DNA of 64,000 nt, taken from an uncultured Hyphomicrobiales bacterium (lineage in GTDB: Bacteria > Bacteroidota > Ignavibacteria > Kapaibacteriales > UBA2268). Made by a program: the position numbers and the translations under genes. Shown here in pieces: positions 1 to 64,000 of this stretch. The notes under the pieces were generated by a model. The model worked only from the letters and a program-made list of their open reading frames with translations. It ran no database searches and was not told the DNA's origin. The DNA is taken from NCBI GenBank assembly GCA_964645005.1, contig CAZXYS010000001.1, forward strand, positions 158,645 through 222,644. The letters are read 5' to 3'. The number at the start of each line of letters is the position of its first letter. Within the stretch, counting starts at the first letter, position 1.

Positions 1-336
1 GTAACCCAGCGAGCAATTCGACGCCGGAAAATGCAGAATATTATAAACGAACACATCGCCGAGGATTTCCTCATATTTCAGATCATGCCTGCCGAATATA
101 TAGAAATGCAGGGCGCGTTTTTCATTTTGCAGATCTATTTCTTTCCGGAGCATTTCAATCTGGCTGTCTTTCGAAAGCTCTTCATACTCTATACCTGGCG
201 ATCCCGTGCGGAAGAAATCCAGATTCCTTTTTTTATAGCTAATGATCTTATGCGCGAAGGCGGAGTCCAGCGCTTTCAGCACCAATCTATCGGTAGTAAG
301 AATAACATTATCAAAATTTTCATCAATCATAATCAT
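1..336 (-). CDS. GNAT-family N-acetyltransferase (RimJ/RimL-like), 3' end truncated by window edge
   Basis: Minus-strand ATG at 334-336 opens a frame that runs exactly to position 1 with no stop. The translation starts MIMIDENFDNVILTTDRLVLKALDSAFAHKII..., and the TDRLVL(K/R) N-terminal pattern is typical of RimJ-like GNAT acetyltransferases. The + strand ORF 31..393 on the opposite strand has no protein-like character. Confidence 0.4.
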   Translation of the reverse strand, partial: MIMIDENFDNVILTTDRLVLKALDSAFAHKIISYKKRNLDFFRTGSPGIEYEELSKDSQIEMLRKEIDLQNEKRALHFYIFGRHDLKYEEILGDVFVYNILHFPASNCSLGY

Positions 337-445
337 GAAAATTATCAAAAAATCGGAAAAAGAAAAATTAATAAAATAAATTTTACATTTTAACGATAAT
401 AGAGTAAATTTGTAGTCTTTGTTATTTGAGACTTTGAAAATTAAT

Positions 446-517
446 GGCCCCGTCGACTAACGGTTAGGTCACCAGCCTTTCACGCTGGCAGTAGGGGTTC
501 GAATCCCCTCGGGGTCA
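446..517 (+). tRNA. tRNA-Glu (anticodon TTC)
   Basis: Cloverleaf read by hand. The 7-bp acceptor stem is GGCCCCG/CGGGGTC with one G-T pair. The anticodon stem-loop is CCAGC-CTTTCAC-GCTGG with TTC at positions 34-36. The T-arm is GGGGTTCGAATCCCC and the discriminator is A. No CCA is encoded. Confidence 0.85.
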
Positions 518-525
518 CGAAAAAA

Positions 526-562
526 AGCCCGGAATTTAAGGTTCCGGGCTTTTATTTTTTTG
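526..562. terminator. Rho-independent terminator hairpin (likely bidirectional)
   Basis: AGCCCGGAA...TTCCGGGCT hairpin. It is followed by TTTTATTTTTTT on the + strand and preceded by an A-run, which reads as a T-run for the minus-strand HD gene ending at 643. Confidence 0.6.
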
Positions 563-642
563 AATTAAATTTGAAATTTTGTCACTATTCTAAATAATGA
601 ATATTCTTTACTGAAATATTGAGAAACTTCAGAATCATGTAT

Positions 643-2151
643 TTAGAAACTATTAGAAAATTTGTAATTATGAAAAAAGTTCAACATTTTTTCCTTGAGT
701 CCCTTAGTTTTAATATTCTTCTGATTTTCTTCTATGAAAAAATCAAAAATAATTCTATCTTCTTTGAAATTTTCCCAAGAACTTTCTAAATGGTTGTTTC
801 TTTTTTTCTGGGACTTTGATGGTATTGAGAATCCTAATACTTCTGCTAAAGTATGTTCTTCATTATCAATACTAACTTTAATCTCATCCTGTACCTGTTT
901 TTCAAATACCGGGGCTAATGTTTGTTTATAATTGATGAAATTAAAATGATAATCATTAATTAATTTTTCTTTTTGTTCATTTAAATCTATTATGAATTCA
1001 TTTATTTGATCTTCACTAACAACTTGCAGGTTGTCAAAATCTGCCAAATCCAAAGAGAATGCTCTTTTATAAAGATTTCTTTGCATAAAATGGTCAATTT
1101 TATTTTTTAAATGAGCATCGTCCGTACTATTTAATATTTTCGCTAACAGTGCGATAAATGATTGATCGTTCCATGAGATAAAAGAATTCAAATCTTTATC
1201 AGATGGGATACAGTCTTTATTTCTAAGAAATGGATAATAATTAAGCATTTCTTCATTATTTAGTTCAAACATTTTATTAATGATTTCTATCAAAAGAGCA
1301 TCAGTAATATTTCTTACGTGATGTTTATAAACATTATTATGCATTTTAAAGCGTGCAATTCTTAAACCCCATGCTTCTGTTGCAGCTTTTTCCAACACCC
1401 CGATCTCTCTGTTTGAAGTAATAAAAATATTTCCCCAAAGCCTCTGATAATCATATATGCCATAGTTAGTTCCACAGTGATATGAATCTCTTAGGACATA
1501 ATCTCCTTTATCAACATCAATAGGTCCGTCAATAATCTTTTTTAGTAAATAACTAACAGGATGTTCAATTGCCAAGTCCTGGATATTGGTATTAATTTTT
1601 TTTGTCTTGGCTATTAACTCTAAAGAAGTTCTTGCTAAATCAACAAATGGTGAATTTATTTGATTAATGTCTTTTATTATTTTTTCAGAAAGTTCATAGC
1701 TGTTGATTTCATGTATGTATCTGATTTTGATATCATTATTATTATTGTTACGATATTTGAAAACATCTTCAAATGTATGGCTGAAAGGGGCATGTCCAAT
1801 ATCATGTAACAAAGCTATTAGTCCGGCAGCTAACTTAAAAACTTCTTTTCTTTTGCTTGGCTTCAAAACCTTAATAAGAGAATCATTATCGCATATGGAT
1901 TTGAATCGACTTTCAGAAAATCTTATCAAATTATCTGCCGCATACATCGCTAAGTGCATTGCACCGATACTATGTTCAAATCGAGAATGCATTGCAGATG
2001 GATAAACTAATTGTTCCAAAGGCAATTGGCTTACCCATCTTAATCTTTGAACTATTTTGTGATCAAGAAATGGTTTTAAATCCGGGGGAATTGTTATAAA
2101 ACCATAAATCGGATCGCGAATATGTTTTTCAATCGTAAAGCCTCTCATCAA
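643..2151 (-). CDS. SAMHD1-like / dGTPase-family HD-domain dNTP triphosphohydrolase
   Basis: The N-terminus KHIRDPIYGFITIPPDLKPFLDHKIVQRLRWVSQLPLEQLVYPSAMHSRFEHSIGAMHLA matches the SAMHD1/EF1143-type signature (DPIHG...FQRLR...QLG...FPGA.H.RFEHSLG). The HD motif is LLHDIGHAPFSH. Length is 502 aa. The gene is extremely AT-rich (about 30% GC) compared with its neighbours. Confidence 0.75.
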   Translation of the reverse strand: MMRGFTIEKHIRDPIYGFITIPPDLKPFLDHKIVQRLRWVSQLPLEQLVYPSAMHSRFEHSIGAMHLAMYAADNLIRFSESRFKSICDNDSLIKVLKPSKRKEVFKLAAGLIALLHDIGHAPFSHTFEDVFKYRNNNNNDIKIRYIHEINSYELSEKIIKDINQINSPFVDLARTSLELIAKTKKINTNIQDLAIEHPVSYLLKKIIDGPIDVDKGDYVLRDSYHCGTNYGIYDYQRLWGNIFITSNREIGVLEKAATEAWGLRIARFKMHNNVYKHHVRNITDALLIEIINKMFELNNEEMLNYYPFLRNKDCIPSDKDLNSFISWNDQSFIALLAKILNSTDDAHLKNKIDHFMQRNLYKRAFSLDLADFDNLQVVSEDQINEFIIDLNEQKEKLINDYHFNFINYKQTLAPVFEKQVQDEIKVSIDNEEHTLAEVLGFSIPSKSQKKRNNHLESSWENFKEDRIIFDFFIEENQKNIKTKGLKEKMLNFFHNYKFSNSF

Positions 2152-2689
2152 TTTCTGTTGCCAAATCTAAATACCTTTTAATATTTTGTTGACTTTTACG
2201 CGATAAATCCATCCAACCCAATATCTTGCATTTGCGCTTTATTACTTCAATTTTTTCATTCTCTCTCAAACTGTTAAAATCCTGATTTAAATGACTTATC
2301 ATAATGTGGATTTTAGAAATGTTTGCTAATTCCGATTGAACATACTTTTTTTCAGGATACTTTTCAATAATAAAATTATATATTTCATTTATTCTATTAA
2401 TCAATTTATCGTTTCTTATGTTTTCTATATGATCAAATGTATTACTGTTGTGGACATAAAATTTGTTCTCAAAATAATTATACTCTACTTTTCCAACATT
2501 ATCAAGACTTTCCATGATCCTTTGTACGTTGACACTATAAGGTCCATAATTATATGGTATGTATGACTTATACCTAATATCCTCCGGCAGAGCAAAATAC
2601 ATAACCTTTTGAATTCCGGTCTTTCCGAAATTTAAATTATTATCATTTGCTAATTTAATAGCATACAGAACATAATCACTAGGATTCAT
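2129..2689 (-). CDS. Panacea (DUF4065, SocA/GepA-like) domain small protein, putative antitoxin-like partner
   Basis: Start assigned to the internal Met (MNPSDYVLYAIKLAN...) because the longer ORF overlaps the upstream OMP gene. The GKTGIQKVMYFA ... YNYGPYSVNVQRI pattern resembles the Panacea core (LKLQKLLYYA ... W.HGPV.P.VY). The 3' end overlaps the HD gene start by 23 nt. Composition is AT-rich like the HD gene. Confidence 0.4.
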   Translation of the reverse strand: MNPSDYVLYAIKLANDNNLNFGKTGIQKVMYFALPEDIRYKSYIPYNYGPYSVNVQRIMESLDNVGKVEYNYFENKFYVHNSNTFDHIENIRNDKLINRINEIYNFIIEKYPEKKYVQSELANISKIHIMISHLNQDFNSLRENEKIEVIKRKCKILGWMDLSRKSQQNIKRYLDLATEIDERLYD

Positions 2690-2753
2690 TACACCTCCAT
2701 TAGAAATAATTTTTTTCAATTTACACAAAAAAATCGACATGAACAAAATTCGT

Positions 2754-3245
2754 TTACGGATAATACCTGAATCCAACGCTAAAATCAAATCCCGCTTCCA
2801 CATCCGGCGCCAATTCTATTAAAGGACCTAACTCGAGGAATAACTCAAAATTTGACCGGCGCGGCGTGAAGTTTACGCCCATTATTCCACGGATGGCGAT
2901 GCCGGCGCCGTCTCTGTCACGGAATCTGCGGTCGTCGCGGTCATAAAAGACGCCGTCATTGCCGCCGAAACCTATTACTAACCCCGGTCCAGCGTAAAGA
3001 GAAAACTCATTTGACCTAAAAGCGTCGAAATGCCATAAGTAATCTGCTCCAAGCGCCAGTTCGCCAAAATAGGAAACTCCCAGAAAAGCATCCAACGCAT
3101 TTTTATTAGTAGTCCAGTATTTTATCGTCGCGCCGGTTGGCTCGCCCAGCATCAACCCGAAACCGAAATTACCGCCGCCGGGTTTCTGCGCCAACATTGT
3201 ATTGGCGAATAATAATATGCTTACTATGACCATTAACTTTCTCAT
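2754..3245 (-). CDS. small outer-membrane beta-barrel protein (OMP_b-brl-like)
   Basis: Start taken at MRKLMVIVSILLFANTMLAQ, a signal peptide. The body is rich in G/F/Y/D with alternating beta-strand character and ends ...GFRYYP with a terminal aromatic. GC is about 50%. Confidence 0.5.
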   Translation of the reverse strand: MRKLMVIVSILLFANTMLAQKPGGGNFGFGLMLGEPTGATIKYWTTNKNALDAFLGVSYFGELALGADYLWHFDAFRSNEFSLYAGPGLVIGFGGNDGVFYDRDDRRFRDRDGAGIAIRGIMGVNFTPRRSNFELFLELGPLIELAPDVEAGFDFSVGFRYYP

Positions 3246-3282
3246 ATTTAACTCTATATTATTAAACATTTTTATAATTAAT

Positions 3283-3313
3283 ACGAAAACGGCTTCGCAT
3301 ATTTTACGAAGCC
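3283..3313 (-). terminator. terminator hairpin downstream of asnS
   Basis: On the minus strand the hairpin CGGCTTCG-TAAAATATG-CGAAGCCG is followed by a TTTTCGT tract. Confidence 0.4.
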
Positions 3314-3345
3314 GCCAGTTCAATCATCTTTGTTTGAAAAGAAAC

Positions 3346-4698
3346 TTAAGGCACTATCCTGTGTATCATCCGCGGTATCGGAATAACCTCGCGGATATGC
3401 GTCGCGCCGGTTATCCATTTCACTGTCCTCTCGACGCCCAGCCCGAAGCCGCTATGAGGCACCGAGCCGTACTTCCGCAGGTCGAGATACCACTGAAAAT
3501 CCTCCACCGGCAGATTCTCTTCCTTTATCCGCTCAAGAAGCAGGTCATGATCGTCCTCGCGCTGGCTGCCGCCAATAAGCTCGCCCGCTTTCTCGGGACC
3601 CAGCATATCCATCGCCAGTGCCACGCTTGTATCTTCAGGATCGCGCTTCATGTAAAAGGCTTTCGCTTCTGCGGGATAGCGATGGATAATGCACGGCTTA
3701 TCAAACTGCTCCATGAGCGCTTCTTCCTGCACCGTGCCAAAATCCTCGCCCCATGGGAATGGTCGTATTTCCTTATCAACGCCATCCTCCTTCTTGATCA
3801 GAGGAATATCATTCTTGTTCAGCCAGTCCACAGCTTCCGTATAACTTATGCGGTAGAACGGACGCTTGATTTTCTCCAACTGTGTCGTATCCCTTTCGAG
3901 CGTTTCCAACTCTTTTTGGCAGTTCTTAAGCACATACTGCACTACATATTCCACCATATCTTCTGCGAGGTCCATATCATCGTTCAGATCGAAAAATGCC
4001 ATCTCCGGCTCGACCATCCAGAACTCCGTCAGGTGCTTGCGTGTCTTTGACTGCTCTGCGCGGAAAGTCGGACCGAACGTATAAACTCTTCCCAGAGCCA
4101 TTGCCGAAGCCTCCGCATATAGCTGCCCCGATTGACTCAGGTAAGCATTCCCAAGATCGAAGTACTTCGTCTCGAACAGTGTCGAGGTCCCTTCGCAGGC
4201 ATTCGGCGTAAGAATAGGCGAGTCCATCAGTTTAAAACCGTTTCCATCGAAGAAATCTCTTATCGCCTTCATCACTGCCGCCCGAACACGCATAATAGCG
4301 TGCTGTCTCGACGACCGCAGCCACAGGTGCCGATGCTCGATAAGAAAAGCGTCGCCATGTTCCTTCTTTGCAATAGGATAATCATGGCTTATCTGAATTG
4401 TTTGGATATTAGTTACGTCCATTTCAAAGCCGCCCGGCGCGCGTTCATCTTCTTTGATAGTCCCGGTAATCATCACCGAGGACTCCTGCGTCAATTCCTT
4501 TGCGGTTTCAAACACACTTTCATCAACATTCTGCTTGAACACAACGCACTGCAAGATTCCCGTACCGTCGCGCAGTATCACGAACTGCAGTTTTCCTTTG
4601 CCGCGCTTGTTGTACACCCAGCCGCGCAGCGTAACTTCCTCGCCGACATGCTTTGCCAGATCCTCGATATAAACAAAAGATTTGTACCTCGACTCCAT
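3346..4698 (-). CDS. asnS: asparagine--tRNA ligase
   Basis: 450 aa. It has an N-terminal OB-fold anticodon-binding region (LRGWVYNKRGKGKLQFVILRDGTGILQCVV) and class II aaRS motifs (FRAEQSKTRKHLTEFWMVEPEMAF; GGSQRE; GFGLGVERTVKWI). The length fits AsnS rather than AspS. Confidence 0.8.
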   Translation of the reverse strand: MESRYKSFVYIEDLAKHVGEEVTLRGWVYNKRGKGKLQFVILRDGTGILQCVVFKQNVDESVFETAKELTQESSVMITGTIKEDERAPGGFEMDVTNIQTIQISHDYPIAKKEHGDAFLIEHRHLWLRSSRQHAIMRVRAAVMKAIRDFFDGNGFKLMDSPILTPNACEGTSTLFETKYFDLGNAYLSQSGQLYAEASAMALGRVYTFGPTFRAEQSKTRKHLTEFWMVEPEMAFFDLNDDMDLAEDMVEYVVQYVLKNCQKELETLERDTTQLEKIKRPFYRISYTEAVDWLNKNDIPLIKKEDGVDKEIRPFPWGEDFGTVQEEALMEQFDKPCIIHRYPAEAKAFYMKRDPEDTSVALAMDMLGPEKAGELIGGSQREDDHDLLLERIKEENLPVEDFQWYLDLRKYGSVPHSGFGLGVERTVKWITGATHIREVIPIPRMIHRIVP

Positions 4699-4843
4699 AT
4701 ACTTCCCGAATTAATTTAGTCATACCAATTTATTAATTCTACAAAAATACGAAAGATAAGGTATATTATTTAAAAACAGCAAAGATATGAGAAATATATT
4801 GTCATTTCTTGATTTCTTTTAACAACTTATTCACTAAGATATT

Positions 4844-5677
4844 TCACTCAAAAAGAATATTAAATGATCCTGTTCCTTCAATAGTACCAGAACCATTGCC
4901 CTCTTTTCCTTTAAATTCGAAATCACCTGTAATGAACTTTTCATTACTAGTGGTGAATGTTATATTACCTTCTTCACACAAATAAGCAGTTGTATTTTGT
5001 CCATCAATTATTGTTAAATTTGATGTATGTAATAGTTTTTTCTGATTGTTTTGATCGTCTTTTAAAAATAATAAGATAAATCCATAAGTTATATTATCAT
5101 TAATGAATTCTGTTTGAATCGACTGATAAATTTTGCCTTCATATTTCTGTGTGTTAAATATCACATTTGTTGATTTAAACTTAAGAGAATCTCCTTGGCT
5201 TAAATGAAATTCTATTTTTATAAATTCCTCAGGCTTATCTTCGATCGTAAACCTCCATTTGTCCTTCTCGGTTATACCGAGGTAAGTATATTCGTCAGCA
5301 GTCATATCTCTGACAATTCCTTCGTCAACCAGAACATAATACTCAGCGCCCCATTCAAATAACTTTGATAATGGTATATGAAGTACTTTCTTCTCGACTA
5401 TGTAACAGTCCTCAACATTGATAGTCTCAAATATATCATCATTATCAGAATTAAACACTCTAACGGATCCTTTATCCTTTTTAATGTCCATGTTAAAGAC
5501 CATTCTTAGCTCATGCTGATCGATCGGTACATCAGCAGAGCCATTCGCAGGATCGGATTCGGTTAATTCAGGTCCGGCGCCGCCTGTGGGACCTGTGCCG
5601 CCATTATCATCAGAGTCACTGCATGAAAAAAATAATAAAGAAATAATTAAAGCCGGAAGTAAGAAAAAGAATCTCAT
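4844..5677 (-). CDS. hypothetical lipoprotein
   Basis: Start taken at MRFFFLLPALIISLLFFSCSDSDDNGG. This is a lipobox (LFFSC) followed by a G/T/P-rich linker. No recognisable catalytic motif. Confidence 0.5.
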   Translation of the reverse strand: MRFFFLLPALIISLLFFSCSDSDDNGGTGPTGGAGPELTESDPANGSADVPIDQHELRMVFNMDIKKDKGSVRVFNSDNDDIFETINVEDCYIVEKKVLHIPLSKLFEWGAEYYVLVDEGIVRDMTADEYTYLGITEKDKWRFTIEDKPEEFIKIEFHLSQGDSLKFKSTNVIFNTQKYEGKIYQSIQTEFINDNITYGFILLFLKDDQNNQKKLLHTSNLTIIDGQNTTAYLCEEGNITFTTSNEKFITGDFEFKGKEGNGSGTIEGTGSFNILFE

Positions 5678-5693
5678 AAAAATTCCAATGTTT

Positions 5694-6239
5694 TTAAAAA
5701 GCATAATCTTCTTCAACCAATTGTTCTTCAAGATCGAATGACCCGTTAGAGATAGTAATTGTCTTACTTGCTATTGTTGTACTGGGATCGGTTAGTACGG
5801 CAGCGTAAAAATCGCCTTTGATGGTTTTGTTATCCATTTCGGAAAGTTCTATCTCGCCGCCGGTGTTCTTTATGTAATAATCTTCTGTCTCGCCGGAAGA
5901 AGCATTTCTTACAATCAATTCGACATTTCCATATCCCTGACTGAAAATAGGTCTGCATTGATAAACCAGCTTCCCGGTTCCATTATCCTGAATTTTGACA
6001 CTTAACTCATATTCTTTTCCGCCCTTTGATAATGTGCCTTTCACTTGTCTTAGAGTACCGTACTCAGCGGCATTTTTGTAGTAGACTGCGGAATCTATAT
6101 CAAAAGTCAGTGTTTCATCACCGCTGATACTTGCTTTCAACGTCCCAATAGTACTGTAATTATCTTTTTGGCAGGCATTTAAAAGTAGTATAAAACCAAT
6201 AACAGCAATAGTCGGCAGAAAAACTTTGATTGCATTCAT
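5694..6239 (-). CDS. hypothetical lipoprotein
   Basis: MNAIKVFLPTIAVIGFILLLNACQKDNY is a signal peptide with a lipobox cysteine. The gene sits in the same orientation as the downstream lipoprotein, 16 bp apart. Confidence 0.5.
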   Translation of the reverse strand: MNAIKVFLPTIAVIGFILLLNACQKDNYSTIGTLKASISGDETLTFDIDSAVYYKNAAEYGTLRQVKGTLSKGGKEYELSVKIQDNGTGKLVYQCRPIFSQGYGNVELIVRNASSGETEDYYIKNTGGEIELSEMDNKTIKGDFYAAVLTDPSTTIASKTITISNGSFDLEEQLVEEDYAF

Positions 6240-6269
6240 TTTTATATTCCCGGATTGGTTAGAAATTTA

Positions 6270-7040
6270 TTAAATAATTTCGACAGCGTCAGCGGGCAGC
6301 CATCCTATATTTCCGTCGGCGAGCCTTATTTTCTTCCATTCCCCTACTTCATCTCTTATTTCTACCTTCGTTCCTTCGTGCAAAATGAATAGATTCTTGC
6401 CGCTTTTGTCGGGAGAACTCTTAACGTACACGCTCGGAGAAAATATTATCGCGCTGTCGTCTGACGTTTCTATTTCATATTTTTGATAAGCAAATATAAA
6501 AGAGGTTATCGTTAAAACAAAAAATAAAATTCCTATTGCAAAGAAAAATTTCTTGAAAAATGATGAGCCTAAAAAATAAAATATCGCCAGCGAGCCGAAT
6601 GTGAGCCAGCTTAGAATGACGGCGATAGCCGCCCAGCCGCTGGAATTGTACTGGCTGATGAGTGTGTCTATCCATTTTGTGAGGAAGAACTTTGGGACTG
6701 GTTCGATCTTGTCAACTGTACGCAGTTCTGCGATTTTCAGGTTGAATCGGATGTCTTCGTCCTGCGGGGCGAGTCGTTTTGCTCTTTCATAGTAAAGGAT
6801 GGCGGGGGCTATCTCTCTCATTTTGAAATAAGCGTTGCCCATGTTGTAGTACAACTCAGGCGATATATAGCCGTTATCTTCTATTTCCGTGTATAATTCA
6901 ACCGCTTTGGAATAATCCCCATTGGAATATAATTCATTGGCTCTGGAAAACTTATCCAGCGCCGTACTGCCGCCGTCAGCGCTTACGGCATTTATTAATA
7001 ATGGAAAAATAAATAGGAATAATATGACTATCCTTTTCAT
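6270..7040 (-). CDS. BatE-like TPR + TM + SH3b-domain protein
   Basis: Signal peptide, TPR-like repeats (YSNGDYSKAVELY...YYNMGNAYFKM...YYERAKRLAP), several TM helices and a C-terminal SH3b-like segment (GTKVEIRDEVGEWKKIRLADGNIGWLPADAVEII). It is the last gene of the bat-type cluster. Confidence 0.6.
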   Translation of the reverse strand: MKRIVILFLFIFPLLINAVSADGGSTALDKFSRANELYSNGDYSKAVELYTEIEDNGYISPELYYNMGNAYFKMREIAPAILYYERAKRLAPQDEDIRFNLKIAELRTVDKIEPVPKFFLTKWIDTLISQYNSSGWAAIAVILSWLTFGSLAIFYFLGSSFFKKFFFAIGILFFVLTITSFIFAYQKYEIETSDDSAIIFSPSVYVKSSPDKSGKNLFILHEGTKVEIRDEVGEWKKIRLADGNIGWLPADAVEII

Positions 7041-8851
7041 CTAACGATTCCTTCGATTTCGGTTATCAATCTTGCCGCCTCGTCGTAGGTTTGCTGCATG
7101 TTTCCAGCCGTTTTATCCGGCGCAAAACGAGCAAATTCGGATTCATCTATAGTTGCCATTAATCTATCGGCTTTATCCGTAGGAACTTTTTTGTTTATCA
7201 ACGCGTTATAAGCGCTGTCCTTATTCAATTCCGAAAAAGGAATGTTAAGTTTATCGCTGATGTATCCCCACAGAGCGCGCGCCACTTCCTCGTAGAATTT
7301 TTCCTGATCCTGCGAATTGAGGAAATCCTTCGCTGTGGCAAGATGCTTTTTGGCTGCACGATTGGCTTTGCGGTTTTTGAGCAATGCCTGATTGCGGTTA
7401 AGTTCATCTTGCTTCCTTTTAAAGAACACAAAAACCAAGAATAGCAGCAGCGGCGCCGTTCCAAGCCCGTAAAACATGCCCGATGCGAAAAGGCTATTCC
7501 TGCCTTTTTGCAATGACTGAGGCAGATCCTTGATGAAGTGGACGTCTTTGCCGAGATATTTGACTTCTTCCCGATCCACGCCGGAAATCACCGTAGTCTC
7601 TTCGCCCGGTTTGCCTTTTTGCACATTCAGAACGAATCTTTCTGATGTTTGAGTGATATATTTTTTCTTGTTAAGGTCGAAATAAGTGAATTCGATGGGC
7701 TCTATCTCGTAGCGTCCTTCGCGCCTCGGGATAAGTGTATATTCGAAAGTTTTCTTACCTGTGAATTTACTCCCGGAAACTCTTACATCATCCACGATGT
7801 TCGGATCGTAAACTTCTATGTCTGAAGGAAGATCAAGTTCAAACGGGCTGATCAGCTTAAGATTACCTTCGCCTGATATTTGAATTTTAAGATTTACGGG
7901 ATTATTGGCTTTGATTTTGGTTTTGTCGAGCCATGCTTTCATTTCCATATCGCCGACAGCGCCGGTGAAGGATTCCGGCTCACCGCCGGGCAAGGGCTTA
8001 ACATTTATGGTTGCTCTGTTCGAGCGGACGGTATTGTCAAAATCCTTGGTGCTTCTGTCGAAGGGATCATCGAAGAAGGAACGCCGCTTCGATTGCACGT
8101 GCAGCCTGATCACTGTTTTCATTTCCATCGGTTCGATGGTCAGTTTGCCGGTCTGCTGGGGCAGAAGTATTACTTTTTTAATGACAATGCTGTTGAAGCG
8201 CTTGCCGTTGACATTTTCGTATTCCCACTGAGTTCTGCGGGAATCCGTCAGCTCATGAGTCCAGAAACCATTGTAAGATGGCAGTTTGGGTTCTTCGTAA
8301 TCCGCCATGGAAAGCTCGGGATGCTTGAAGAGCTTAAGCGTTGCGGTAATTTGCTCGCCCTGATATACATTCTTTTTATTGACATATAGCTTTGCGAAAA
8401 GATTATCGCCGATCAATTCCAATGCTTCCTGCTGCTGCTGGCGTTCGCGCTGCCGTTCGGCTTTTTGTCTTTCGGTTGGGGGGACGACTTTCATATTTAT
8501 AGTATTGGTCTTCAATTTTTTGCCGTTGGAAACAATAGAAGCGGGGCCTATCTCAAATTCCCCCTGTTTATCCGCCTGCAAAACGTAACTGTAAGAGATT
8601 GAGCGTGTGATATTCCCATTTATCATCTGCATACTCTGCGAGGTGCTCGGACCGGACAGCACCCTGAAATTTCGAAAGCTTGGCGGATCGAAATTCGAGC
8701 CCGAGCCTTCGATTGTGAAGGTGATTTGAAATCTCTCACCTTCCGATACCGGATTCTTATTGACGGAAGCGGTGAATTCCGCTGCCAAAGCCTCGCTAGC
8801 GAATATTGCAAATACAACTATTATTACAAATAAATTTCTCATTTTTATCAT
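7037..8851 (-). CDS. BatD-like protein
   Basis: About 600 aa with a signal peptide, a large extracytoplasmic region, a C-terminal TM helix and a cytoplasmic tail. Its position between the BatC-like and BatE-like genes, and the 4-nt overlap with the next gene, match the Bacteroides aerotolerance operon organisation. Confidence 0.55.
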   Translation of the reverse strand: MIKMRNLFVIIVVFAIFASEALAAEFTASVNKNPVSEGERFQITFTIEGSGSNFDPPSFRNFRVLSGPSTSQSMQMINGNITRSISYSYVLQADKQGEFEIGPASIVSNGKKLKTNTINMKVVPPTERQKAERQRERQQQQEALELIGDNLFAKLYVNKKNVYQGEQITATLKLFKHPELSMADYEEPKLPSYNGFWTHELTDSRRTQWEYENVNGKRFNSIVIKKVILLPQQTGKLTIEPMEMKTVIRLHVQSKRRSFFDDPFDRSTKDFDNTVRSNRATINVKPLPGGEPESFTGAVGDMEMKAWLDKTKIKANNPVNLKIQISGEGNLKLISPFELDLPSDIEVYDPNIVDDVRVSGSKFTGKKTFEYTLIPRREGRYEIEPIEFTYFDLNKKKYITQTSERFVLNVQKGKPGEETTVISGVDREEVKYLGKDVHFIKDLPQSLQKGRNSLFASGMFYGLGTAPLLLFLVFVFFKRKQDELNRNQALLKNRKANRAAKKHLATAKDFLNSQDQEKFYEEVARALWGYISDKLNIPFSELNKDSAYNALINKKVPTDKADRLMATIDESEFARFAPDKTAGNMQQTYDEAARLITEIEGIVR

Positions 8852-8874
8852 CTAAGTAATTTATACTTAAGTTT

Positions 8875-9675
8875 TTACCAGTTTTTCTCAAGTTTTTTAT
8901 CTTCGCTTTTTTGCTTCTTCAATTTTTTCTGGACCTGCTGTTCTTCTCTACTAAGAGCTTTTAATATACGAACAGCATCTTTCTTGGAAATCTTCTTTTT
9001 ATCTTTGTCGCCTTTTTCACCTTTTTTACCTTGCTTTTTTTCTGCCTGGCGCTGTTCCATGTTTTTCTTTTGCTGATCTTTATTCTGCTTTTGTTGCTGC
9101 TGCTGTTGATTTTGTTCTTGCTGTTGTTTATTCTGTTTCTGTTGATCCTGCTTATTTTTCTTTTGCTGATCTTTATTCTGCTTTTGTTGATCCTTATTTT
9201 GCTTGTTCTGGTTCTTATTTTTCTGCTGTTGCTGCCGCTTTTTCAATCGCTTTGCGTATTCCAAATTATAGCGTGTTTCATTATCTCTTGGATTGCGCTT
9301 CAATGCTTCCTTATAAGCTTTGATACTCTTGTCGATCTTCTTCGCTTTCAGATATGAATTGCCAAGATTGTGATATGCTTTCGCTATAGTTTTATCGTCG
9401 AGATTTTTCGTAGTTATCTCGAGGAAATTATCCGCCGCTTCCTCGTATTTTTCCTGTTTGTAGAGCGCGTCGCCCAGATTGAAAACGCCCTGATAATGCT
9501 CGCGGCTCTCTTCGAGCGATTTCATGAATTCCACTTCGGCGTCTTCGAATTTTTTCTTCTCGTAAAGGTCGTTGCCCTTACGAATGTAGGACTTCGGATT
9601 TTTGGCAAAAGCCGCTGCCGGCAGCGCCAATGCCGCAAGTATGATAACTACGATTATATTTTTCAGGTTCATCAT
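8875..9675 (-). CDS. BatC-like TPR protein with long Q/K/N-rich low-complexity C-terminal tail
   Basis: Signal peptide plus TPR repeats (YIRKGNDLYEKKKFEDAEVEF; NLGDALYKQEKYEEAADNF; YHNLGNSYLKAKKIDKSIKAYKEAL). The tail then carries about 110 aa of QQKQNKDQQKK-type repeats. Confidence 0.55.
   Translation of the reverse strand: MMNLKNIIVVIILAALALPAAAFAKNPKSYIRKGNDLYEKKKFEDAEVEFMKSLEESREHYQGVFNLGDALYKQEKYEEAADNFLEITTKNLDDKTIAKAYHNLGNSYLKAKKIDKSIKAYKEALKRNPRDNETRYNLEYAKRLKKRQQQQKNKNQNKQNKDQQKQNKDQQKKNKQDQQKQNKQQQEQNQQQQQQKQNKDQQKKNMEQRQAEKKQGKKGEKGDKDKKKISKKDAVRILKALSREEQQVQKKLKKQKSEDKKLEKNW
9020..9240. repeat. in-frame near-tandem DNA repeats encoding the Q/K/N-rich tail of the BatC-like protein
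   Basis: A roughly 35-bp unit (TTTTTCTTTTGCTGATCTTTATTCTGCTTTTGTTG on the + strand) recurs at about 9063 and 9163, and shorter CAGCAAAAG/CAGAATAAA-type units recur throughout. Confidence 0.5.
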
Positions 9676-9703
9676 AAGCCGTCATTTATTTGTTCAAAAA
9701 AAA

Positions 9704-10756
9704 TCAAGACCGACCGCTTTTTTCGACGAATGAAGTAAGCGAAGTAATAAGTTTGTTCTTGCGGTCGGAAAGGAAAAACTCGATAAGCAGGAACAGCAGC
9801 GCTCCCGCTATCAAATACTGAAATCGATCCTCGTAATCGGCAAACATTTTCGAACTGAATTCCTTCTTTTCCATGCCGGAAATATCTTGCAGAAGATTTG
9901 CCAGTTCGGGATCGCCGCCCGTCGAGCGTATAAATTCGCCGTCACCCGCTGCAGCAAGCTGCTGAAGCATAGCTGCGTCCAGCTTTGAGATGATGGTATT
10001 ACCCTGATCATTATTTTTATAGCCCTGCCGAACGCCGTTCTTGTAAACCGGTATAGGACCGCCTTTTATGGTTCCCATACCGATTGTATGGATAATAATG
10101 CCATTATCTGCTGCATCCGCAGCCTTACCAAGGGCATCGTCTTCGTGATTTTCGCCGTCGGTGATGATTATGAGTACTTTATGCTTTTTCTCTTCATCGC
10201 TGTAAGAATCCATTGCCAAATCAATAGCGCTGCCTACGGCAGTCCCCTGCACGGGGATAACATCCGTGTCTATTGTACTTAATATCAGCTTCGCGGCGGA
10301 ATAATCCACAGTCAGCGGCAGCTGCATGAAGGAAGTGCCCGCGAAAGTGATAAGCCCGATGCGGTCATTCCTGAGTTTGTCTATCATTCGTGATATCGCC
10401 TGCTTGGCGCGGTCGAGGCGGTTAGGCTTGATATCTTCGCATTTCATGCTGTTGGAAACATCGAGGGCAATTATTACATCTACCCCTTCTCTCTTATATT
10501 CCTTAAGTTTGCTTCCGATCTGCGGATTGGCGATTCCAAAAATTATAAATGAAAAGCTGATCAAAATCAGGATAAATTTTACGAAAGGCTTGTATTTCGA
10601 AAATTCAGGGTGCAGGTTTTGCAAAAGCAATGGATCGCCGAACTTCGCCATGTCTCTCTTGCGCTTCCACTGCAAGTAGATGAAAATTAGTATCAATAGC
10701 GGTATAATGAATAAACCGTAAAGATAATCACTATTTTCAAGCCTGATTATGTCCAT
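9704..10756 (-). CDS. vWA-domain protein BatA/BatB-like
   Basis: N-terminal TM helices are followed by a von Willebrand factor A domain with a MIDAS motif (DVIIALDVSNSMKCED ... VLIIITDGENHEDD). A C-terminal TM helix follows. Confidence 0.7.
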   Translation of the reverse strand: MDIIRLENSDYLYGLFIIPLLILIFIYLQWKRKRDMAKFGDPLLLQNLHPEFSKYKPFVKFILILISFSFIIFGIANPQIGSKLKEYKREGVDVIIALDVSNSMKCEDIKPNRLDRAKQAISRMIDKLRNDRIGLITFAGTSFMQLPLTVDYSAAKLILSTIDTDVIPVQGTAVGSAIDLAMDSYSDEEKKHKVLIIITDGENHEDDALGKAADAADNGIIIHTIGMGTIKGGPIPVYKNGVRQGYKNNDQGNTIISKLDAAMLQQLAAAGDGEFIRSTGGDPELANLLQDISGMEKKEFSSKMFADYEDRFQYLIAGALLFLLIEFFLSDRKNKLITSLTSFVEKSGRS

Positions 10757-10938
10757 TTTTACCGCTAAATTTAAATTTCCTAAAAATCAATATTTAGATT
10801 CAAAAATTAACAATAAATTTATTAACCAACAATTTTGCCGCTTCTAACGCAAAAATAAAAGTAATCTAAAGTTAAAAATGACCAAAATTACTAGACGAAA
10901 TGTCTTTTCAATAAGTTTACGCTGTTTTGCAAATTTTG

Positions 10939-13900
10939 TTACTTCACTATCTCCATCTTTCTGAAGATCTTATTGGTTGGAGTTCTGAGCACATAGATAT
11001 AAATTCCTGCCGGTAGGTTATCCGGGGCAAAATTCACGCGGTATAAACCAGGCTGGACATCTTCCTCGAATAATGTTTTTACCTTCTTGCCCATTATATC
11101 TATCAAGTAGAGTTCAGTTTTACCATGTTGGATTGTTGAGAAGATGATTTCAGTTTCGTTGCTGAAAGGATTGGGGCGGTTCTGCAGCAGATATTGCTTC
11201 CCGGACTCGAAGAATAGGCGCTCTCCACCGGCATAGCAGAGATCGGTAAGGCAGAATATTGTCGTATCAACGGTGTTGAAAATGTCAGGTGCATTCCAGA
11301 CTACGGAATCAATGATGATCGGGGAACAGGCTGCATCACCCCATGCAGTACGGAAATTGAAATCAGCCAGAAGACCGATTGTATCCTCCCGAACACCACT
11401 TATGGTGATAACATTTTCTCTGTCTCCGTGTGTATGGCAGGTGAAATTTCCAAATGGGAGTAATACTGTTTTATTATACCGCAGATAGACTGTGAAGCTG
11501 TCCGCTTCAACCTTGGTTAGATTTTTTGATGAAGCAAGTGTTATGGGAACGGTGATCTCTTCACCTGCTGCTGCAAAAATAGTGTCAGGCACCGAAAATT
11601 CAGCGCTGGCAATACCCTTCCAGAATTCGAACTCATCAGAGACAGCCGTGCAGCCATTTTTATCATAAATTCTAACTGAATAGCTGCCGGTAGTATCGGG
11701 TACATATTTTCTATCGGCAGCGCCGGGAATAGGAGTACCATCTTTGTACCACTGGTAGTCTTCTGCCGGAGTCGAATAAAGTGAATCCATGACTTTAGTG
11801 ATTTGCGGCTTTGGTGGATTGGGATGAACTGTAACGGTTATAAAGGTATTGCTTTCGCCGGTGCAGCCATTGGCGTCGGTGACTTCTACAGAGTAATCAC
11901 CTGATTTAGTTACTTCTATCATCCTGCTTGTAGAGCCGTCCGACCATTCGTATGATTCGAAACCGGCGTCGGCGATAAGCTCAGTTGTATCTCCTTCGCA
12001 AAATTCGATGGGACCGTTCACAGTTATATCCGGTTCCGGCAAAGGATGAACAGTGACAATGAATTCTTCTGAAACATTTTCGCAGCCGGTAATGTCATTT
12101 CTCTCAAAAACGGTTATCGTTTTGGAACCTGAGCTGGTCCAGTTGACAATAATATTTGCCGCCCCCTGTCCCTCTTTGATATCTCCTCCGGAAACCGACC
12201 AGGTATAGGAGTGGTCAGCGGTCTCGGCTGTTTCATAACTATAGTCGTTGTCTGAGAAGCATAGTTCTCCGGCGCCTCTGATCTTAGGGTGGGGGAGAGG
12301 ATGTTTTGTTACGATAGCAGTATCTCTTCCTTCGCAATCATATTTATCTTTAACTAACACCGAATAAGTACCGGAAGATTTAACTACAATTTGTCTGCTT
12401 GTCTCTCCAGTGCTCCATTTATAACTGTCATATCCGTTGCCTGCATTGAGTATCAGGCTGTCGCCTTCGCAAAATTCCATTTTGCCAGTATTTGAAGTGA
12501 TCTCTGGCAGTAGTTCATCAGCAATATTAACATACATTGTATCGCAGCCAACACAGCCGGTTGTTTTATTTGTATCTATAATTGTGATCTTGCCTGTACC
12601 GCTGCCTGCCCATTTAACTTCAATATTAGTATCATCCATTTTAGGGCTATATGTTGTACTTCCCGATACCGTCCAGGTATATGTATGGTTGGGGTAAGAA
12701 TTTATCCAATAAATAACATTTTCTGAAAAAGCACAGACGCTCTCAGGACCATGTATTAGAGGTGCAGGATTCGGATGAACCGTAAATTCAACAGAATCCC
12801 TGCCGGTACACCCGTTTGAATCGGTTACAGTTACTAAATATTCTCCGGATTCAGACACAGTGATTTTGCTGTCGGTTTCTCCGTGACCCCATTCATATTT
12901 CTCGTAATCTCCTTCAACTGATAGTTCAGAAGAATCACCCTCACAAACTTCAAGATCACCGGTTATTTCCGGTTCCGGCGAATCAAACAATTCGATTTCA
13001 ATCGGTTTTGAAGTTCCCGTACAACCTAAATCGTCGACAACTGTTACATAATATATACCTTCTTTTTTAACCTTAATCTTTTGTGTAGTTTCTCCCGTTG
13101 ACCATGTATATTCTTCGAAACCGTCTGCAGCAAGCAGAACTACGCTGTCCCCCGGGCAAAACGGAACATCCCCTACAATGCCGACATCCGGCACATGCTC
13201 GAAACGGCATATTTTAAGTACAAAAGCATCCGCAGTACCTTCGAAATCTTTCTGGTGTGCAGCATCTGTCACATGAAAATCATCACTTCCGGTAACACCG
13301 CATACCAGTACATGATCTCCCGGATCAGTATCCACACCATAAGCATTATCATCGTATCTTCCGCCAATGTACGAAGCCCATTTTATCTCGCTGGCATCCG
13401 GAGCAGCTTTCAGGATGAAAGCGTCTCCGGTACTTGAGACACCGGTAAATTCATCTTTAAAGGCTCCGTAAGTCAGAGCCAGATCATCACTGTAGGTGTG
13501 CCCGGCAGCCAGGATATTGTCCGAATTATCTACAGCTATAGCTCTGGCGGCGTCATTTTCTTTGCCGCCGTAAAAGCCTGACCAGATTATCTGGCTGCTG
13601 CTATTTATTTTAGTTATTATTACATCGCTTTTTCCGTTTTTCATACTTTGGAACACACCACCGGCACTATGGTAGTCAGCACTGTAAGTTTCACCTGTAA
13701 AAACTATATCATTATTACTATCCACAGCAAGAGAATAACATCGATCTGCTGCTATACCCCCGAAGAGCTTTGAATCCAGATAACTTGACTTATTCGGGGG
13801 AGCGTCAAAACGTGCAATAAAGGCATCGTAGCCTTCGGGTTCTTCACGATCATCTTCACCGGTGACATTAACAGGAAAATTCTTGCTATTAGTAAATCCA

Positions 13901-15342
13901 CCGAAAACAATATCACCATTTTTATCATAAGCTGCCGTGCGAGCTTCATCAGTGCTGTCGCCCCCGAAATAAGTGCCCCAGATGTATCTGCCGTCAAGTG
14001 TCATCCTCGCAAGAAAACCATCGGCATTGCCGTACTGATCTTTGTCAAACCCGCTATCTGACGTAATAATATTTTTACTTTTAGTCCACCCGGTAATAGC
14101 TAGTTCTACTCCATTTTTGACCGCAATACCGTAGAAGTGCTCTTCTTTCTCGCCGCCGTAATATGTTGACCAGATGAGTTGTCCGACACTGTTAAATTTT
14201 GCTATGAATCCGTCAGTGCCTTCGTTAATGGGACCATTAAAAGTTTTGTCCATGGCATCATCGGTTACGGGAAAGTTCCGGCTCCAGGTGAATCCTGTGA
14301 GATAAATATTGTCGTATTCATCAAAGTCAAGATCCTGTGCATAATCTGTCTCTTCACCACCGAAATAGGTAGCCCAGAGAAGATTACCGCTGTTATCTAA
14401 TTTGATTATAAACGCATCGAAGAAGCCGTTCCTTTTTTGCTGGTGGGCGCCGGGGCTTACAGGGAAGTCTATACTCAGCGTTCTTCCTGTCACTACCGTA
14501 TTGTTTCTGCTGTCAATTTTCAGAGATTGGGCATGCTCGCCATTGGAACCGCCGTAATATGTGGACCAGAGTAAATTTGGGTCGATGACAAGTTTGTTGC
14601 TTTTGTTGTAGTCACCAATTTCAAAAGATATGCTGTGGTCTTTGATTGAATATCCGCAAGAAATTTCTTCCTTGGTATATTCATTTTCATGAATCTGATA
14701 AGCATAGGGACTTTCTTCTCTGATAATGCCATTATATGTTTTGATCTGCAGTGAATTGTCATCTAAAAGCTCTAATTGCGCTGAACTTGAATATGTCATT
14801 TTGATTGTGTCAGGATTGGCGCCAGGATGAAGAATAAAATCATATTTAAGCTTGTTTTTTCGCTGTGAATGATAAAAGACAAGATCGATATTTTCATAAA
14901 TATTTTTGTAGATGATCTTTTGGGAAGCAATTAGATTTTCAAATCTTTCTGAAGAACCTTTGTAGAAATTTATCTTCTGAGAGAGAGTATCACCTGATAT
15001 TACCTTTGCATCCGAATTACAACCTTCGAAACTCAGGTCAATTCTTTCAATTTGACAGTCCTCTTTAGAAAAATCTTTAATATCAGTAAGATTTGAATAT
15101 TCCGGGAAAACATAGCTGATGCCTGTTTTTCTGAAGAACAACTTCGAATTATGTTCACCTGTATAAAATAGAATATCATCGCAGCTTTTACCGTTGATAC
15201 CGGTAACCTGCCCCTTATTTTCAATAAAAAAATTGTTACCGTCGATCAGATTTTCCGTCGAGTAAACAAGGGATTTGTTAAAAAAAAGTGAAAAGAAAAC
15301 AATAATAATGAACTTTAAACCGTATTTTTCGAAGATATTCAT
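10939..15342 (-). CDS. large secreted beta-propeller/Ig-repeat protein with T9SS C-terminal sorting domain
   Basis: Signal peptide, repeated SBBP-like beta-propeller motifs (YYGG..D.A..IA.D..GN....G.T.S.DFPV) and repeated Ig-like CEGDS...Y.WS.GET modules. The C-terminus NRPNPFSNETEIIFST...GIYIYVLRTPTNKIFRKMEIVK is the Por/T9SS type-A CTD (TIGR04183-like). Confidence 0.7.
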   Translation of the reverse strand: MNIFEKYGLKFIIIVFFSLFFNKSLVYSTENLIDGNNFFIENKGQVTGINGKSCDDILFYTGEHNSKLFFRKTGISYVFPEYSNLTDIKDFSKEDCQIERIDLSFEGCNSDAKVISGDTLSQKINFYKGSSERFENLIASQKIIYKNIYENIDLVFYHSQRKNKLKYDFILHPGANPDTIKMTYSSSAQLELLDDNSLQIKTYNGIIREESPYAYQIHENEYTKEEISCGYSIKDHSISFEIGDYNKSNKLVIDPNLLWSTYYGGSNGEHAQSLKIDSRNNTVVTGRTLSIDFPVSPGAHQQKRNGFFDAFIIKLDNSGNLLWATYFGGEETDYAQDLDFDEYDNIYLTGFTWSRNFPVTDDAMDKTFNGPINEGTDGFIAKFNSVGQLIWSTYYGGEKEEHFYGIAVKNGVELAITGWTKSKNIITSDSGFDKDQYGNADGFLARMTLDGRYIWGTYFGGDSTDEARTAAYDKNGDIVFGGFTNSKNFPVNVTGEDDREEPEGYDAFIARFDAPPNKSSYLDSKLFGGIAADRCYSLAVDSNNDIVFTGETYSADYHSAGGVFQSMKNGKSDVIITKINSSSQIIWSGFYGGKENDAARAIAVDNSDNILAAGHTYSDDLALTYGAFKDEFTGVSSTGDAFILKAAPDASEIKWASYIGGRYDDNAYGVDTDPGDHVLVCGVTGSDDFHVTDAAHQKDFEGTADAFVLKICRFEHVPDVGIVGDVPFCPGDSVVLLAADGFEEYTWSTGETTQKIKVKKEGIYYVTVVDDLGCTGTSKPIEIELFDSPEPEITGDLEVCEGDSSELSVEGDYEKYEWGHGETDSKITVSESGEYLVTVTDSNGCTGRDSVEFTVHPNPAPLIHGPESVCAFSENVIYWINSYPNHTYTWTVSGSTTYSPKMDDTNIEVKWAGSGTGKITIIDTNKTTGCVGCDTMYVNIADELLPEITSNTGKMEFCEGDSLILNAGNGYDSYKWSTGETSRQIVVKSSGTYSVLVKDKYDCEGRDTAIVTKHPLPHPKIRGAGELCFSDNDYSYETAETADHSYTWSVSGGDIKEGQGAANIIVNWTSSGSKTITVFERNDITGCENVSEEFIVTVHPLPEPDITVNGPIEFCEGDTTELIADAGFESYEWSDGSTSRMIEVTKSGDYSVEVTDANGCTGESNTFITVTVHPNPPKPQITKVMDSLYSTPAEDYQWYKDGTPIPGAADRKYVPDTTGSYSVRIYDKNGCTAVSDEFEFWKGIASAEFSVPDTIFAAAGEEITVPITLASSKNLTKVEADSFTVYLRYNKTVLLPFGNFTCHTHGDRENVITISGVREDTIGLLADFNFRTAWGDAACSPIIIDSVVWNAPDIFNTVDTTIFCLTDLCYAGGERLFFESGKQYLLQNRPNPFSNETEIIFSTIQHGKTELYLIDIMGKKVKTLFEEDVQPGLYRVNFAPDNLPAGIYIYVLRTPTNKIFRKMEIVK

Positions 15343-15696
15343 CAGATTTTTTCAGATTTGTTGAATGAACAGTTAAAAATATTGAGAAAAATTTTATTAA
15401 CTAATATAGTAACACTTTTTAACATTAAAAAACGTTTAACTTTAAAATAAATGGCATGGTTTTAGTATTTACATTGTATTTTATGTAAAATTAATAGGAT
15501 TAACAGGAAAAATAGAATTTTTTATCGAAGATATTTATTAATATAAAATTGTATCATAAATTTGCACTTAGTCATAACAAAATAAATATAACTTGTTGAA
15601 GCAAAAATCTCGGTTTATATTGAATTTTCAAAAAATTAGGAGATCACTATAGAAATAACACTGCTACAATTTTTATATAAGTAACATATTGTTCAT

Positions 15697-15804
15697 CGGT
15701 TAACGAGTTCGATACGGTTAAGAGCGGTAAAATACAAAACAAAGGTGAGTGGTGATCATAACGGTTACTTAATAAACCATTATTTTGGAATATAATCGGT
15801 TAAG
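15697..15804 (+). promoter_or_regulatory. cluster of CGGTTAA(G) motif copies around the sprA-like start (candidate operator, speculative)
   Basis: CGGTTAA occurs at about 15697, 15715 and 15798, with variants CGGTAAA at about 15725 and CGGTTAC at about 15762. ACGGTTAAGA occurs twice. The cluster lies in the 440-bp AT-rich divergent promoter region and runs into the first codons of the sprA-like gene. Confidence 0.2.
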
Positions 15805-18800
15805 AATTTTGCGTAGCAGTGAAAAAAAAATATTTACAATAATTATATTTTCAATAATATTATTCTTTACTACCGGTCAAACCGGTAGAAGTTCCCAATT
15901 CTTTACAGACTACTTTTCTACTTATAACTACTCCACATATAATCTCCTCAATTATAATTATTTCCTTTTCAGCCCTTTCAATCCATCTTACTTTAATTTG
16001 CTTTGGCAGGATCTTGATGAAGCCGCCTCACCAAAAGATTCAAGCTATTTCGACAAAGGACTGATGTATGACAAGGAAAATCTCGGTAGATATGAAGAAC
16101 TTCGCAGCAGATTTGGCTTCTATGAAAATTACATTCCGGAAGGTTATGAATATTCCGCCGAAATGGATTCTTCCGGCGAGAGATTTAGAACAAGGGAAAC
16201 CTTCGATAGCATAAACATTACCTACCCTTATGAATTAAGCCTTGATGAATACTTAGAGCTTAGAAAGAATAAATTAACAGATAATATCTGGGATTCGCTT
16301 ACCGCCGATTATGATCTTAAAAAGTCACTTTCCGGAGGAGATATAGCCAGATTGCTGGGGCAGGCTACGGGAATTGCTATTCCAGTACCGCCCAATCCGG
16401 TTATTAACATTTTTGGTAAGCCTGAGATAAGCATTAATGTAAACGGGGAAGTGAACCTTAGAATGGGCTTCCGCTGGGATTCGCAGAATTTGGGTACTGT
16501 ATCGGCATTCGGGCAGACGCAGGCTTCGCCTATGTTTAATCAGGACATAAGGGTGAACGTAAGCGGTAGAATAGGAGATAAACTCAAACTGGGCACCGAC
16601 TGGAACACACGCAGGACTTTCGATCATGATAACCAGTTCAAGATAGGATATGAAGGCGAAGACGATGATATTATCAAGCTGGTCGAAGTGGGTAATGTCA
16701 GCCTGCCGCTGGAATCGCAGTTAATCGGCGGTGGAGATGCCCTGTTCGGTGTTCGTGCTGATTTTCAGTTCGGTCCATTATTCCTGAAAACATTGTTTTC
16801 ACAGAGACGCGGCGAAAGGAAATTTGTTGACGTCCGCGGCGGCGTCAGCAGGCAGTACTTCCGATTGCATGCTTATGATTATGCCAAGAATCACTTCTTC
16901 CTTGATACAGCATATAAAACTATTTATGATTCATATTTTGAGAATCCCTCTTCACCTGTAATTAAAAATGATAATAGTGAAGCCAACTATATGCGAATAA
17001 AAGAAATAGAAGTATGGGAAACTACAAATGATGTCCGTGATGTTCATTCTGCCGAAGCGGTTGCTTTTGCTGATCTGGAACCTATTAAAAGTAAACAGGG
17101 GGAAACGTATTCTAATTCTAAGAAAAGTGAACCGATGGAAGCAGGAAAAATTGAAAGCGGAAGATTTATGAGGTTAGATTCAAACCGATATCGAGTAAAC
17201 CGTAATCTTGGGACATTAACGATTTTGAATCTTCGTCAGGATCGTACTTATGCCGTTGCTTTTAGGACTGAAGGAAAAGATGCCAATACTCCCAATGATG
17301 ATGAATATTATGGCACATTCTCACAGCATGCAAAAACTAAGGATACGCTGATCCTTAGACTGGTATACCGACCAAATCTGCAGCCTAAATTTGAAACTCT
17401 ATGGGACAGGCAGATGAAGAATATATACTCCATCAATGCCACAAATGTTAACAGGGATGAAACAGAGATAGGTGTCTGGTATATAAATCAATCAAATGAT
17501 TCTACTGATGTATTGCAGGGTGCTCCTGACAAGCTTTTAAAAATTTTAGGTGTTGACAACGTAACTAATAGTACAGGTTCAAAGCCCCCTGACGGTAAAT
17601 TTGACCTTAAGGAGCCATTTTTCAATGCCCAATACGGAGAGATAACCTTTCCTGACACCAGACCTTTTGACAGCGGGTTAGTAGAATATTTCGAAGAACA
17701 AGGTAACGCGCAATTGGCTCAACAATACACTTTCCCGGAAGTGTATGATACAACTTATGACATTGCCCGATTGAATGCCAATCGCGATAGATTTATTATC
17801 TCCGGCTACGTCTCCGGCAGGGCTACTAACAAAATATCTCTCGGGGCTTTTAATCTGGCTCAAGGGAGCGTGAAAATCACCCTTGACGGAAAGCAACTCC
17901 GCGAATATGAAGACTATATAGTTGACTATTACGCCGGTACGGTTACTCTTAGAAATCCAAGAGCCACTCTGCCAAACGCTGACCTGCAAATTCAATATGA
18001 GCAGCACGATGTTTTTAATATTTCAACCAGAACTTTAGCAGGAATACGGGGTGATTATATCGTCGAGCGCAATAGAAGAATGGAAGCTATGTTAGGTTTT
18101 ACCGTAATGCATTATGACCAATCGGCTCTTATCGACCGTGTACGAATTGGCGAAGAGCCTGTTTCAAACACAATGCTCGGGCTCGATGGAAGCCTTCAGT
18201 GGGATACTCCCTGGATGACCAAGATGCTCGATATGCTGCCTTTTTATGATACAAAAGCTAAATCCCACCTTAATGTTGGTGGTGAACTCGCAATGATCCT
18301 GCCTACTCCAAACAAGAGAGAATCAAATGTATCATCGGATAATGGCGAACCGGTAGTTTATATTGATGATTTTGAGGGAGCACAAAGACAAATATCTTTG
18401 GGGCTTAATCCCACGCAGTGGTCGCATTCATCGCCGCCCGTAGATTCTTCTATTGCTTTAGATGATACAAGCAGAGCCAAATACAGAGGAAAAATGTTCT
18501 GGTTTCAGTATTTTATACCTCGAGTTCCAATTAAAGATATATGGCCCAACCGCTCAACACTTACAGGCAGATCAAAGGTGAGTCCTTTAGAAATTTTGTT
18601 TGATCCCAATTTCAGAGGCATCTATAATAATAATCCCGAGTATCTCGATCCCCGAAATCCTGATTACGATTCTACCGATGCCTTCGCTTTTAAACCTGAG
18701 AATAGGGAGAAAATCTGGGGCGGTATGATGCGCCTATTTTCTTCGTTCAATACGAACTTCGATACTGAGAATATCGAGTATATTGAAATTATGATGCGGG

Positions 18801-21800
18801 TTAATCCGAATCTATACGAGCCAGGCAGAACAAAAATGTATATTGAACTCGGACAGATAAGTGAAGATGTGATACCAAATGACACTCTTGACACCGAGGA
18901 TGGCAGTACTGCAGCAAATCCCCTGCCTAATGGTATTATCGATGTCGGTGAAGACAAAGGTCTTGACCGTCTAAATAATGATCAAGAGAGAGAGGTATAC
19001 TTACCCCCGTTAAATAAGGAAGATGACCCTGCTCGTGATGACTACTCATTCAATTTTAATGAAGACGATCAGTACAGAGACGATAATGATTTCCGTTTCT
19101 ATAATAATTATGAGGGAAATGCCAGAGTCTCCGAATTAGGTCAGTTCCCCGACACTGAGATACTCAATGATAATAACGGACAGACCCTTGCAAGAGACAA
19201 CAGTTACTTTACTTATGAGGTGAATTTAACACCCGATCCAAACGTAAACAAACAAATAGTTGGCGGTAATGAAGATAAAGGATGGTTTTTGTATAGAATA
19301 CCTATAAGAAAACCTGACCGCAGAACCGGCAACCCATCATTTTCAAATATTCAATACATCAGGGCTTGGTTTAAAGGCGGAGTGCTGAAAGCAAAGATAG
19401 CTGACTGGCGGCTTGTCGGTTCTCAGTGGCAGAGGATCAGCCAGTTTCAATCTGATGTGCCGCCTGACGACAGCGTTATGTCGCTTGCATTCGTAAACCG
19501 CGAAGAGAACGCAGGACCACCGGACTTTTATACTCTTCCGCCGGGAGTTCATCCACCTCGGCAAAGAGGAGCAGCACGCCAGTACGAAGATATTCAGCTT
19601 AATGAACAATCACTGTCGGTCAGTGTAAAAAATCTGAGGTATGGCGATGAAAGAATGGCTGTTCGTATATTCCGCGACATGGATCTATTCAATTACAATG
19701 AACTGAAATTCTTTATCCATGGCGATGGCTCGATGCCTGATAAAATAGTTCCCGGTTCCACACCGAAGGCGTATGCTTTCGTACGCTTTGGGACGGACTC
19801 ATCAAACTATTACGAATACAGAGTCCCATTGGTCAGGGGATGGCAGGATCTGGGAATTAAAATGGATGAACTGACGGCTATAAAGAAAATAAGGGATACA
19901 TCAAGAATATTCGAAAGACAGGATGGTTTCCCCGTGCCCGGTGAAGAATTTTCAACATTTGCCATCAAGGGAAATCCGATCCTGACAAGAGTTAAATTCT
20001 TTGGGGTAGGTATATCCAATCCTGAGGAGAGATTCCCCAACGAATTGACCACAACCATGTGGGTGAACGAATTACGCCTGATAAGCCCCGAAGATGATGC
20101 CGACTGGGCAGGTATCGGTAATATTGATATGAAACTGGCAGATCTGGGCTCAATCTCGGCTAATTTCAGGCATAGTCTGCCTAATTTCCATAAACTGGAA
20201 GAGCGGTTCGGAAACAGAATGACTACGACTCAATGGTCTGTGTCGATGCAGGGTAATCTGGAAAAGTTCGCGCCTAAAAGCTTCAAAGGTATGAAGCTTC
20301 CGATTTCTTACACTCACTCGGAATTTTTCGAGAATCCCGAATATGTGGCTAATAGTGACATAAATTTGGATGAAGCTGCGGATGCCGTTTATGATGATGT
20401 ATATAATAATTCCCAGAATAGGGGGGAAGCAAAAAATGCAGCTCAGGAATTCAGAGAAGAATCTCAAACTCTAAGAATACAGGACAGGTGGGCGATTACC
20501 GGTGTGCAATTAGGATTGCCGACCAAATTCTGGATGATAGATAAAACGCTGAACAGGATTACATTTACATATTCTTACTCGCAGGAATATGAAAGATCGC
20601 CTGTGGTGGAGGAACGTTTTAGCTGGATATGGCAGCTCAATGCCAAGTACTCCGTTAATTTTCCCAATTTACTTGAATTCGAGCCTATGGGATGGGCAAA
20701 AGAAGTTCCAATACTAAATACATATAATGAATTGAAAGTGAACTTCCTGCCCAACAATTTATCTCTTGGGCTGGATATGCAGCGCCAGCGTACAACTGAA
20801 AAGTCGCGCTTCCTTGACTTTCCGAGTCCTGTTTACAGGGACTTCTCAGCTTCAAGGAATGCACAGTTTACATGGAAATTTGCTGAAGGAGGATTCATAA
20901 ATCCGGTGCTGGATTATTCTGTTAACTCTCAGAATACCCTTGTCCCTCTGGAATTCAATGCCCAGGGTGAGCAAAGAACCGGCAGTGAAATAGCCTCAGC
21001 AATGTTTTTCAACGACGGAAGTATCATTGATTTCGGAAAGAACAATAGACATACGCAGACCGTAACACTGAAATTTACTCCTGTACTGCCCAATGCGGCA
21101 GGTATAAGCGAAGCAATGGATATATCCGGGCAGTTTAATACCACCTATAATTGGGATAATCCGAGGGAGCCTGATCCTGAGCTTACTGATGTTGCCAAAA
21201 ATGCTAGTTATAACAGCAGCATAAGATTCAGTTTGGGATTGAAGCTGAAATCACTTGGCGATAGTTGGTTTGGCGGCGGGACATCATCTGGTCAAGGATC
21301 ACCCACAGGTTTTGCTCCACCCGATACAAGCAGGGATAAAAAGCCCAAAAGCAAAAGCGGCGGTCTTAAACTGTTAGGAACCGTGGGTAAAGTATTTAAA
21401 ACAATTTTCATGGATTACGAAAAGGTTGATTTCTCCATCAACCAGCAGAATTCCTCGACAAATCCGGGAGTTTACGGCGGTACAGGTATGAATAATTTCT
21501 GGGGTAGAAGTCTACTGTTCAGGGATAACAGAGATATCTATGGACCGAGTACTGCTTATCAGTTGGGGCTTGTATCGAATCCCCACGGAGGTTTTTATAT
21601 GACAGGTTCCGATAAATTCCCCTGGTTCGGGTTCAATACATACACCGGCTTAAGACCGCCAAATGCCGTACTGCAGGATAATTACAGCCAGTCTACTTCG
21701 TTCAAAATAGCTACTAACCGTCCTTTGTGGAAGGATGCAACCTTGGAGCTTAACTGGCAGACAAGTTTGGGATATAACCGCAACTCGACAGTTATCACTG

Positions 21801-22735
21801 AGGACGACGGTGTACCGCAATTCACTAATATAATTGCTATGGAATCCCTGCAAAGAACCTATCTGGCATTGCCGACAATTTTTGGGATAAATCTTGGTAA
21901 CACAATTGAAAGCGTTGTTGAGCTTTATGAGCTGAAAAAAGCTGCAATCGAAGCTGCCGCCGTAGATTCTATAGATAAGTATCAGAAGCTGCAAAACGCA
22001 CTTGGACAATCATTCCATGACGGCTTCGAATTGTTTAGCATCTTCAGTGGACAAGCCGGCAAATTCATGCCCGCAGTTAACTGGGCACTCAGGTGGGAAG
22101 GCATCGAAGACTGGGGCATCTGGGGCGGTATTGCTAAGAGGGTTTCTCTTGAGCATGCCTATCAGTCACAATATCAGGAAAATGCCCAGATAACCGACAA
22201 CGGACGAACTGTTCAGGGGCAGCAGGTACAATTTGGGTTCCAACCATTGGTAGGATTAACTATGGGATTTGATGAGAATGCCCTGAATGGCGTACTAACG
22301 GCGTCATTTCGATGGAACTCACAGACGTCCTATCAATTAATGTCATCCAACAGGTCTACAATTACGCGTCAGAGTTCGGAAGAAATATCAGTTCAAGCTA
22401 GTTACACTATGAAATCATTCGATTTTCCGTTGTTGGGATTCACATTCAAAAATGATTTTGAGGTTAGCTGGATGACCTCCTTCAAAATGAATAAACGTGC
22501 AACTTATGACATCCTCGACGAATCCAGCTACGAAGACAATGAAGAGGGAAGAACCCTCGACGGAAACACGCAGCTTACAATAGAACCCCGCGCAACCTAT
22601 TCAATTAGCGATAGAGTAAGGGCATCATTTTTCTTCCGATACGAGGGGACTTTTACCGAAGGTGCAGCTCAACCGGGATTCAGTACTTATCAGGTTGGTC
22701 TTGATATAAGGATCTCCATTGCCGGGGGTAGATAA
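15785..22735 (+). CDS. giant outer-membrane protein, SprA/Sov-like T9SS translocon candidate
   Basis: 2316 aa with a TTG start and an N-terminal signal/TM segment. Composition is rich in G/N/Y/F/T/S, typical of a very large beta-barrel. The size matches SprA/Sov (about 2300-2500 aa). It is divergent from a T9SS cargo gene in a genome that clearly uses T9SS. Family assignment is by size, context and composition only. Confidence 0.45.
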   Translation: MEYNRLRILRSSEKKIFTIIIFSIILFFTTGQTGRSSQFFTDYFSTYNYSTYNLLNYNYFLFSPFNPSYFNLLWQDLDEAASPKDSSYFDKGLMYDKENLGRYEELRSRFGFYENYIPEGYEYSAEMDSSGERFRTRETFDSINITYPYELSLDEYLELRKNKLTDNIWDSLTADYDLKKSLSGGDIARLLGQATGIAIPVPPNPVINIFGKPEISINVNGEVNLRMGFRWDSQNLGTVSAFGQTQASPMFNQDIRVNVSGRIGDKLKLGTDWNTRRTFDHDNQFKIGYEGEDDDIIKLVEVGNVSLPLESQLIGGGDALFGVRADFQFGPLFLKTLFSQRRGERKFVDVRGGVSRQYFRLHAYDYAKNHFFLDTAYKTIYDSYFENPSSPVIKNDNSEANYMRIKEIEVWETTNDVRDVHSAEAVAFADLEPIKSKQGETYSNSKKSEPMEAGKIESGRFMRLDSNRYRVNRNLGTLTILNLRQDRTYAVAFRTEGKDANTPNDDEYYGTFSQHAKTKDTLILRLVYRPNLQPKFETLWDRQMKNIYSINATNVNRDETEIGVWYINQSNDSTDVLQGAPDKLLKILGVDNVTNSTGSKPPDGKFDLKEPFFNAQYGEITFPDTRPFDSGLVEYFEEQGNAQLAQQYTFPEVYDTTYDIARLNANRDRFIISGYVSGRATNKISLGAFNLAQGSVKITLDGKQLREYEDYIVDYYAGTVTLRNPRATLPNADLQIQYEQHDVFNISTRTLAGIRGDYIVERNRRMEAMLGFTVMHYDQSALIDRVRIGEEPVSNTMLGLDGSLQWDTPWMTKMLDMLPFYDTKAKSHLNVGGELAMILPTPNKRESNVSSDNGEPVVYIDDFEGAQRQISLGLNPTQWSHSSPPVDSSIALDDTSRAKYRGKMFWFQYFIPRVPIKDIWPNRSTLTGRSKVSPLEILFDPNFRGIYNNNPEYLDPRNPDYDSTDAFAFKPENREKIWGGMMRLFSSFNTNFDTENIEYIEIMMRVNPNLYEPGRTKMYIELGQISEDVIPNDTLDTEDGSTAANPLPNGIIDVGEDKGLDRLNNDQEREVYLPPLNKEDDPARDDYSFNFNEDDQYRDDNDFRFYNNYEGNARVSELGQFPDTEILNDNNGQTLARDNSYFTYEVNLTPDPNVNKQIVGGNEDKGWFLYRIPIRKPDRRTGNPSFSNIQYIRAWFKGGVLKAKIADWRLVGSQWQRISQFQSDVPPDDSVMSLAFVNREENAGPPDFYTLPPGVHPPRQRGAARQYEDIQLNEQSLSVSVKNLRYGDERMAVRIFRDMDLFNYNELKFFIHGDGSMPDKIVPGSTPKAYAFVRFGTDSSNYYEYRVPLVRGWQDLGIKMDELTAIKKIRDTSRIFERQDGFPVPGEEFSTFAIKGNPILTRVKFFGVGISNPEERFPNELTTTMWVNELRLISPEDDADWAGIGNIDMKLADLGSISANFRHSLPNFHKLEERFGNRMTTTQWSVSMQGNLEKFAPKSFKGMKLPISYTHSEFFENPEYVANSDINLDEAADAVYDDVYNNSQNRGEAKNAAQEFREESQTLRIQDRWAITGVQLGLPTKFWMIDKTLNRITFTYSYSQEYERSPVVEERFSWIWQLNAKYSVNFPNLLEFEPMGWAKEVPILNTYNELKVNFLPNNLSLGLDMQRQRTTEKSRFLDFPSPVYRDFSASRNAQFTWKFAEGGFINPVLDYSVNSQNTLVPLEFNAQGEQRTGSEIASAMFFNDGSIIDFGKNNRHTQTVTLKFTPVLPNAAGISEAMDISGQFNTTYNWDNPREPDPELTDVAKNASYNSSIRFSLGLKLKSLGDSWFGGGTSSGQGSPTGFAPPDTSRDKKPKSKSGGLKLLGTVGKVFKTIFMDYEKVDFSINQQNSSTNPGVYGGTGMNNFWGRSLLFRDNRDIYGPSTAYQLGLVSNPHGGFYMTGSDKFPWFGFNTYTGLRPPNAVLQDNYSQSTSFKIATNRPLWKDATLELNWQTSLGYNRNSTVITEDDGVPQFTNIIAMESLQRTYLALPTIFGINLGNTIESVVELYELKKAAIEAAAVDSIDKYQKLQNALGQSFHDGFELFSIFSGQAGKFMPAVNWALRWEGIEDWGIWGGIAKRVSLEHAYQSQYQENAQITDNGRTVQGQQVQFGFQPLVGLTMGFDENALNGVLTASFRWNSQTSYQLMSSNRSTITRQSSEEISVQASYTMKSFDFPLLGFTFKNDFEVSWMTSFKMNKRATYDILDESSYEDNEEGRTLDGNTQLTIEPRATYSISDRVRASFFFRYEGTFTEGAAQPGFSTYQVGLDIRISIAGGR

Positions 22736-23111
22736 AAGTAAAAGACTTATACGATAGTATTATGCAAATATCTGGAAGTAACTTTATTCTGCCGAAGACA
22801 ATCCGGCTTTTCAGCTTTCAAAACGGACAAGCATTTATATCGCTTCAAATAAAATGATGAACTGTAAAATAAAAAATTTCCAATATATATATTACTATAT
22901 CTTATTGTTTTTTCTTAATTGCCAAACTCCTTGATCTTTTCTTCAAGAAAGCGTTCCATTCCATCTTTTATATTATTTATACATAACAATAGAACAGAAA
23001 GTATACCTGTTGTAGTTGAGAAATAAAAACTAAAGGAATTTATTCTATTTAATAGTTAGGAATCCTAAACATTCGCATTAGACAATATAAAATTTTAAGC
23101 AGCAATTGCAA

Positions 23112-23233
23112 CAGCAAGCTTTAGCTTGCTGCTAATTCTAAGTTTTTCAGGACAGTTGCAAAGTGCTAAAGCACTTTGTTATAAATGCTTTCAGGACAGT
23201 TGCAAAGTGCTAAAGCACTTTGTTATAAATGCT
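23112..23233. repeat. palindrome plus 44-bp tandem direct repeat (x2), each unit containing a perfect 9-bp-stem hairpin; convergent terminator region
   Basis: CAGCAAGCTTTAGCTTGCTG palindrome at about 23112-23132. Then two identical units, TTCAGGACAGTTGCAAAGTGCTAAAGCACTTTGTTATAAATGCT, at about 23146-23189 and 23190-23233. Each contains CAAAGTGCT-AAA-AGCACTTTG. The region lies between the convergent sprA-like and glf 3' ends. Confidence 0.6.
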
Positions 23234-23296
23234 AACATACATTAATATTTTCTAATTTATTTAATTTAAGTTTACTGCATAATCGATTCGCAGCAT

Positions 23297-24421
23297 TTAT
23301 TTCTTAGCAATTTTCCGCTCGAACATAAGCAAGGCAACACCTACGATTTGCTCCATGTCATAGTATTTGTATTCAGCGAGCCTGCCGACAAAAAATACAC
23401 TATCTTTTAATTTAGCGGCTTCTTTCTGGTATTTTTTGAATGCCTCATGATTATCTTTATTGGGGATAGGGTAGTAGGGATCGTTTACGCCTTCGATAAA
23501 CTTCTGTGGATATTCATAGGCAACTGTTGTGGAGTCGGCTTTTTGATCGGTGAAGTGCTTAAATTCAGTTATGCGAGTGTAGTTATGATTGTTCGGGTAG
23601 TTCACCTGCGAAACTTCCTGAAATTTTTCGACCGGGTAGTTTTTGAAATCAAATTCCAGACTGCGGTAGGGGAGTTCGCCGTGCATTTTGTCGAAAAACT
23701 GATCGATCATTCCTGTGAATATCATTTTATCGAATTTAATGTCCGATTCGATGTCCTTATAGTCTGTATTCAGGAGCAGGTGAATATTCGGGTGATCTAT
23801 CATTTTCCTGAACATTTCCGTGTAGCCGCGGCGGGGGATTCCCTGGTAAGTATCCTGAAAGTATCTGTTATCGCGGCTAAGATAAACCGGAACACGTGAA
23901 GTGACGGAAAAGTCTAACTCTTCGGGTTTTAGTCCCCATTGTTTGACGGTATAGCCGAGGAAAACGTGATTGTAAATGTAATCTGCGAGGAATTTCAGAT
24001 CTTTTTCCTTGCATTCGCGGAGCTTGAGAATGGGTATTTTCAATCCGCAGCCGTATTTGTCGATCAAAAGTTTTTCTAGAGTTTGCGCGAATTGTTGCGG
24101 GAAAACCTGGTAAATAGAATTGAAATTGAAAGGCACGGGAACTTTTTTGCCTTCTACAACTGCAAGTACATGGTGATAATAGGGCAGCCAGTCAGTGAAC
24201 TGCGAGAGATAGTCCCAGCTTTTTTTTGAATTAGTGTGGAAAATGTGGGGACCGTACTTGTGCACGAGGATACCGTTTTCATCGTAGAAATCGTATGCGT
24301 TTCCGCCGATGTGGTTCCGGCGCTCGACTATGAGCACTTTCTTGTCGAGCTGAGCTGCAATTCTTTCGGCAAGAATGCAGCCCGCATAACCTGCTCCGAC
24401 GATAACATAATCGAATTTCAA
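23297..24421 (-). CDS. glf: UDP-galactopyranose mutase
   Basis: MKFDYVIVGAGYAGCILAERIA is a FAD-binding GxGxxG motif. Conserved Glf segments are GGNAYDFYDENGILVHKYGPHIFHT and YTVKQWGL. Length is 374 aa. Confidence 0.85.
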   Translation of the reverse strand: MKFDYVIVGAGYAGCILAERIAAQLDKKVLIVERRNHIGGNAYDFYDENGILVHKYGPHIFHTNSKKSWDYLSQFTDWLPYYHHVLAVVEGKKVPVPFNFNSIYQVFPQQFAQTLEKLLIDKYGCGLKIPILKLRECKEKDLKFLADYIYNHVFLGYTVKQWGLKPEELDFSVTSRVPVYLSRDNRYFQDTYQGIPRRGYTEMFRKMIDHPNIHLLLNTDYKDIESDIKFDKMIFTGMIDQFFDKMHGELPYRSLEFDFKNYPVEKFQEVSQVNYPNNHNYTRITEFKHFTDQKADSTTVAYEYPQKFIEGVNDPYYPIPNKDNHEAFKKYQKEAAKLKDSVFFVGRLAEYKYYDMEQIVGVALLMFERKIAKK

Positions 24422-24501
24422 TCTATATCTCCTTTATTTTTCTTCCATATTTAATGTTGTGTCCATTTAAATATTTGAATTTACAGGAATTTTCATGCCA
24501 T

Positions 24502-25911
24502 TTATTTTTTTAGATATTTGCGTATTTCTTCAATTGATATTGTTTTGAAGGTCAAATTGACAATAATAAACAAAGCTGTGCTCAAGCCTCCTGCCAGGTA
24601 AGGATTCCACCCCATATACGCATGCAGCAGGCTGCCAATGCCACAGGAAATGACTGCTATGACTAAGAATTTTAATAGAGTTAGTAAATATATCTTTTTA
24701 ATAATTTTGAACAATAGGATGTTGAAGCCAATAGAAATGATGCTTTCGCCGATAATTGTTACAAGGGCAGCACCATTAAAACCGAATTTTGGAATAATTA
24801 TCAAATTTAAGATCAAATGAACGCCAGCTCCGATAGAAAATACATACATCACAGACTTTTCTTTTTTCCAGCCGTAAAGGGGAGCGTAGCTGGATACGTT
24901 AATATAAGCCATGATCGATGCGACCATTAGTAATTTAAGCGTCAGCCCTACTTCGCTGTATTCGGCTCCATAGACCAGATTGATCATGAAGTCTGAGAAT
25001 GTGAAGAAACCCGTTGCAATGATAGCGCCGGCAAAAAACATCAATCGAGTGTATTTCTCCATTACTTTGCGGCGGTCTTCAACGGTTTCCTGTTTAGACA
25101 GTATAGGGAAAAAAGCATTCTGAATGATGATAGACGGAATCAAAGCCAGTTGTAATACTCTGTAAGCTGCGAAGTAGAATCCGGCTTCGGATTCCGCTCT
25201 CGTTGCTGCCAATAATGGTATCGGGAATAAATTCAGGATTGTTATCAGTGCTGCATTATAAGCCACCGGAGCGGCGGACTTCATTAAGTTCCTGATGAAT
25301 TTGAAATCAAGCTCAAGTTTCAGGCTGCCGAACATCTTTACATAAAGACCGAGCATCCAAAGAAAGTTAACAGTCATGGAAATAACCATAACGGTGATAG
25401 CAATTACAGTGTCGTCTTTGTTTTGAACGAATATTATTATTCCAACCAGATTCAATACGTTAGTGATGATCTGGCGGAGGGATAATACCTCCATTCTCTC
25501 GATACCAATGTAAACCCAGTCGGTTTTGATGGCATTTGCGAAGAGGTTGAACCCGGCAATGAGCACTACGGTTCGCTCAGTTCCGGAACTTTTCATTAGC
25601 ATTGCGAATGTAAATAAGGCAGAGTAAGAGATTATTGCTAATATTAACCGTAAAGAAAGTATGTTATTAGCGTGTTTTTGGATACTGTCGGGATCCTTGG
25701 CGGCTTCGCGCTGACCTATCGGATTCAATCCGAAATTTACCAGTAACATGAAAAAAGTCAAGGTAGCTATGGCATCACCGTAAATGCCATAACCCGAAGA
25801 AAGAAGAACACGAGCCAGATAAGCGGTTGCTGCAAAATTAATGCCCTTGGAGGCAATTTCAGCAACCGTAAGGGAAAGCATGTTTTTGATTATTTTGCGC
25901 GAAGCTCTCAA
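24502..25911 (-). CDS. polysaccharide flippase (Wzx/MOP-superfamily oligosaccharide transporter)
   Basis: 469 aa with about 12-14 predicted TM helices. The N-terminal IASKGINFAATAYLARVL motif is typical of Wzx-type flippases. It is adjacent to glf. Confidence 0.65.
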   Translation of the reverse strand: MRASRKIIKNMLSLTVAEIASKGINFAATAYLARVLLSSGYGIYGDAIATLTFFMLLVNFGLNPIGQREAAKDPDSIQKHANNILSLRLILAIISYSALFTFAMLMKSSGTERTVVLIAGFNLFANAIKTDWVYIGIERMEVLSLRQIITNVLNLVGIIIFVQNKDDTVIAITVMVISMTVNFLWMLGLYVKMFGSLKLELDFKFIRNLMKSAAPVAYNAALITILNLFPIPLLAATRAESEAGFYFAAYRVLQLALIPSIIIQNAFFPILSKQETVEDRRKVMEKYTRLMFFAGAIIATGFFTFSDFMINLVYGAEYSEVGLTLKLLMVASIMAYINVSSYAPLYGWKKEKSVMYVFSIGAGVHLILNLIIIPKFGFNGAALVTIIGESIISIGFNILLFKIIKKIYLLTLLKFLVIAVISCGIGSLLHAYMGWNPYLAGGLSTALFIIVNLTFKTISIEEIRKYLKK

Positions 25912-26050
25912 AGTTAGTTGATTTGTTCTAGTTTTTTAAACAAACAACAAAATTAAGCAAATTATAGTAAATTGAAAATGGGAGATTTTAGTTGGTTCGA
26001 GGATATAATGATCACGAAATTTTTATTTTGGTGTATAAAAGAGCATAAAT

Positions 26051-26120
26051 GTCATTGCGAGCGCAGCGAAGCAATCTCATAAAATATAGATTACTTCGCC
26101 GCTCTGCTCCTCGTAATGAC
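26051..26120. repeat. 70-bp imperfect palindromic intergenic element (GTCATTGCGAGCG...CGTAATGAC type)
   Basis: Left arm GTCATTGCGAGCGCAGCGAAGCAATC, loop TCATAAAATATA, right arm GATTACTTCGCCGCTCTGCTCCTCGTAATGAC. The arms are complementary apart from a few mismatches and indels. Confidence 0.6.
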
Positions 26121-26185
26121 AGAATTGCAAATAGATTTCGTGAAACGGGAGAAATCTAATGTAATGGTTGAGATTGATTGAAAAG

Positions 26186-29095
26186 CTACTTCAGCACATT
26201 GAAAGGCATGATATATGTATCTTTCATTGTTCTGAAGCGGACGAAATATCTGCCGGAGGATAAATTTTTAGTAGAGTATTGCTCTCTGTGAACATCAGGA
26301 AGAAATTGTTTATTGTTATAGACATTATCAATTGTCCTGCCTTTTATGTCAATAATGTCCAGATTTATTTTGGAACCGTCGGAAAGCCTGAACTCAATGG
26401 TAATTTCATCATTATAAGCCGGGTTGGGATAGATCTTCACAAGAGAATCTTTTTCGGGGATGGAACTGAAGTTGCCTTCTGCTATATTGAACATTTTGGC
26501 TGTTTCGCGGGAATTTTTTGCAGCTTCTCTTAACTCATCAATGTCATTGCCTGCGAAAAGACTGAATGCTACCCTAATTGTGTCCTGTTCGCGCATACGT
26601 ATAGGACCTGCACCGATAACCATTGAGGCATCAGTAATACCCGATTCCCTGCGGGCTATTCCTCCTGAAAGCATACGCCATTTTTCAGCAATAGTGAAAC
26701 CATCCCAAACGCCCGGATTTTCTTCGGAAGAACCGTCATTGTCGATAGCAAAGAAATTCAAGTCCTGTGAGGATAGCAGTAAAACTCCCGCATAGGGAAG
26801 TGAATCAAGCTTTACATTTTTTATGAAGCCGAAAAGCTCAGTATTTTCGAAATATACTTTGTTATCTTTTCCCGAGGGACCCAGATCCCAGTCGAAGTAA
26901 AGCCCAGCATAAAGAGAATCGAAAAACTCACCTGAGGTGTTTACAATATCATAAATCGTAATGATAAAATCCCTTCTGCCGGCATCATTGAACTGGTAAA
27001 TCTTTTGCATCACTTTGACGCCCACCTCCGAGGTGTCATTGCTCTGGTCGTGGTAATAACCGGTTCCTTCCGTGACGGCATGTATGCCCGGTTTTTGCAG
27101 TTCGAAAAGACTGTCCGGCATGAAATAGCGATCCTTGTGCATTTGATAAGCGCCCCGGGCTGCGTTTGAAACTCTGTCTTTAGCGATACCGATCATCAGG
27201 GAACCTTCGTAAAGTAGATTTGAACTGCCTTTATAGGTAAAACCTTCACCCTGGAAATTATCCGGATAGTCATTGTAGCCAATATTGCCAACACTGTTGA
27301 ACGTGGTTTTTATATGATTTTCTTTAACAGTACGATACGAAGGGCGCACAATGAATGATACAATGTGCCTTCCGACTTCTCCATTTTCATCGGAAACTTT
27401 TAACATTACCTGGTATTCATAATCCAGCGGCAGCCATTCGGGAAGAACAAAACTAATAGGCTGCTCAGGTGAAATGGTGTCACCGGTACCCATATCTCCC
27501 AGCATGATGCCACTGTTGATAAATTCCGGTTCGAATGGAGAAACAATATTGGATTCAATTCTGGCATCCTTGATCGGCGCCAATACATTCATTGCCGAGA
27601 GCTTTATCTCGACTTTTTCTTGAACATCAATGATCTCATCGCCGTCTTCTTCGATTATTTCATTTCTTACAATTATAGCGGAGCGGGCGTCTTTATCAGT
27701 GACCGCTCTGAGAGCATTGACTCTGCCGAAACCGATTTTGCCTTTGTAGCTTAAATTCAAACTGTCGATGTCATCGGCGGTGGCTTTTATCTGCTCTCCG
27801 ATTTGCAGAGGGCTGTAATCAGGGAAATTCAATTTTACCATAGCTGCTACGCCGGCAGTGACGGGTGAAGCCATGGAAGTTCCGCTCAAATAATCATAGG
27901 ATGAGTCCTGAATTTCGGGATTATAAGGAATTGTGGAATAAATATCAACTCCCGGCGCTGTTACATCGACAGAGGAGTGGTAATTTGAAAATGCTGCTTT
28001 TGTATCATTTTTGTCAACAGCAGCAATGGATAAAACATTATTATAAGCTGCCGGGTAAAACCCCTGCTCCTGCGCCTCGTTGCCGGCAGCAGCAACAACT
28101 ACGGCGCCCATATCTTCCACAGCGGATATGATTTCCTGTTCTGCTTCCGAGCGGTTTGTTCCGCCCCATGAACAATTTATTACGTCCGCACCTGCTATTC
28201 CAGCGTAAAGTATGCCTTCATAAGAATTATATACTGATGTGCTGAATGAATTATCGGAACCTATCTTAACTGCTAAAATTTTCGTATTGATAGCAACTCC
28301 GGCAATACCCACTCCATTATCAGCTATTGCGGCGGCAGTGCCGGCAACGTGTGTGCCGTGGATATGCCCCGGTGATGGGTCATTATCCTGACCTGTTTCG
28401 GATGTTGAGCTAAAGAAATCCCAGCCGCGCCAATCATCAACAAAACCGTTATCATCGTCGTCGATGCCGTTTGATTGTTTGTCATTCCCTGAATTATCCT
28501 TGCCATATTCGCCGGGATTTACATATATGTTTTCTGCCAGATCTTCATGATCGAAATATACGCCGGTATCGACCACTCCCAATATAACTTTTTGAGTGGA
28601 ATCGAGGTGTTCCCAAGCTTCGAAAGAATTTACCTTGCCCAAATAATATTGCATCTGAATTCCGGGGTCATTGGGGATGGCTGCGATATGTCTTTCAGGC
28701 ATGGGTTCGGCATATTCTATCCCGGGTATAGTAGGTATCTTTCTTGCTGCCGCTGCGGGATCAATTGGGGAATCGAACTCCACCAGGTAAATCCTTGATA
28801 AATTATCGTATATATTATTAAATTTATTTCTGGTTGAGAGCAGATGGCTCTGACGCCTTTTACTGATAGTTTTCAAAATGTTGTTATCTATCAGGCGGTT
28901 AGCCTTGTGCTCCCCTAATAATTGCTGAAATTCGGGATAATATTTATCCTGTTCGGTTTTATAAGCTCTTTGCATGAAATCTGAGCTTCTCTCAAATTTA
29001 ACAATTAATTTGCCCTGATAATATCCGGCAAGAACATTGTTTGAAGTGAATGTCAGCATTAAAGCTAAGAAAACAAGAATAAATTTTTTGGTCAT
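26186..29095 (-). CDS. subtilisin-like S8 serine peptidase with T9SS C-terminal sorting domain
   Basis: Signal peptide. Catalytic triad contexts are GVVDTGV (Asp), HGTHVAGTAAA (His) and GTSMASPVTAGVAAM (Ser). The C-terminus KIYPNPAYNDEITIEF...GRYFVRFRTMKDTYIMPFNVLK is a Por/T9SS CTD. Confidence 0.8.
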   Translation of the reverse strand: MTKKFILVFLALMLTFTSNNVLAGYYQGKLIVKFERSSDFMQRAYKTEQDKYYPEFQQLLGEHKANRLIDNNILKTISKRRQSHLLSTRNKFNNIYDNLSRIYLVEFDSPIDPAAAARKIPTIPGIEYAEPMPERHIAAIPNDPGIQMQYYLGKVNSFEAWEHLDSTQKVILGVVDTGVYFDHEDLAENIYVNPGEYGKDNSGNDKQSNGIDDDDNGFVDDWRGWDFFSSTSETGQDNDPSPGHIHGTHVAGTAAAIADNGVGIAGVAINTKILAVKIGSDNSFSTSVYNSYEGILYAGIAGADVINCSWGGTNRSEAEQEIISAVEDMGAVVVAAAGNEAQEQGFYPAAYNNVLSIAAVDKNDTKAAFSNYHSSVDVTAPGVDIYSTIPYNPEIQDSSYDYLSGTSMASPVTAGVAAMVKLNFPDYSPLQIGEQIKATADDIDSLNLSYKGKIGFGRVNALRAVTDKDARSAIIVRNEIIEEDGDEIIDVQEKVEIKLSAMNVLAPIKDARIESNIVSPFEPEFINSGIMLGDMGTGDTISPEQPISFVLPEWLPLDYEYQVMLKVSDENGEVGRHIVSFIVRPSYRTVKENHIKTTFNSVGNIGYNDYPDNFQGEGFTYKGSSNLLYEGSLMIGIAKDRVSNAARGAYQMHKDRYFMPDSLFELQKPGIHAVTEGTGYYHDQSNDTSEVGVKVMQKIYQFNDAGRRDFIITIYDIVNTSGEFFDSLYAGLYFDWDLGPSGKDNKVYFENTELFGFIKNVKLDSLPYAGVLLLSSQDLNFFAIDNDGSSEENPGVWDGFTIAEKWRMLSGGIARRESGITDASMVIGAGPIRMREQDTIRVAFSLFAGNDIDELREAAKNSRETAKMFNIAEGNFSSIPEKDSLVKIYPNPAYNDEITIEFRLSDGSKINLDIIDIKGRTIDNVYNNKQFLPDVHREQYSTKNLSSGRYFVRFRTMKDTYIMPFNVLK

Positions 29096-29243
29096 GATCT
29101 ATCCGTATTTTTTGTTTTCAGATTTCTATAACTAACACATAATAATATGCTAAAGTTACTAATAAAATAAAATTCGATTAAATTTTCTTTCTAAAACGGA
29201 TAAATTCCCGTAAAAGTATTTGTCCCGCATTTTTATAGATTCA

Positions 29244-30791
29244 TCAATCCTCATATAAATAATGAGTTCCCATATTATGCCGGGTTTCAACGGTGGAATT
29301 AGTTACGGCTATGGCAGTTTGAATCCCATTTCTTAACTCAATAATGGAACGTGTCATCTTTGCTTTTCTATAGAATTCCTCAATTTCTGTTTGCAGGTGT
29401 CTGAAAAGAGTTTGCGCCCGGTGCAGTCTTTTTTTGGTTCTGACCAAGCCTACATAGTTCCACATAGTGCTCCTGATGGTATACCAGTCCTGAGCTATTA
29501 ATGCCGGGTCAATCGTTTCGGTTTCAACTTCCCAGGGGTAAATTTCCGGATAATAGTCATCATCTTTTGTTTTTTCTGCGGCATTCTTTCCAGCCATAAA
29601 ACCCCAGACAACACTTTCCAGCAGGGATGATGAAGCCAGTCTGTTAGCTCCGTGAACTCCCGTACAAGAAGCCTCACCAACAGCGTAAAGCCTTTGCAGT
29701 GAAGTTCTGCCAACAAGACTGACGCCGACTCCGCCGCAGGAATAATGCGCTGCCGGGACAACGGGAATAGGTCTTTCGGTGATGTCAATGCCGGCTTTTA
29801 GACAATGTTCGTAAATTGTTGGGAAACGACCTTTTATCCATTCATGATCTTTGAATGAAATATCCAGGTATACACAGGGGTGATCGGTATCAAGCATTGT
29901 TTCATGAATACTTCGCGATACTATATCGCGAGGCGCCAATGAGCCGAGTTCATGGTATTTTTTCATGAACTCTTCACCATTCTTATCAATTAATACAGCG
30001 CCTTCTCCGCGCATGGCTTCGGAAATCAGGAATCTTTCACCTTTGCTATAAAAAGTTGTGGGATGGAACTGAATATATTGAAGATTGAACACCCTTGCCC
30101 CTGCGCGCCAGGTCAAAGCGATTCCATCTCCGGTAGATTCCTTGGGATTAGTAGTATGCAAGAATATATTGCCCAATCCGCCGGTAGCGAGAATAGTCCG
30201 GGAAGCATAAAAAGGTATCACTTCACCGGACTCATTATTCAGTATTAATGCACCAAAGCAAGCCGGCTTTTTGTAAATATCCAGATTATTAGTGGAATGG
30301 TGGGACAGCGTCATCAGATCAACAACCGTACGAGCTGTTTTTATCTCGATATTCGGATGTTCTTTTAAAACATCAATGACTGTTCTTTGAATGATCTCGC
30401 CGGTTCTATCCTTCGAGTGAATGATTCTCGGTTCGGAGTGTGCCCCCTCGGCGGTCAGATCGAGCTTATCGCCCTTCTTCTTATCGAAATCGACTCTGCA
30501 TCTATCGATAAGAAATTCCTTGACGAGAGCAGGTCCATAAGCAGAAACCTGATCGACAGCCGGTTCCCAGCTATGCCCGGCGCCGGCTTCCATAATATCT
30601 TTCTTTAGCTTTTCGGTGGAATCGGTATCCCCTTTGTAAATGATACCACCCTGCGCCCAGGGCGTATTCCCGCTGAGGATTTCGTCGGTCTTTGTGATCA
30701 TAGTCACTTTTTTGCCGAGGTCTGCGGCGGTGATAGCCGCGATGGAACCTGCAAGCCCGGTTCCGAGAATAAGTATATCTGTCTTAATCAT
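29244..30791 (-). CDS. nadB: L-aspartate oxidase
   Basis: N-terminal FAD motif DILILGTGLAGSIAA. Succinate DH/fumarate reductase flavoprotein-family motifs: AQGGI, HYSCGGV, and GLYAVGE-type (AVGEASCTGVHGANRLASSSLLE). A length of 515 aa fits NadB rather than SdhA/FrdA (about 600 aa). Confidence 0.7.
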   Translation of the reverse strand: MIKTDILILGTGLAGSIAAITAADLGKKVTMITKTDEILSGNTPWAQGGIIYKGDTDSTEKLKKDIMEAGAGHSWEPAVDQVSAYGPALVKEFLIDRCRVDFDKKKGDKLDLTAEGAHSEPRIIHSKDRTGEIIQRTVIDVLKEHPNIEIKTARTVVDLMTLSHHSTNNLDIYKKPACFGALILNNESGEVIPFYASRTILATGGLGNIFLHTTNPKESTGDGIALTWRAGARVFNLQYIQFHPTTFYSKGERFLISEAMRGEGAVLIDKNGEEFMKKYHELGSLAPRDIVSRSIHETMLDTDHPCVYLDISFKDHEWIKGRFPTIYEHCLKAGIDITERPIPVVPAAHYSCGGVGVSLVGRTSLQRLYAVGEASCTGVHGANRLASSSLLESVVWGFMAGKNAAEKTKDDDYYPEIYPWEVETETIDPALIAQDWYTIRSTMWNYVGLVRTKKRLHRAQTLFRHLQTEIEEFYRKAKMTRSIIELRNGIQTAIAVTNSTVETRHNMGTHYLYED

Positions 30792-31018
30792 TTGTCATAA
30801 TAATATTCTGATAAAAGTATAATATAACGAAAGTAAATTATAGTTCCAATTTTTAGGCTTTGATACAGTAAAATTTCAAAATTAGAACTGTTCGATGTTA
30901 ATCTTGTATCTTTTGTGCAAAATTTCTGACAATGATATCGCTTTTGACCATTTTTCATTAAAAATCCCCTCCTGTTAGCAGAAGGGGATTATTTGGGGGG
31001 TAAAAAGTAAATAAAGTT

Positions 31019-32803
31019 TTAATCGTTCATTTTGTCTTTTAATTTATTCATATCCTGGTCCGAAAGCATGTCGCCCAGTGTAAATGCAGTATCACCTTTA
31101 GCGCTTTCCGACTGTTTTTCTTTTTTTCCGCTTTTTCTGGGTTTCTCGTGGCGTTGCTGTTGCAATTCTTCATCAATCTTCGGCGCAAGTATCAATGATT
31201 CATCCTCAGGAACTATGTCAGCAACAACAACATCTAAATTATCACCAGGTGAAAATGGTATTTTCTTTCCCTCCATGATAGGTTTTATCTTGCTGCGTGG
31301 CATGAATCCGTCGAGTTCTTCATCTATGCTAATGATGCAGCCTTGCGGCACAACCTGCATTACAGTGCCGGATAGTTCTGTGTTGACAGGATATTTCTCT
31401 TTTAGTTCATCCCATGGATTGGGTTTAGTTCGCTTATGGCTCAGAGTGATATTTTGCTTTTCCGTAGATAGAGCAATAACTTCGACATCGATCTCATCGC
31501 CCGGATTCAGCACGTCAGACGGTTTCTTCAATCTTTTTGTCCAGGAAATCTCGTTTGTGCGCAGCAATCCGTCAACGCCGGGCTTAAGTTCTACATAAGC
31601 GCCGAAATCGGTCAACCTGCGAACAATTCCCTTAAGCTGGGAACCTACGGGAAATTCATCGTGAACATCTTTCCAGGGGGATTCTTCGAGTTCTTTCTTG
31701 CTAAGAGCTATTCTGTTTCTTTCTCTGTCGGCATCGACTACGACAGCTTCAATTTTATCTCCTTTTTTAACGAAATCCTTGGGATCGTCAACGTGAACCT
31801 GTGAAAGTCTCGATATGTGGATAAGACCCTCAATACCTCCGATGTCAACGAACACCCCAAAGTTGGCTATTGATGATACGGTTCCTTCTACTTTATCACC
31901 GACATTTATGTTTGTCCAGAATTCGTCTTCGAGGATTTTTTTGCGGCTGACGATGACGGTTTTCCTACCCTGTTCATCCTCTTCCAATTCATGGATCAAT
32001 ACTTTCAAAGTTGAACCAACTGCATCCTGAAGATTTTTCTCGAGAGGATTTCTTCTAAGAGAGAAATGAGAAGCAGGAAGGAACATCTGCATACCATTGT
32101 ATCTCGTTCGCAGTCCTCCTCTGATTCTGCTGACAACTTTCACCTCAATAGGTTCATTATTTTCCTTCAAAGGTTTAAGTTCTTCAAATACTTTCTCGAG
32201 GTGTTGACGACGTTCTTCAGCCGCTTTATCTTTTTCTTCGGCTTTGGTTTCTTCCTCAGTTTTGGCTTCAGTTTCAGCCTGTTCAGCTTTTTCTCCCGAT
32301 TTGGCTTCTTCGCCGGTTTCAGACTTAGGCTCTTCTTTTGACTCAGGTTGAGCTTGACTGGTTTCGGTTTTTACTTCTTCCGTTTTCTCTTCAGTTTTGC
32401 TTTCCTCTTTGCTCTCTTCTTGAGTTTCTTGTTCGGATGAAGGTTCTTCAGACTTAGTTACCTCAGTTTTTTCCTCTTCCTGAGTATCTTTTTCCATTGA
32501 AGCAGGTTCAGCTTCAGTTTTATCTTCTTCTTTGCTTTCCTGCTCGTGTTGTTGTGTTTCTTCATCAGATGTTTCAGAAGATGGGGAAGTTTCCTTTTCC
32601 GGTTGTTGTTCATCGGATTTTACGGAAGTTTCCGGAGCCTGAGAAGATTCCGGCTCCTGTGTGTTTTCTGGATGCTCAGGCGCAGTCTGAGTGTTTTCAT
32701 TAGACTGTTCTGTTTCAGAAGTTTGTTGTTGTTCTAATTCCTCTTGATTGTTATTGGAATTGTCCTGAGTTTCCTGGTTTTGTTTGAAGTCGTCGTTAGT
32801 CAT
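31019..32803 (-). CDS. S1 RNA-binding domain protein (ribosomal protein S1-like) with about 200-aa acidic low-complexity N-terminal region
   Basis: Four S1-domain repeats (e.g. GDKVEGTVSSIANFGVFVDIGGIEGLIHISRL; GSQLKGIVRRLTDFGAYVELKPGVDGLLRTNEIS) follow a highly E/Q/T/S/K-rich disordered segment. Confidence 0.6.
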   Translation of the reverse strand: MTNDDFKQNQETQDNSNNNQEELEQQQTSETEQSNENTQTAPEHPENTQEPESSQAPETSVKSDEQQPEKETSPSSETSDEETQQHEQESKEEDKTEAEPASMEKDTQEEEKTEVTKSEEPSSEQETQEESKEESKTEEKTEEVKTETSQAQPESKEEPKSETGEEAKSGEKAEQAETEAKTEEETKAEEKDKAAEERRQHLEKVFEELKPLKENNEPIEVKVVSRIRGGLRTRYNGMQMFLPASHFSLRRNPLEKNLQDAVGSTLKVLIHELEEDEQGRKTVIVSRKKILEDEFWTNINVGDKVEGTVSSIANFGVFVDIGGIEGLIHISRLSQVHVDDPKDFVKKGDKIEAVVVDADRERNRIALSKKELEESPWKDVHDEFPVGSQLKGIVRRLTDFGAYVELKPGVDGLLRTNEISWTKRLKKPSDVLNPGDEIDVEVIALSTEKQNITLSHKRTKPNPWDELKEKYPVNTELSGTVMQVVPQGCIISIDEELDGFMPRSKIKPIMEGKKIPFSPGDNLDVVVADIVPEDESLILAPKIDEELQQQRHEKPRKSGKKEKQSESAKGDTAFTLGDMLSDQDMNKLKDKMND

Positions 32804-33203
32804 ATGTTGTACCTCGAAAAAATTGGTTTTTTAAATCATTTCAACAGATACTCGTGTTGAAAACCATATTAATTAAGCATTACTTTATATATTTAATTCA
32901 TTGTGAAAAAAACAAGATTCAAAAATAAACATATTTTATTTAAATCCACAAGGTAGCAATGGAATTTTTTGACATTTTTTTATTCTGTATTATTTTGCTC
33001 TACGTTTTGCAATAATCATATCAAAAAAATTATCGTTAAGATATTTTTGTTTTATTACGTTATTTACGAATAAATAATAGATTTATTAATTTATTTTTTG
33101 AGAATATTAAATAAATATTTAACTTTGTAGTCTGTAAATTTTCGATAACGTAAATGTAAGTAAAGTTAGATTTAATTAAATATTAAACATTGGGAAATAT
33201 TCT

Positions 33204-33680
33204 ATGAGTCAGCGTCGTGTTTACGAAACAACAATAATAGTCAATGCTGCCCTTGAGGATAACGATATTAACGCTGTGGTGTCTAAAGTAACAGGCTATA
33301 TTGATAATCATGGCGGAAATATTGAAGAAATCAACAAATGGGGACGCAGAAGGCTTGCCTATCCGATAAATAAGAAATACAACGGATTTTATGTGCATAT
33401 AATTTTTGAAACAATGCCCAATACCGTTCCAATTTTAGAACGCTTCCTTGAACTTGAGGATACAATTCTTAGGCACTTAACATTACAACTTTCTGATAAA
33501 CTGCGCGAATTTCGCAGAAAACGTGACCTGGAAGGGAACAAACCTGTTTATACTGAAGATATCGAAGAAGAAAGTAATAAAAGGAACCGCTCGAACGAAA
33601 GAAATGAAGAATCAGAATCCGAGGAAAGCGAAACTGAAACAACTGAAGAAGAAAATGAAGTTTCTGAAAAAGAATCCTGA
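33204..33680 (+). CDS. rpsF: 30S ribosomal protein S6 with acidic C-terminal tail
   Basis: MSQRRVYETTIIVNAALEDNDINAVVSKVTGYIDNHGGNIEEINKWGRRRLAYPINKKYNGFYVHIIFE matches the bS6 pattern (YE...I......E..........I...GG.I.....G.R.LAY.I). An E/S-rich tail follows. Confidence 0.85.
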   Translation: MSQRRVYETTIIVNAALEDNDINAVVSKVTGYIDNHGGNIEEINKWGRRRLAYPINKKYNGFYVHIIFETMPNTVPILERFLELEDTILRHLTLQLSDKLREFRRKRDLEGNKPVYTEDIEEESNKRNRSNERNEESESEESETETTEEENEVSEKES

Positions 33681-33712
33681 AATTAAGTTGAAATTTAGAT
33701 GGAGTTAATAAA

Positions 33713-34159
33713 ATGAAAGTAATCTTACGCCAGGATGTTGAAAAATTAGGCGGCATGGGCGATATAGTCACTGTCAAAGCCGGATATGCTCGTAATTTTC
33801 TTATTCCAAGAGAGCTTGCTTATCTTGCTACTGATAAATCAATGAAAGCCCTGCAAATAGAAAAGAAAAGATATGACAAGAAGATGGCTAAGGAAAAAGT
33901 TTCAGCCGAAGCATTGGCGGATCAATTAAGCGAACTTCAGATAAGTATTGCTATGAAAGTCGGTGAAGAAGGCAGGCTTTACGGCTCAGTAACATCTCAA
34001 ATGGTAGCTCAGGAGCTCGAATTGAGGGGTTATGACATAGACAGAAGAAATATTATCATTGAAGAGCCTATTAAATCTCTCGGTGTTTTCGACGTTAAGA
34101 TAAGACTTCATCCTGAGGTTACCACTACCCTGAAAATTTGGGTGATCAGCGAAGAATAA
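33713..34159 (+). CDS. rplI: 50S ribosomal protein L9
   Basis: MKVILRQDVEKLGGMGDIVTVKAGYARNFLIPRELA is the canonical bL9 N-terminus. Length is 148 aa. Confidence 0.85.
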   Translation: MKVILRQDVEKLGGMGDIVTVKAGYARNFLIPRELAYLATDKSMKALQIEKKRYDKKMAKEKVSAEALADQLSELQISIAMKVGEEGRLYGSVTSQMVAQELELRGYDIDRRNIIIEEPIKSLGVFDVKIRLHPEVTTTLKIWVISEE

Positions 34160-34185
34160 AAATGTCAAAAAATTATTAACAGCGG

Positions 34186-34216
34186 GCGCGGCATTCAATG
34201 CCGCGCTTTTTTTTTA
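34186..34216. terminator. rho-independent terminator after rplI (shared with convergent GT2 gene)
   Basis: GCGCGGC-ATTCAAT-GCCGCGC hairpin followed by a T-run of about 10 nt. The minus-strand gene stops inside the T-run. Confidence 0.65.
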
Positions 34217-35338
34217 ACTTCTGAAAGTCTGGTCCTTCCATACAATGTTTTGATTTAAAAGGAGTATCGGCAGGAAAGGTTCCAACAGCATCAGGAAAAT
34301 TATTGTCGGGAAGACCCAGTATTTTAGTCTGTTTTGCTTGAGAACTCTCAACGGATAAAGTATAATGAAAAAATCGCCGAGCAGCCGAGTTAAAATTATA
34401 GCTATAAACCAGATCCAGGCTCCCTGCGTTATTGAAACAATCAATCCGAGCCATTGTACTGCTGTCGATACAACAAAAATAGCTGCTCTCCAGCCAAGAC
34501 CCATTCCGCCATTTGCCCAGCGATGATGTTGCCGTATGTATTCTTTGAAAGTATCAACGGGTTTCGTATACACCACTGCATCATAATCTAAAATATAGCG
34601 TGCTTCACTGCCGCTTTTGATGACTGCTTTGAGTAATGCCAGATCTTCGGTTACGGAAAATGGGATATTTCTATACCCTCCGATTTTGTCCAAAGTTTCT
34701 TTTCTTACTGATAGATTATTGCCGTAGCAGCCAAGATATTGCCCCCATCCTACGGCAGCCATTGCCATTGTATTGAGGAATATCCACTCGATAGCCTGTA
34801 TCTTTTCAAAAATCCGGATGCCGGTTACTATTACAAAAGATGGAACAAGCCCGATTTTCCTGTCTTGAAAATTTCTGACAACGGCATTTATCCAGCCTGA
34901 ACGAACAAGGCAGTCAGCGTCGGTCATAAGTATGATTTCCCCTTGGGCAATGTCCATACCAGCCTGTAAAGCGCCCGGTTTCCCTTTCAGGCTGCCGGAT
35001 TTCTGGTTTTTTTCAACATTAATTATTTTTAAATTAGAGACTTCTCCTAAAAGCTGTTGTAATATCAAGCCGGTTTTATCTGTTGACCTGTCGTTAACGG
35101 CAATGATCTCAAATTTGTCTGCAGGGTATTCATTAGCCGCAACAGACTTAACGCTGTCGGCAATATTCTCTTCTTCGTTACGTGATGGAATAATCACCGA
35201 AACATAAGGGAAATATTCACTCTCTTTTGTTTCAGAAGATAATTTTCTCATTCTCAGTGAACCGGTAATAAAAAATAAAACCCTTAGAGCATATATTAGT
35301 ACCGCACTTATTAGAATGATTGAACTTATTACCGTCAT
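34214..35338 (-). CDS. membrane-associated family 2 glycosyltransferase (processive, NodC/PgaC/cellulose-synthase-like fold)
   Basis: N-terminal TM. GT2 motifs are VSVIIPSRNEEENI, the DAD motif in ILMTDADCL, and Q..RW in QHHRWANGG. C-terminal TM helices follow. Confidence 0.7.
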   Translation of the reverse strand: MTVISSIILISAVLIYALRVLFFITGSLRMRKLSSETKESEYFPYVSVIIPSRNEEENIADSVKSVAANEYPADKFEIIAVNDRSTDKTGLILQQLLGEVSNLKIINVEKNQKSGSLKGKPGALQAGMDIAQGEIILMTDADCLVRSGWINAVVRNFQDRKIGLVPSFVIVTGIRIFEKIQAIEWIFLNTMAMAAVGWGQYLGCYGNNLSVRKETLDKIGGYRNIPFSVTEDLALLKAVIKSGSEARYILDYDAVVYTKPVDTFKEYIRQHHRWANGGMGLGWRAAIFVVSTAVQWLGLIVSITQGAWIWFIAIILTRLLGDFFIILYPLRVLKQNRLKYWVFPTIIFLMLLEPFLPILLLNQNIVWKDQTFRS

Positions 35339-35456
35339 ATCTTATCGGAAATCCGCGTGTTATTTAGCTTTTTTAGAACATTTAGTAGTAATTGAATCTA
35401 CAATTTACGAATTATTGTCTGAATAAATTGAAAAAATATGATCGCCATAAATTAAA

Positions 35457-36806
35457 ATGAATAAGAAAGTTGATTTATTAAATGGACCGATAGATTCTTC
35501 TTTAAGAAAATTTACACTGCCTCTTGCTTTCAGTTTCCTGATCCACATGCTTTATTCCTGGGTTGACACTTATTACGTGAGCAGACTTGGTACCGAAGCC
35601 ATTGCTGCAATTGGAGTAAGCGAGATATTAATTTTCATTACATTTACAATCGGCAGCGGTTTTGGGATTGGAACAGGCATTGTCGTAGCGCGTAGAATAG
35701 GGGAAGGAGATCAAAAAGAAGCCGATTCCACTGCGACTCAGGCGGTAATAGTAATGCTCATTTTTTCGACTGTGCTTGCGTTAATATTATCATTTCTGGT
35801 GAAGCCTGCATTGCATCTTATGCAATTTTCCGGAAGGTCCGGTGAGCTGGCGGAAATATATTTAAAAGCATATCTTTTAGGGCTGCCCGGAACATTTTTA
35901 ATATTTCAGATCAATGCCATTGTCCGTTCATCAGGGAATTCGGTCTTTCCAATGATTATACTGATTACCACATCAGTGCTGAATGCCGGTATATCGCCTC
36001 TGCTTGTATTTGGGATAGGTCCTTTCCCCCGTCTGGAGATACAGGGTGCAGGTATTGCCACAGCTTTATCAAATATTTCCGGTGCAGTTATTTCTCTATA
36101 TGCTGTTAAGAGAAATTATACGCCGGTGAATTTCGCATTTAAGGGATTTCGCTTTAATCCGCAAATAATACTAAGGATATTAAGAATTGGTTTCCCTGCT
36201 TCATTGCAGCTTATGACCGTAAGTATTAACAGAGTGGCTCTTATCACCCTCACCAAAACTTTCGGAACTACAGTGGTAGCTGCATATACTCTTGGATTGA
36301 AACTTGATCTGTTCGTATTGATGCCTATCTTTGCCAGCGGAACGGCGGTTGAAATAACCACCGGGCAGAATCTGGGCGCTAAGAACCTTGAAAGGGTATT
36401 TGCATATTATCGTTCAGCAATTAAACAACTTGCAATATTGATGAGTCTTCTTGGATTAATGGTCTTTTTCTTTGGGGAATATTTCGTAATGATTTTCACA
36501 AATGATAAAGAGATACTTGACACGGCGGGAATTTACCTGAAAATAGTTGCATTTGCATATCTTCCGTTTTCCGTGGGCTCCATTTCTTTACGGACAATTA
36601 ACGGAGGCGGCGGCACTTTTCGAAGTCTGTTTATAATCGTCACTATGCTTCTTATTATTCAATTACCCCTTGCGTATTTACTATCTGTGCACACTTCATT
36701 AGACGAGGCAGGCATCTGGACGGCTGCTTTGATTAGCCAGTTGTTCTATGCTATTACAGGTTATTATCAAATTAAAAAGCAAAAATGGATAAAAAAGAAT
36801 GTCTGA
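35457..36806 (+). CDS. MATE family efflux transporter
   Basis: 449 aa with 12 predicted TM helices. The two-fold repeat and the N-terminal L..P......L......VDTYYVSRLGTEAIAA motif are typical of NorM/DinF-type MATE proteins. Confidence 0.8.
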   Translation: MNKKVDLLNGPIDSSLRKFTLPLAFSFLIHMLYSWVDTYYVSRLGTEAIAAIGVSEILIFITFTIGSGFGIGTGIVVARRIGEGDQKEADSTATQAVIVMLIFSTVLALILSFLVKPALHLMQFSGRSGELAEIYLKAYLLGLPGTFLIFQINAIVRSSGNSVFPMIILITTSVLNAGISPLLVFGIGPFPRLEIQGAGIATALSNISGAVISLYAVKRNYTPVNFAFKGFRFNPQIILRILRIGFPASLQLMTVSINRVALITLTKTFGTTVVAAYTLGLKLDLFVLMPIFASGTAVEITTGQNLGAKNLERVFAYYRSAIKQLAILMSLLGLMVFFFGEYFVMIFTNDKEILDTAGIYLKIVAFAYLPFSVGSISLRTINGGGGTFRSLFIIVTMLLIIQLPLAYLLSVHTSLDEAGIWTAALISQLFYAITGYYQIKKQKWIKKNV

Positions 36807-37350
36807 TTAAATTTCAAAGAAAGTTAACTCTATTGATTTTAAATTTTCCATATATTATATTTAGTAAAATTTCTTCTGTATCCCATTTTGTTGCACCCAT
36901 TTTCGATAAATTTATATTCAAAATAATATAAATTTATTCTAATTATGAATACTTATTAATATTGATTGTGATAAAAGGAGTCGTTATATGAGTTATATAT
37001 TAATTTTAAGTTAAATAATATTAATTTAAGCTAATATCGAAAAAAAATTTAAAAAAAAATGAAATTTTCTGAGACGTTTTTGCATTTAATGTGTCACTGA
37101 TTAACAGAAGCTCAACAAAACATAAAAGAAGAATAGAAATCTGATTGGATCAATATTCTTTTACAGTTAGAGCAAAAATAAGAACAAGTTCTTTGAAAAC
37201 CGGGTGTTTTTTAGCAAAGGCTAAAAAAAGATCAAATTAAATAGGCTCAAATGTTAAAGAATTGTTGGGAAAAGTCCAATATTTTATTATTTTCGTTGAT
37301 TGTAAATAAATACGAATCACTTGTTAGACTAAAAATACGGATTTATATCA

Positions 37351-39042
37351 ATGCAAATCGAAGGTTCAAAGATTTTAATATTCGGCGGATGGGGACTTGT
37401 AGGTTCTGCGATCTGCCACAAGCTTATGGAACATTCACCCTCACAATTAATTGTATCTTCGTTGAGGCAGTCCGAAGCCGAAGATGCAGTTGAGCATCTG
37501 CGAAAGGAATATTCCGATTGCGACCCGAATATGTTTGTCCCAAAATGGGGAAATATCTTCACAAGAACGGAATGGAAAGATGATTGGTGGGGTGATATCA
37601 TAGAAGATGACCAAAGACGAAAAGGTGTTGTAAAGGATATTTTCAACGAATTGGACGAAGAGATTGTCAAAAAATCGGCACTGTATTCACTGGTGGAAGA
37701 AACTAAGCCGGATATAGTGATTGATTGCGTCAACACAGCAACAGCAATAGCATATCTCGATATTTATAACACAACATTAAATGTAGTTAGAGAAATCGAG
37801 GAAAACAATATAGACAGCAGCGATGTGGAAAAACTGATGACAAGCTCTTATATCCCGCAATTAATAAGACATATCCAGATTCTTAACAGGGCTTTGAACG
37901 ATAACAAAGCTAAATGCTACCTCAAGATTGGAACAAGTGGTACCGGCGGTATGGGAATGAACATCCCCTATACGCACAGCGAAGAAAGACCTTCCAGAGT
38001 TCTTCTTTCCAAAACTGCGGTAGCCGGGGCTCACAGCTTGCTGCTTTTCCTTTTGGCAAGAACCCCCGAAGGTCCTGTCGTTAAGGAAATTAAACCAACT
38101 GCTGCCATTGCCTGGAAACGGATAGCCTACGATAAGGTTAAAAAAGGCGGAAAACCAATTCAAATGGTTGACATGCCGCACGAGAAAGCAAGAAAAGTCA
38201 ACGGCAGTTTCAAGTTTGGCGACATCAACGACATTGAAGATCTTGGGGAAGATTACCAATCGGTCTTTATAGATACAGGCGAAAACGGTATCTTTTCTAA
38301 AGGAGAATTTGAAGCTATTAGCTCCCTCGGTCAGATGGAAATTGTTACACCGGAAGAAATAGCTGCCTACGCTGTCTTCGAATTAGCCGGCGGCAATACA
38401 GGTAAGGACTTTATTCAGGGATTGGACAGCTTCACTCTTGGACCAACCTATCGCGGCGGATTATTGCAAAATTCGGCTCTCGACAAAATCAAAGCTCTCG
38501 AAAAACAGCATAATATCGACAGTGTCGCATTTGAATTACTGGGTCCGCCGAGATTATCAAAACTGCTTTTCGAAGCCTTCCTGATTAAGAAAGTAGCAGG
38601 TTCCATGAGTGATGCCATCTATTATCAACCGGAGGATCTGGCAAATGAAGCCAATAAATTGATCAAGTTTGATGCTGAATTACGTTCCGAGATATTGTCT
38701 ATCGGTTTGGTAATTCTCTTGCCCGACGGCAATAATTACCTGAGAGGCAAACAGGTGAAAATACCTGTAAGCCGCGGGAAATCCGAACCAGAACTCACAC
38801 GGGAAAACGTGGAGCAGTGGTGCTGCGAAGGCTGGCTGGATTTAAGACCATCCAACTTTAAAGAATGGCAAAAGAGATTCAAAAATATCATCGAGCAGGC
38901 TAATAGTATCCCCGAAGATGAAACAAGTTCCAGATTCACTTACACTAAAGAATATTGGCAGGAATTCGAAACTATTGACGAAGGCAAAATCGCCGGTTGG
39001 ATATTTGAATTCGAAGATAAAGGATGGAGATTCAAAAGATAA
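37351..39042 (+). CDS. hypothetical protein with N-terminal Rossmann-fold NAD(P)-binding domain (saccharopine/carboxynorspermidine-dehydrogenase-like GxGxxG)
   Basis: KILIFGGWGLVGSAICHKL is a dinucleotide-binding motif. The remaining roughly 430 aa were not recognised. There is no signal peptide. The gene lies 82 bp upstream of the first giant T9SS cargo gene, in the same orientation. Confidence 0.45.
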   Translation: MQIEGSKILIFGGWGLVGSAICHKLMEHSPSQLIVSSLRQSEAEDAVEHLRKEYSDCDPNMFVPKWGNIFTRTEWKDDWWGDIIEDDQRRKGVVKDIFNELDEEIVKKSALYSLVEETKPDIVIDCVNTATAIAYLDIYNTTLNVVREIEENNIDSSDVEKLMTSSYIPQLIRHIQILNRALNDNKAKCYLKIGTSGTGGMGMNIPYTHSEERPSRVLLSKTAVAGAHSLLLFLLARTPEGPVVKEIKPTAAIAWKRIAYDKVKKGGKPIQMVDMPHEKARKVNGSFKFGDINDIEDLGEDYQSVFIDTGENGIFSKGEFEAISSLGQMEIVTPEEIAAYAVFELAGGNTGKDFIQGLDSFTLGPTYRGGLLQNSALDKIKALEKQHNIDSVAFELLGPPRLSKLLFEAFLIKKVAGSMSDAIYYQPEDLANEANKLIKFDAELRSEILSIGLVILLPDGNNYLRGKQVKIPVSRGKSEPELTRENVEQWCCEGWLDLRPSNFKEWQKRFKNIIEQANSIPEDETSSRFTYTKEYWQEFETIDEGKIAGWIFEFEDKGWRFKR

Positions 39043-39124
39043 TTATGAAAAATTTAAATATGATAAAATTAACTATTTTAATTAATTCAAGGGGTTTGTA
39101 CCATAAATATTTTAGGAGTACTTA

Positions 39125-42100
39125 ATGAAAAGGTTAATACTTTTACTCATCCTCGCGTTCACTATTACCAGTTTTGGCTTAGAAGCCAAAGATGGCAAAA
39201 ATAATGGCGACGAGGTACTGCGAAAGTCGGAATTTCTCGACTTGACCCAACCGGGGAACACAAGTTTCCCAAGGCCTTTCAATGAACTTAATAACCCGAA
39301 TACGCAAGGAGCGATTTCAACGGGCTATTACTTCGTTGACAGTGAATCAGACGCCGGCGACGAATGGAGACCTTCTCCCGAGATCGTCGACACTACTGTC
39401 GACCCGACTACCTGGTTCAGAATTCTATCTGGTCCAAGACAGGCTAAGGTCGACAACAGCTACAGAGAATTCTGGGAACAAAATCCTGATGAAGGATTGC
39501 GTTTCTTCAGAAATCCTGCTCTGCCTGACAACCCGGGTCCCGGAAGAAACTTCTTCCTGGATTTAAGCAACAGTGATTGCTTCGACTGCCATACTGACTC
39601 GACAGACGACGCAATCGCAGGACCAATCCCAATCAAATTCCCGTTCTATTTCAACGGTTTGCGCTTTGACAGTTTCTATGTTGGAACTAATGGTATCGTA
39701 GTTCTGTCCAACAGAAGATATCATTATGACAACGAAGGAAACAGAGTGGTGCCTGCCGGTTCAGAAATGGGTGCTTATGACCCAATGAGTAATGATTGGT
39801 TTGCCCGCGGCAGAAATATGTCAGCTTACAATCAGGGCTTGACTGACCCGACCGACGATAACTACGGCTACAGATATTCTGTTTGCGGTGGTAATCCCGA
39901 GGGCAGCCGTTACGGTGGTATCCGTACCAGACCTGCAAGTAATCCCAACTCTAATAATCTCGGTAGATTGGGTAACTTCGCTCAGGTAATAGCTCCTTTC
40001 TGGGCTGACATGCACCTGTCCCAGTACAACGCTGTTGATAATGAAATTGATGACCACGGAAAAGTTTACTACAAACGTGATAGAGTAGGTAATGAACTTA
40101 TTATCTATTTCATCAACGTTGCTCCGGCAAGAACGAAATACAACCATATCGGTCAGGGATACAATGCTCCTATGAATCGCAGGTTAGGTCATCAGAACTA
40201 TACCTCATCTTCAGCTCAGGTAAAACTTGACCGCCGCGACAGCAGTGTAACAATTACTTACGAATCATTCATCGGCAACGTTGTTATTTCCGGACGCGGC
40301 TATGATGCAAAACTGATCTTCCGCGCCAGTACCACAAGTGGTGTACGCGGATTCGCACGCCACATCAATTATGGTCAAGGCGGCGGCACACAAACACCGT
40401 GGGCATATTACTACGAGCAGATGACACATTACCATAACTGTTTGATATCAACTGCGGTATCTTATCCCAGCAATTATCTGTCGATCAAATTCAAACAGTG
40501 GAAAAACACACTGCGAGTCGTAGATATTCAGTATCGCATAAGAAGTAAAGATCCTGATGCAAATCTTGACTTTGATCCGGATGGCTGCAGGGACTGCCTC
40601 ATAAAAGATCCTAGAAATTACGAATTGCTCGCAGGTCACGAAAGACTGGGCGCAATTCAGCCAGTAGCATTGATCCAGAATATTTCAAATAATATTCAGG
40701 GACCAAATGGAATAAACTTCCAACCACAGGAAATGAACTTCAGGGCAAGATTCTTAATCAAGAACCAGGCTACGGAAAGGATCGTGTATAACAGATTCGT
40801 ACCTATCGACAGCTTATGTCTTTCATTGCCGGACTCGTTGTCCCACATGTGTAAAGGCAATCCTAATATAAGCGTACGCTATGTCAAGGTATCGAAAGAC
40901 AAGTCAGGTAATTACGAAGCTGAAGAACATTCACCAATACTGCCGAACAACTACAACGGAATTCCGCCTTATGGCTTTGTACAGGTTATGTTCCCGCCAT
41001 TTGAGCCAAACGAATTCCTTCCAAACCATATCGGCAGACTGCAGGCATTCGTTATAGCCGAACCGCAGGATCCTCAAACAGGCAGGGGTTTCGGCGATGA
41101 ATGGCCCTTTGACGATACAACGAGCGTACAGTTGTTCTCAATGAACAGACTTGATGAGTTCAAAGATGATGTAACTCATTACCACATCATTGGCAACAAC
41201 CCGATGCCCTCAACTCTGAAATGGGTTAACATCGAAGCAACTATCGCTTCCGGTGATGATGTATCACATCATCCGCTGCCGCCGCGCGGTGAATTCCCTG
41301 CAACTAACAATCTTGACTTTCAACTGAGTAAAAATGAAATTGACTTTACAAACTTCAGGCTGAGGTCACCGGTCATTGAAATGAACCGTAAATTTTTGAG
41401 CGGTCTTGATATGTCATCCGGTCAAAGCGATTATGCAGGCGATGAAATCCGCTCATTCCCGATCAATCTTCTCCGGGGTGAACCGGCTTATAAAGCTGTA
41501 CTTTCCGTATCATTCCAGAGAACAGCAAAACAAAGAGACTGGCCCAGAGGCTGGAGCGACAATATGCTCGTCGGTATCGAGCCAAGACCTTTCATAAACG
41601 GTGACGATCTGTCCTGGATGGGCCGCAAATGGAAAGGCGGAAACTATAACTGGGGAAGTACCGCATCCTACTATCCTGATGAGATCAGAGTAGAACTTAT
41701 GGCTCCCAGTCCCGATGGAATTCACTATATAACAAACGTTGAAGAAGATAGATGGAATATCCATCCACGCAGAGGCGGTCTGAAACCTATTACAGGAGAG
41801 CCAGCCTACAGATTATACGGCTCTAACGGTCACTTTACCGGCTTCTTAGAGTCAGATCCTGATTCTTCGCTCGAACAGTCAAACTGGAATGATCGTCAGG
41901 GCGGCTTCAGAGGCGATGCCTATGACGAAGGTATTGACTATGAATTCCAGAAGGCATACGTTGCCATTCCTGATACCTTCATTAATGCACAGAATCAGGG
42001 CGCCAAGAACTTCAGATTCAGAATCAGAGTATATGCAAGTAACGACAAGAAATGTCTTACCTGTATCCCTGATGACGACGACCAGTTCTATGTGGACAAC

Positions 42101-43993
42101 GTTAAGATCCTGAGAAAATCAGAGATCACCGACATCGAAGTAAGTAAAGTAAGTATAAGATGGCCCTACACAGTGGCGCCGGCATCACAGGCAGAAAAAA
42201 TCCCTGTGTCAGTTAAATTGAGTAACAACACTTCAGTCATGGCACCTCAATACTGGGTGAAAGTCAAGATATTCAAAGGCGGAGGTGATGATATACCACC
42301 GGCATGGGAGGCAATATACTGCGAAACAAAATCAGTTCCTTTCCACAGTGAAAGAGAAGATGAGATTATAGATATGCCCAAATGGAATGCACGAGATCAC
42401 GGACCGGGTGAATATAAGATCGTAGCCAACATTATTATTGAAGGCGGCGACCTTGAACCGTTCAACGATACTACTTACACTGATGTTGAACTGCAATTCG
42501 GTGATGTCTTCGCTTATGATCCTGTACAAAATCCAAGGAACAATGTTGAAGATAACCAGTTTACAGGTGTTCTCGGACGTGGTCTGACACTTTACGGCGC
42601 TGCATTCGGTGGAGTTGGTAATATCAGACGCATAAACTATGGTTCTTATACAACGGAACACGCAGCAGGCGCAAGAGCCGGATCAGGTTCCGGTCAGATA
42701 GCTGCGAAATTCAAGCTTGTCAGAGCTGACACAATCAAAGGCTTCCAGGCATTCTACGGAAGACTCAGTGCTTCTCCTGATAATATATCTCTTGCTATCT
42801 ACACAGACCGGAATGACTTCGTTCCGAATCAAATTGTACCTGGTTCACTTATCTACAAACTGCGTGGATATGACGATGAAAGAGACACTCTGGCTTACGA
42901 TGAATACGTAACTCACTTGCTGGATGATCCGGTAATTCTTCCGGCAGGTACATACTGGGTAGTTGTCGCACAGCTTGGTCACGATGGTATCGAGCTTGGT
43001 GCTTCAAAAACAAGAATGGGTATGAGAACAACAAACTGTTATGTCCAGCCAATTATTACTCAGACTAAGACTATCGGTCAGAGCGGTTTCCACCTGATGA
43101 TCGAGAAGAACTTCAGGAAGAGGATCAATATTGGCCAAGAATACAGGCTGATAAACGATAACTTCTTCGCAGTTGAAAATACGCGCGGAAGTAACGAATG
43201 GATGGCATTTATGCCAACTGTCGGTAACCCGGCTTATGCTCACCTCGATCACTTCGGTGCAGTTGACAACGGTGCTACTGTCACTCTGTCACGCGGCGGA
43301 TGGATCCCGATGTTGAGACCATATCTCGGTGAAAAACCATCAGGTGAGAAGATCGGTGAATATGATCCTTGCCCGGAGGATATTCCTGTCGAACTTACAA
43401 GCTTCGACGGTGTAATGAGCAGAGGCAGAATCGATCTCATGTGGGAAACTGCTTCGGAAACCAACAACTACGGCTTCTATGTTGAAAGAAGAGTAGCAAC
43501 CGATGATCCTAATGCAGAATGGAACAAGATCACAATGGTCAAGAGCAAAGCAGGCGAAAACGGCAACTCGAATGCAACTCTTAGCTACACATACAAAGAC
43601 TATGATGTAACACCTAATACAACATATCAGTACCGGCTGCGCCAGCTTGATATCGACGGTACGGAAGCATGCGAATGCTCAGATATCATTTCCGTCACTT
43701 ACGATCAGGCTTATGCTCTCGATCTGAAGCAGAATTCACCTAACCCGTTCTCTGACTTTACTAACATCAAATTTACCGTTCCCGAAAGGCAGCATGTCAA
43801 GGTTGAAGTTCTTGACATCTATGGTAACGTAGTTTACACAGTTGTCGATGATCAGCTTTCAGCCGGAACGCATGATACCTTTAACTGGAAAGGTATTGAT
43901 CAGAGTGGTAAGAAAGTCGCAAATGGTACTTATATTTGCAGACTTACTGCCGGCGACAAAGTAAGAACGAATAAGATGACAATTACCAGATAA
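39125..43993 (+). CDS. giant (1622 aa) secreted protein with T9SS C-terminal sorting domain; unrecognised domain architecture
   Basis: Signal peptide MKRLILLLILAFTITSFGLEA and a good RBS. The C-terminus LKQNSPNPFSDFTNIKFTVPERQHVKVEVLDIYGN...GTYICRLTAGDKVRTNKMTITR is a Por/T9SS CTD. The body carries conserved Cys pairs (CFDCH, CRDCL, CLTCIPDDDD) and no catalytic motif I can name. Confidence 0.75.
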   Translation: MKRLILLLILAFTITSFGLEAKDGKNNGDEVLRKSEFLDLTQPGNTSFPRPFNELNNPNTQGAISTGYYFVDSESDAGDEWRPSPEIVDTTVDPTTWFRILSGPRQAKVDNSYREFWEQNPDEGLRFFRNPALPDNPGPGRNFFLDLSNSDCFDCHTDSTDDAIAGPIPIKFPFYFNGLRFDSFYVGTNGIVVLSNRRYHYDNEGNRVVPAGSEMGAYDPMSNDWFARGRNMSAYNQGLTDPTDDNYGYRYSVCGGNPEGSRYGGIRTRPASNPNSNNLGRLGNFAQVIAPFWADMHLSQYNAVDNEIDDHGKVYYKRDRVGNELIIYFINVAPARTKYNHIGQGYNAPMNRRLGHQNYTSSSAQVKLDRRDSSVTITYESFIGNVVISGRGYDAKLIFRASTTSGVRGFARHINYGQGGGTQTPWAYYYEQMTHYHNCLISTAVSYPSNYLSIKFKQWKNTLRVVDIQYRIRSKDPDANLDFDPDGCRDCLIKDPRNYELLAGHERLGAIQPVALIQNISNNIQGPNGINFQPQEMNFRARFLIKNQATERIVYNRFVPIDSLCLSLPDSLSHMCKGNPNISVRYVKVSKDKSGNYEAEEHSPILPNNYNGIPPYGFVQVMFPPFEPNEFLPNHIGRLQAFVIAEPQDPQTGRGFGDEWPFDDTTSVQLFSMNRLDEFKDDVTHYHIIGNNPMPSTLKWVNIEATIASGDDVSHHPLPPRGEFPATNNLDFQLSKNEIDFTNFRLRSPVIEMNRKFLSGLDMSSGQSDYAGDEIRSFPINLLRGEPAYKAVLSVSFQRTAKQRDWPRGWSDNMLVGIEPRPFINGDDLSWMGRKWKGGNYNWGSTASYYPDEIRVELMAPSPDGIHYITNVEEDRWNIHPRRGGLKPITGEPAYRLYGSNGHFTGFLESDPDSSLEQSNWNDRQGGFRGDAYDEGIDYEFQKAYVAIPDTFINAQNQGAKNFRFRIRVYASNDKKCLTCIPDDDDQFYVDNVKILRKSEITDIEVSKVSIRWPYTVAPASQAEKIPVSVKLSNNTSVMAPQYWVKVKIFKGGGDDIPPAWEAIYCETKSVPFHSEREDEIIDMPKWNARDHGPGEYKIVANIIIEGGDLEPFNDTTYTDVELQFGDVFAYDPVQNPRNNVEDNQFTGVLGRGLTLYGAAFGGVGNIRRINYGSYTTEHAAGARAGSGSGQIAAKFKLVRADTIKGFQAFYGRLSASPDNISLAIYTDRNDFVPNQIVPGSLIYKLRGYDDERDTLAYDEYVTHLLDDPVILPAGTYWVVVAQLGHDGIELGASKTRMGMRTTNCYVQPIITQTKTIGQSGFHLMIEKNFRKRINIGQEYRLINDNFFAVENTRGSNEWMAFMPTVGNPAYAHLDHFGAVDNGATVTLSRGGWIPMLRPYLGEKPSGEKIGEYDPCPEDIPVELTSFDGVMSRGRIDLMWETASETNNYGFYVERRVATDDPNAEWNKITMVKSKAGENGNSNATLSYTYKDYDVTPNTTYQYRLRQLDIDGTEACECSDIISVTYDQAYALDLKQNSPNPFSDFTNIKFTVPERQHVKVEVLDIYGNVVYTVVDDQLSAGTHDTFNWKGIDQSGKKVANGTYICRLTAGDKVRTNKMTITR

Positions 43994-44042
43994 TTAGTTG
44001 AACACATACTAAAATTAGGTTAATTGTCATAAGCCAATATAT

Positions 44043-44078
44043 CAGCCCTCTGGTTAAAAACGGAGGGCTGTTTTTTTT
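44043..44078 (+). terminator. rho-independent terminator after first giant paralog
   Basis: CAGCCCTC-TGGTTAAAAACG-GAGGGCTG hairpin followed by T8. Confidence 0.7.
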
Positions 44079-44144
44079 AAAAAAAACTTTTCCGGTGCCT
44101 TAACGACTTAAAAAATTGTTCTTAAAATTATTGGGAGATGCCTT

Positions 44145-47100
44145 ATGAAAAAGCTGCTGCTTTTGTTGAGTCTGTTATTACCTTTTAACATTTCAGTTAT
44201 AAATGCTGAAGATGGTAAGAACAACGGAGATGAGTTGTTAAGAGAATCAAAGTTTTTCGACATAACTCAGCCGGGTAACACAAGCTTCCCCAGCCCCTTC
44301 ACTGAACTTGATAATCCAAGCACAAAGCCTGGAGTTACCACCGGTTATTTTTTTGTCGACAGTGAATCGGATATTGAAGATAACTGGAGACCAAGACCAA
44401 TAATAGTTGATACCACTGAAGACCCAACAAATTGGTACAGGATTTTGTCCGGCCCCCGGCAAGTGAAAGGTTCCGATGGGAATTACAGGACTTACTGGGA
44501 AGAACATTAGGGAGAAGGGCTGCGCTTCTTCAGGAATCCGGCATTACCTGAAAATCCGGGACCAAATCGTAACTTCTTTCTTGACTTAAGCAACAGTTCT
44601 TGTTCTGATTGCCATACTGACTCTACCGATGATGCGATCGCCGGACCTATCTCCATAAAATTCCCATTTTACTTCAACGGACTGCGTTTTGACAGTTTCT
44701 ATGTCTCGACTAACGGAATAATTGCGCTGACCAACAGGCGTTATTATTACGACGACAACGGAAACAGAACAATACCTGATGATTCAAAGACCGGCGCTTA
44801 TGACCCTATGAGCAACGACTGGTTCGCCCGTGATAGAGATATGGATGCTTATAATGACGGCTTGACTGATCCAACAAAAGATAATTACGGGTACAAATAC
44901 TCTGTATGCGGCGGAGATCCTTTAAGCAGGTTTGGAGGTATACGCAAAAGGACTTTGAGTACCCCCGAAGATAATGACTTGAGCAATCTGGGTAATTTTG
45001 CACAGGTAATTGCACCGTTTTGGGGAGATATGCATCTGTCGCAGTATGATGCACCTGATAGAGTTGTTGATGACCACGGTAAGGTGTATTATAAACGTTA
45101 TGATGACAGTGATGAACTGTTAATTTATATCATGAACATCTCACCAGTGAGAACCAAATATAATCAACTGGGACAGGAATATACGGCAAAAATGGATATA
45201 AGGCTTGGAGATAACAATTATGCTTCGGCATCAGCGCAAATAAAGCTTAATGGTGCTGACAGCAGCATAACTTTTACCTATGAATCTTTCATCGGAAATG
45301 TTGTAATTCGTGGGCGTGGTTACGATCCCAAGCTTATATTCCGCGCAAGTACAACCAGTGGTGTAAGAGGTTTCGCTCGTCATGTCAATTATGGACAGAG
45401 TGGTGGTACCAAGCACCCCTGGGCAAATTACTACGAGCAGTTGACTCATTATAGCAATTGTCTGAAATCATTGGAAGTAAGTCATCCTTCTAACTATCTG
45501 GCAATAAAATTTAAACAATGGAAAAATACATTAAGAACTGTTGATATACAATTTCGTGTACGTAGTAAGGATTCGACAGAAGGGCTTGATTTTGCTCCCG
45601 AAGGATGTACGGATTGTTTGATAAAAGATCCCAGGTATTTTGAGATGTTAGCCGGTCATGAACGTCTCGGCGCTATACAGCCCGTAGGATTGATACAAAA
45701 TCTCTCGAATAATATACAGGGTCAGGGAGGTATTAACTTCCAAGAGCAGGATTTGAATTTCGGTGCAAGATTTACTATCAAGAATCAGGCAACCGAAAGA
45801 TTGCTTTATAGCAAATATGTTCCCATTGACAGCACTTGTCTGGCATTGCCGGATTCATTGTCACATTTGTGCGATGGCGATTCCACCACCAGCGTCCGTT
45901 ATGTCAAGGTATATAAAGATAAGAATGGGGATTACGAAACTTCGGAGTACTATCCTCCGCTGCCGGATGACTATAACGGCATTCCACCTTATAAATTTGT
46001 AGAGGTAGTATTTCCTCCTTTTATCCCAAATGAATATCTGCCCAATCATGTAGGACGCTTGCAGGCGACGCTCTCAGTAGAGCCACAGGATCCTTCCACC
46101 GGTGAAGGCTTTGGCGATGAATGGCAATTTGATGATACCGCAAGTGTAGTGCTGTTCTCCATGAACAGGCTTAATGAATTCAAGGATGATGTAACTCATT
46201 ATCATTTGATTGGTAACAACGCAATACCTTCGACGCTGAAATGGGTAAACATTGATGCGGAAGCAGCAGACGGCGACGATGTTTCACACCATCCGTTGCC
46301 TCCAAGAGGTGAATATCCGGCGACCAACAATCTTGATTTTAATTTGGATACAAATGATATTGATTTTACTAAATTCCATCTAAACTCTCCTGTGATAGAA
46401 ATGAACCGCATGGATCTTAAGGGAAATGATAAATCCAGCGGTCAAAGCGATTATGCAGGAGATGAGATACGTTCGTTCCCTATAAATCTACTCAAAGGTG
46501 AACCTGCTTATGATGCTGTTATTTCGGTTTCCTTGCAGCGAACAGCTAAACGGAGAGACTGGCCCCGTGGCTGGAGCGATAACATGCTGATAGGTATCGA
46601 ACCACGCCCATTCATAAATGGTGATGAGCTGTCCTGGATGGGGCGCTATTGGAATAGCAGGAAGCTCGACTGGGAGGCTGCCGCTTCCTGCTATCCCGAT
46701 GAGCTAAGGATCGAATTGCTGGCTCCGAGCCCGGATGGCGTACACTATATCACCAATCCGGATGAAGAAAGATGGACACTTCATCCCCGCAGAGGCGGTC
46801 TGGAGCCCGTAACAACCGAACCTGCATATAGATTATACGGTTCTAATGGGCATTTCACAGGATTTTTAGAGTCCGATCCCGACTCATCACTGAATCAAAC
46901 TAATTGGAATAACTTTCAGGGCGGTTTAAGGAGCGACATTTACGACGACGGAATAGACGAAGAATTCCAAAAAGCTTACGTAGAAATTCCCGATACTTTC
47001 ATCAATGCTGCAAACGAAGGTGCCAGGAACTTCCGCTTTAGAATAAAGGTTCACGCAAGCAACGACCGGAAATGCCCCACCTGCATACCCGATGACGACG

Positions 47101-48985
47101 ATAATTTCTATGTGGATAATGTTAAATTGCACAGAAAATGTGGGTGTACGGATATTGAAGTTTCCAAAGTTGATATTAAATGGCCCTACACATGCGTGCC
47201 TGCTACTCAGGCTGAGAAAATACCGATAGAGGTTAAGCTGAGTAATAATACATCAGTAATGGCACCGCAATATTGGGTAAAAGTCAGAATATATGAGGGA
47301 AATCCTGATTCAATCCCGCCAGAGAGATTCGCAATCTATTGTAAAAGGGAACCAATTCCATTCCACAGGGAAAGAGAAGAAGTAATCGAATTTATGCCAA
47401 AATGGAATGCCCGAAGGCATGGCGAAGGAAAATTTTTAGTTGTAGCCAACATCATGCTTTCAGGCGGTGATCTTGAAAGATTTAATGATACTACCTATAA
47501 ATTAGTTGAAATTAACTACTGTGATGTTTTTGCTTATGATTCCTACACAAATCCTAAAAATAATGTTGAAGATAAGCAATTCACAGGTTATTGGGGTGGT
47601 GGGTTAAATTTGCGTGGATATAACTACGGCGGTATGGGAAGCATAACTTCTGTCTACCCGGAATATTATGAAACAAAATATATATGTGGTGATCACGGAG
47701 GCTCCGGTAGCGGGCAGATAGCCGTAAAATTTGAGCTTGTCAGGTCGGATACTATCAAAGGTTTTCAGGCGTTTTACGGAAGGCTGAGTGGTAACCCGAA
47801 TAATGTATCTCTTTCTCTTTATACTGATAATGGGTATGACCTGCCGTCAACATTAATTCCCGGTTCCGTAATATACAGGATTCGCGGATACGATGACTTA
47901 AGAGATACTTTCAGATTCGATCATTATGTCACACATTTGTATGATGATCCTATTGTTTTGCCTCGCGGCACTTACTGGGCTGTCATAGGTCAGCTTGACG
48001 AGGAAGGAATTGAGCTCGGAGCCTCAAAATCACGCATGGGCATGAGGACAACCAACTGTTACGTCCAGCCAATTGTTACCCAGACAAAAGAAATCGGTCA
48101 AAAGGGTACTCATTTGATGATACATGACGTTTTCAGGAAGAGGATCAACATCCAGGGAAGATATTATTCAATAAATGAAAACTTTTTTGCTATGGAAAAT
48201 AATTTCAGAAGCGGTAATTGGAAACCATTCATGCCAACAGAAGGCAATCCTGCTTATGCTCACTTAGATCACTTCGGCTCTGTCGATGACGGAAAAACCG
48301 TTACACTGTCAAGAGGCGCATGGATCCCAATGTTAAGACCATATCTTGGCGAAAAGAGTTCCGGAGGCTATTGGATACCGGTAGAACTCACATCCTTCGA
48401 CGGTGTCATGAGCAAGGATAGAATTGACCTCATGTGGGAAACCGCATCAGAGAGCAGCAATTTCGGCTTTTACGTAGAAAGAAGACTAGCAACGGATAAT
48501 CCAAACGCCGAGTGGAACAAAATCACATTGGTCAAGAGTAAAGCGGGAGATGGCGGCAATTCCAACACCCCATTGAGCTACACATACAAGGATTACGATG
48601 TGATGCCAAAGACGACATACCAGTATCGCCTGCGCCAGCTTGACATTGACGGCACAGAAGATTGCGAATGTTCAAGAGTGATTTCAATTTATTACGATCC
48701 TGATTATGCTATAGCGCTGAATCAGGTCGCGCCCAATCCTTTCTCTGATATGACGAAGATCATCTTCACCATACCGGAAAGGCAGCATGTAAGATGGAGA
48801 TTCTTGATATATACGGGAATATAGTTAAGTCAATAGTAGATAAGGAACTTTCCTTAGGCACACATAGCACATACTATTGGGAGGGCGTCGACAACAGCGG
48901 CAGAAAAGTCAGCAGCGGCACCTACATTTGCCGATTAACCGCCGGCGATAATGTCAGGACGAGGAAAGTGACGGTGGCGAGATAA
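44145..48985 (+). pseudogene. tandem paralog of the 39125..43993 giant T9SS cargo gene, disrupted by one in-frame TAG and one 1-nt frameshift
   Basis: ORFs 44145..44510, 44808..48824 (same frame) and 48794..48985 (frame -1) align collinearly with paralog 1 across their whole length, at about 70% aa identity. A TAG at 44508-44510 replaces a sense codon (paralog 1 WEQNPDEGLRFF vs WEEH*GEGLRFF). A 1-nt deletion at about 48791 (paralog 1 GTCAAGGTT vs GTAAGATG) shifts the frame just before the T9SS CTD. It has its own signal peptide and RBS. Confidence 0.65.
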
Positions 48986-48994
48986 GCACAGGTA

Positions 48995-49136
48995 GGACAG
49001 ACCTCCGGACTGTCAACAAGCAGCCCATCTGGACTGTAAATTAGCGTAACAACTTAAGTTCTACCAAAAGTAGTATGACAGACCTCTTGGTCTGTCAAAA
49101 AGGGGGAGGGGTAGCACAGACCTCCCGGTCTGTCCC
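48995..49136. repeat. array of three related short hairpin repeats (ACAGACCTC core)
   Basis: GGACAGACCTCCGGACTGTC at about 48995-49014. TGACAGACC-TCTT-GGTCTGTCA at about 49077-49098, a perfect 9-bp stem. CACAGACC-TCCC-GGTCTGTC at about 49116-49136, followed by a T-run. Spacing is irregular, at 82 and 39 bp. Confidence 0.55.
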
Positions 49137-49216
49137 CAATCCCTGCCAATTTTTTTATTTCCCGCATATTTCATATATTAATTCCAAAAACATTTCGAAC
49201 AAAAATCAGAGAGAAC

Positions 49217-49564
49217 ATGGCTGAAGAAACACTATTCACAAAGATCATCAACAGGGACATCCCTGCGGACATCATTTACGAGGACGACGAGATGGTCGCT
49301 TTCAAGGATATCAATCCACAGGCGCCTTTCCACTGCCTCGTGGTCCCGAAAAAGGTCATCCCGACAGTCAACGACATCCGGGAAGAAGACGCGCCGCTTA
49401 TTGGCAGGCTATTCCTGACTGCAAAGAAACTCGCCGCGGACAACGGACTCTCCGAAGACGGCTATCGCCTCGTCTTCAACTGCAATCGGAACGCCGGGCA
49501 GGAAGTTTACCACCTCCACCTGCACGTCCTCGGCGGCAGGACATTCCGCTGGCCCCCCGGTTGA
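49217..49564 (+). CDS. HIT-family (histidine triad) nucleotide hydrolase
   Basis: 115 aa with an HIT motif in HLHLHVLGG and typical HinT-like N-terminal IFTKIINRDIPADIIYEDDEMVAFKDI. GC is markedly higher (about 55%, GC3-rich) than the flanking genes. Confidence 0.85.
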   Translation: MAEETLFTKIINRDIPADIIYEDDEMVAFKDINPQAPFHCLVVPKKVIPTVNDIREEDAPLIGRLFLTAKKLAADNGLSEDGYRLVFNCNRNAGQEVYHLHLHVLGGRTFRWPPG

Positions 49565-49659
49565 TATAATCACAAATTCACCAAAGCCCGGAAACAAATT
49601 TGGCGCAGTTTCCGGGCTTTTATATTTTTGTAAATACTCAATTTACAAAAAGGAGAAAA

Positions 49660-50628
49660 ATGGACAGCAAAATAATAAACGAAGGCGCAAGAGTCCTGCA
49701 GGAAGAAATCGCAGCCCTCGAGCGGCTCAAATCCAACCTCAACGGCAAATTCGAAGAGGCAGTCAAAACCATCAGCGAAGCCGGCAAAGTCATCGTCACC
49801 GGCGTCGGCAAATCCGGCATGATAGCACGCAAAATAGCAGCTACCCTGTCCAGCGTAGGCATCCCTGCCGTGTTCATACATCCCGTCGATGCTCTGCACG
49901 GCGACCTCGGCTTGGTAAGCGAGAACGACGCCGCAATCATGCTCTCGAAAAGCGGCAGTACCGAAGAGATAGTACGTCTCATACCCTACATGAAAATGCG
50001 AAAAGCGAAGATCATAGCCATCGCAGGCAGCAAGCAATCGCTGCTAAGCAGATCCTCTGACGTAGCGCTGAACGCCTCCGTCGAGCGCGAAGCCTGCCCC
50101 TTCAATCTGGCGCCTACCTCGAGCTCGCTCGCTGCCCTTGCTTTAGGTGATGCCCTTGCAATGGCGAGCATCAAGGTCACAGGTTTCAACATGGAAGACT
50201 TTTCCCGCCTGCATCCACTCGGGCAGCTCGGCAGGAACATCTCCATGCAGGTGAAGGACATAATGCATTTCGGCGAAAACCTGCCGCTGATCGACAGCGA
50301 CACCTTATTCCGTGAAGCCGTCATAGAAATCTCCGACAAAAAGCTCGGCTGTGTCTGTGTAACTGAAGGTGATGAAAAATTAAAGGGAATCATCACCGAC
50401 GGCGACGTCCGCCGCATCTTCCAGCGCTTCGAGGATTTGAACCATCTCAAAACCACCGACGTAATGACCGCCGACCCAGTCACCGTCACCGATGAGACCT
50501 ATCTCAGTGAAGCCCTCGCACTCATGGAAAACCGCGAGAGCCAGATAGCGGTCTTGCCCGTAGTTGACGGCGGCAACAAATGCATCGGCGTCATCCGCCT
50601 GCACGACATAATCCGCAGCGGTATGTAG
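49660..50628 (+). CDS. kdsD: arabinose-5-phosphate isomerase (KdsD/KpsF; SIS + tandem CBS domains)
   Basis: Start set at the ATG preceded by AGGAG (MDSKIINEG...) rather than the upstream in-frame ATG at 49600. The SIS domain includes VIVTGVGKSGMIARKIAATLSSVGIPAVFIHP. C-terminal CBS pair. GC-rich. Confidence 0.8.
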   Translation: MDSKIINEGARVLQEEIAALERLKSNLNGKFEEAVKTISEAGKVIVTGVGKSGMIARKIAATLSSVGIPAVFIHPVDALHGDLGLVSENDAAIMLSKSGSTEEIVRLIPYMKMRKAKIIAIAGSKQSLLSRSSDVALNASVEREACPFNLAPTSSSLAALALGDALAMASIKVTGFNMEDFSRLHPLGQLGRNISMQVKDIMHFGENLPLIDSDTLFREAVIEISDKKLGCVCVTEGDEKLKGIITDGDVRRIFQRFEDLNHLKTTDVMTADPVTVTDETYLSEALALMENRESQIAVLPVVDGGNKCIGVIRLHDIIRSGM

Positions 50629-50805
50629 CGCCGCCCGCATCCCAGCCCCATCATTCCAGCGCTCCAGCGTTGGAATGCATAACTGACGCTCCAGCGTCAT
50701 CCCAGACACAACTAAAAACCCGGGCACAGTCGTTTATATAAATTCGTAATTGAATAAGCCCCGGACCAGAAAAGAAATCCGTTAGGATTTCAACGTTTGT
50801 AGAAG

Positions 50806-51723
50806 CTATTGCACATCCGGCGGCGGCTTCCGTATCGACTTCTTTTCCTGTTCAATCTTAAAGTCTTCAATAGGTTTCGGACGCTTTTTCTTTTCCTTCT
50901 TCTTTTTTCTTTGACTCGATTCCCATGGTTCCGAAGAGCTTACCACTTTATCCTCGGTAATCTTGATATTCCTCACGACAGTACCCTTCTTGCCGAAAGG
51001 CTTGAGCTTCTCGTCATTACGGAAAAATTCCACTGCGCCGGCATTCCCCAGCGTGAGAATAAAATACTTATCCGCATTCCATGTTTGTTCCATGCCGGGT
51101 CCCAGCAGCAGTTGTTCCGAAGTTTTACCGTCAATATCAATACGCATCCAAGAGGAATCCTGCGCCGCAGCTCGCAGCGTCAGGCTGTCCGGCTCTTGCT
51201 CGAAGAGAGAGAGCAGCCCTTTGTCTTTTTTCTCCTGGATAACAGCGGTGTCAGGTTTACCTGCTATTTCGTCGGGGTCGAGCACCTGGTCGCTTTCGCC
51301 GTCAGAGAAAAATACGAAATATATCAAACCGCCGCAGGCAAGGATTATTGCGATATACACAAGCAAATTAATAAGATTAGCCTGTGCATACCTGCTTATC
51401 GTGCTTTTCTTCAATCCGTCAATATCAATTTTTGTGGATATTTTCTCTTTTTTCTCAGGCTCTTGCTGCTGTTGGACATCATTTTTCCCCTTCGGCTCGG
51501 CAAGCTGTTCCATCATTTCCGGGATATCTTCCTCACTCAATCCCAAAAAATTAAGATAGGTCTTCAGGAAAGAGCGGGCATACACTTTAGGCAGTCCGGC
51601 AAACTCGCCACGCTCCAGCGCTTCAAGGACGTGGCGCCGGATCATGGTTTGCTCGCTGACTTCGTCAATGGATAAATTCAGTTTTTTTCTTGTTTCATAC
51701 AGTATTGAGCCAGGGTTGTCCAT
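50806..51723 (-). CDS. RodZ-like cytoskeleton-associated protein (XRE-type HTH + TM + C-terminal DUF4115-like domain)
   Basis: N-terminal HTH LYETRKKLNLSIDEVSEQTMIRRHVLEALERGEF. A TM helix LINLLVYIAIILACGGLIYFVFF. A C-terminal beta-rich domain and a basic tail. Confidence 0.55.
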   Translation of the reverse strand: MDNPGSILYETRKKLNLSIDEVSEQTMIRRHVLEALERGEFAGLPKVYARSFLKTYLNFLGLSEEDIPEMMEQLAEPKGKNDVQQQQEPEKKEKISTKIDIDGLKKSTISRYAQANLINLLVYIAIILACGGLIYFVFFSDGESDQVLDPDEIAGKPDTAVIQEKKDKGLLSLFEQEPDSLTLRAAAQDSSWMRIDIDGKTSEQLLLGPGMEQTWNADKYFILTLGNAGAVEFFRNDEKLKPFGKKGTVVRNIKITEDKVVSSSEPWESSQRKKKKEKKKRPKPIEDFKIEQEKKSIRKPPPDVQ

Positions 51724-51952
51724 AAAGAATCACTTTTGTAATTGCAATTTGTATTATTTAAGTTTTTATTAATAAAAATATATTAATGTTTCTTAATATT
51801 TTATATATATAAACAATTTTTGCGAAAAAACAAACAAAATCTGTGCCTTATTTTACTTTGTTGCACGTTTCTTATTTCGTAACTTGAATTTTTTTAATGG
51901 AAGATTTTAAAAAATAATTAAATTAGCGATCATAACTGCATCGAGAGATATA

Positions 51953-53026
51953 TTGATTTTAGCGCTGAGTTTGTTAATCCTTTCTATAATCCCGGGATTG
52001 ACATATTCCGCTGACAAAGACAGCGCTTCTACACATATCGCCGCCAACCATCCATCGCCCGACACATCCGACATTCTCGCTAATCCCGACAGCAACGCTT
52101 TACAAAAAAGACTGTCTGCAGAGGAATTCATCTATGCAGACACCCGCCTTCATACTTTGAACGGGTCTCTGCCTTACGAAACAACAAAACTAAAGACAGT
52201 GCCCTCGCTCATTGTGGGCGGCTTCTATGCCGGAATCTTCTACTTGCAGCACGACCTGCAAATGAACACTATCTGGGAAGAACAGGGCGACTTCAAATTT
52301 TTCGAAGACGGCAAATACGCGCTTTACTCAGATAAAGCCGGGCATTTCTTCGGGACATATTTCACTTCCTACATAGTTCGTGAAACAATGCTCTACACCG
52401 GCATGAGCTGGGAGATGTCAAACATTGTTTCAACTTTTATCGGACTTGGATATTCTACTTATATCGAAGTCCTCGACGGTTACGGCGAGAACTGGGGTTT
52501 CAGCCCGTCGGATTTTTATTTCGATGTGGCTGGCGCCGGCTTCTATCTCGGGCAGCATTTCATCCCGTTTTTGCAAAATTTCACGCCAAAATTCATGTAC
52601 ATCCCCGCCGAGTGGCACGGTGAGCACGGCAGGAAAGAAGCCGAGTTTTTCATCGACAACTACGGGAATCACACACTGTGGCTTTCCGTAAATGTCGAAA
52701 ACATGCTGCCTGAAAGCGCAAAGGACTACTGGCCCGATTGGCTGGAACTGAGCTTCGGCTATGCTGCGAGAAATCAATGCACACCCGGCAGCGGCTGCGA
52801 AGATTGGAAGGGCGAGCCCCACTACAATGAACACGGAGATGTATTTGTTTACGGCGACCAAAAATACATCCTGGCGCTGGACTACAATTTGGTGAAGATG
52901 CTGCCGGACGATGGATATTTCTGGAATTGGCTGAGGCAGACTTTGAATTTCTTCAAGCTGCCTTCGCCGGCAGTGGAATTTGGGGATAAGACAAGGTTCT
53001 ATCTTGTTTACCCTTTTAAGTTTTAG
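51953..53026 (+). CDS. hypothetical secreted protein
   Basis: Signal peptide MILALSLLILSIIPGLTYSA. Aromatic-rich (W/Y/F) body with no recognised motif. GC3-rich like the preceding three genes. Confidence 0.45.
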   Translation: MILALSLLILSIIPGLTYSADKDSASTHIAANHPSPDTSDILANPDSNALQKRLSAEEFIYADTRLHTLNGSLPYETTKLKTVPSLIVGGFYAGIFYLQHDLQMNTIWEEQGDFKFFEDGKYALYSDKAGHFFGTYFTSYIVRETMLYTGMSWEMSNIVSTFIGLGYSTYIEVLDGYGENWGFSPSDFYFDVAGAGFYLGQHFIPFLQNFTPKFMYIPAEWHGEHGRKEAEFFIDNYGNHTLWLSVNVENMLPESAKDYWPDWLELSFGYAARNQCTPGSGCEDWKGEPHYNEHGDVFVYGDQKYILALDYNLVKMLPDDGYFWNWLRQTLNFFKLPSPAVEFGDKTRFYLVYPFKF

Positions 53027-53114
53027 TGTTTACTGTTTACAGAATCGGAAAATATAATTAAATTAATTTTTCGATTGTAAAATTTTCTTTATATTAATCT
53101 TTTTAATTTTAACA

Positions 53115-53990
53115 ATGTTTAACCTTATCGGAAAGAATTTGAGCGGAAAACAAGCTATAACATATTGGAAAAGGGTCGATTACGAAAATAACAACGGCAG
53201 CCATGATTTAGCGCCGCTGCTAACCAATTATAAATTTGATCTTTACGTACAGCCAAGTATAAGCGTAATAATACCGGTTTATAATGAAGAAAAGATAATT
53301 GGTAAGACACTAAGATACTATACAGATGAGCTGAAATATAAATATAGTTTCGAGTTGATCGTAAGCGATGGCGGAAGCAAGGACAGAACTGTTGAAATTG
53401 CCGAAAAATACGCCGACAAAGTAGTGAAACACAATGGAAAAACAAGACAAAATATAGCTCAGGGCAGAAATCGCGGCGCTGAAGCAGCTTCCGGTGATGT
53501 GCTCGTTTTTATTAATGGCGATACCCGCCCTGATGATCCCGAGACTTTTTTCAAGATGATAAAGCAATGGATGGATGGATTTGACGCTGACAAAAGCGAG
53601 TCCGCAATTGCCTGCCATGTAAAGAGTTTCCCCGAGGAAACCACTTTCAAAGATGATATCTTTTATTCATTACATAATTTATATGTTCAGTTGTTAAATT
53701 CTCTTGGATTTGGTATGGGAAGGGGAGAATGTCAGATTATCAGAACCGATATATTCAAAATTGTAGGCGGGTATGACGACAACATAGTAGCGGGTGAGGA
53801 TTTTGATCTGTACCGCAGGATCAACAAGATAAGCAAAGTAAAATTCTCAAAGCAGTTAAAAGTTCTGGAATCACCACGCAGATTTAGAAAGCAAGGTTAC
53901 ATAAAGACAATTTTTCTTTGGACAATTAATGCCGTTTGGGTAATTTTATTTGGCAGATCGATTTCAAAAGAATGGGAAGCGGTCAGATAG
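53115..53990 (+). CDS. family 2 glycosyltransferase
   Basis: ISVIIPVYNEEKIIGKTLRYY ... LIVSDGGSKDRTVEIA ... VLVFINGDTRP are GT2 N-terminal and DxD-region motifs. AT-rich (about 37% GC). Confidence 0.7.
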   Translation: MFNLIGKNLSGKQAITYWKRVDYENNNGSHDLAPLLTNYKFDLYVQPSISVIIPVYNEEKIIGKTLRYYTDELKYKYSFELIVSDGGSKDRTVEIAEKYADKVVKHNGKTRQNIAQGRNRGAEAASGDVLVFINGDTRPDDPETFFKMIKQWMDGFDADKSESAIACHVKSFPEETTFKDDIFYSLHNLYVQLLNSLGFGMGRGECQIIRTDIFKIVGGYDDNIVAGEDFDLYRRINKISKVKFSKQLKVLESPRRFRKQGYIKTIFLWTINAVWVILFGRSISKEWEAVR

Positions 53991-54097
53991 GGTCAAAAAA
54001 CTAATTAGTTGGTTATTTTAAAAGTTTTATTATTTATATTATTTTTAACCAGACTAAAGAACATAATTTGTTGAACATTTATTAATAAGGTCTTCCC

Positions 54098-57000
54098 ATG
54101 AAAAAAACAGTCGGCGTTTGTCTTGGCGCTTCCACAGTATCATTTGTGTTGGTATCGGGAACTGAAAACGGTGATTTGAATATAGAAAAGCATTTATCTG
54201 TCAAACATGACGGCGATCCAAAAGGAACTTTTCTCGAAAATCTCAAAAAATTCAATCCCGATAAGCTGCCAACGGTCGTCACCGGCAGGAAATTCAGGAA
54301 TATCGTTACTCTTGACAACATTTCCGAGCCGGAAGCCACTGAATTAGCATTTAATCACATAAAAAACAAAGATGATAAATACGATGCCATCGCGAGTCTC
54401 GGCGGCGAGACTTTCATGGTTTATACCCTCGATGATGAATCGAAAATTTCCGGTGTCTACACTAAGAATCAGTGCGCTTCGGGGACAGGTGAATTTTTCC
54501 TGCAGCAGATAAAAAGAATGGATTTATCTGTATCGGAAACGCTGGATATTTCCCAGAATGCAGAGCCTCATAAAGTCTCGGGTCGCTGCTCGGTCTTCTG
54601 CAAATCGGATTGCACTCATGCCCTGAACAAAGGGACGCCTAAATCGGAAGTAACAGCCGGGCTGGCGCTGATGATCGCCGAAAAGATAGAGGAACTTCTG
54701 AAAAAAGTGCATGGCGGCAGGTATCTCGTCATCGGCGGTGTAACTCAGAACACGGTTGTCATGAAGTTTCTCCGGGAAATGTTCACGCAGGTGGAAGTGC
54801 CCGAAGAAGCTACATATTTTGAGGCATTTGGCGCCGCTATTTACGGGTTAAAAAAGAGAACTAAAAATTTTGAATCATTCGATAATATTCTTGTTGAGAA
54901 GGAAAGTTCCTTCACATTCCTGCAGCCTCTTTCAAAATACAGCGACATGGTCAAATACGAGACTATGGAAAAAGGGAAAGCGCATGACGGAGATAGATGT
55001 ATTCTCGGGCTGGACGTAGGCTCGACGACTACGAAAGCTGTAGTAATCCGAACCGAAGATAACAGTATTCTCGGCTCGGTATATCTCTACACTAACGGCA
55101 ATCCAGTTCGGGCTTCCCGGCAATGCTACGAGGAATTGCTGAAACAAATACCCGAAAAAATCAATATTGTCGGACTTGGCGCTACCGGATCGGGAAGGCA
55201 GATAGCAGGGCTGCACGCATTGACCGACGGCGTTATCAACGAAATAGTCGCTCACGCTACGGCAGCAGTATATTTCGATTCCGAAGTGGATACTATCTTT
55301 GAAATTGGCGGGCAGGATGCAAAATATACATACATCATCAACAAAGTACCAGCCGATTATGCCATGAATGAGGCATGTTCCGCCGGAACGGGCTCATTTA
55401 TCGAGGAATCCGCTTATGAATCACTGGGGATAAAAGTCACTGACATCGAAAAAATTGCTATGAAAGGGCAGGCGCCGCCCAATTTCAGCGATCAGTGCGC
55501 CGCTTTCATAAGTTCGGATATTAAAACCGCTTTGCAGGAAGATATTAGGAAAGAAGATATAGTCGCAGGTCTGGTTTACTCAATTTGCATGAATTATGTC
55601 AACCGTGTAAAGGGCAATCGGCAGGTTGGCAAAAAGATTTTCATGCAGGGCGGCGTTAGCTATAACAAGGCTGTACCTGTTGCGATGGCGGCGCTTACGG
55701 ACAAAGAAATTATAGTTCCGCCGGAACCCGGGCTGATGGGCGCTTTCGGTGTGGCGCTGGAAGTGAAAGAAAAGATGGAACTGGGTTTCATTAAAGAGAA
55801 GCACTTTGATCTCGCCGAGCTTGCAGCAAGAGATGTGAATTACAAGAAATCTTTCATCTGCCGCGGCGGCAAAGAGAAATGCGACCGCAAGTGCGTCATA
55901 AATAATATTGAAGTGAATGGTAAGAAATATCCGTTCGGCGGCGCCTGTAACCGCTACTACAACTTACGTTATCACCGGAAAGATATAGCAACCGAAGAAT
56001 ACGACTGGGTAAAGCGGCGTCAGCAAATAACATTCGAAAAATACGCGCCGCAGGTGGATTTACCGGAAGATGCGCCGACCGTAGGTATAAATCTGTCATT
56101 CCACACCTACACTCTATATCCGTTGTACTATAATTTCTTTACAAAACTGGGATTCAGAGTGATTCTGCCGGACGATCTCGATGAGGACGCCCTTGAAAGA
56201 GAACTGACGTCTTTCTGCTTCCCGGCGCAGATCTCTCTCTGCACATTTCAGAACCTGCTGGCGAAAAATCCTGATTATATCTGGGTTCCGCATTTATCCG
56301 AGCTATATGTAAATGATGAAGAAGAATACAGGATAGACTTCTGCAGTACGTGTGTGTTCGTGTGTGCAGAGCCGTACTTTCTGAAGCAGGCATTCAAGGA
56401 TTATCAGCTTGATGGAAGAATGATCCACCCGAATCTGATAATGGCGAGCGGCTATGATTCCGAGCAGGATAAATTCGTGGAATCGGCAAAACAAATGGGT
56501 ATTACCAACGAAGAGAAGATCAGAGAAGCCCATAGATTTGCCGCCGAGCTGCAAATTCAATACCAGGACGAATTGTTCGAGATAGGCGAGGATTTCCTGA
56601 AATTCTTAGAGGAAAATCCCGACGAATTCGCTATGGTACTGGTTGGCAGACCTTATAATGCCTTCACTGATTTTGCCAATAAGGGGATACCCCGAAAATT
56701 CGCTTCCCGCGGTATCCATGTACTGCCCTACGATATTTTCGACTACCGCGATGAGTCTGTCGATGACAATATGTATTGGGAAGGCGGCAAGAAAATTTTG
56801 AAAGTCGCGAAGGTGATCAAAAGGCATCCGCAATTATTCGCAACCTATGTTTCCAATTTTTCCTGCGGACCGGATTCGCTTATAGTCCCTAAATTCCGTA
56901 AAATTATGGGGACGAAACCTTCTCTAACACTCGAACTCGACAGCCACAGCGCCGACGCAGGTATCAATACCCGTATCGATGCTGCCCTGGATATAATCCG

Positions 57001-58471
57001 CAATTACAGGAAAATCCAGGATACGGTCAAAGATCCCGAGGATAAGGATTTCGTCCTGGCGACCTGCTCAATTGCCGACGACTGGGTGTATTTCAACAGT
57101 TCCGAAGGAGAGAGCCTTAAGATAACCGATCCGAAAATCAAAGTGCTGATCCCATCGATGGGCGATCTGGCAGCGCCGATGTTTGCCGCGGCAATGCGCA
57201 ATTTCGGCATCAACGCCGAAGCCCTGCCCGAAGCTAACTGGGATATTCTCAAATATGCACGCGCTAATTCAACAGGAAAGGAATGTCTGCCGCTGCTGCT
57301 GCTGGCGGGGTCGCTTGTGGATTACATGGAAAATCGCTGGGACGGTCAGGAATACGTAGCTCTGTTTAACGTGCAGGGCGGCGGGAATTGCCGGCTTGGT
57401 CAATATCCGCCATTTTTGCGAGATTTGATCAGAAATAAAAGATATCGCAATGTCGCAACTTTCGAACTAATGAATGATGACGGCTTCACAGGCTTGGGAC
57501 CGGATTTTGCCAAATATGCCATTCAAAATCTGTTGATAAGCGATGTCCTCGACGACGTCCGCAGCGCTATCATGGCTAATGCCGTCGATCCCGAGGAAGG
57601 TCTTAAAGTATTTTATGAAGAGTATAACAAGGTTGTTCAAACAATGGTCGAAGATCAGGATAAAGTATTCGGGCAGCTTGAACGGATGGCTAAGCGGCTG
57701 CGCAGCGATGTTCCCGCTCGCATACCTATTGAAGAATCGAAATATATTGCATTGGTTGGCGAGATATACGTCCGGCGCGATGGCTTCTCGCACAAGTGGC
57801 TGAACAAGGAATTTGCAAAGAAGGGCTTTGTCATAAAAGATGCCTACATTGCTGAATGGATCTTCTACGTTGATTATCTCCTGCAGATCAATCTGCTGGA
57901 AGCGGATAAGTCTCTTAAAATGTGCTACGAGCAGAAGATTCGCAGCATGTTCATGCGCAGCGCCGAAAAGAAAATCAAAAAAATCATGGAAAAAAGCGGT
58001 TGGTATGAGTACATGCCGATAGAAGTCGAACCGCTGCTGGAAGCAAGCAAACACATTTTACCTTTAGAATACAAAGGGGAACCGGGCATAACTCTGGGCG
58101 TTTCATTGCACGAGACGCTAACTCATTATTGCGGAGTGATAAACATTGGTCCGTTTGGTTGTATGCCGACGCGCCTGTCGGAAGCTATCACCATTCCGAA
58201 TATGACCGTCAACGATAAAATAAACGCCGAACGCCGTAGGGATCCCAAATACAACCTTTCCGAAGTATTCAACGGCAATATGACAATACCATACTTATCG
58301 ATCGAAACGGACGGCAACGTATATCCGCAGATAACCGAAGCGCGCCTCGAGACTTTCACTTTGCAATGTGAGCGCGTCGCCGGACTTATGAAGAAAGCTA
58401 AGATGAAGAACGGGAAAAACGGTGATGGCAAATTCCAGCCGTTTAAGGTAATAGAGAAGGCATTTAAATAA
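54098..58471 (+). CDS. fused CoA-substrate-specific enzyme activase (double BadF/BadG/BcrA/BcrD-type ATPase) / 2-hydroxyacyl-CoA dehydratase-component-like protein
   Basis: Two ASKHA-type ATPase modules (VGVCLGASTVSFVL...; ILGLDVGSTTTKAVVI...GIGATGSGRQ) are followed by about 900 aa with conserved Cys clusters (FICRGGKEKCDRKC; CSTCVFVCAEPY; FSCGPDS), as in the DUF2229/HgdB-BcrC-like regions of large 'CoA enzyme activase' fusion proteins. 1457 aa. Confidence 0.6.
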   Translation: MKKTVGVCLGASTVSFVLVSGTENGDLNIEKHLSVKHDGDPKGTFLENLKKFNPDKLPTVVTGRKFRNIVTLDNISEPEATELAFNHIKNKDDKYDAIASLGGETFMVYTLDDESKISGVYTKNQCASGTGEFFLQQIKRMDLSVSETLDISQNAEPHKVSGRCSVFCKSDCTHALNKGTPKSEVTAGLALMIAEKIEELLKKVHGGRYLVIGGVTQNTVVMKFLREMFTQVEVPEEATYFEAFGAAIYGLKKRTKNFESFDNILVEKESSFTFLQPLSKYSDMVKYETMEKGKAHDGDRCILGLDVGSTTTKAVVIRTEDNSILGSVYLYTNGNPVRASRQCYEELLKQIPEKINIVGLGATGSGRQIAGLHALTDGVINEIVAHATAAVYFDSEVDTIFEIGGQDAKYTYIINKVPADYAMNEACSAGTGSFIEESAYESLGIKVTDIEKIAMKGQAPPNFSDQCAAFISSDIKTALQEDIRKEDIVAGLVYSICMNYVNRVKGNRQVGKKIFMQGGVSYNKAVPVAMAALTDKEIIVPPEPGLMGAFGVALEVKEKMELGFIKEKHFDLAELAARDVNYKKSFICRGGKEKCDRKCVINNIEVNGKKYPFGGACNRYYNLRYHRKDIATEEYDWVKRRQQITFEKYAPQVDLPEDAPTVGINLSFHTYTLYPLYYNFFTKLGFRVILPDDLDEDALERELTSFCFPAQISLCTFQNLLAKNPDYIWVPHLSELYVNDEEEYRIDFCSTCVFVCAEPYFLKQAFKDYQLDGRMIHPNLIMASGYDSEQDKFVESAKQMGITNEEKIREAHRFAAELQIQYQDELFEIGEDFLKFLEENPDEFAMVLVGRPYNAFTDFANKGIPRKFASRGIHVLPYDIFDYRDESVDDNMYWEGGKKILKVAKVIKRHPQLFATYVSNFSCGPDSLIVPKFRKIMGTKPSLTLELDSHSADAGINTRIDAALDIIRNYRKIQDTVKDPEDKDFVLATCSIADDWVYFNSSEGESLKITDPKIKVLIPSMGDLAAPMFAAAMRNFGINAEALPEANWDILKYARANSTGKECLPLLLLAGSLVDYMENRWDGQEYVALFNVQGGGNCRLGQYPPFLRDLIRNKRYRNVATFELMNDDGFTGLGPDFAKYAIQNLLISDVLDDVRSAIMANAVDPEEGLKVFYEEYNKVVQTMVEDQDKVFGQLERMAKRLRSDVPARIPIEESKYIALVGEIYVRRDGFSHKWLNKEFAKKGFVIKDAYIAEWIFYVDYLLQINLLEADKSLKMCYEQKIRSMFMRSAEKKIKKIMEKSGWYEYMPIEVEPLLEASKHILPLEYKGEPGITLGVSLHETLTHYCGVINIGPFGCMPTRLSEAITIPNMTVNDKINAERRRDPKYNLSEVFNGNMTIPYLSIETDGNVYPQITEARLETFTLQCERVAGLMKKAKMKNGKNGDGKFQPFKVIEKAFK

Positions 58472-58481
58472 AATGATTTAA

Positions 58482-61400
58482 TTGTCAAAAATAAAAATTT
58501 ATTATTTTTGGAAAATGGATAATTCCGAAAATAAAAATATGAATTCCTCGGAAAATACCATACAATCCATTGCTCATGCGATTGTTGATGAAACTTCCGA
58601 AGTGATGAAGACCGCCCAATCCGAGGAAGATCTAGGGATAGCTTTTGAAAAAATACTTGGTATTCACCTTCAGCAGCTTGGCTTAAAAACTTACCCCAAA
58701 TATGAGAAAACTATCTTCGAAGCAGGGAAGAGATCAGATGCCCTGCACGGTCAAATCATTATAGAATATGAAAAGCCGCGATCACTACAATCTAAGGGCA
58801 GAGTTGATCATGCTTTCGAACAGCTTGCAGGGTACATTTCCGGCGAAGCCGAAGCTAACAAAGATGTACTGGATATATCGAAACCAAAATATATCGGTGT
58901 CGGCTTTGACGGCGGGCAAATCTTTTTTGTTCGTTATAAGGGGCAAATTGACAGTGATAAAAATAAGATAGATAGATCGGAATTTGTTCTGGCGGGACCT
59001 TTTAATTTCGATCATGAAAGCGCCCGCACACTGTTGACTTATTTCAGAGCTCTGACTAAATTCCTGCTTACGCCGGAGAATTTGGCAGAGAGATTTGGAC
59101 CTTCCGGCAAAATAGCGCCGGTTATGGTTACCGCATTTACGGATGCGATTCAAAATTGGAGCGACCGTAAGATCAAAGTTTTCTTTGATGAATGGAAGCG
59201 GCTTTTTGGAATAGTTTACGGTGAGCATTTTAATAATAATTCGCAAAAAGATCTCGAAACACTTAACAAGCTCTATAATATCAAGAAAGATGTAGGATTC
59301 CAGGAATTACTCTTTTGCATACATACGTATTTTGCCCTTTTGATGAAGTTAATAGCTGCGGATCTGCTGGCTTTGAAAGACAGCACTCTGACTTCGTTGT
59401 ACAGCCAGAAACTGGTACACCTTTCGGAATCAGACCTTAAACGACAGCTTTATGACATTGAGCAGGGCGGAATTTTTGCCAAAAGGGGGATATCCAATTT
59501 TCTTGAAGGCGACTTTTTCAGTTGGTATCTGAATGCTTTTTCATCGCCGCGTTTGCAGGAAGGGCTTCGCGAAATGATTAGAGCTTTGTCGAATTTTGAG
59601 CCCGCGACATCGCTTATAACGCCTGAAACAACAGTCGATCTTCTGAAAAAGCTCTATCAGTATCTCGTTCCCAAAGAAGTCAGGCACAGATTGGGCGAGT
59701 ATTATTCGCCTGATTGGCTGGCGGAATTGACTTTAAATGAATTGGGATATGAGGGAAAAACAACTAAACGGCTATTGGATCCCGCCTGCGGTTCCGGTAC
59801 TTTTTTAGCGCTTGCAATTCAAAAAGCCAAGGAATCCGACAAAAAGCAAAATAACAAACGTATTGAAACGGCAAAACAAATCGTTAATAATATATGGGGC
59901 TTCGATTTAAATCCGCTCGCAATAATAGCATCCAGAACAAACTACCTGTTTGCAATGGGGGAACTTATAGAGGAATTGGACGAGGTGGAAATACCGGTAT
60001 ATCTTGCCGATTCCGTCCTTTGCCCCGAGCGCACAAGCGGTCAGATGGAAATAGCACCTGCTTACGGTAAACACATAAAAATGCACACCTCGGTTGGCAG
60101 TTTTCATGTTCCTTATATATGGATCAAGGATAACGGTATTCTTCTGAAAAGGGCGGCGCCTCTGATTGAGTGGTTAGTTAAAGATCAGTTTGAAAGCGAA
60201 ATAGCGTTAAAGCATTTGAAAGAAGCAGGCTGCGCCTATCCGCCTCATGAGAAGACTGTCGAGCATTTTTACAATGAAATTCTAGAGCTGGAAAAAGGCG
60301 ACAAAAACGGCATCTGGGCACGATTTTTGAAAAATGTATTTGCGCCGATAATGGCAGGAAAATTCGATTACATAGCGGGCAATCCGCCCTGGATAAGATG
60401 GGGCTATTTAGCCAGGGAATACCGTAATGCTACTCTGAATCTATGGAAAAACTACGGTTTATTTTCTCTTAAAGGGTTCGAAGCGCGTCTGGGCGGCGGC
60501 GAAAAGGATTTTTCCATGCTGTTTGTTTATTCGGTAACTGACAATTTCCTTAAAAATGGCGGTAAGCTCGGTTTTCTGATAACACAGGAAGTATTCAAAT
60601 CAAAAGGCGCCGGCGAGGGTTTCAGGAAGTTTTACTATGGTGATAATGATAAAAGAACATATCTGAAAGTATTGAAGGCTCATGATTTCGTATCGTTGCA
60701 GCCTTTTGAGGGCGCCGCAAATAAAAGCGCTGCTATCTTCCTGAAAAAAGGTGAAAAGACAAAATATCCGGTGCCATACTATGTTTGGTCAAAGAAAAAA
60801 GGCGCAGGCAGAATTCAACCGAATATGCCCGCAAAAGAGACATCAATAAAATTGAAGAAACGCAAGCTGCTTGCCAGACCGATAGGTAAATTATCAGGTT
60901 CATGGCAAACACTGACTTTAAAACAAAAGAATTTGAAAAAAATATCCGGCGAGAATTATTATAAAGCAAGACTGGGTGCTCGAGTTGAGCCTTACGGAGT
61001 CTTTTGGATAAATATACAACAGACATTCAAGGATGATACTGCCATAGTCAATAATCTTTATAACAGAGGAAAAAGAGAGGTTTTTTCTGTTACGGAAAGG
61101 ATTGAAACTGACCTTATTTACCCGATTGTAAGCGGCAGAGATGTAGGAAGGTGGGGCGCTATTCCCAAACACTATGTAGTATTACCGCAGGATACCGAAA
61201 AGCGCGAGCCCTATCCCGAAAAATATATGAAGGAAAATTACCCGAGGACTTTCAACTACCTGACTAATTTCAAAGAGATACTATTATCGAGGGGTTCGAA
61301 GACAGTGCGAAATCTTGCTGAGAGAACCGCTTTTTATGCAATGTTTGGGATAGGGGAATACACAGTTGCCAGATACAAAGTCGTCTGGAAGAGAATGGCA

Positions 61401-61772
61401 CAGGATATATACGCATCAGTAATATCGCAATATAAGACGCCGTTTGGATATAAAACTGTTGTTCCGACGGATACAACGTCGCTGTTTGCAACACAAAATC
61501 TCGAGGAAGCGCATTATCTCTGCGCAATTATTAATTCTGAGACTGTCAGAGAATTCGTAAAATCTTATTCATCTGGCGGCAGGGGATTCGGCGTGCCATC
61601 GATAATGAAGCATATAGGCATTCCGAAATTTGAGGAAGATAATGGAATCCATACTCAATTATCCGAAATATCAAGTAAGTTGCATAAATTTAAACAAGAA
61701 AGAAACGATAAGGATATTCCTGATTTGGAAAACGAAACAAATACATTAGTTAAGAAAATTTTTGAGTTGTAA
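58482..61772 (+). CDS. large gamma-class N6-adenine DNA methyltransferase, single-chain type IIG/IIL (MmeI/Eco57I-like) restriction-modification candidate
   Basis: Motif I LLDPACGSGTFL at about aa 450 comes before motif IV IAGNPPW at about aa 650, which is the gamma-class order. An N-terminal domain of about 400 aa carries a D-x8-E-x-E-K segment (KRSDALHGQIIIEYEKP) reminiscent of an MmeI-type nuclease motif. A C-terminal TRD-sized region of about 400 aa follows. The track start is TTG at 58482; the ATG at 58515 with GGAAAA upstream is an alternative. No separate R or S genes are adjacent. Confidence 0.65.
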   Translation: MSKIKIYYFWKMDNSENKNMNSSENTIQSIAHAIVDETSEVMKTAQSEEDLGIAFEKILGIHLQQLGLKTYPKYEKTIFEAGKRSDALHGQIIIEYEKPRSLQSKGRVDHAFEQLAGYISGEAEANKDVLDISKPKYIGVGFDGGQIFFVRYKGQIDSDKNKIDRSEFVLAGPFNFDHESARTLLTYFRALTKFLLTPENLAERFGPSGKIAPVMVTAFTDAIQNWSDRKIKVFFDEWKRLFGIVYGEHFNNNSQKDLETLNKLYNIKKDVGFQELLFCIHTYFALLMKLIAADLLALKDSTLTSLYSQKLVHLSESDLKRQLYDIEQGGIFAKRGISNFLEGDFFSWYLNAFSSPRLQEGLREMIRALSNFEPATSLITPETTVDLLKKLYQYLVPKEVRHRLGEYYSPDWLAELTLNELGYEGKTTKRLLDPACGSGTFLALAIQKAKESDKKQNNKRIETAKQIVNNIWGFDLNPLAIIASRTNYLFAMGELIEELDEVEIPVYLADSVLCPERTSGQMEIAPAYGKHIKMHTSVGSFHVPYIWIKDNGILLKRAAPLIEWLVKDQFESEIALKHLKEAGCAYPPHEKTVEHFYNEILELEKGDKNGIWARFLKNVFAPIMAGKFDYIAGNPPWIRWGYLAREYRNATLNLWKNYGLFSLKGFEARLGGGEKDFSMLFVYSVTDNFLKNGGKLGFLITQEVFKSKGAGEGFRKFYYGDNDKRTYLKVLKAHDFVSLQPFEGAANKSAAIFLKKGEKTKYPVPYYVWSKKKGAGRIQPNMPAKETSIKLKKRKLLARPIGKLSGSWQTLTLKQKNLKKISGENYYKARLGARVEPYGVFWINIQQTFKDDTAIVNNLYNRGKREVFSVTERIETDLIYPIVSGRDVGRWGAIPKHYVVLPQDTEKREPYPEKYMKENYPRTFNYLTNFKEILLSRGSKTVRNLAERTAFYAMFGIGEYTVARYKVVWKRMAQDIYASVISQYKTPFGYKTVVPTDTTSLFATQNLEEAHYLCAIINSETVREFVKSYSSGGRGFGVPSIMKHIGIPKFEEDNGIHTQLSEISSKLHKFKQERNDKDIPDLENETNTLVKKIFEL

Positions 61773-61929
61773 ATTGAATTGAATGCCTAATTCCCTTTAA
61801 AAATTAATTACTGTTACCTAATATTCCTTACTTATTACCAGAATTTCTTCCAACTTTTGCTAACAAAATTCGTAATATTATGAGTTATAGTTTCAAATTC
61901 TGTTAATAACTTAACTTACGGAGTAAATT

Positions 61930-64000
61930 ATGAAATTATCTTTATATTTTGGATTGATCTTTCTAATGTCGATTTCATTAAAGGCTAGAACTGATTTTAA
62001 TCCACCGGAAACAAAGAAAGAACCTGTTTTGGATACAATGCACGGTTTTGAATTTACAGATTATTACCGCTGGCTTGAAGATAAAGATGATCCTAAAGTT
62101 AAAACTTGGTCTCATGCTCAACATGAATATACAATCGATTATATTAATAAAACAACTAAAGAGATACCCGGGCTTCGGGATGAAATCAAAGTTTATCTAG
62201 ACCGCGACTATAAAAGTGCGCCTTTTTATGAAGGTGAAAGGCTTTTCTTTTATGCTCGGAAGAAAGGTGAGCAACAAAATAAGCTTTATACTGTTATCGA
62301 TGGAAAGGAAAAAATAATCTTCGACCCTGAGGAAATTGATACTTCCGGCAAATCGGCAATAACAGGAGCAGATTTCACTGAAGATGGGGAAAAGGCAGCT
62401 ATCGGAGTGCAGCATGCCGGTAATGAGATTAGTGATTACAGGATAGTTGATACCAGAAAAGGAGAAATACTTGGAGAAGTTATTGAAGATCTGGGTGGTT
62501 TTTCATGGACGAAAGATGAAAAGCATGCTTATGTTGTTCAGCGAACGCAGGATATGATCGACAAACAAATTCCATTGAAGACTTATCTCCATAAAGTAGG
62601 TGATGACAGGGATAACGACAAGTTCTTGGCTCAACCAGAGGATGCAAAGGATTTTATATCAATCTGGGATTCCGAAGAAGCTGATGTAACTTTCTTTTCC
62701 GAAGGAGATTTCCGGTCAAATACTTTGAAAATAAGTGAAGCCGGTATCATGGATGAATCAAAAACAATTTACAGCAGCAAGAAATTCACAGCAAATCCCG
62801 AAGTTAAAAATGGTAAAATTTATTTTTACACAAATCATAAAGCTCCGAATTATAAAATAATGGTTGCGGATCTCGATAATCCGAAATTTGAGAATTGGGA
62901 AGTGTTCTACCCGGAGAAAGAGACAGTGCTGGAAGGTTTTTCAATTACTTCCGATTACGTTATAGTTAGATATAAAGAAGATGTACTTAGTCATCTGCAG
63001 GCTTATGATATGGAAGGGCACCTGGTTAAGGATATTGAACTCCCTGAAGCAGCAAATGTATCGGGTATGAGATACCATAAGGAATCAAATACGGTCTTTG
63101 TTTCCCTGAGTACTTTCACTAACTCTGCCAAAGTGTATAAACTTGACGGTAAAACACTTAAGTGGGAGTTTTTCTATAAGGATGACCCGCCTATTGATAC
63201 AAAAGGTATTGAGTCTAAGCTGGTGTTCTATTATTCCAAAGACAGTACATGTGTACCCATATTTATTGTACATAAAAAGGGAATTAAGTTAGACGGCAGT
63301 AATCCTGTTCTACTTTATGGCTACGGTGGTTTTAACTATGGGATGAAACCTCACTTTCTCGGAACTACAGCTGCATTTGTCAATCGGGGTGGTATTTATG
63401 CTATAGCTTGTCTTCGTGGTGGTAATGAGTACGGTGAAAATTGGCATAAGGAAGGTATGATGTATAAAAAACAAAATACGTTTGATGATTTCATTGCCGC
63501 AGCGGAGTTTCTTGTCAATGAGAATTATACTAACTATGACAAACTCGCTATCAAAGGCGGCAGTAATGGTGGACTGCTCGTTGGGGCTGTTATCACTCAA
63601 AGACCGGATATATGCGAAACGGCAATTTGCGCTGTACCATTACTCGACATGCTGCGCTATCATAAGTTTCTTATTGCACGATACTGGATACCTGAATATG
63701 GCGACCCTGATAGGAGAAAGGACTTTTTCAATTTACTTGAATATTCCCCATATCACAATATCAGCAAGGGGTACAACTATCCAACTATGCTGGTCAAAGC
63801 GGGCGAAAACGATTCCCGCGTGGATGCGTTGCACGCAAAGAAATTTGCAGCAGCTTTGCAGAATCATCCCTCGCAGAAAAATCCTGTTATGCTATTCATA
63901 GATTTTGAGAGTGGGCATGGTTCAGGGCAGTCAATTGATCAGCTTGTGGATAATATTGAATTGGAATGGAGATTCCTTATGAATGAACTGGAAATGACTA
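61930..64000 (+). CDS. prolyl oligopeptidase (S9A family), 3' end beyond window
   Basis: ATG at about 61930 with GGAG upstream, a signal peptide and an open frame to the window end. An N-terminal beta-propeller region is followed by the S9 catalytic domain (GGSNGGLLVGAVITQRPD carries the GGSNGG nucleophile motif; the Asp/His region is ENDSRVDALHAKKF). Confidence 0.7.
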   Translation, partial: MKLSLYFGLIFLMSISLKARTDFNPPETKKEPVLDTMHGFEFTDYYRWLEDKDDPKVKTWSHAQHEYTIDYINKTTKEIPGLRDEIKVYLDRDYKSAPFYEGERLFFYARKKGEQQNKLYTVIDGKEKIIFDPEEIDTSGKSAITGADFTEDGEKAAIGVQHAGNEISDYRIVDTRKGEILGEVIEDLGGFSWTKDEKHAYVVQRTQDMIDKQIPLKTYLHKVGDDRDNDKFLAQPEDAKDFISIWDSEEADVTFFSEGDFRSNTLKISEAGIMDESKTIYSSKKFTANPEVKNGKIYFYTNHKAPNYKIMVADLDNPKFENWEVFYPEKETVLEGFSITSDYVIVRYKEDVLSHLQAYDMEGHLVKDIELPEAANVSGMRYHKESNTVFVSLSTFTNSAKVYKLDGKTLKWEFFYKDDPPIDTKGIESKLVFYYSKDSTCVPIFIVHKKGIKLDGSNPVLLYGYGGFNYGMKPHFLGTTAAFVNRGGIYAIACLRGGNEYGENWHKEGMMYKKQNTFDDFIAAAEFLVNENYTNYDKLAIKGGSNGGLLVGAVITQRPDICETAICAVPLLDMLRYHKFLIARYWIPEYGDPDRRKDFFNLLEYSPYHNISKGYNYPTMLVKAGENDSRVDALHAKKFAAALQNHPSQKNPVMLFIDFESGHGSGQSIDQLVDNIELEWRFLMNELEMT

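Follow-up and report, generated by a model that had tools for sequence, protein, structure and literature searches.

A tandemly duplicated giant T9SS cargo gene whose downstream copy is probably a young pseudogene

The window analyzed here is a stretch of 64,000 nucleotides from contig CAZXYS010000001.1 (assembly GCA_964645005.1). It contains two giant T9SS cargo genes in tandem, paralog 1 and paralog 2, of which the second is interrupted at two sites. The features of the locus are as follows:

39125-43993, + strand: paralog 1, intact giant T9SS cargo gene, a single open reading frame of 1622 amino acids
44043-44080, + strand: terminator-like hairpin (44043-44070; stem of 10 bp with 7 GC pairs) and T-run, putative function
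44133-44137, + strand: Shine-Dalgarno-like GGGAG, 7 nt 5' of the paralog 2 ATG, read directly
44145-48985, + strand: paralog 2, probable pseudogene, 1613 codons after repair
44145-44207, + strand: signal-peptide-like N-terminus of paralog 2, MKKLLLLLSLLLPFNISVINA, judged by eye
44508-44510, + strand: lesion 1, in-frame TAG at codon 122
45752-46358, + strand: variable tract of 607 bp; of the 50 differences that separate the window from the Logan haplotype, 47 fall here
48726-48985, + strand: C-terminal T9SS sorting domain (type A) of paralog 2, which as encoded is divided by the frameshift
48791-48793, + strand: lesion 2, 1-nt deletion, GTAAG in place of the expected GTAAAG
48794-48985, + strand: open reading frame of 63 codons in the -1 frame, rest of the sorting domain (FlgD_ig match, 28.8 bits)
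48822-48824, + strand: premature TAG, reached in frame 0 past the frameshift

Paralog 1 occupies the ancestral position directly 3' of a conserved 563-aa gene, and its product matches the NCBI protein P0002 exactly. Repaired paralog 2 aligns with it from end to end at 71.6% amino acid identity and all of the 11 gap columns are in-frame, which bears out the sequence-only reading that the genes are collinear tandem copies over 4.8 kb. Compensating frameshifts, sought as local drops in similarity along the alignment of the two paralogs, were not seen. The strong hairpin between the genes is a hint that paralog 2 is transcribed as a unit of its own. As to the signals attributed to paralog 2 in the same reading, its own putative ribosome binding site (GGGAG; paralog 1 has AGGAG at a comparable distance from its start) and its sorting domain were recovered, while the signal peptide is a judgement by eye. 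Both N-termini begin with MK(R/K), continue with hydrophobic residues and close in an Ala-x-Ala-like manner.

Read in frame 0 from the ATG at 44145, paralog 2 contains one stop codon within its first 1559 codons, the TAG of lesion 1, beyond which the frame remains open until the TAG at 48822-48824. Termination there deprives the frame-0 product of about 62 residues at the C-terminal end of the sorting domain. Addition of one A to CATGTAAGATGG (AA at 48791-48792) yields a single open reading frame of 1613 codons that ends with the TAA at 48983-48985; the codon regained is AAG (Lys), which is also found in paralog 1 and in the majority of the family. The scan of reading frames together with the repair confirmed that one in-frame TAG and one 1-nt deletion are the only disabling lesions, and a closer alignment to paralog 1 revealed no further decay over the approximately 1600 codons. 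At lesion 1 the family column is variable (Pro 43, Lys 11, Asn 7, Ser 5 and others), and TAG can arise from AAG or TCG in one step. Homologs possess sense codons at both sites, and the two lesions were scored relative to paralog 1 and about 120 homologs.

The sorting domain of repaired paralog 2 scored 32.8 bits against TIGR04183 (cut-off 23; model positions 1-71 of 72) and 29.2 bits against PF18962 (cut-off 27). For paralog 1, the respective values were 28.9 and 28.6 bits at the same cut-offs, and a FlgD_ig match was obtained as well. The window also harbors the T9SS translocon gene SprA (SprA_N match, E 1.7e-50, in the 2316-aa open reading frame at 15785-22735) and two further cargo genes carrying a sorting domain. 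The paralogs share with known T9SS type A cargo (Por_Secre_tail/TIGR04183 domain; Bacteroidota, Chlorobiota and Ignavibacteriota; large SprB-type adhesins) the type A sorting domain, a very large all-beta body and the presence of SprA in the window, and by eye their N-termini resemble signal peptides. What separates them from such cargo is the body of about 1500 residues, for which searches of Pfam, NCBIfam and PDB sequence families gave no match, and the confinement of the family to MAGs of the Kapabacteria/Ignavibacteria type, where it forms a conserved core locus adjoining the 563-aa gene, whose product is Rossmann-like. AlphaFold models of the family revealed only generic matches to ConA-like, Ig and FN3 folds, and on these models the family is a group of uncharacterised all-beta T9SS cargo proteins of about 1600 residues. 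A resemblance of the N-terminal region to a NIDO-like domain, seen in the motifs FYFNG...VSTNG...IAPFWxD, is a lead only, as hmmscan with residues 150-420 of paralog 1 at E values up to 5 assigned it to no family. A literature search on the SRA accessions and on Kapabacteria together with T9SS gave nothing useful. A syntenic family of proteins of this size without recognisable body domains is a reasonable target for structural and functional study.

In a neighbor-joining tree the two paralogs are sisters, and in the nearest relatives (L007, L008, L011 and L018) a single copy is flanked by the same 563-aa gene and the same HIT gene. Since the paralogs are sisters and the nearest relatives are single-copy at the syntenic locus, the duplication is lineage-specific. 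Tandem extra copies were detected at about 14 genome loci of the family. Among about 120 other family copies, four have one in-frame stop codon (TAA, TGA, TAA and one more) and one has a frameshift; the single nonsense mutations lie mostly in extra tandem copies, such as copy 2 of L024 and copy 2 of L055. Taken at face value, the pattern is one of birth-and-death evolution of the family.

Comparison of the paralogs gave a pN of 0.18 and a pS of 0.79; the dN/dS ratio proposed as a check in the sequence-only reading is not expressible because synonymous sites are saturated. Paralog 2 has retained all 78 invariant residues of the family and 182 of the 186 columns conserved at 95% or more. It carries 164 residues unique to it, compared to 76 unique to paralog 1 (chi2 32), and has changed about twice as fast. 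As 4.6% of the possible substitutions create a stop codon, one nonsense mutation corresponds to approximately 22 neutral substitutions or a divergence of about 0.45% (95% upper bound about 2.1%). The inactivation, which had been suspected to be very recent, does appear young, since pN is low next to the saturated pS, the invariant residues are kept and just two lesions are present in 4.8 kb.

One or both of the lesions recur in Logan assemblies of the runs SRR7048228 (L001/L002), SRR7048219 (L003 and L005), SRR7048220 (L004) and SRR7048218 (L006). The 53-nt context of lesion 1 is identical in L001/L002, L003, L004 (SRR7048228, -219 and -220) and the NCBI contig, and the 55-nt context of lesion 2 is identical in L001/L002, L005, L006 (SRR7048228, -219 and -218) and the NCBI contig. 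All of the five assemblies compared are in the OFF state, the broken allele being the only one seen. The supporting runs have neighboring accession numbers and probably stem from one study or site, so that 'fixed' refers to this population, which may contain a minority intact allele. The check for an intact copy in other genomes, suggested earlier, was carried out with the full-length sequence and with N-terminal and C-terminal fragments on 5.8 billion proteins and the JGI metagenome contigs; nothing was found beyond paralog 1 or proteins of 51-55% identity, with imperfect coverage by the fragment searches, which apparently return only proteins close to the query in length and missed known fragments.

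L001 to L003 represent another haplotype of paralog 2 than the window. Within the 607-bp tract, which accounts for nearly all of the differences, the haplotypes diverge by 7.7% with a dN/dS of 0.17. The tract gives the pseudogene a mosaic structure of the recombination type. The dN/dS of 0.17 shows that selection on paralog 2 persisted in some close lineage, and intact alleles of the gene therefore probably exist somewhere. Two other origins of the tract were rejected. Gene conversion from paralog 1 does not account for it, as paralog 1 agrees with the window allele at 21 of the variable sites and with the Logan allele at 17, and differs from both at 10. DGR-type mutagenesis was discarded because all base types are changed and third codon positions are mostly affected.

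We consider paralog 2 to be a genuine young pseudogene and put the probability of this reading at approximately 0.86. In Kapabacteria/Ignavibacteria the gene is conserved, single-copy and fixed in its location; in the lineage of this organism it was duplicated in tandem. Both copies were then under purifying selection, with amino acid changes accumulating about twice as fast in the downstream one, until this copy recently acquired two independent disabling lesions. The TAG at codon 122 would leave a stub of 121 amino acids bearing the putative signal peptide, and a product of internal re-initiation would be devoid of an export signal. The 1-nt deletion is predicted to remove most of the sorting domain. 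The C-terminal sorting domain is required by the T9SS for export and surface attachment; on the basis of this established biology, each of the lesions should abolish function on its own. In the sampled population no allele other than the broken one was seen, and the function is presumably carried by paralog 1. The outcome would be the non-functionalisation of a redundant duplicate in a birth-and-death family. The loss of a redundant spare copy is ordinary biology that is well documented here. The locus resembles other pseudogenes of duplicated genes in its lineage-specific tandem duplicate, the faster evolving copy, the small number of lesions and the intact sister, and also in the repeated duplication and decay elsewhere in the family. 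Nothing essential differs, except that paralog 2 is unusually well dated as young. It provides a clean and datable case of a duplicate that is dying soon after a long period of selection.

It is conceivable, though unlikely, that the inactivation was adaptive, for instance because phages or predators used the protein as a receptor or because its synthesis was costly, and that the broken allele was swept through the population. That five assemblies and two haplotypes show this allele alone would fit such a sweep, as would the two disabling lesions in an otherwise undecayed gene and the recurrence of single nonsense mutations in the family, mostly in extra tandem copies. However, mutation and drift would be expected to leave lesions at roughly the observed incidence of 4% in a gene of 4.8 kb, and the redundancy provided by paralog 1 suffices for neutral loss. 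Moreover, the samples are probably from one population, with just two haplotypes that are nearly identical.

Still less probable, in our estimation, is a general role of silent copies in Kapabacteria, either as a recombination reservoir or as genes repeatedly lost under phage or predator pressure. This reading derives from the 607-bp mosaic tract, a sign that segments are exchanged with diverged alleles at this locus, and from the recurrent single lesions in extra tandem copies. If it were true, an uncultured lineage would have a surface-variation strategy built on an uncharacterised core T9SS protein family. Like contingency loci with slipped-strand ON/OFF switching and silent cassettes such as pilS and vls, the locus has a silent copy beside a presumably expressed one, and the mosaic tract within silent paralog 2 is a further likeness to cassette systems. 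By contrast with contingency loci, paralog 2 has neither a repeat tract at its lesions nor an ON allele among the assemblies. Silent cassettes differ from it in that no conversion tracts between the paralogs were detected; their nucleotide identity is flat, ranging from 56 to 81% in 200-nt windows.

The assumption that paralog 2 is phase-variable, or that it is expressed by programmed recoding (read-through of the TAG and a -1 frameshift), is very improbable. Genes of large surface proteins are typical contingency loci, paralog 2 is otherwise perfectly preserved, and the sorting domain would be regained by a -1 shift at any point of the 76 nt (48749-48824) over which the frames overlap. On the other hand, no homopolymer or simple-sequence repeat is present at either lesion, an X XXY YYZ slippery heptamer is absent from the overlap, and neither an invertible element nor the flanking inverted repeats of an invertible promoter were found around paralog 2. 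The longest runs of the gene, T7 at 44348 and T6 at 48183, lie away from the lesions and are in frame. The ON/OFF switch considered in the sequence-only reading receives no support from these findings or from the OFF state of all five assemblies. The lesions are not conserved features either, as the homologs, continuous in one frame, show regular sense codons at either site, and recoding would need two independent rare events in one gene. Use of TAG as a genuine stop, noted before for the S8 peptidase gene (26186-29095, minus strand), was confirmed and strengthened by four more genes, so that TAG terminates five confident genes in the window, which speaks against reassignment and read-through alike. 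Window-wide, an in-frame TAG that splits two long open stretches within one gene occurs only in paralog 2.

An origin of both lesions in sequencing or assembly errors, with paralog 2 in truth an intact gene, an option raised from the sequence, is hardly credible: single-base lesions in a MAG are a classic artefact, and a single, unconfirmed lesion is present in about 4% of the family's other copies from public MAGs, but here identical lesions recur in the independent assemblies of four runs and in the NCBI contig, on two haplotypes, lesion 1 is a substitution, lesion 2 lies in an A-run of 3 nt, which is not a homopolymer error context, and the other genes of the window are intact, with full-length Pfam matches of the neighbors. 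A third paralog that could confuse assemblers was searched for across the window and not found. The lesions of paralog 2 should not be 'polished' out of assemblies, and 44145-48985 should be annotated as one pseudogene rather than as three open reading frames. Public gene callers split it into products of 121, 1338 and 63 amino acids, and in two Logan assemblies the open reading frame of 63 codons is annotated as a gene of its own.

Paralog 2, the broken tandem copy of the giant T9SS cargo gene, is a genuine pseudogene of recent origin, derived from a tandem duplication specific to this lineage. The phenomenon is an ordinary one. The points of interest beyond it are an uncharacterised conserved protein family and a small recombination mosaic within the pseudogene. 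The ORF map of the two copies reads as follows:

39125-43993, paralog 1, intact gene of 1622 codons
44145-44510, same strand as paralog 1, first ORF piece of paralog 2 (121 aa)
44808-48824, same strand as paralog 1, second piece (1338 aa)
48794-48985, same strand as paralog 1, third piece (63 aa)

In frame 0 from 44145, a single stop was detected in the initial 1559 codons, TAG at 44508-44510 (codon 122), and the next one is TAG at 48822-48824. Insertion of one A into CATGTAAGATGG (AA, 48791-48792) restores a single ORF of 1613 codons ending with TAA at 48983-48985. The repaired product and paralog 1 can be aligned over their entire lengths (71.6% identity, 11 gap columns, all in-frame). The N-terminus of paralog 2 is signal-peptide-like, GGGAG is located 7 nt upstream of the ATG, and a strong terminator-like hairpin sets the two genes apart. 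The T9SS type A sorting domain of the repaired protein is full-length and scores above curated thresholds. Hence, the sequence-only reading, which had described a copy collinear with paralog 1 that keeps its own signal peptide, RBS and T9SS CTD and is broken by exactly one TAG and one 1-nt deletion, was right in every element.

That reading had also considered sequencing or assembly errors. The window is part of a 222,752-bp NCBI contig, and the protein databases contain an entry 100% identical to paralog 1 (P0002) as well as the 1338-aa fragment of paralog 2 (P0121). In Logan assemblies of SRA runs, the lesion contexts (53 nt around the TAG, 55 nt around the deletion) were matched exactly:

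L001/L002, SRR7048228: TAG context yes, deletion context yes
L003, SRR7048219: TAG context yes, deletion region not covered
L004, SRR7048220: TAG context yes, deletion region not covered
L005, SRR7048219: TAG region not covered, deletion context yes
L006, SRR7048218: TAG region not covered, deletion context yes

L001/L002, which carry both lesions, are 99.7% identical to the window across 16.5 kb. The recurrence of the same contexts in independent assemblies cannot be put down to chance errors in reads or to the behaviour of a single assembler. The genes neighbouring paralog 2 gave full-length domain matches, and no other stop-split gene was found in the window. Both lesions are real.

Judging from the sequence, paralog 2 is very probably neither a switch nor a recoded gene. 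An ON/OFF-switchable surface protein had been proposed, yet neither lesion lies in a homopolymer or simple repeat, no inverted repeats flanking the promoter region were found, and the copy was OFF in five of five assemblies. As to recoding, TAG was already regarded as a genuine stop on account of the S8 peptidase gene, and four further confident window genes (SIS/CBS, RodZ-like, DUF2279 and GT2 glycosyltransferase) end with it as well. At the TAG position, homologs have ordinary sense codons in a variable family column (Pro 43, Lys 11, Asn 7 and others). A frame change with both ORFs open is possible solely in the 76-nt stretch 48749-48824, which does not contain a slippery heptamer, and AAG, the codon restored at the frameshift, encodes Lys, the majority residue of the family.

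The comparison of the paralogs revealed saturated synonymous sites (pS 0.79) and a pN of 0.18, even along the gene, from which it follows that both copies were under purifying selection for nearly their whole separate history. Every one of the 78 residues invariant among 85 other members of the family is retained in paralog 2, as are 182 of the 186 columns conserved to at least 95%; its mismatch count is one that intact members also show (median 2, maximum 25). Since 4.6% of random substitutions in paralog 2 create a stop, one nonsense codon corresponds to about 22 neutral substitutions or approximately 0.45% divergence (95% upper bound approximately 2.1%). The very recent inactivation suggested beforehand is borne out by these estimates, relative to the age of the duplication.

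Neighbour-joining of 88 family sequences places the window paralogs as sisters, with L007/P0004 and P0003 as nearest relatives (54-63% identity). Synteny at the locus is strong throughout the clade, the gene order being GT2, MatE, 563-aa Rossmann-like, giant gene, HIT, KpsF-like, RodZ-like, DUF2279, GT2. Because the nearest relatives have one giant gene at the same site, between the 563-aa gene and HIT, the duplication is lineage-specific. Tajima's relative-rate test with P0003 as outgroup gave 164 unique residues for paralog 2 versus 76 for paralog 1 (chi2 32), and four other outgroups yielded similar results; the faster evolution of paralog 2 is the asymmetry usually seen when one duplicate is relaxed.

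Tandem doubles or triples originated repeatedly in the family (L016/L019, L025/L031/L039, L040, L054, L055, L059, L077, L089/L091, L094). Among about 120 other copies, four are interrupted by a single in-frame stop (TAA, TGA, TAA and one more), a fifth by a frameshift (L024, 9342; L055, 15489; L075, 12089; L104, 570-3356; L101, about 4554-4567). Two of these broken members are an extra tandem copy. Their defects may reflect real decay or assembly errors of public MAGs and metagenome contigs; the differing stop codons and positions are a further argument against recoding. Truncated remnants also occur, and this doubling and decay fits birth-and-death evolution.

Tandem duplication was followed by long purifying selection at unequal rates and then by two independent lesions. 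The nonsense codon would leave a 121-aa stub carrying the signal peptide, a re-initiated product (e.g. from ATG 44808) would be devoid of an export signal, and the frameshift would cut some 62 residues from the sorting domain. T9SS cargo needs this domain for export and attachment, so either lesion alone would be disabling. The function is presumably covered by paralog 1, and the broken allele is the only one found in the sampled population.

L001 shows 50 differences from the window, 47 of which fall within paralog 2 at 45752-46358, a tract of 607 bp with sharp bounds and 7.7% divergence, while the remaining ~15 kb contain three. L003 has the same Logan haplotype, its contig stopping within the tract. 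Copying from paralog 1 was ruled out, as neither haplotype is systematically closer to it; a third giant gene was not found in the window. The changes are mostly at third codon positions (dN/dS 0.17, dS 0.25). Most simply, the tract was brought in by homologous recombination from a diverged relative in which selection acted on the copy of paralog 2. This implies that intact orthologs are present in nature or were so until recently; the public collections searched contained none. The tract sits between the two lesions, both of which are common to both haplotypes.

Neither paralog 1 nor a profile of 30 family sequences matched a sequence family in Pfam, NCBIfam or the PDB outside the sorting domain at the C-terminus, which leaves about 1500 residues without a Pfam model. 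AlphaFold2 predicted nearly all beta-strand for residues 1-1000 and 901-1622 (mean pLDDT 76 and 74.5). Foldseek against the PDB retrieved, with low TM-scores throughout, generic ConA-like and glucanase-like sandwiches for the N-terminal model (best E 6e-5) and Ig/FN3 arrays, S-layer, adhesin and macroglobulin-type structures for the C-terminal one (best E 7e-9). The best inference is a large protein of multiple beta-sandwiches that is attached to the surface; it is probably an adhesin or a component of the cell envelope. Its probable export by T9SS is in line with the translocon gene and two other cargo genes in the window:

15785-22735, + strand, sprA (T9SS translocon gene)
10939-15342, - strand, DUF7948/PKD/beta-propeller cargo with sorting domain, 1467 aa
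26186-29095, - strand, S8 peptidase cargo with sorting domain

Acidic and cysteine motifs are strongly conserved in the family, for example C..CIPDDDDxFxVDNV (near residues 977-992 of paralog 1) and TDSTDDAIAGPIPI (near residues 156-169). The FYFNG...IAPFWxD region may resemble NIDO domains; hmmscan did not confirm this.

The 563-aa gene (37351-39042, +) gave a weak N-terminal Rossmann/epimerase-like match; the precomputed Pfam label of its product is PF27054 Beta_methylindole_red_C. It lies immediately 5' of the giant gene at nearly every locus across Kapabacteria/Ignavibacteria, and its product is better conserved (52-71% identity) than the giant gene. This near-constant adjacency and the conservation suggest that the two are functional partners. 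Many records named 'MAG TPA_asm: uncultured Hyphomicrobiales bacterium' (binchicken and SRP co-assemblies) carry this Kapabacteria/Ignavibacteria-specific locus, as do one 'Chloroflexota', one 'Desulfobulbaceae' and one 'Patescibacteria' record (L010, L011, L016, L018, L021 and others); these labels look wrong.

A short GACAGACC...GGTCTGTC hairpin motif occurs three times at 48991-49134 in the 230-nt pseudogene-HIT spacer. Two copies fit the palindrome pattern, for which shuffles predict none. The motif may act as a terminator or represent a small REP-like repeat. An ORF of 1096 aa (58482-61772, +) with Eco57I/MmeI-type N6-methyltransferase domains probably encodes a restriction-modification enzyme of type IIG/IIL and adjoins a BadF/BcrA-type CoA-enzyme activase fusion of 1457 aa (54098-58471).
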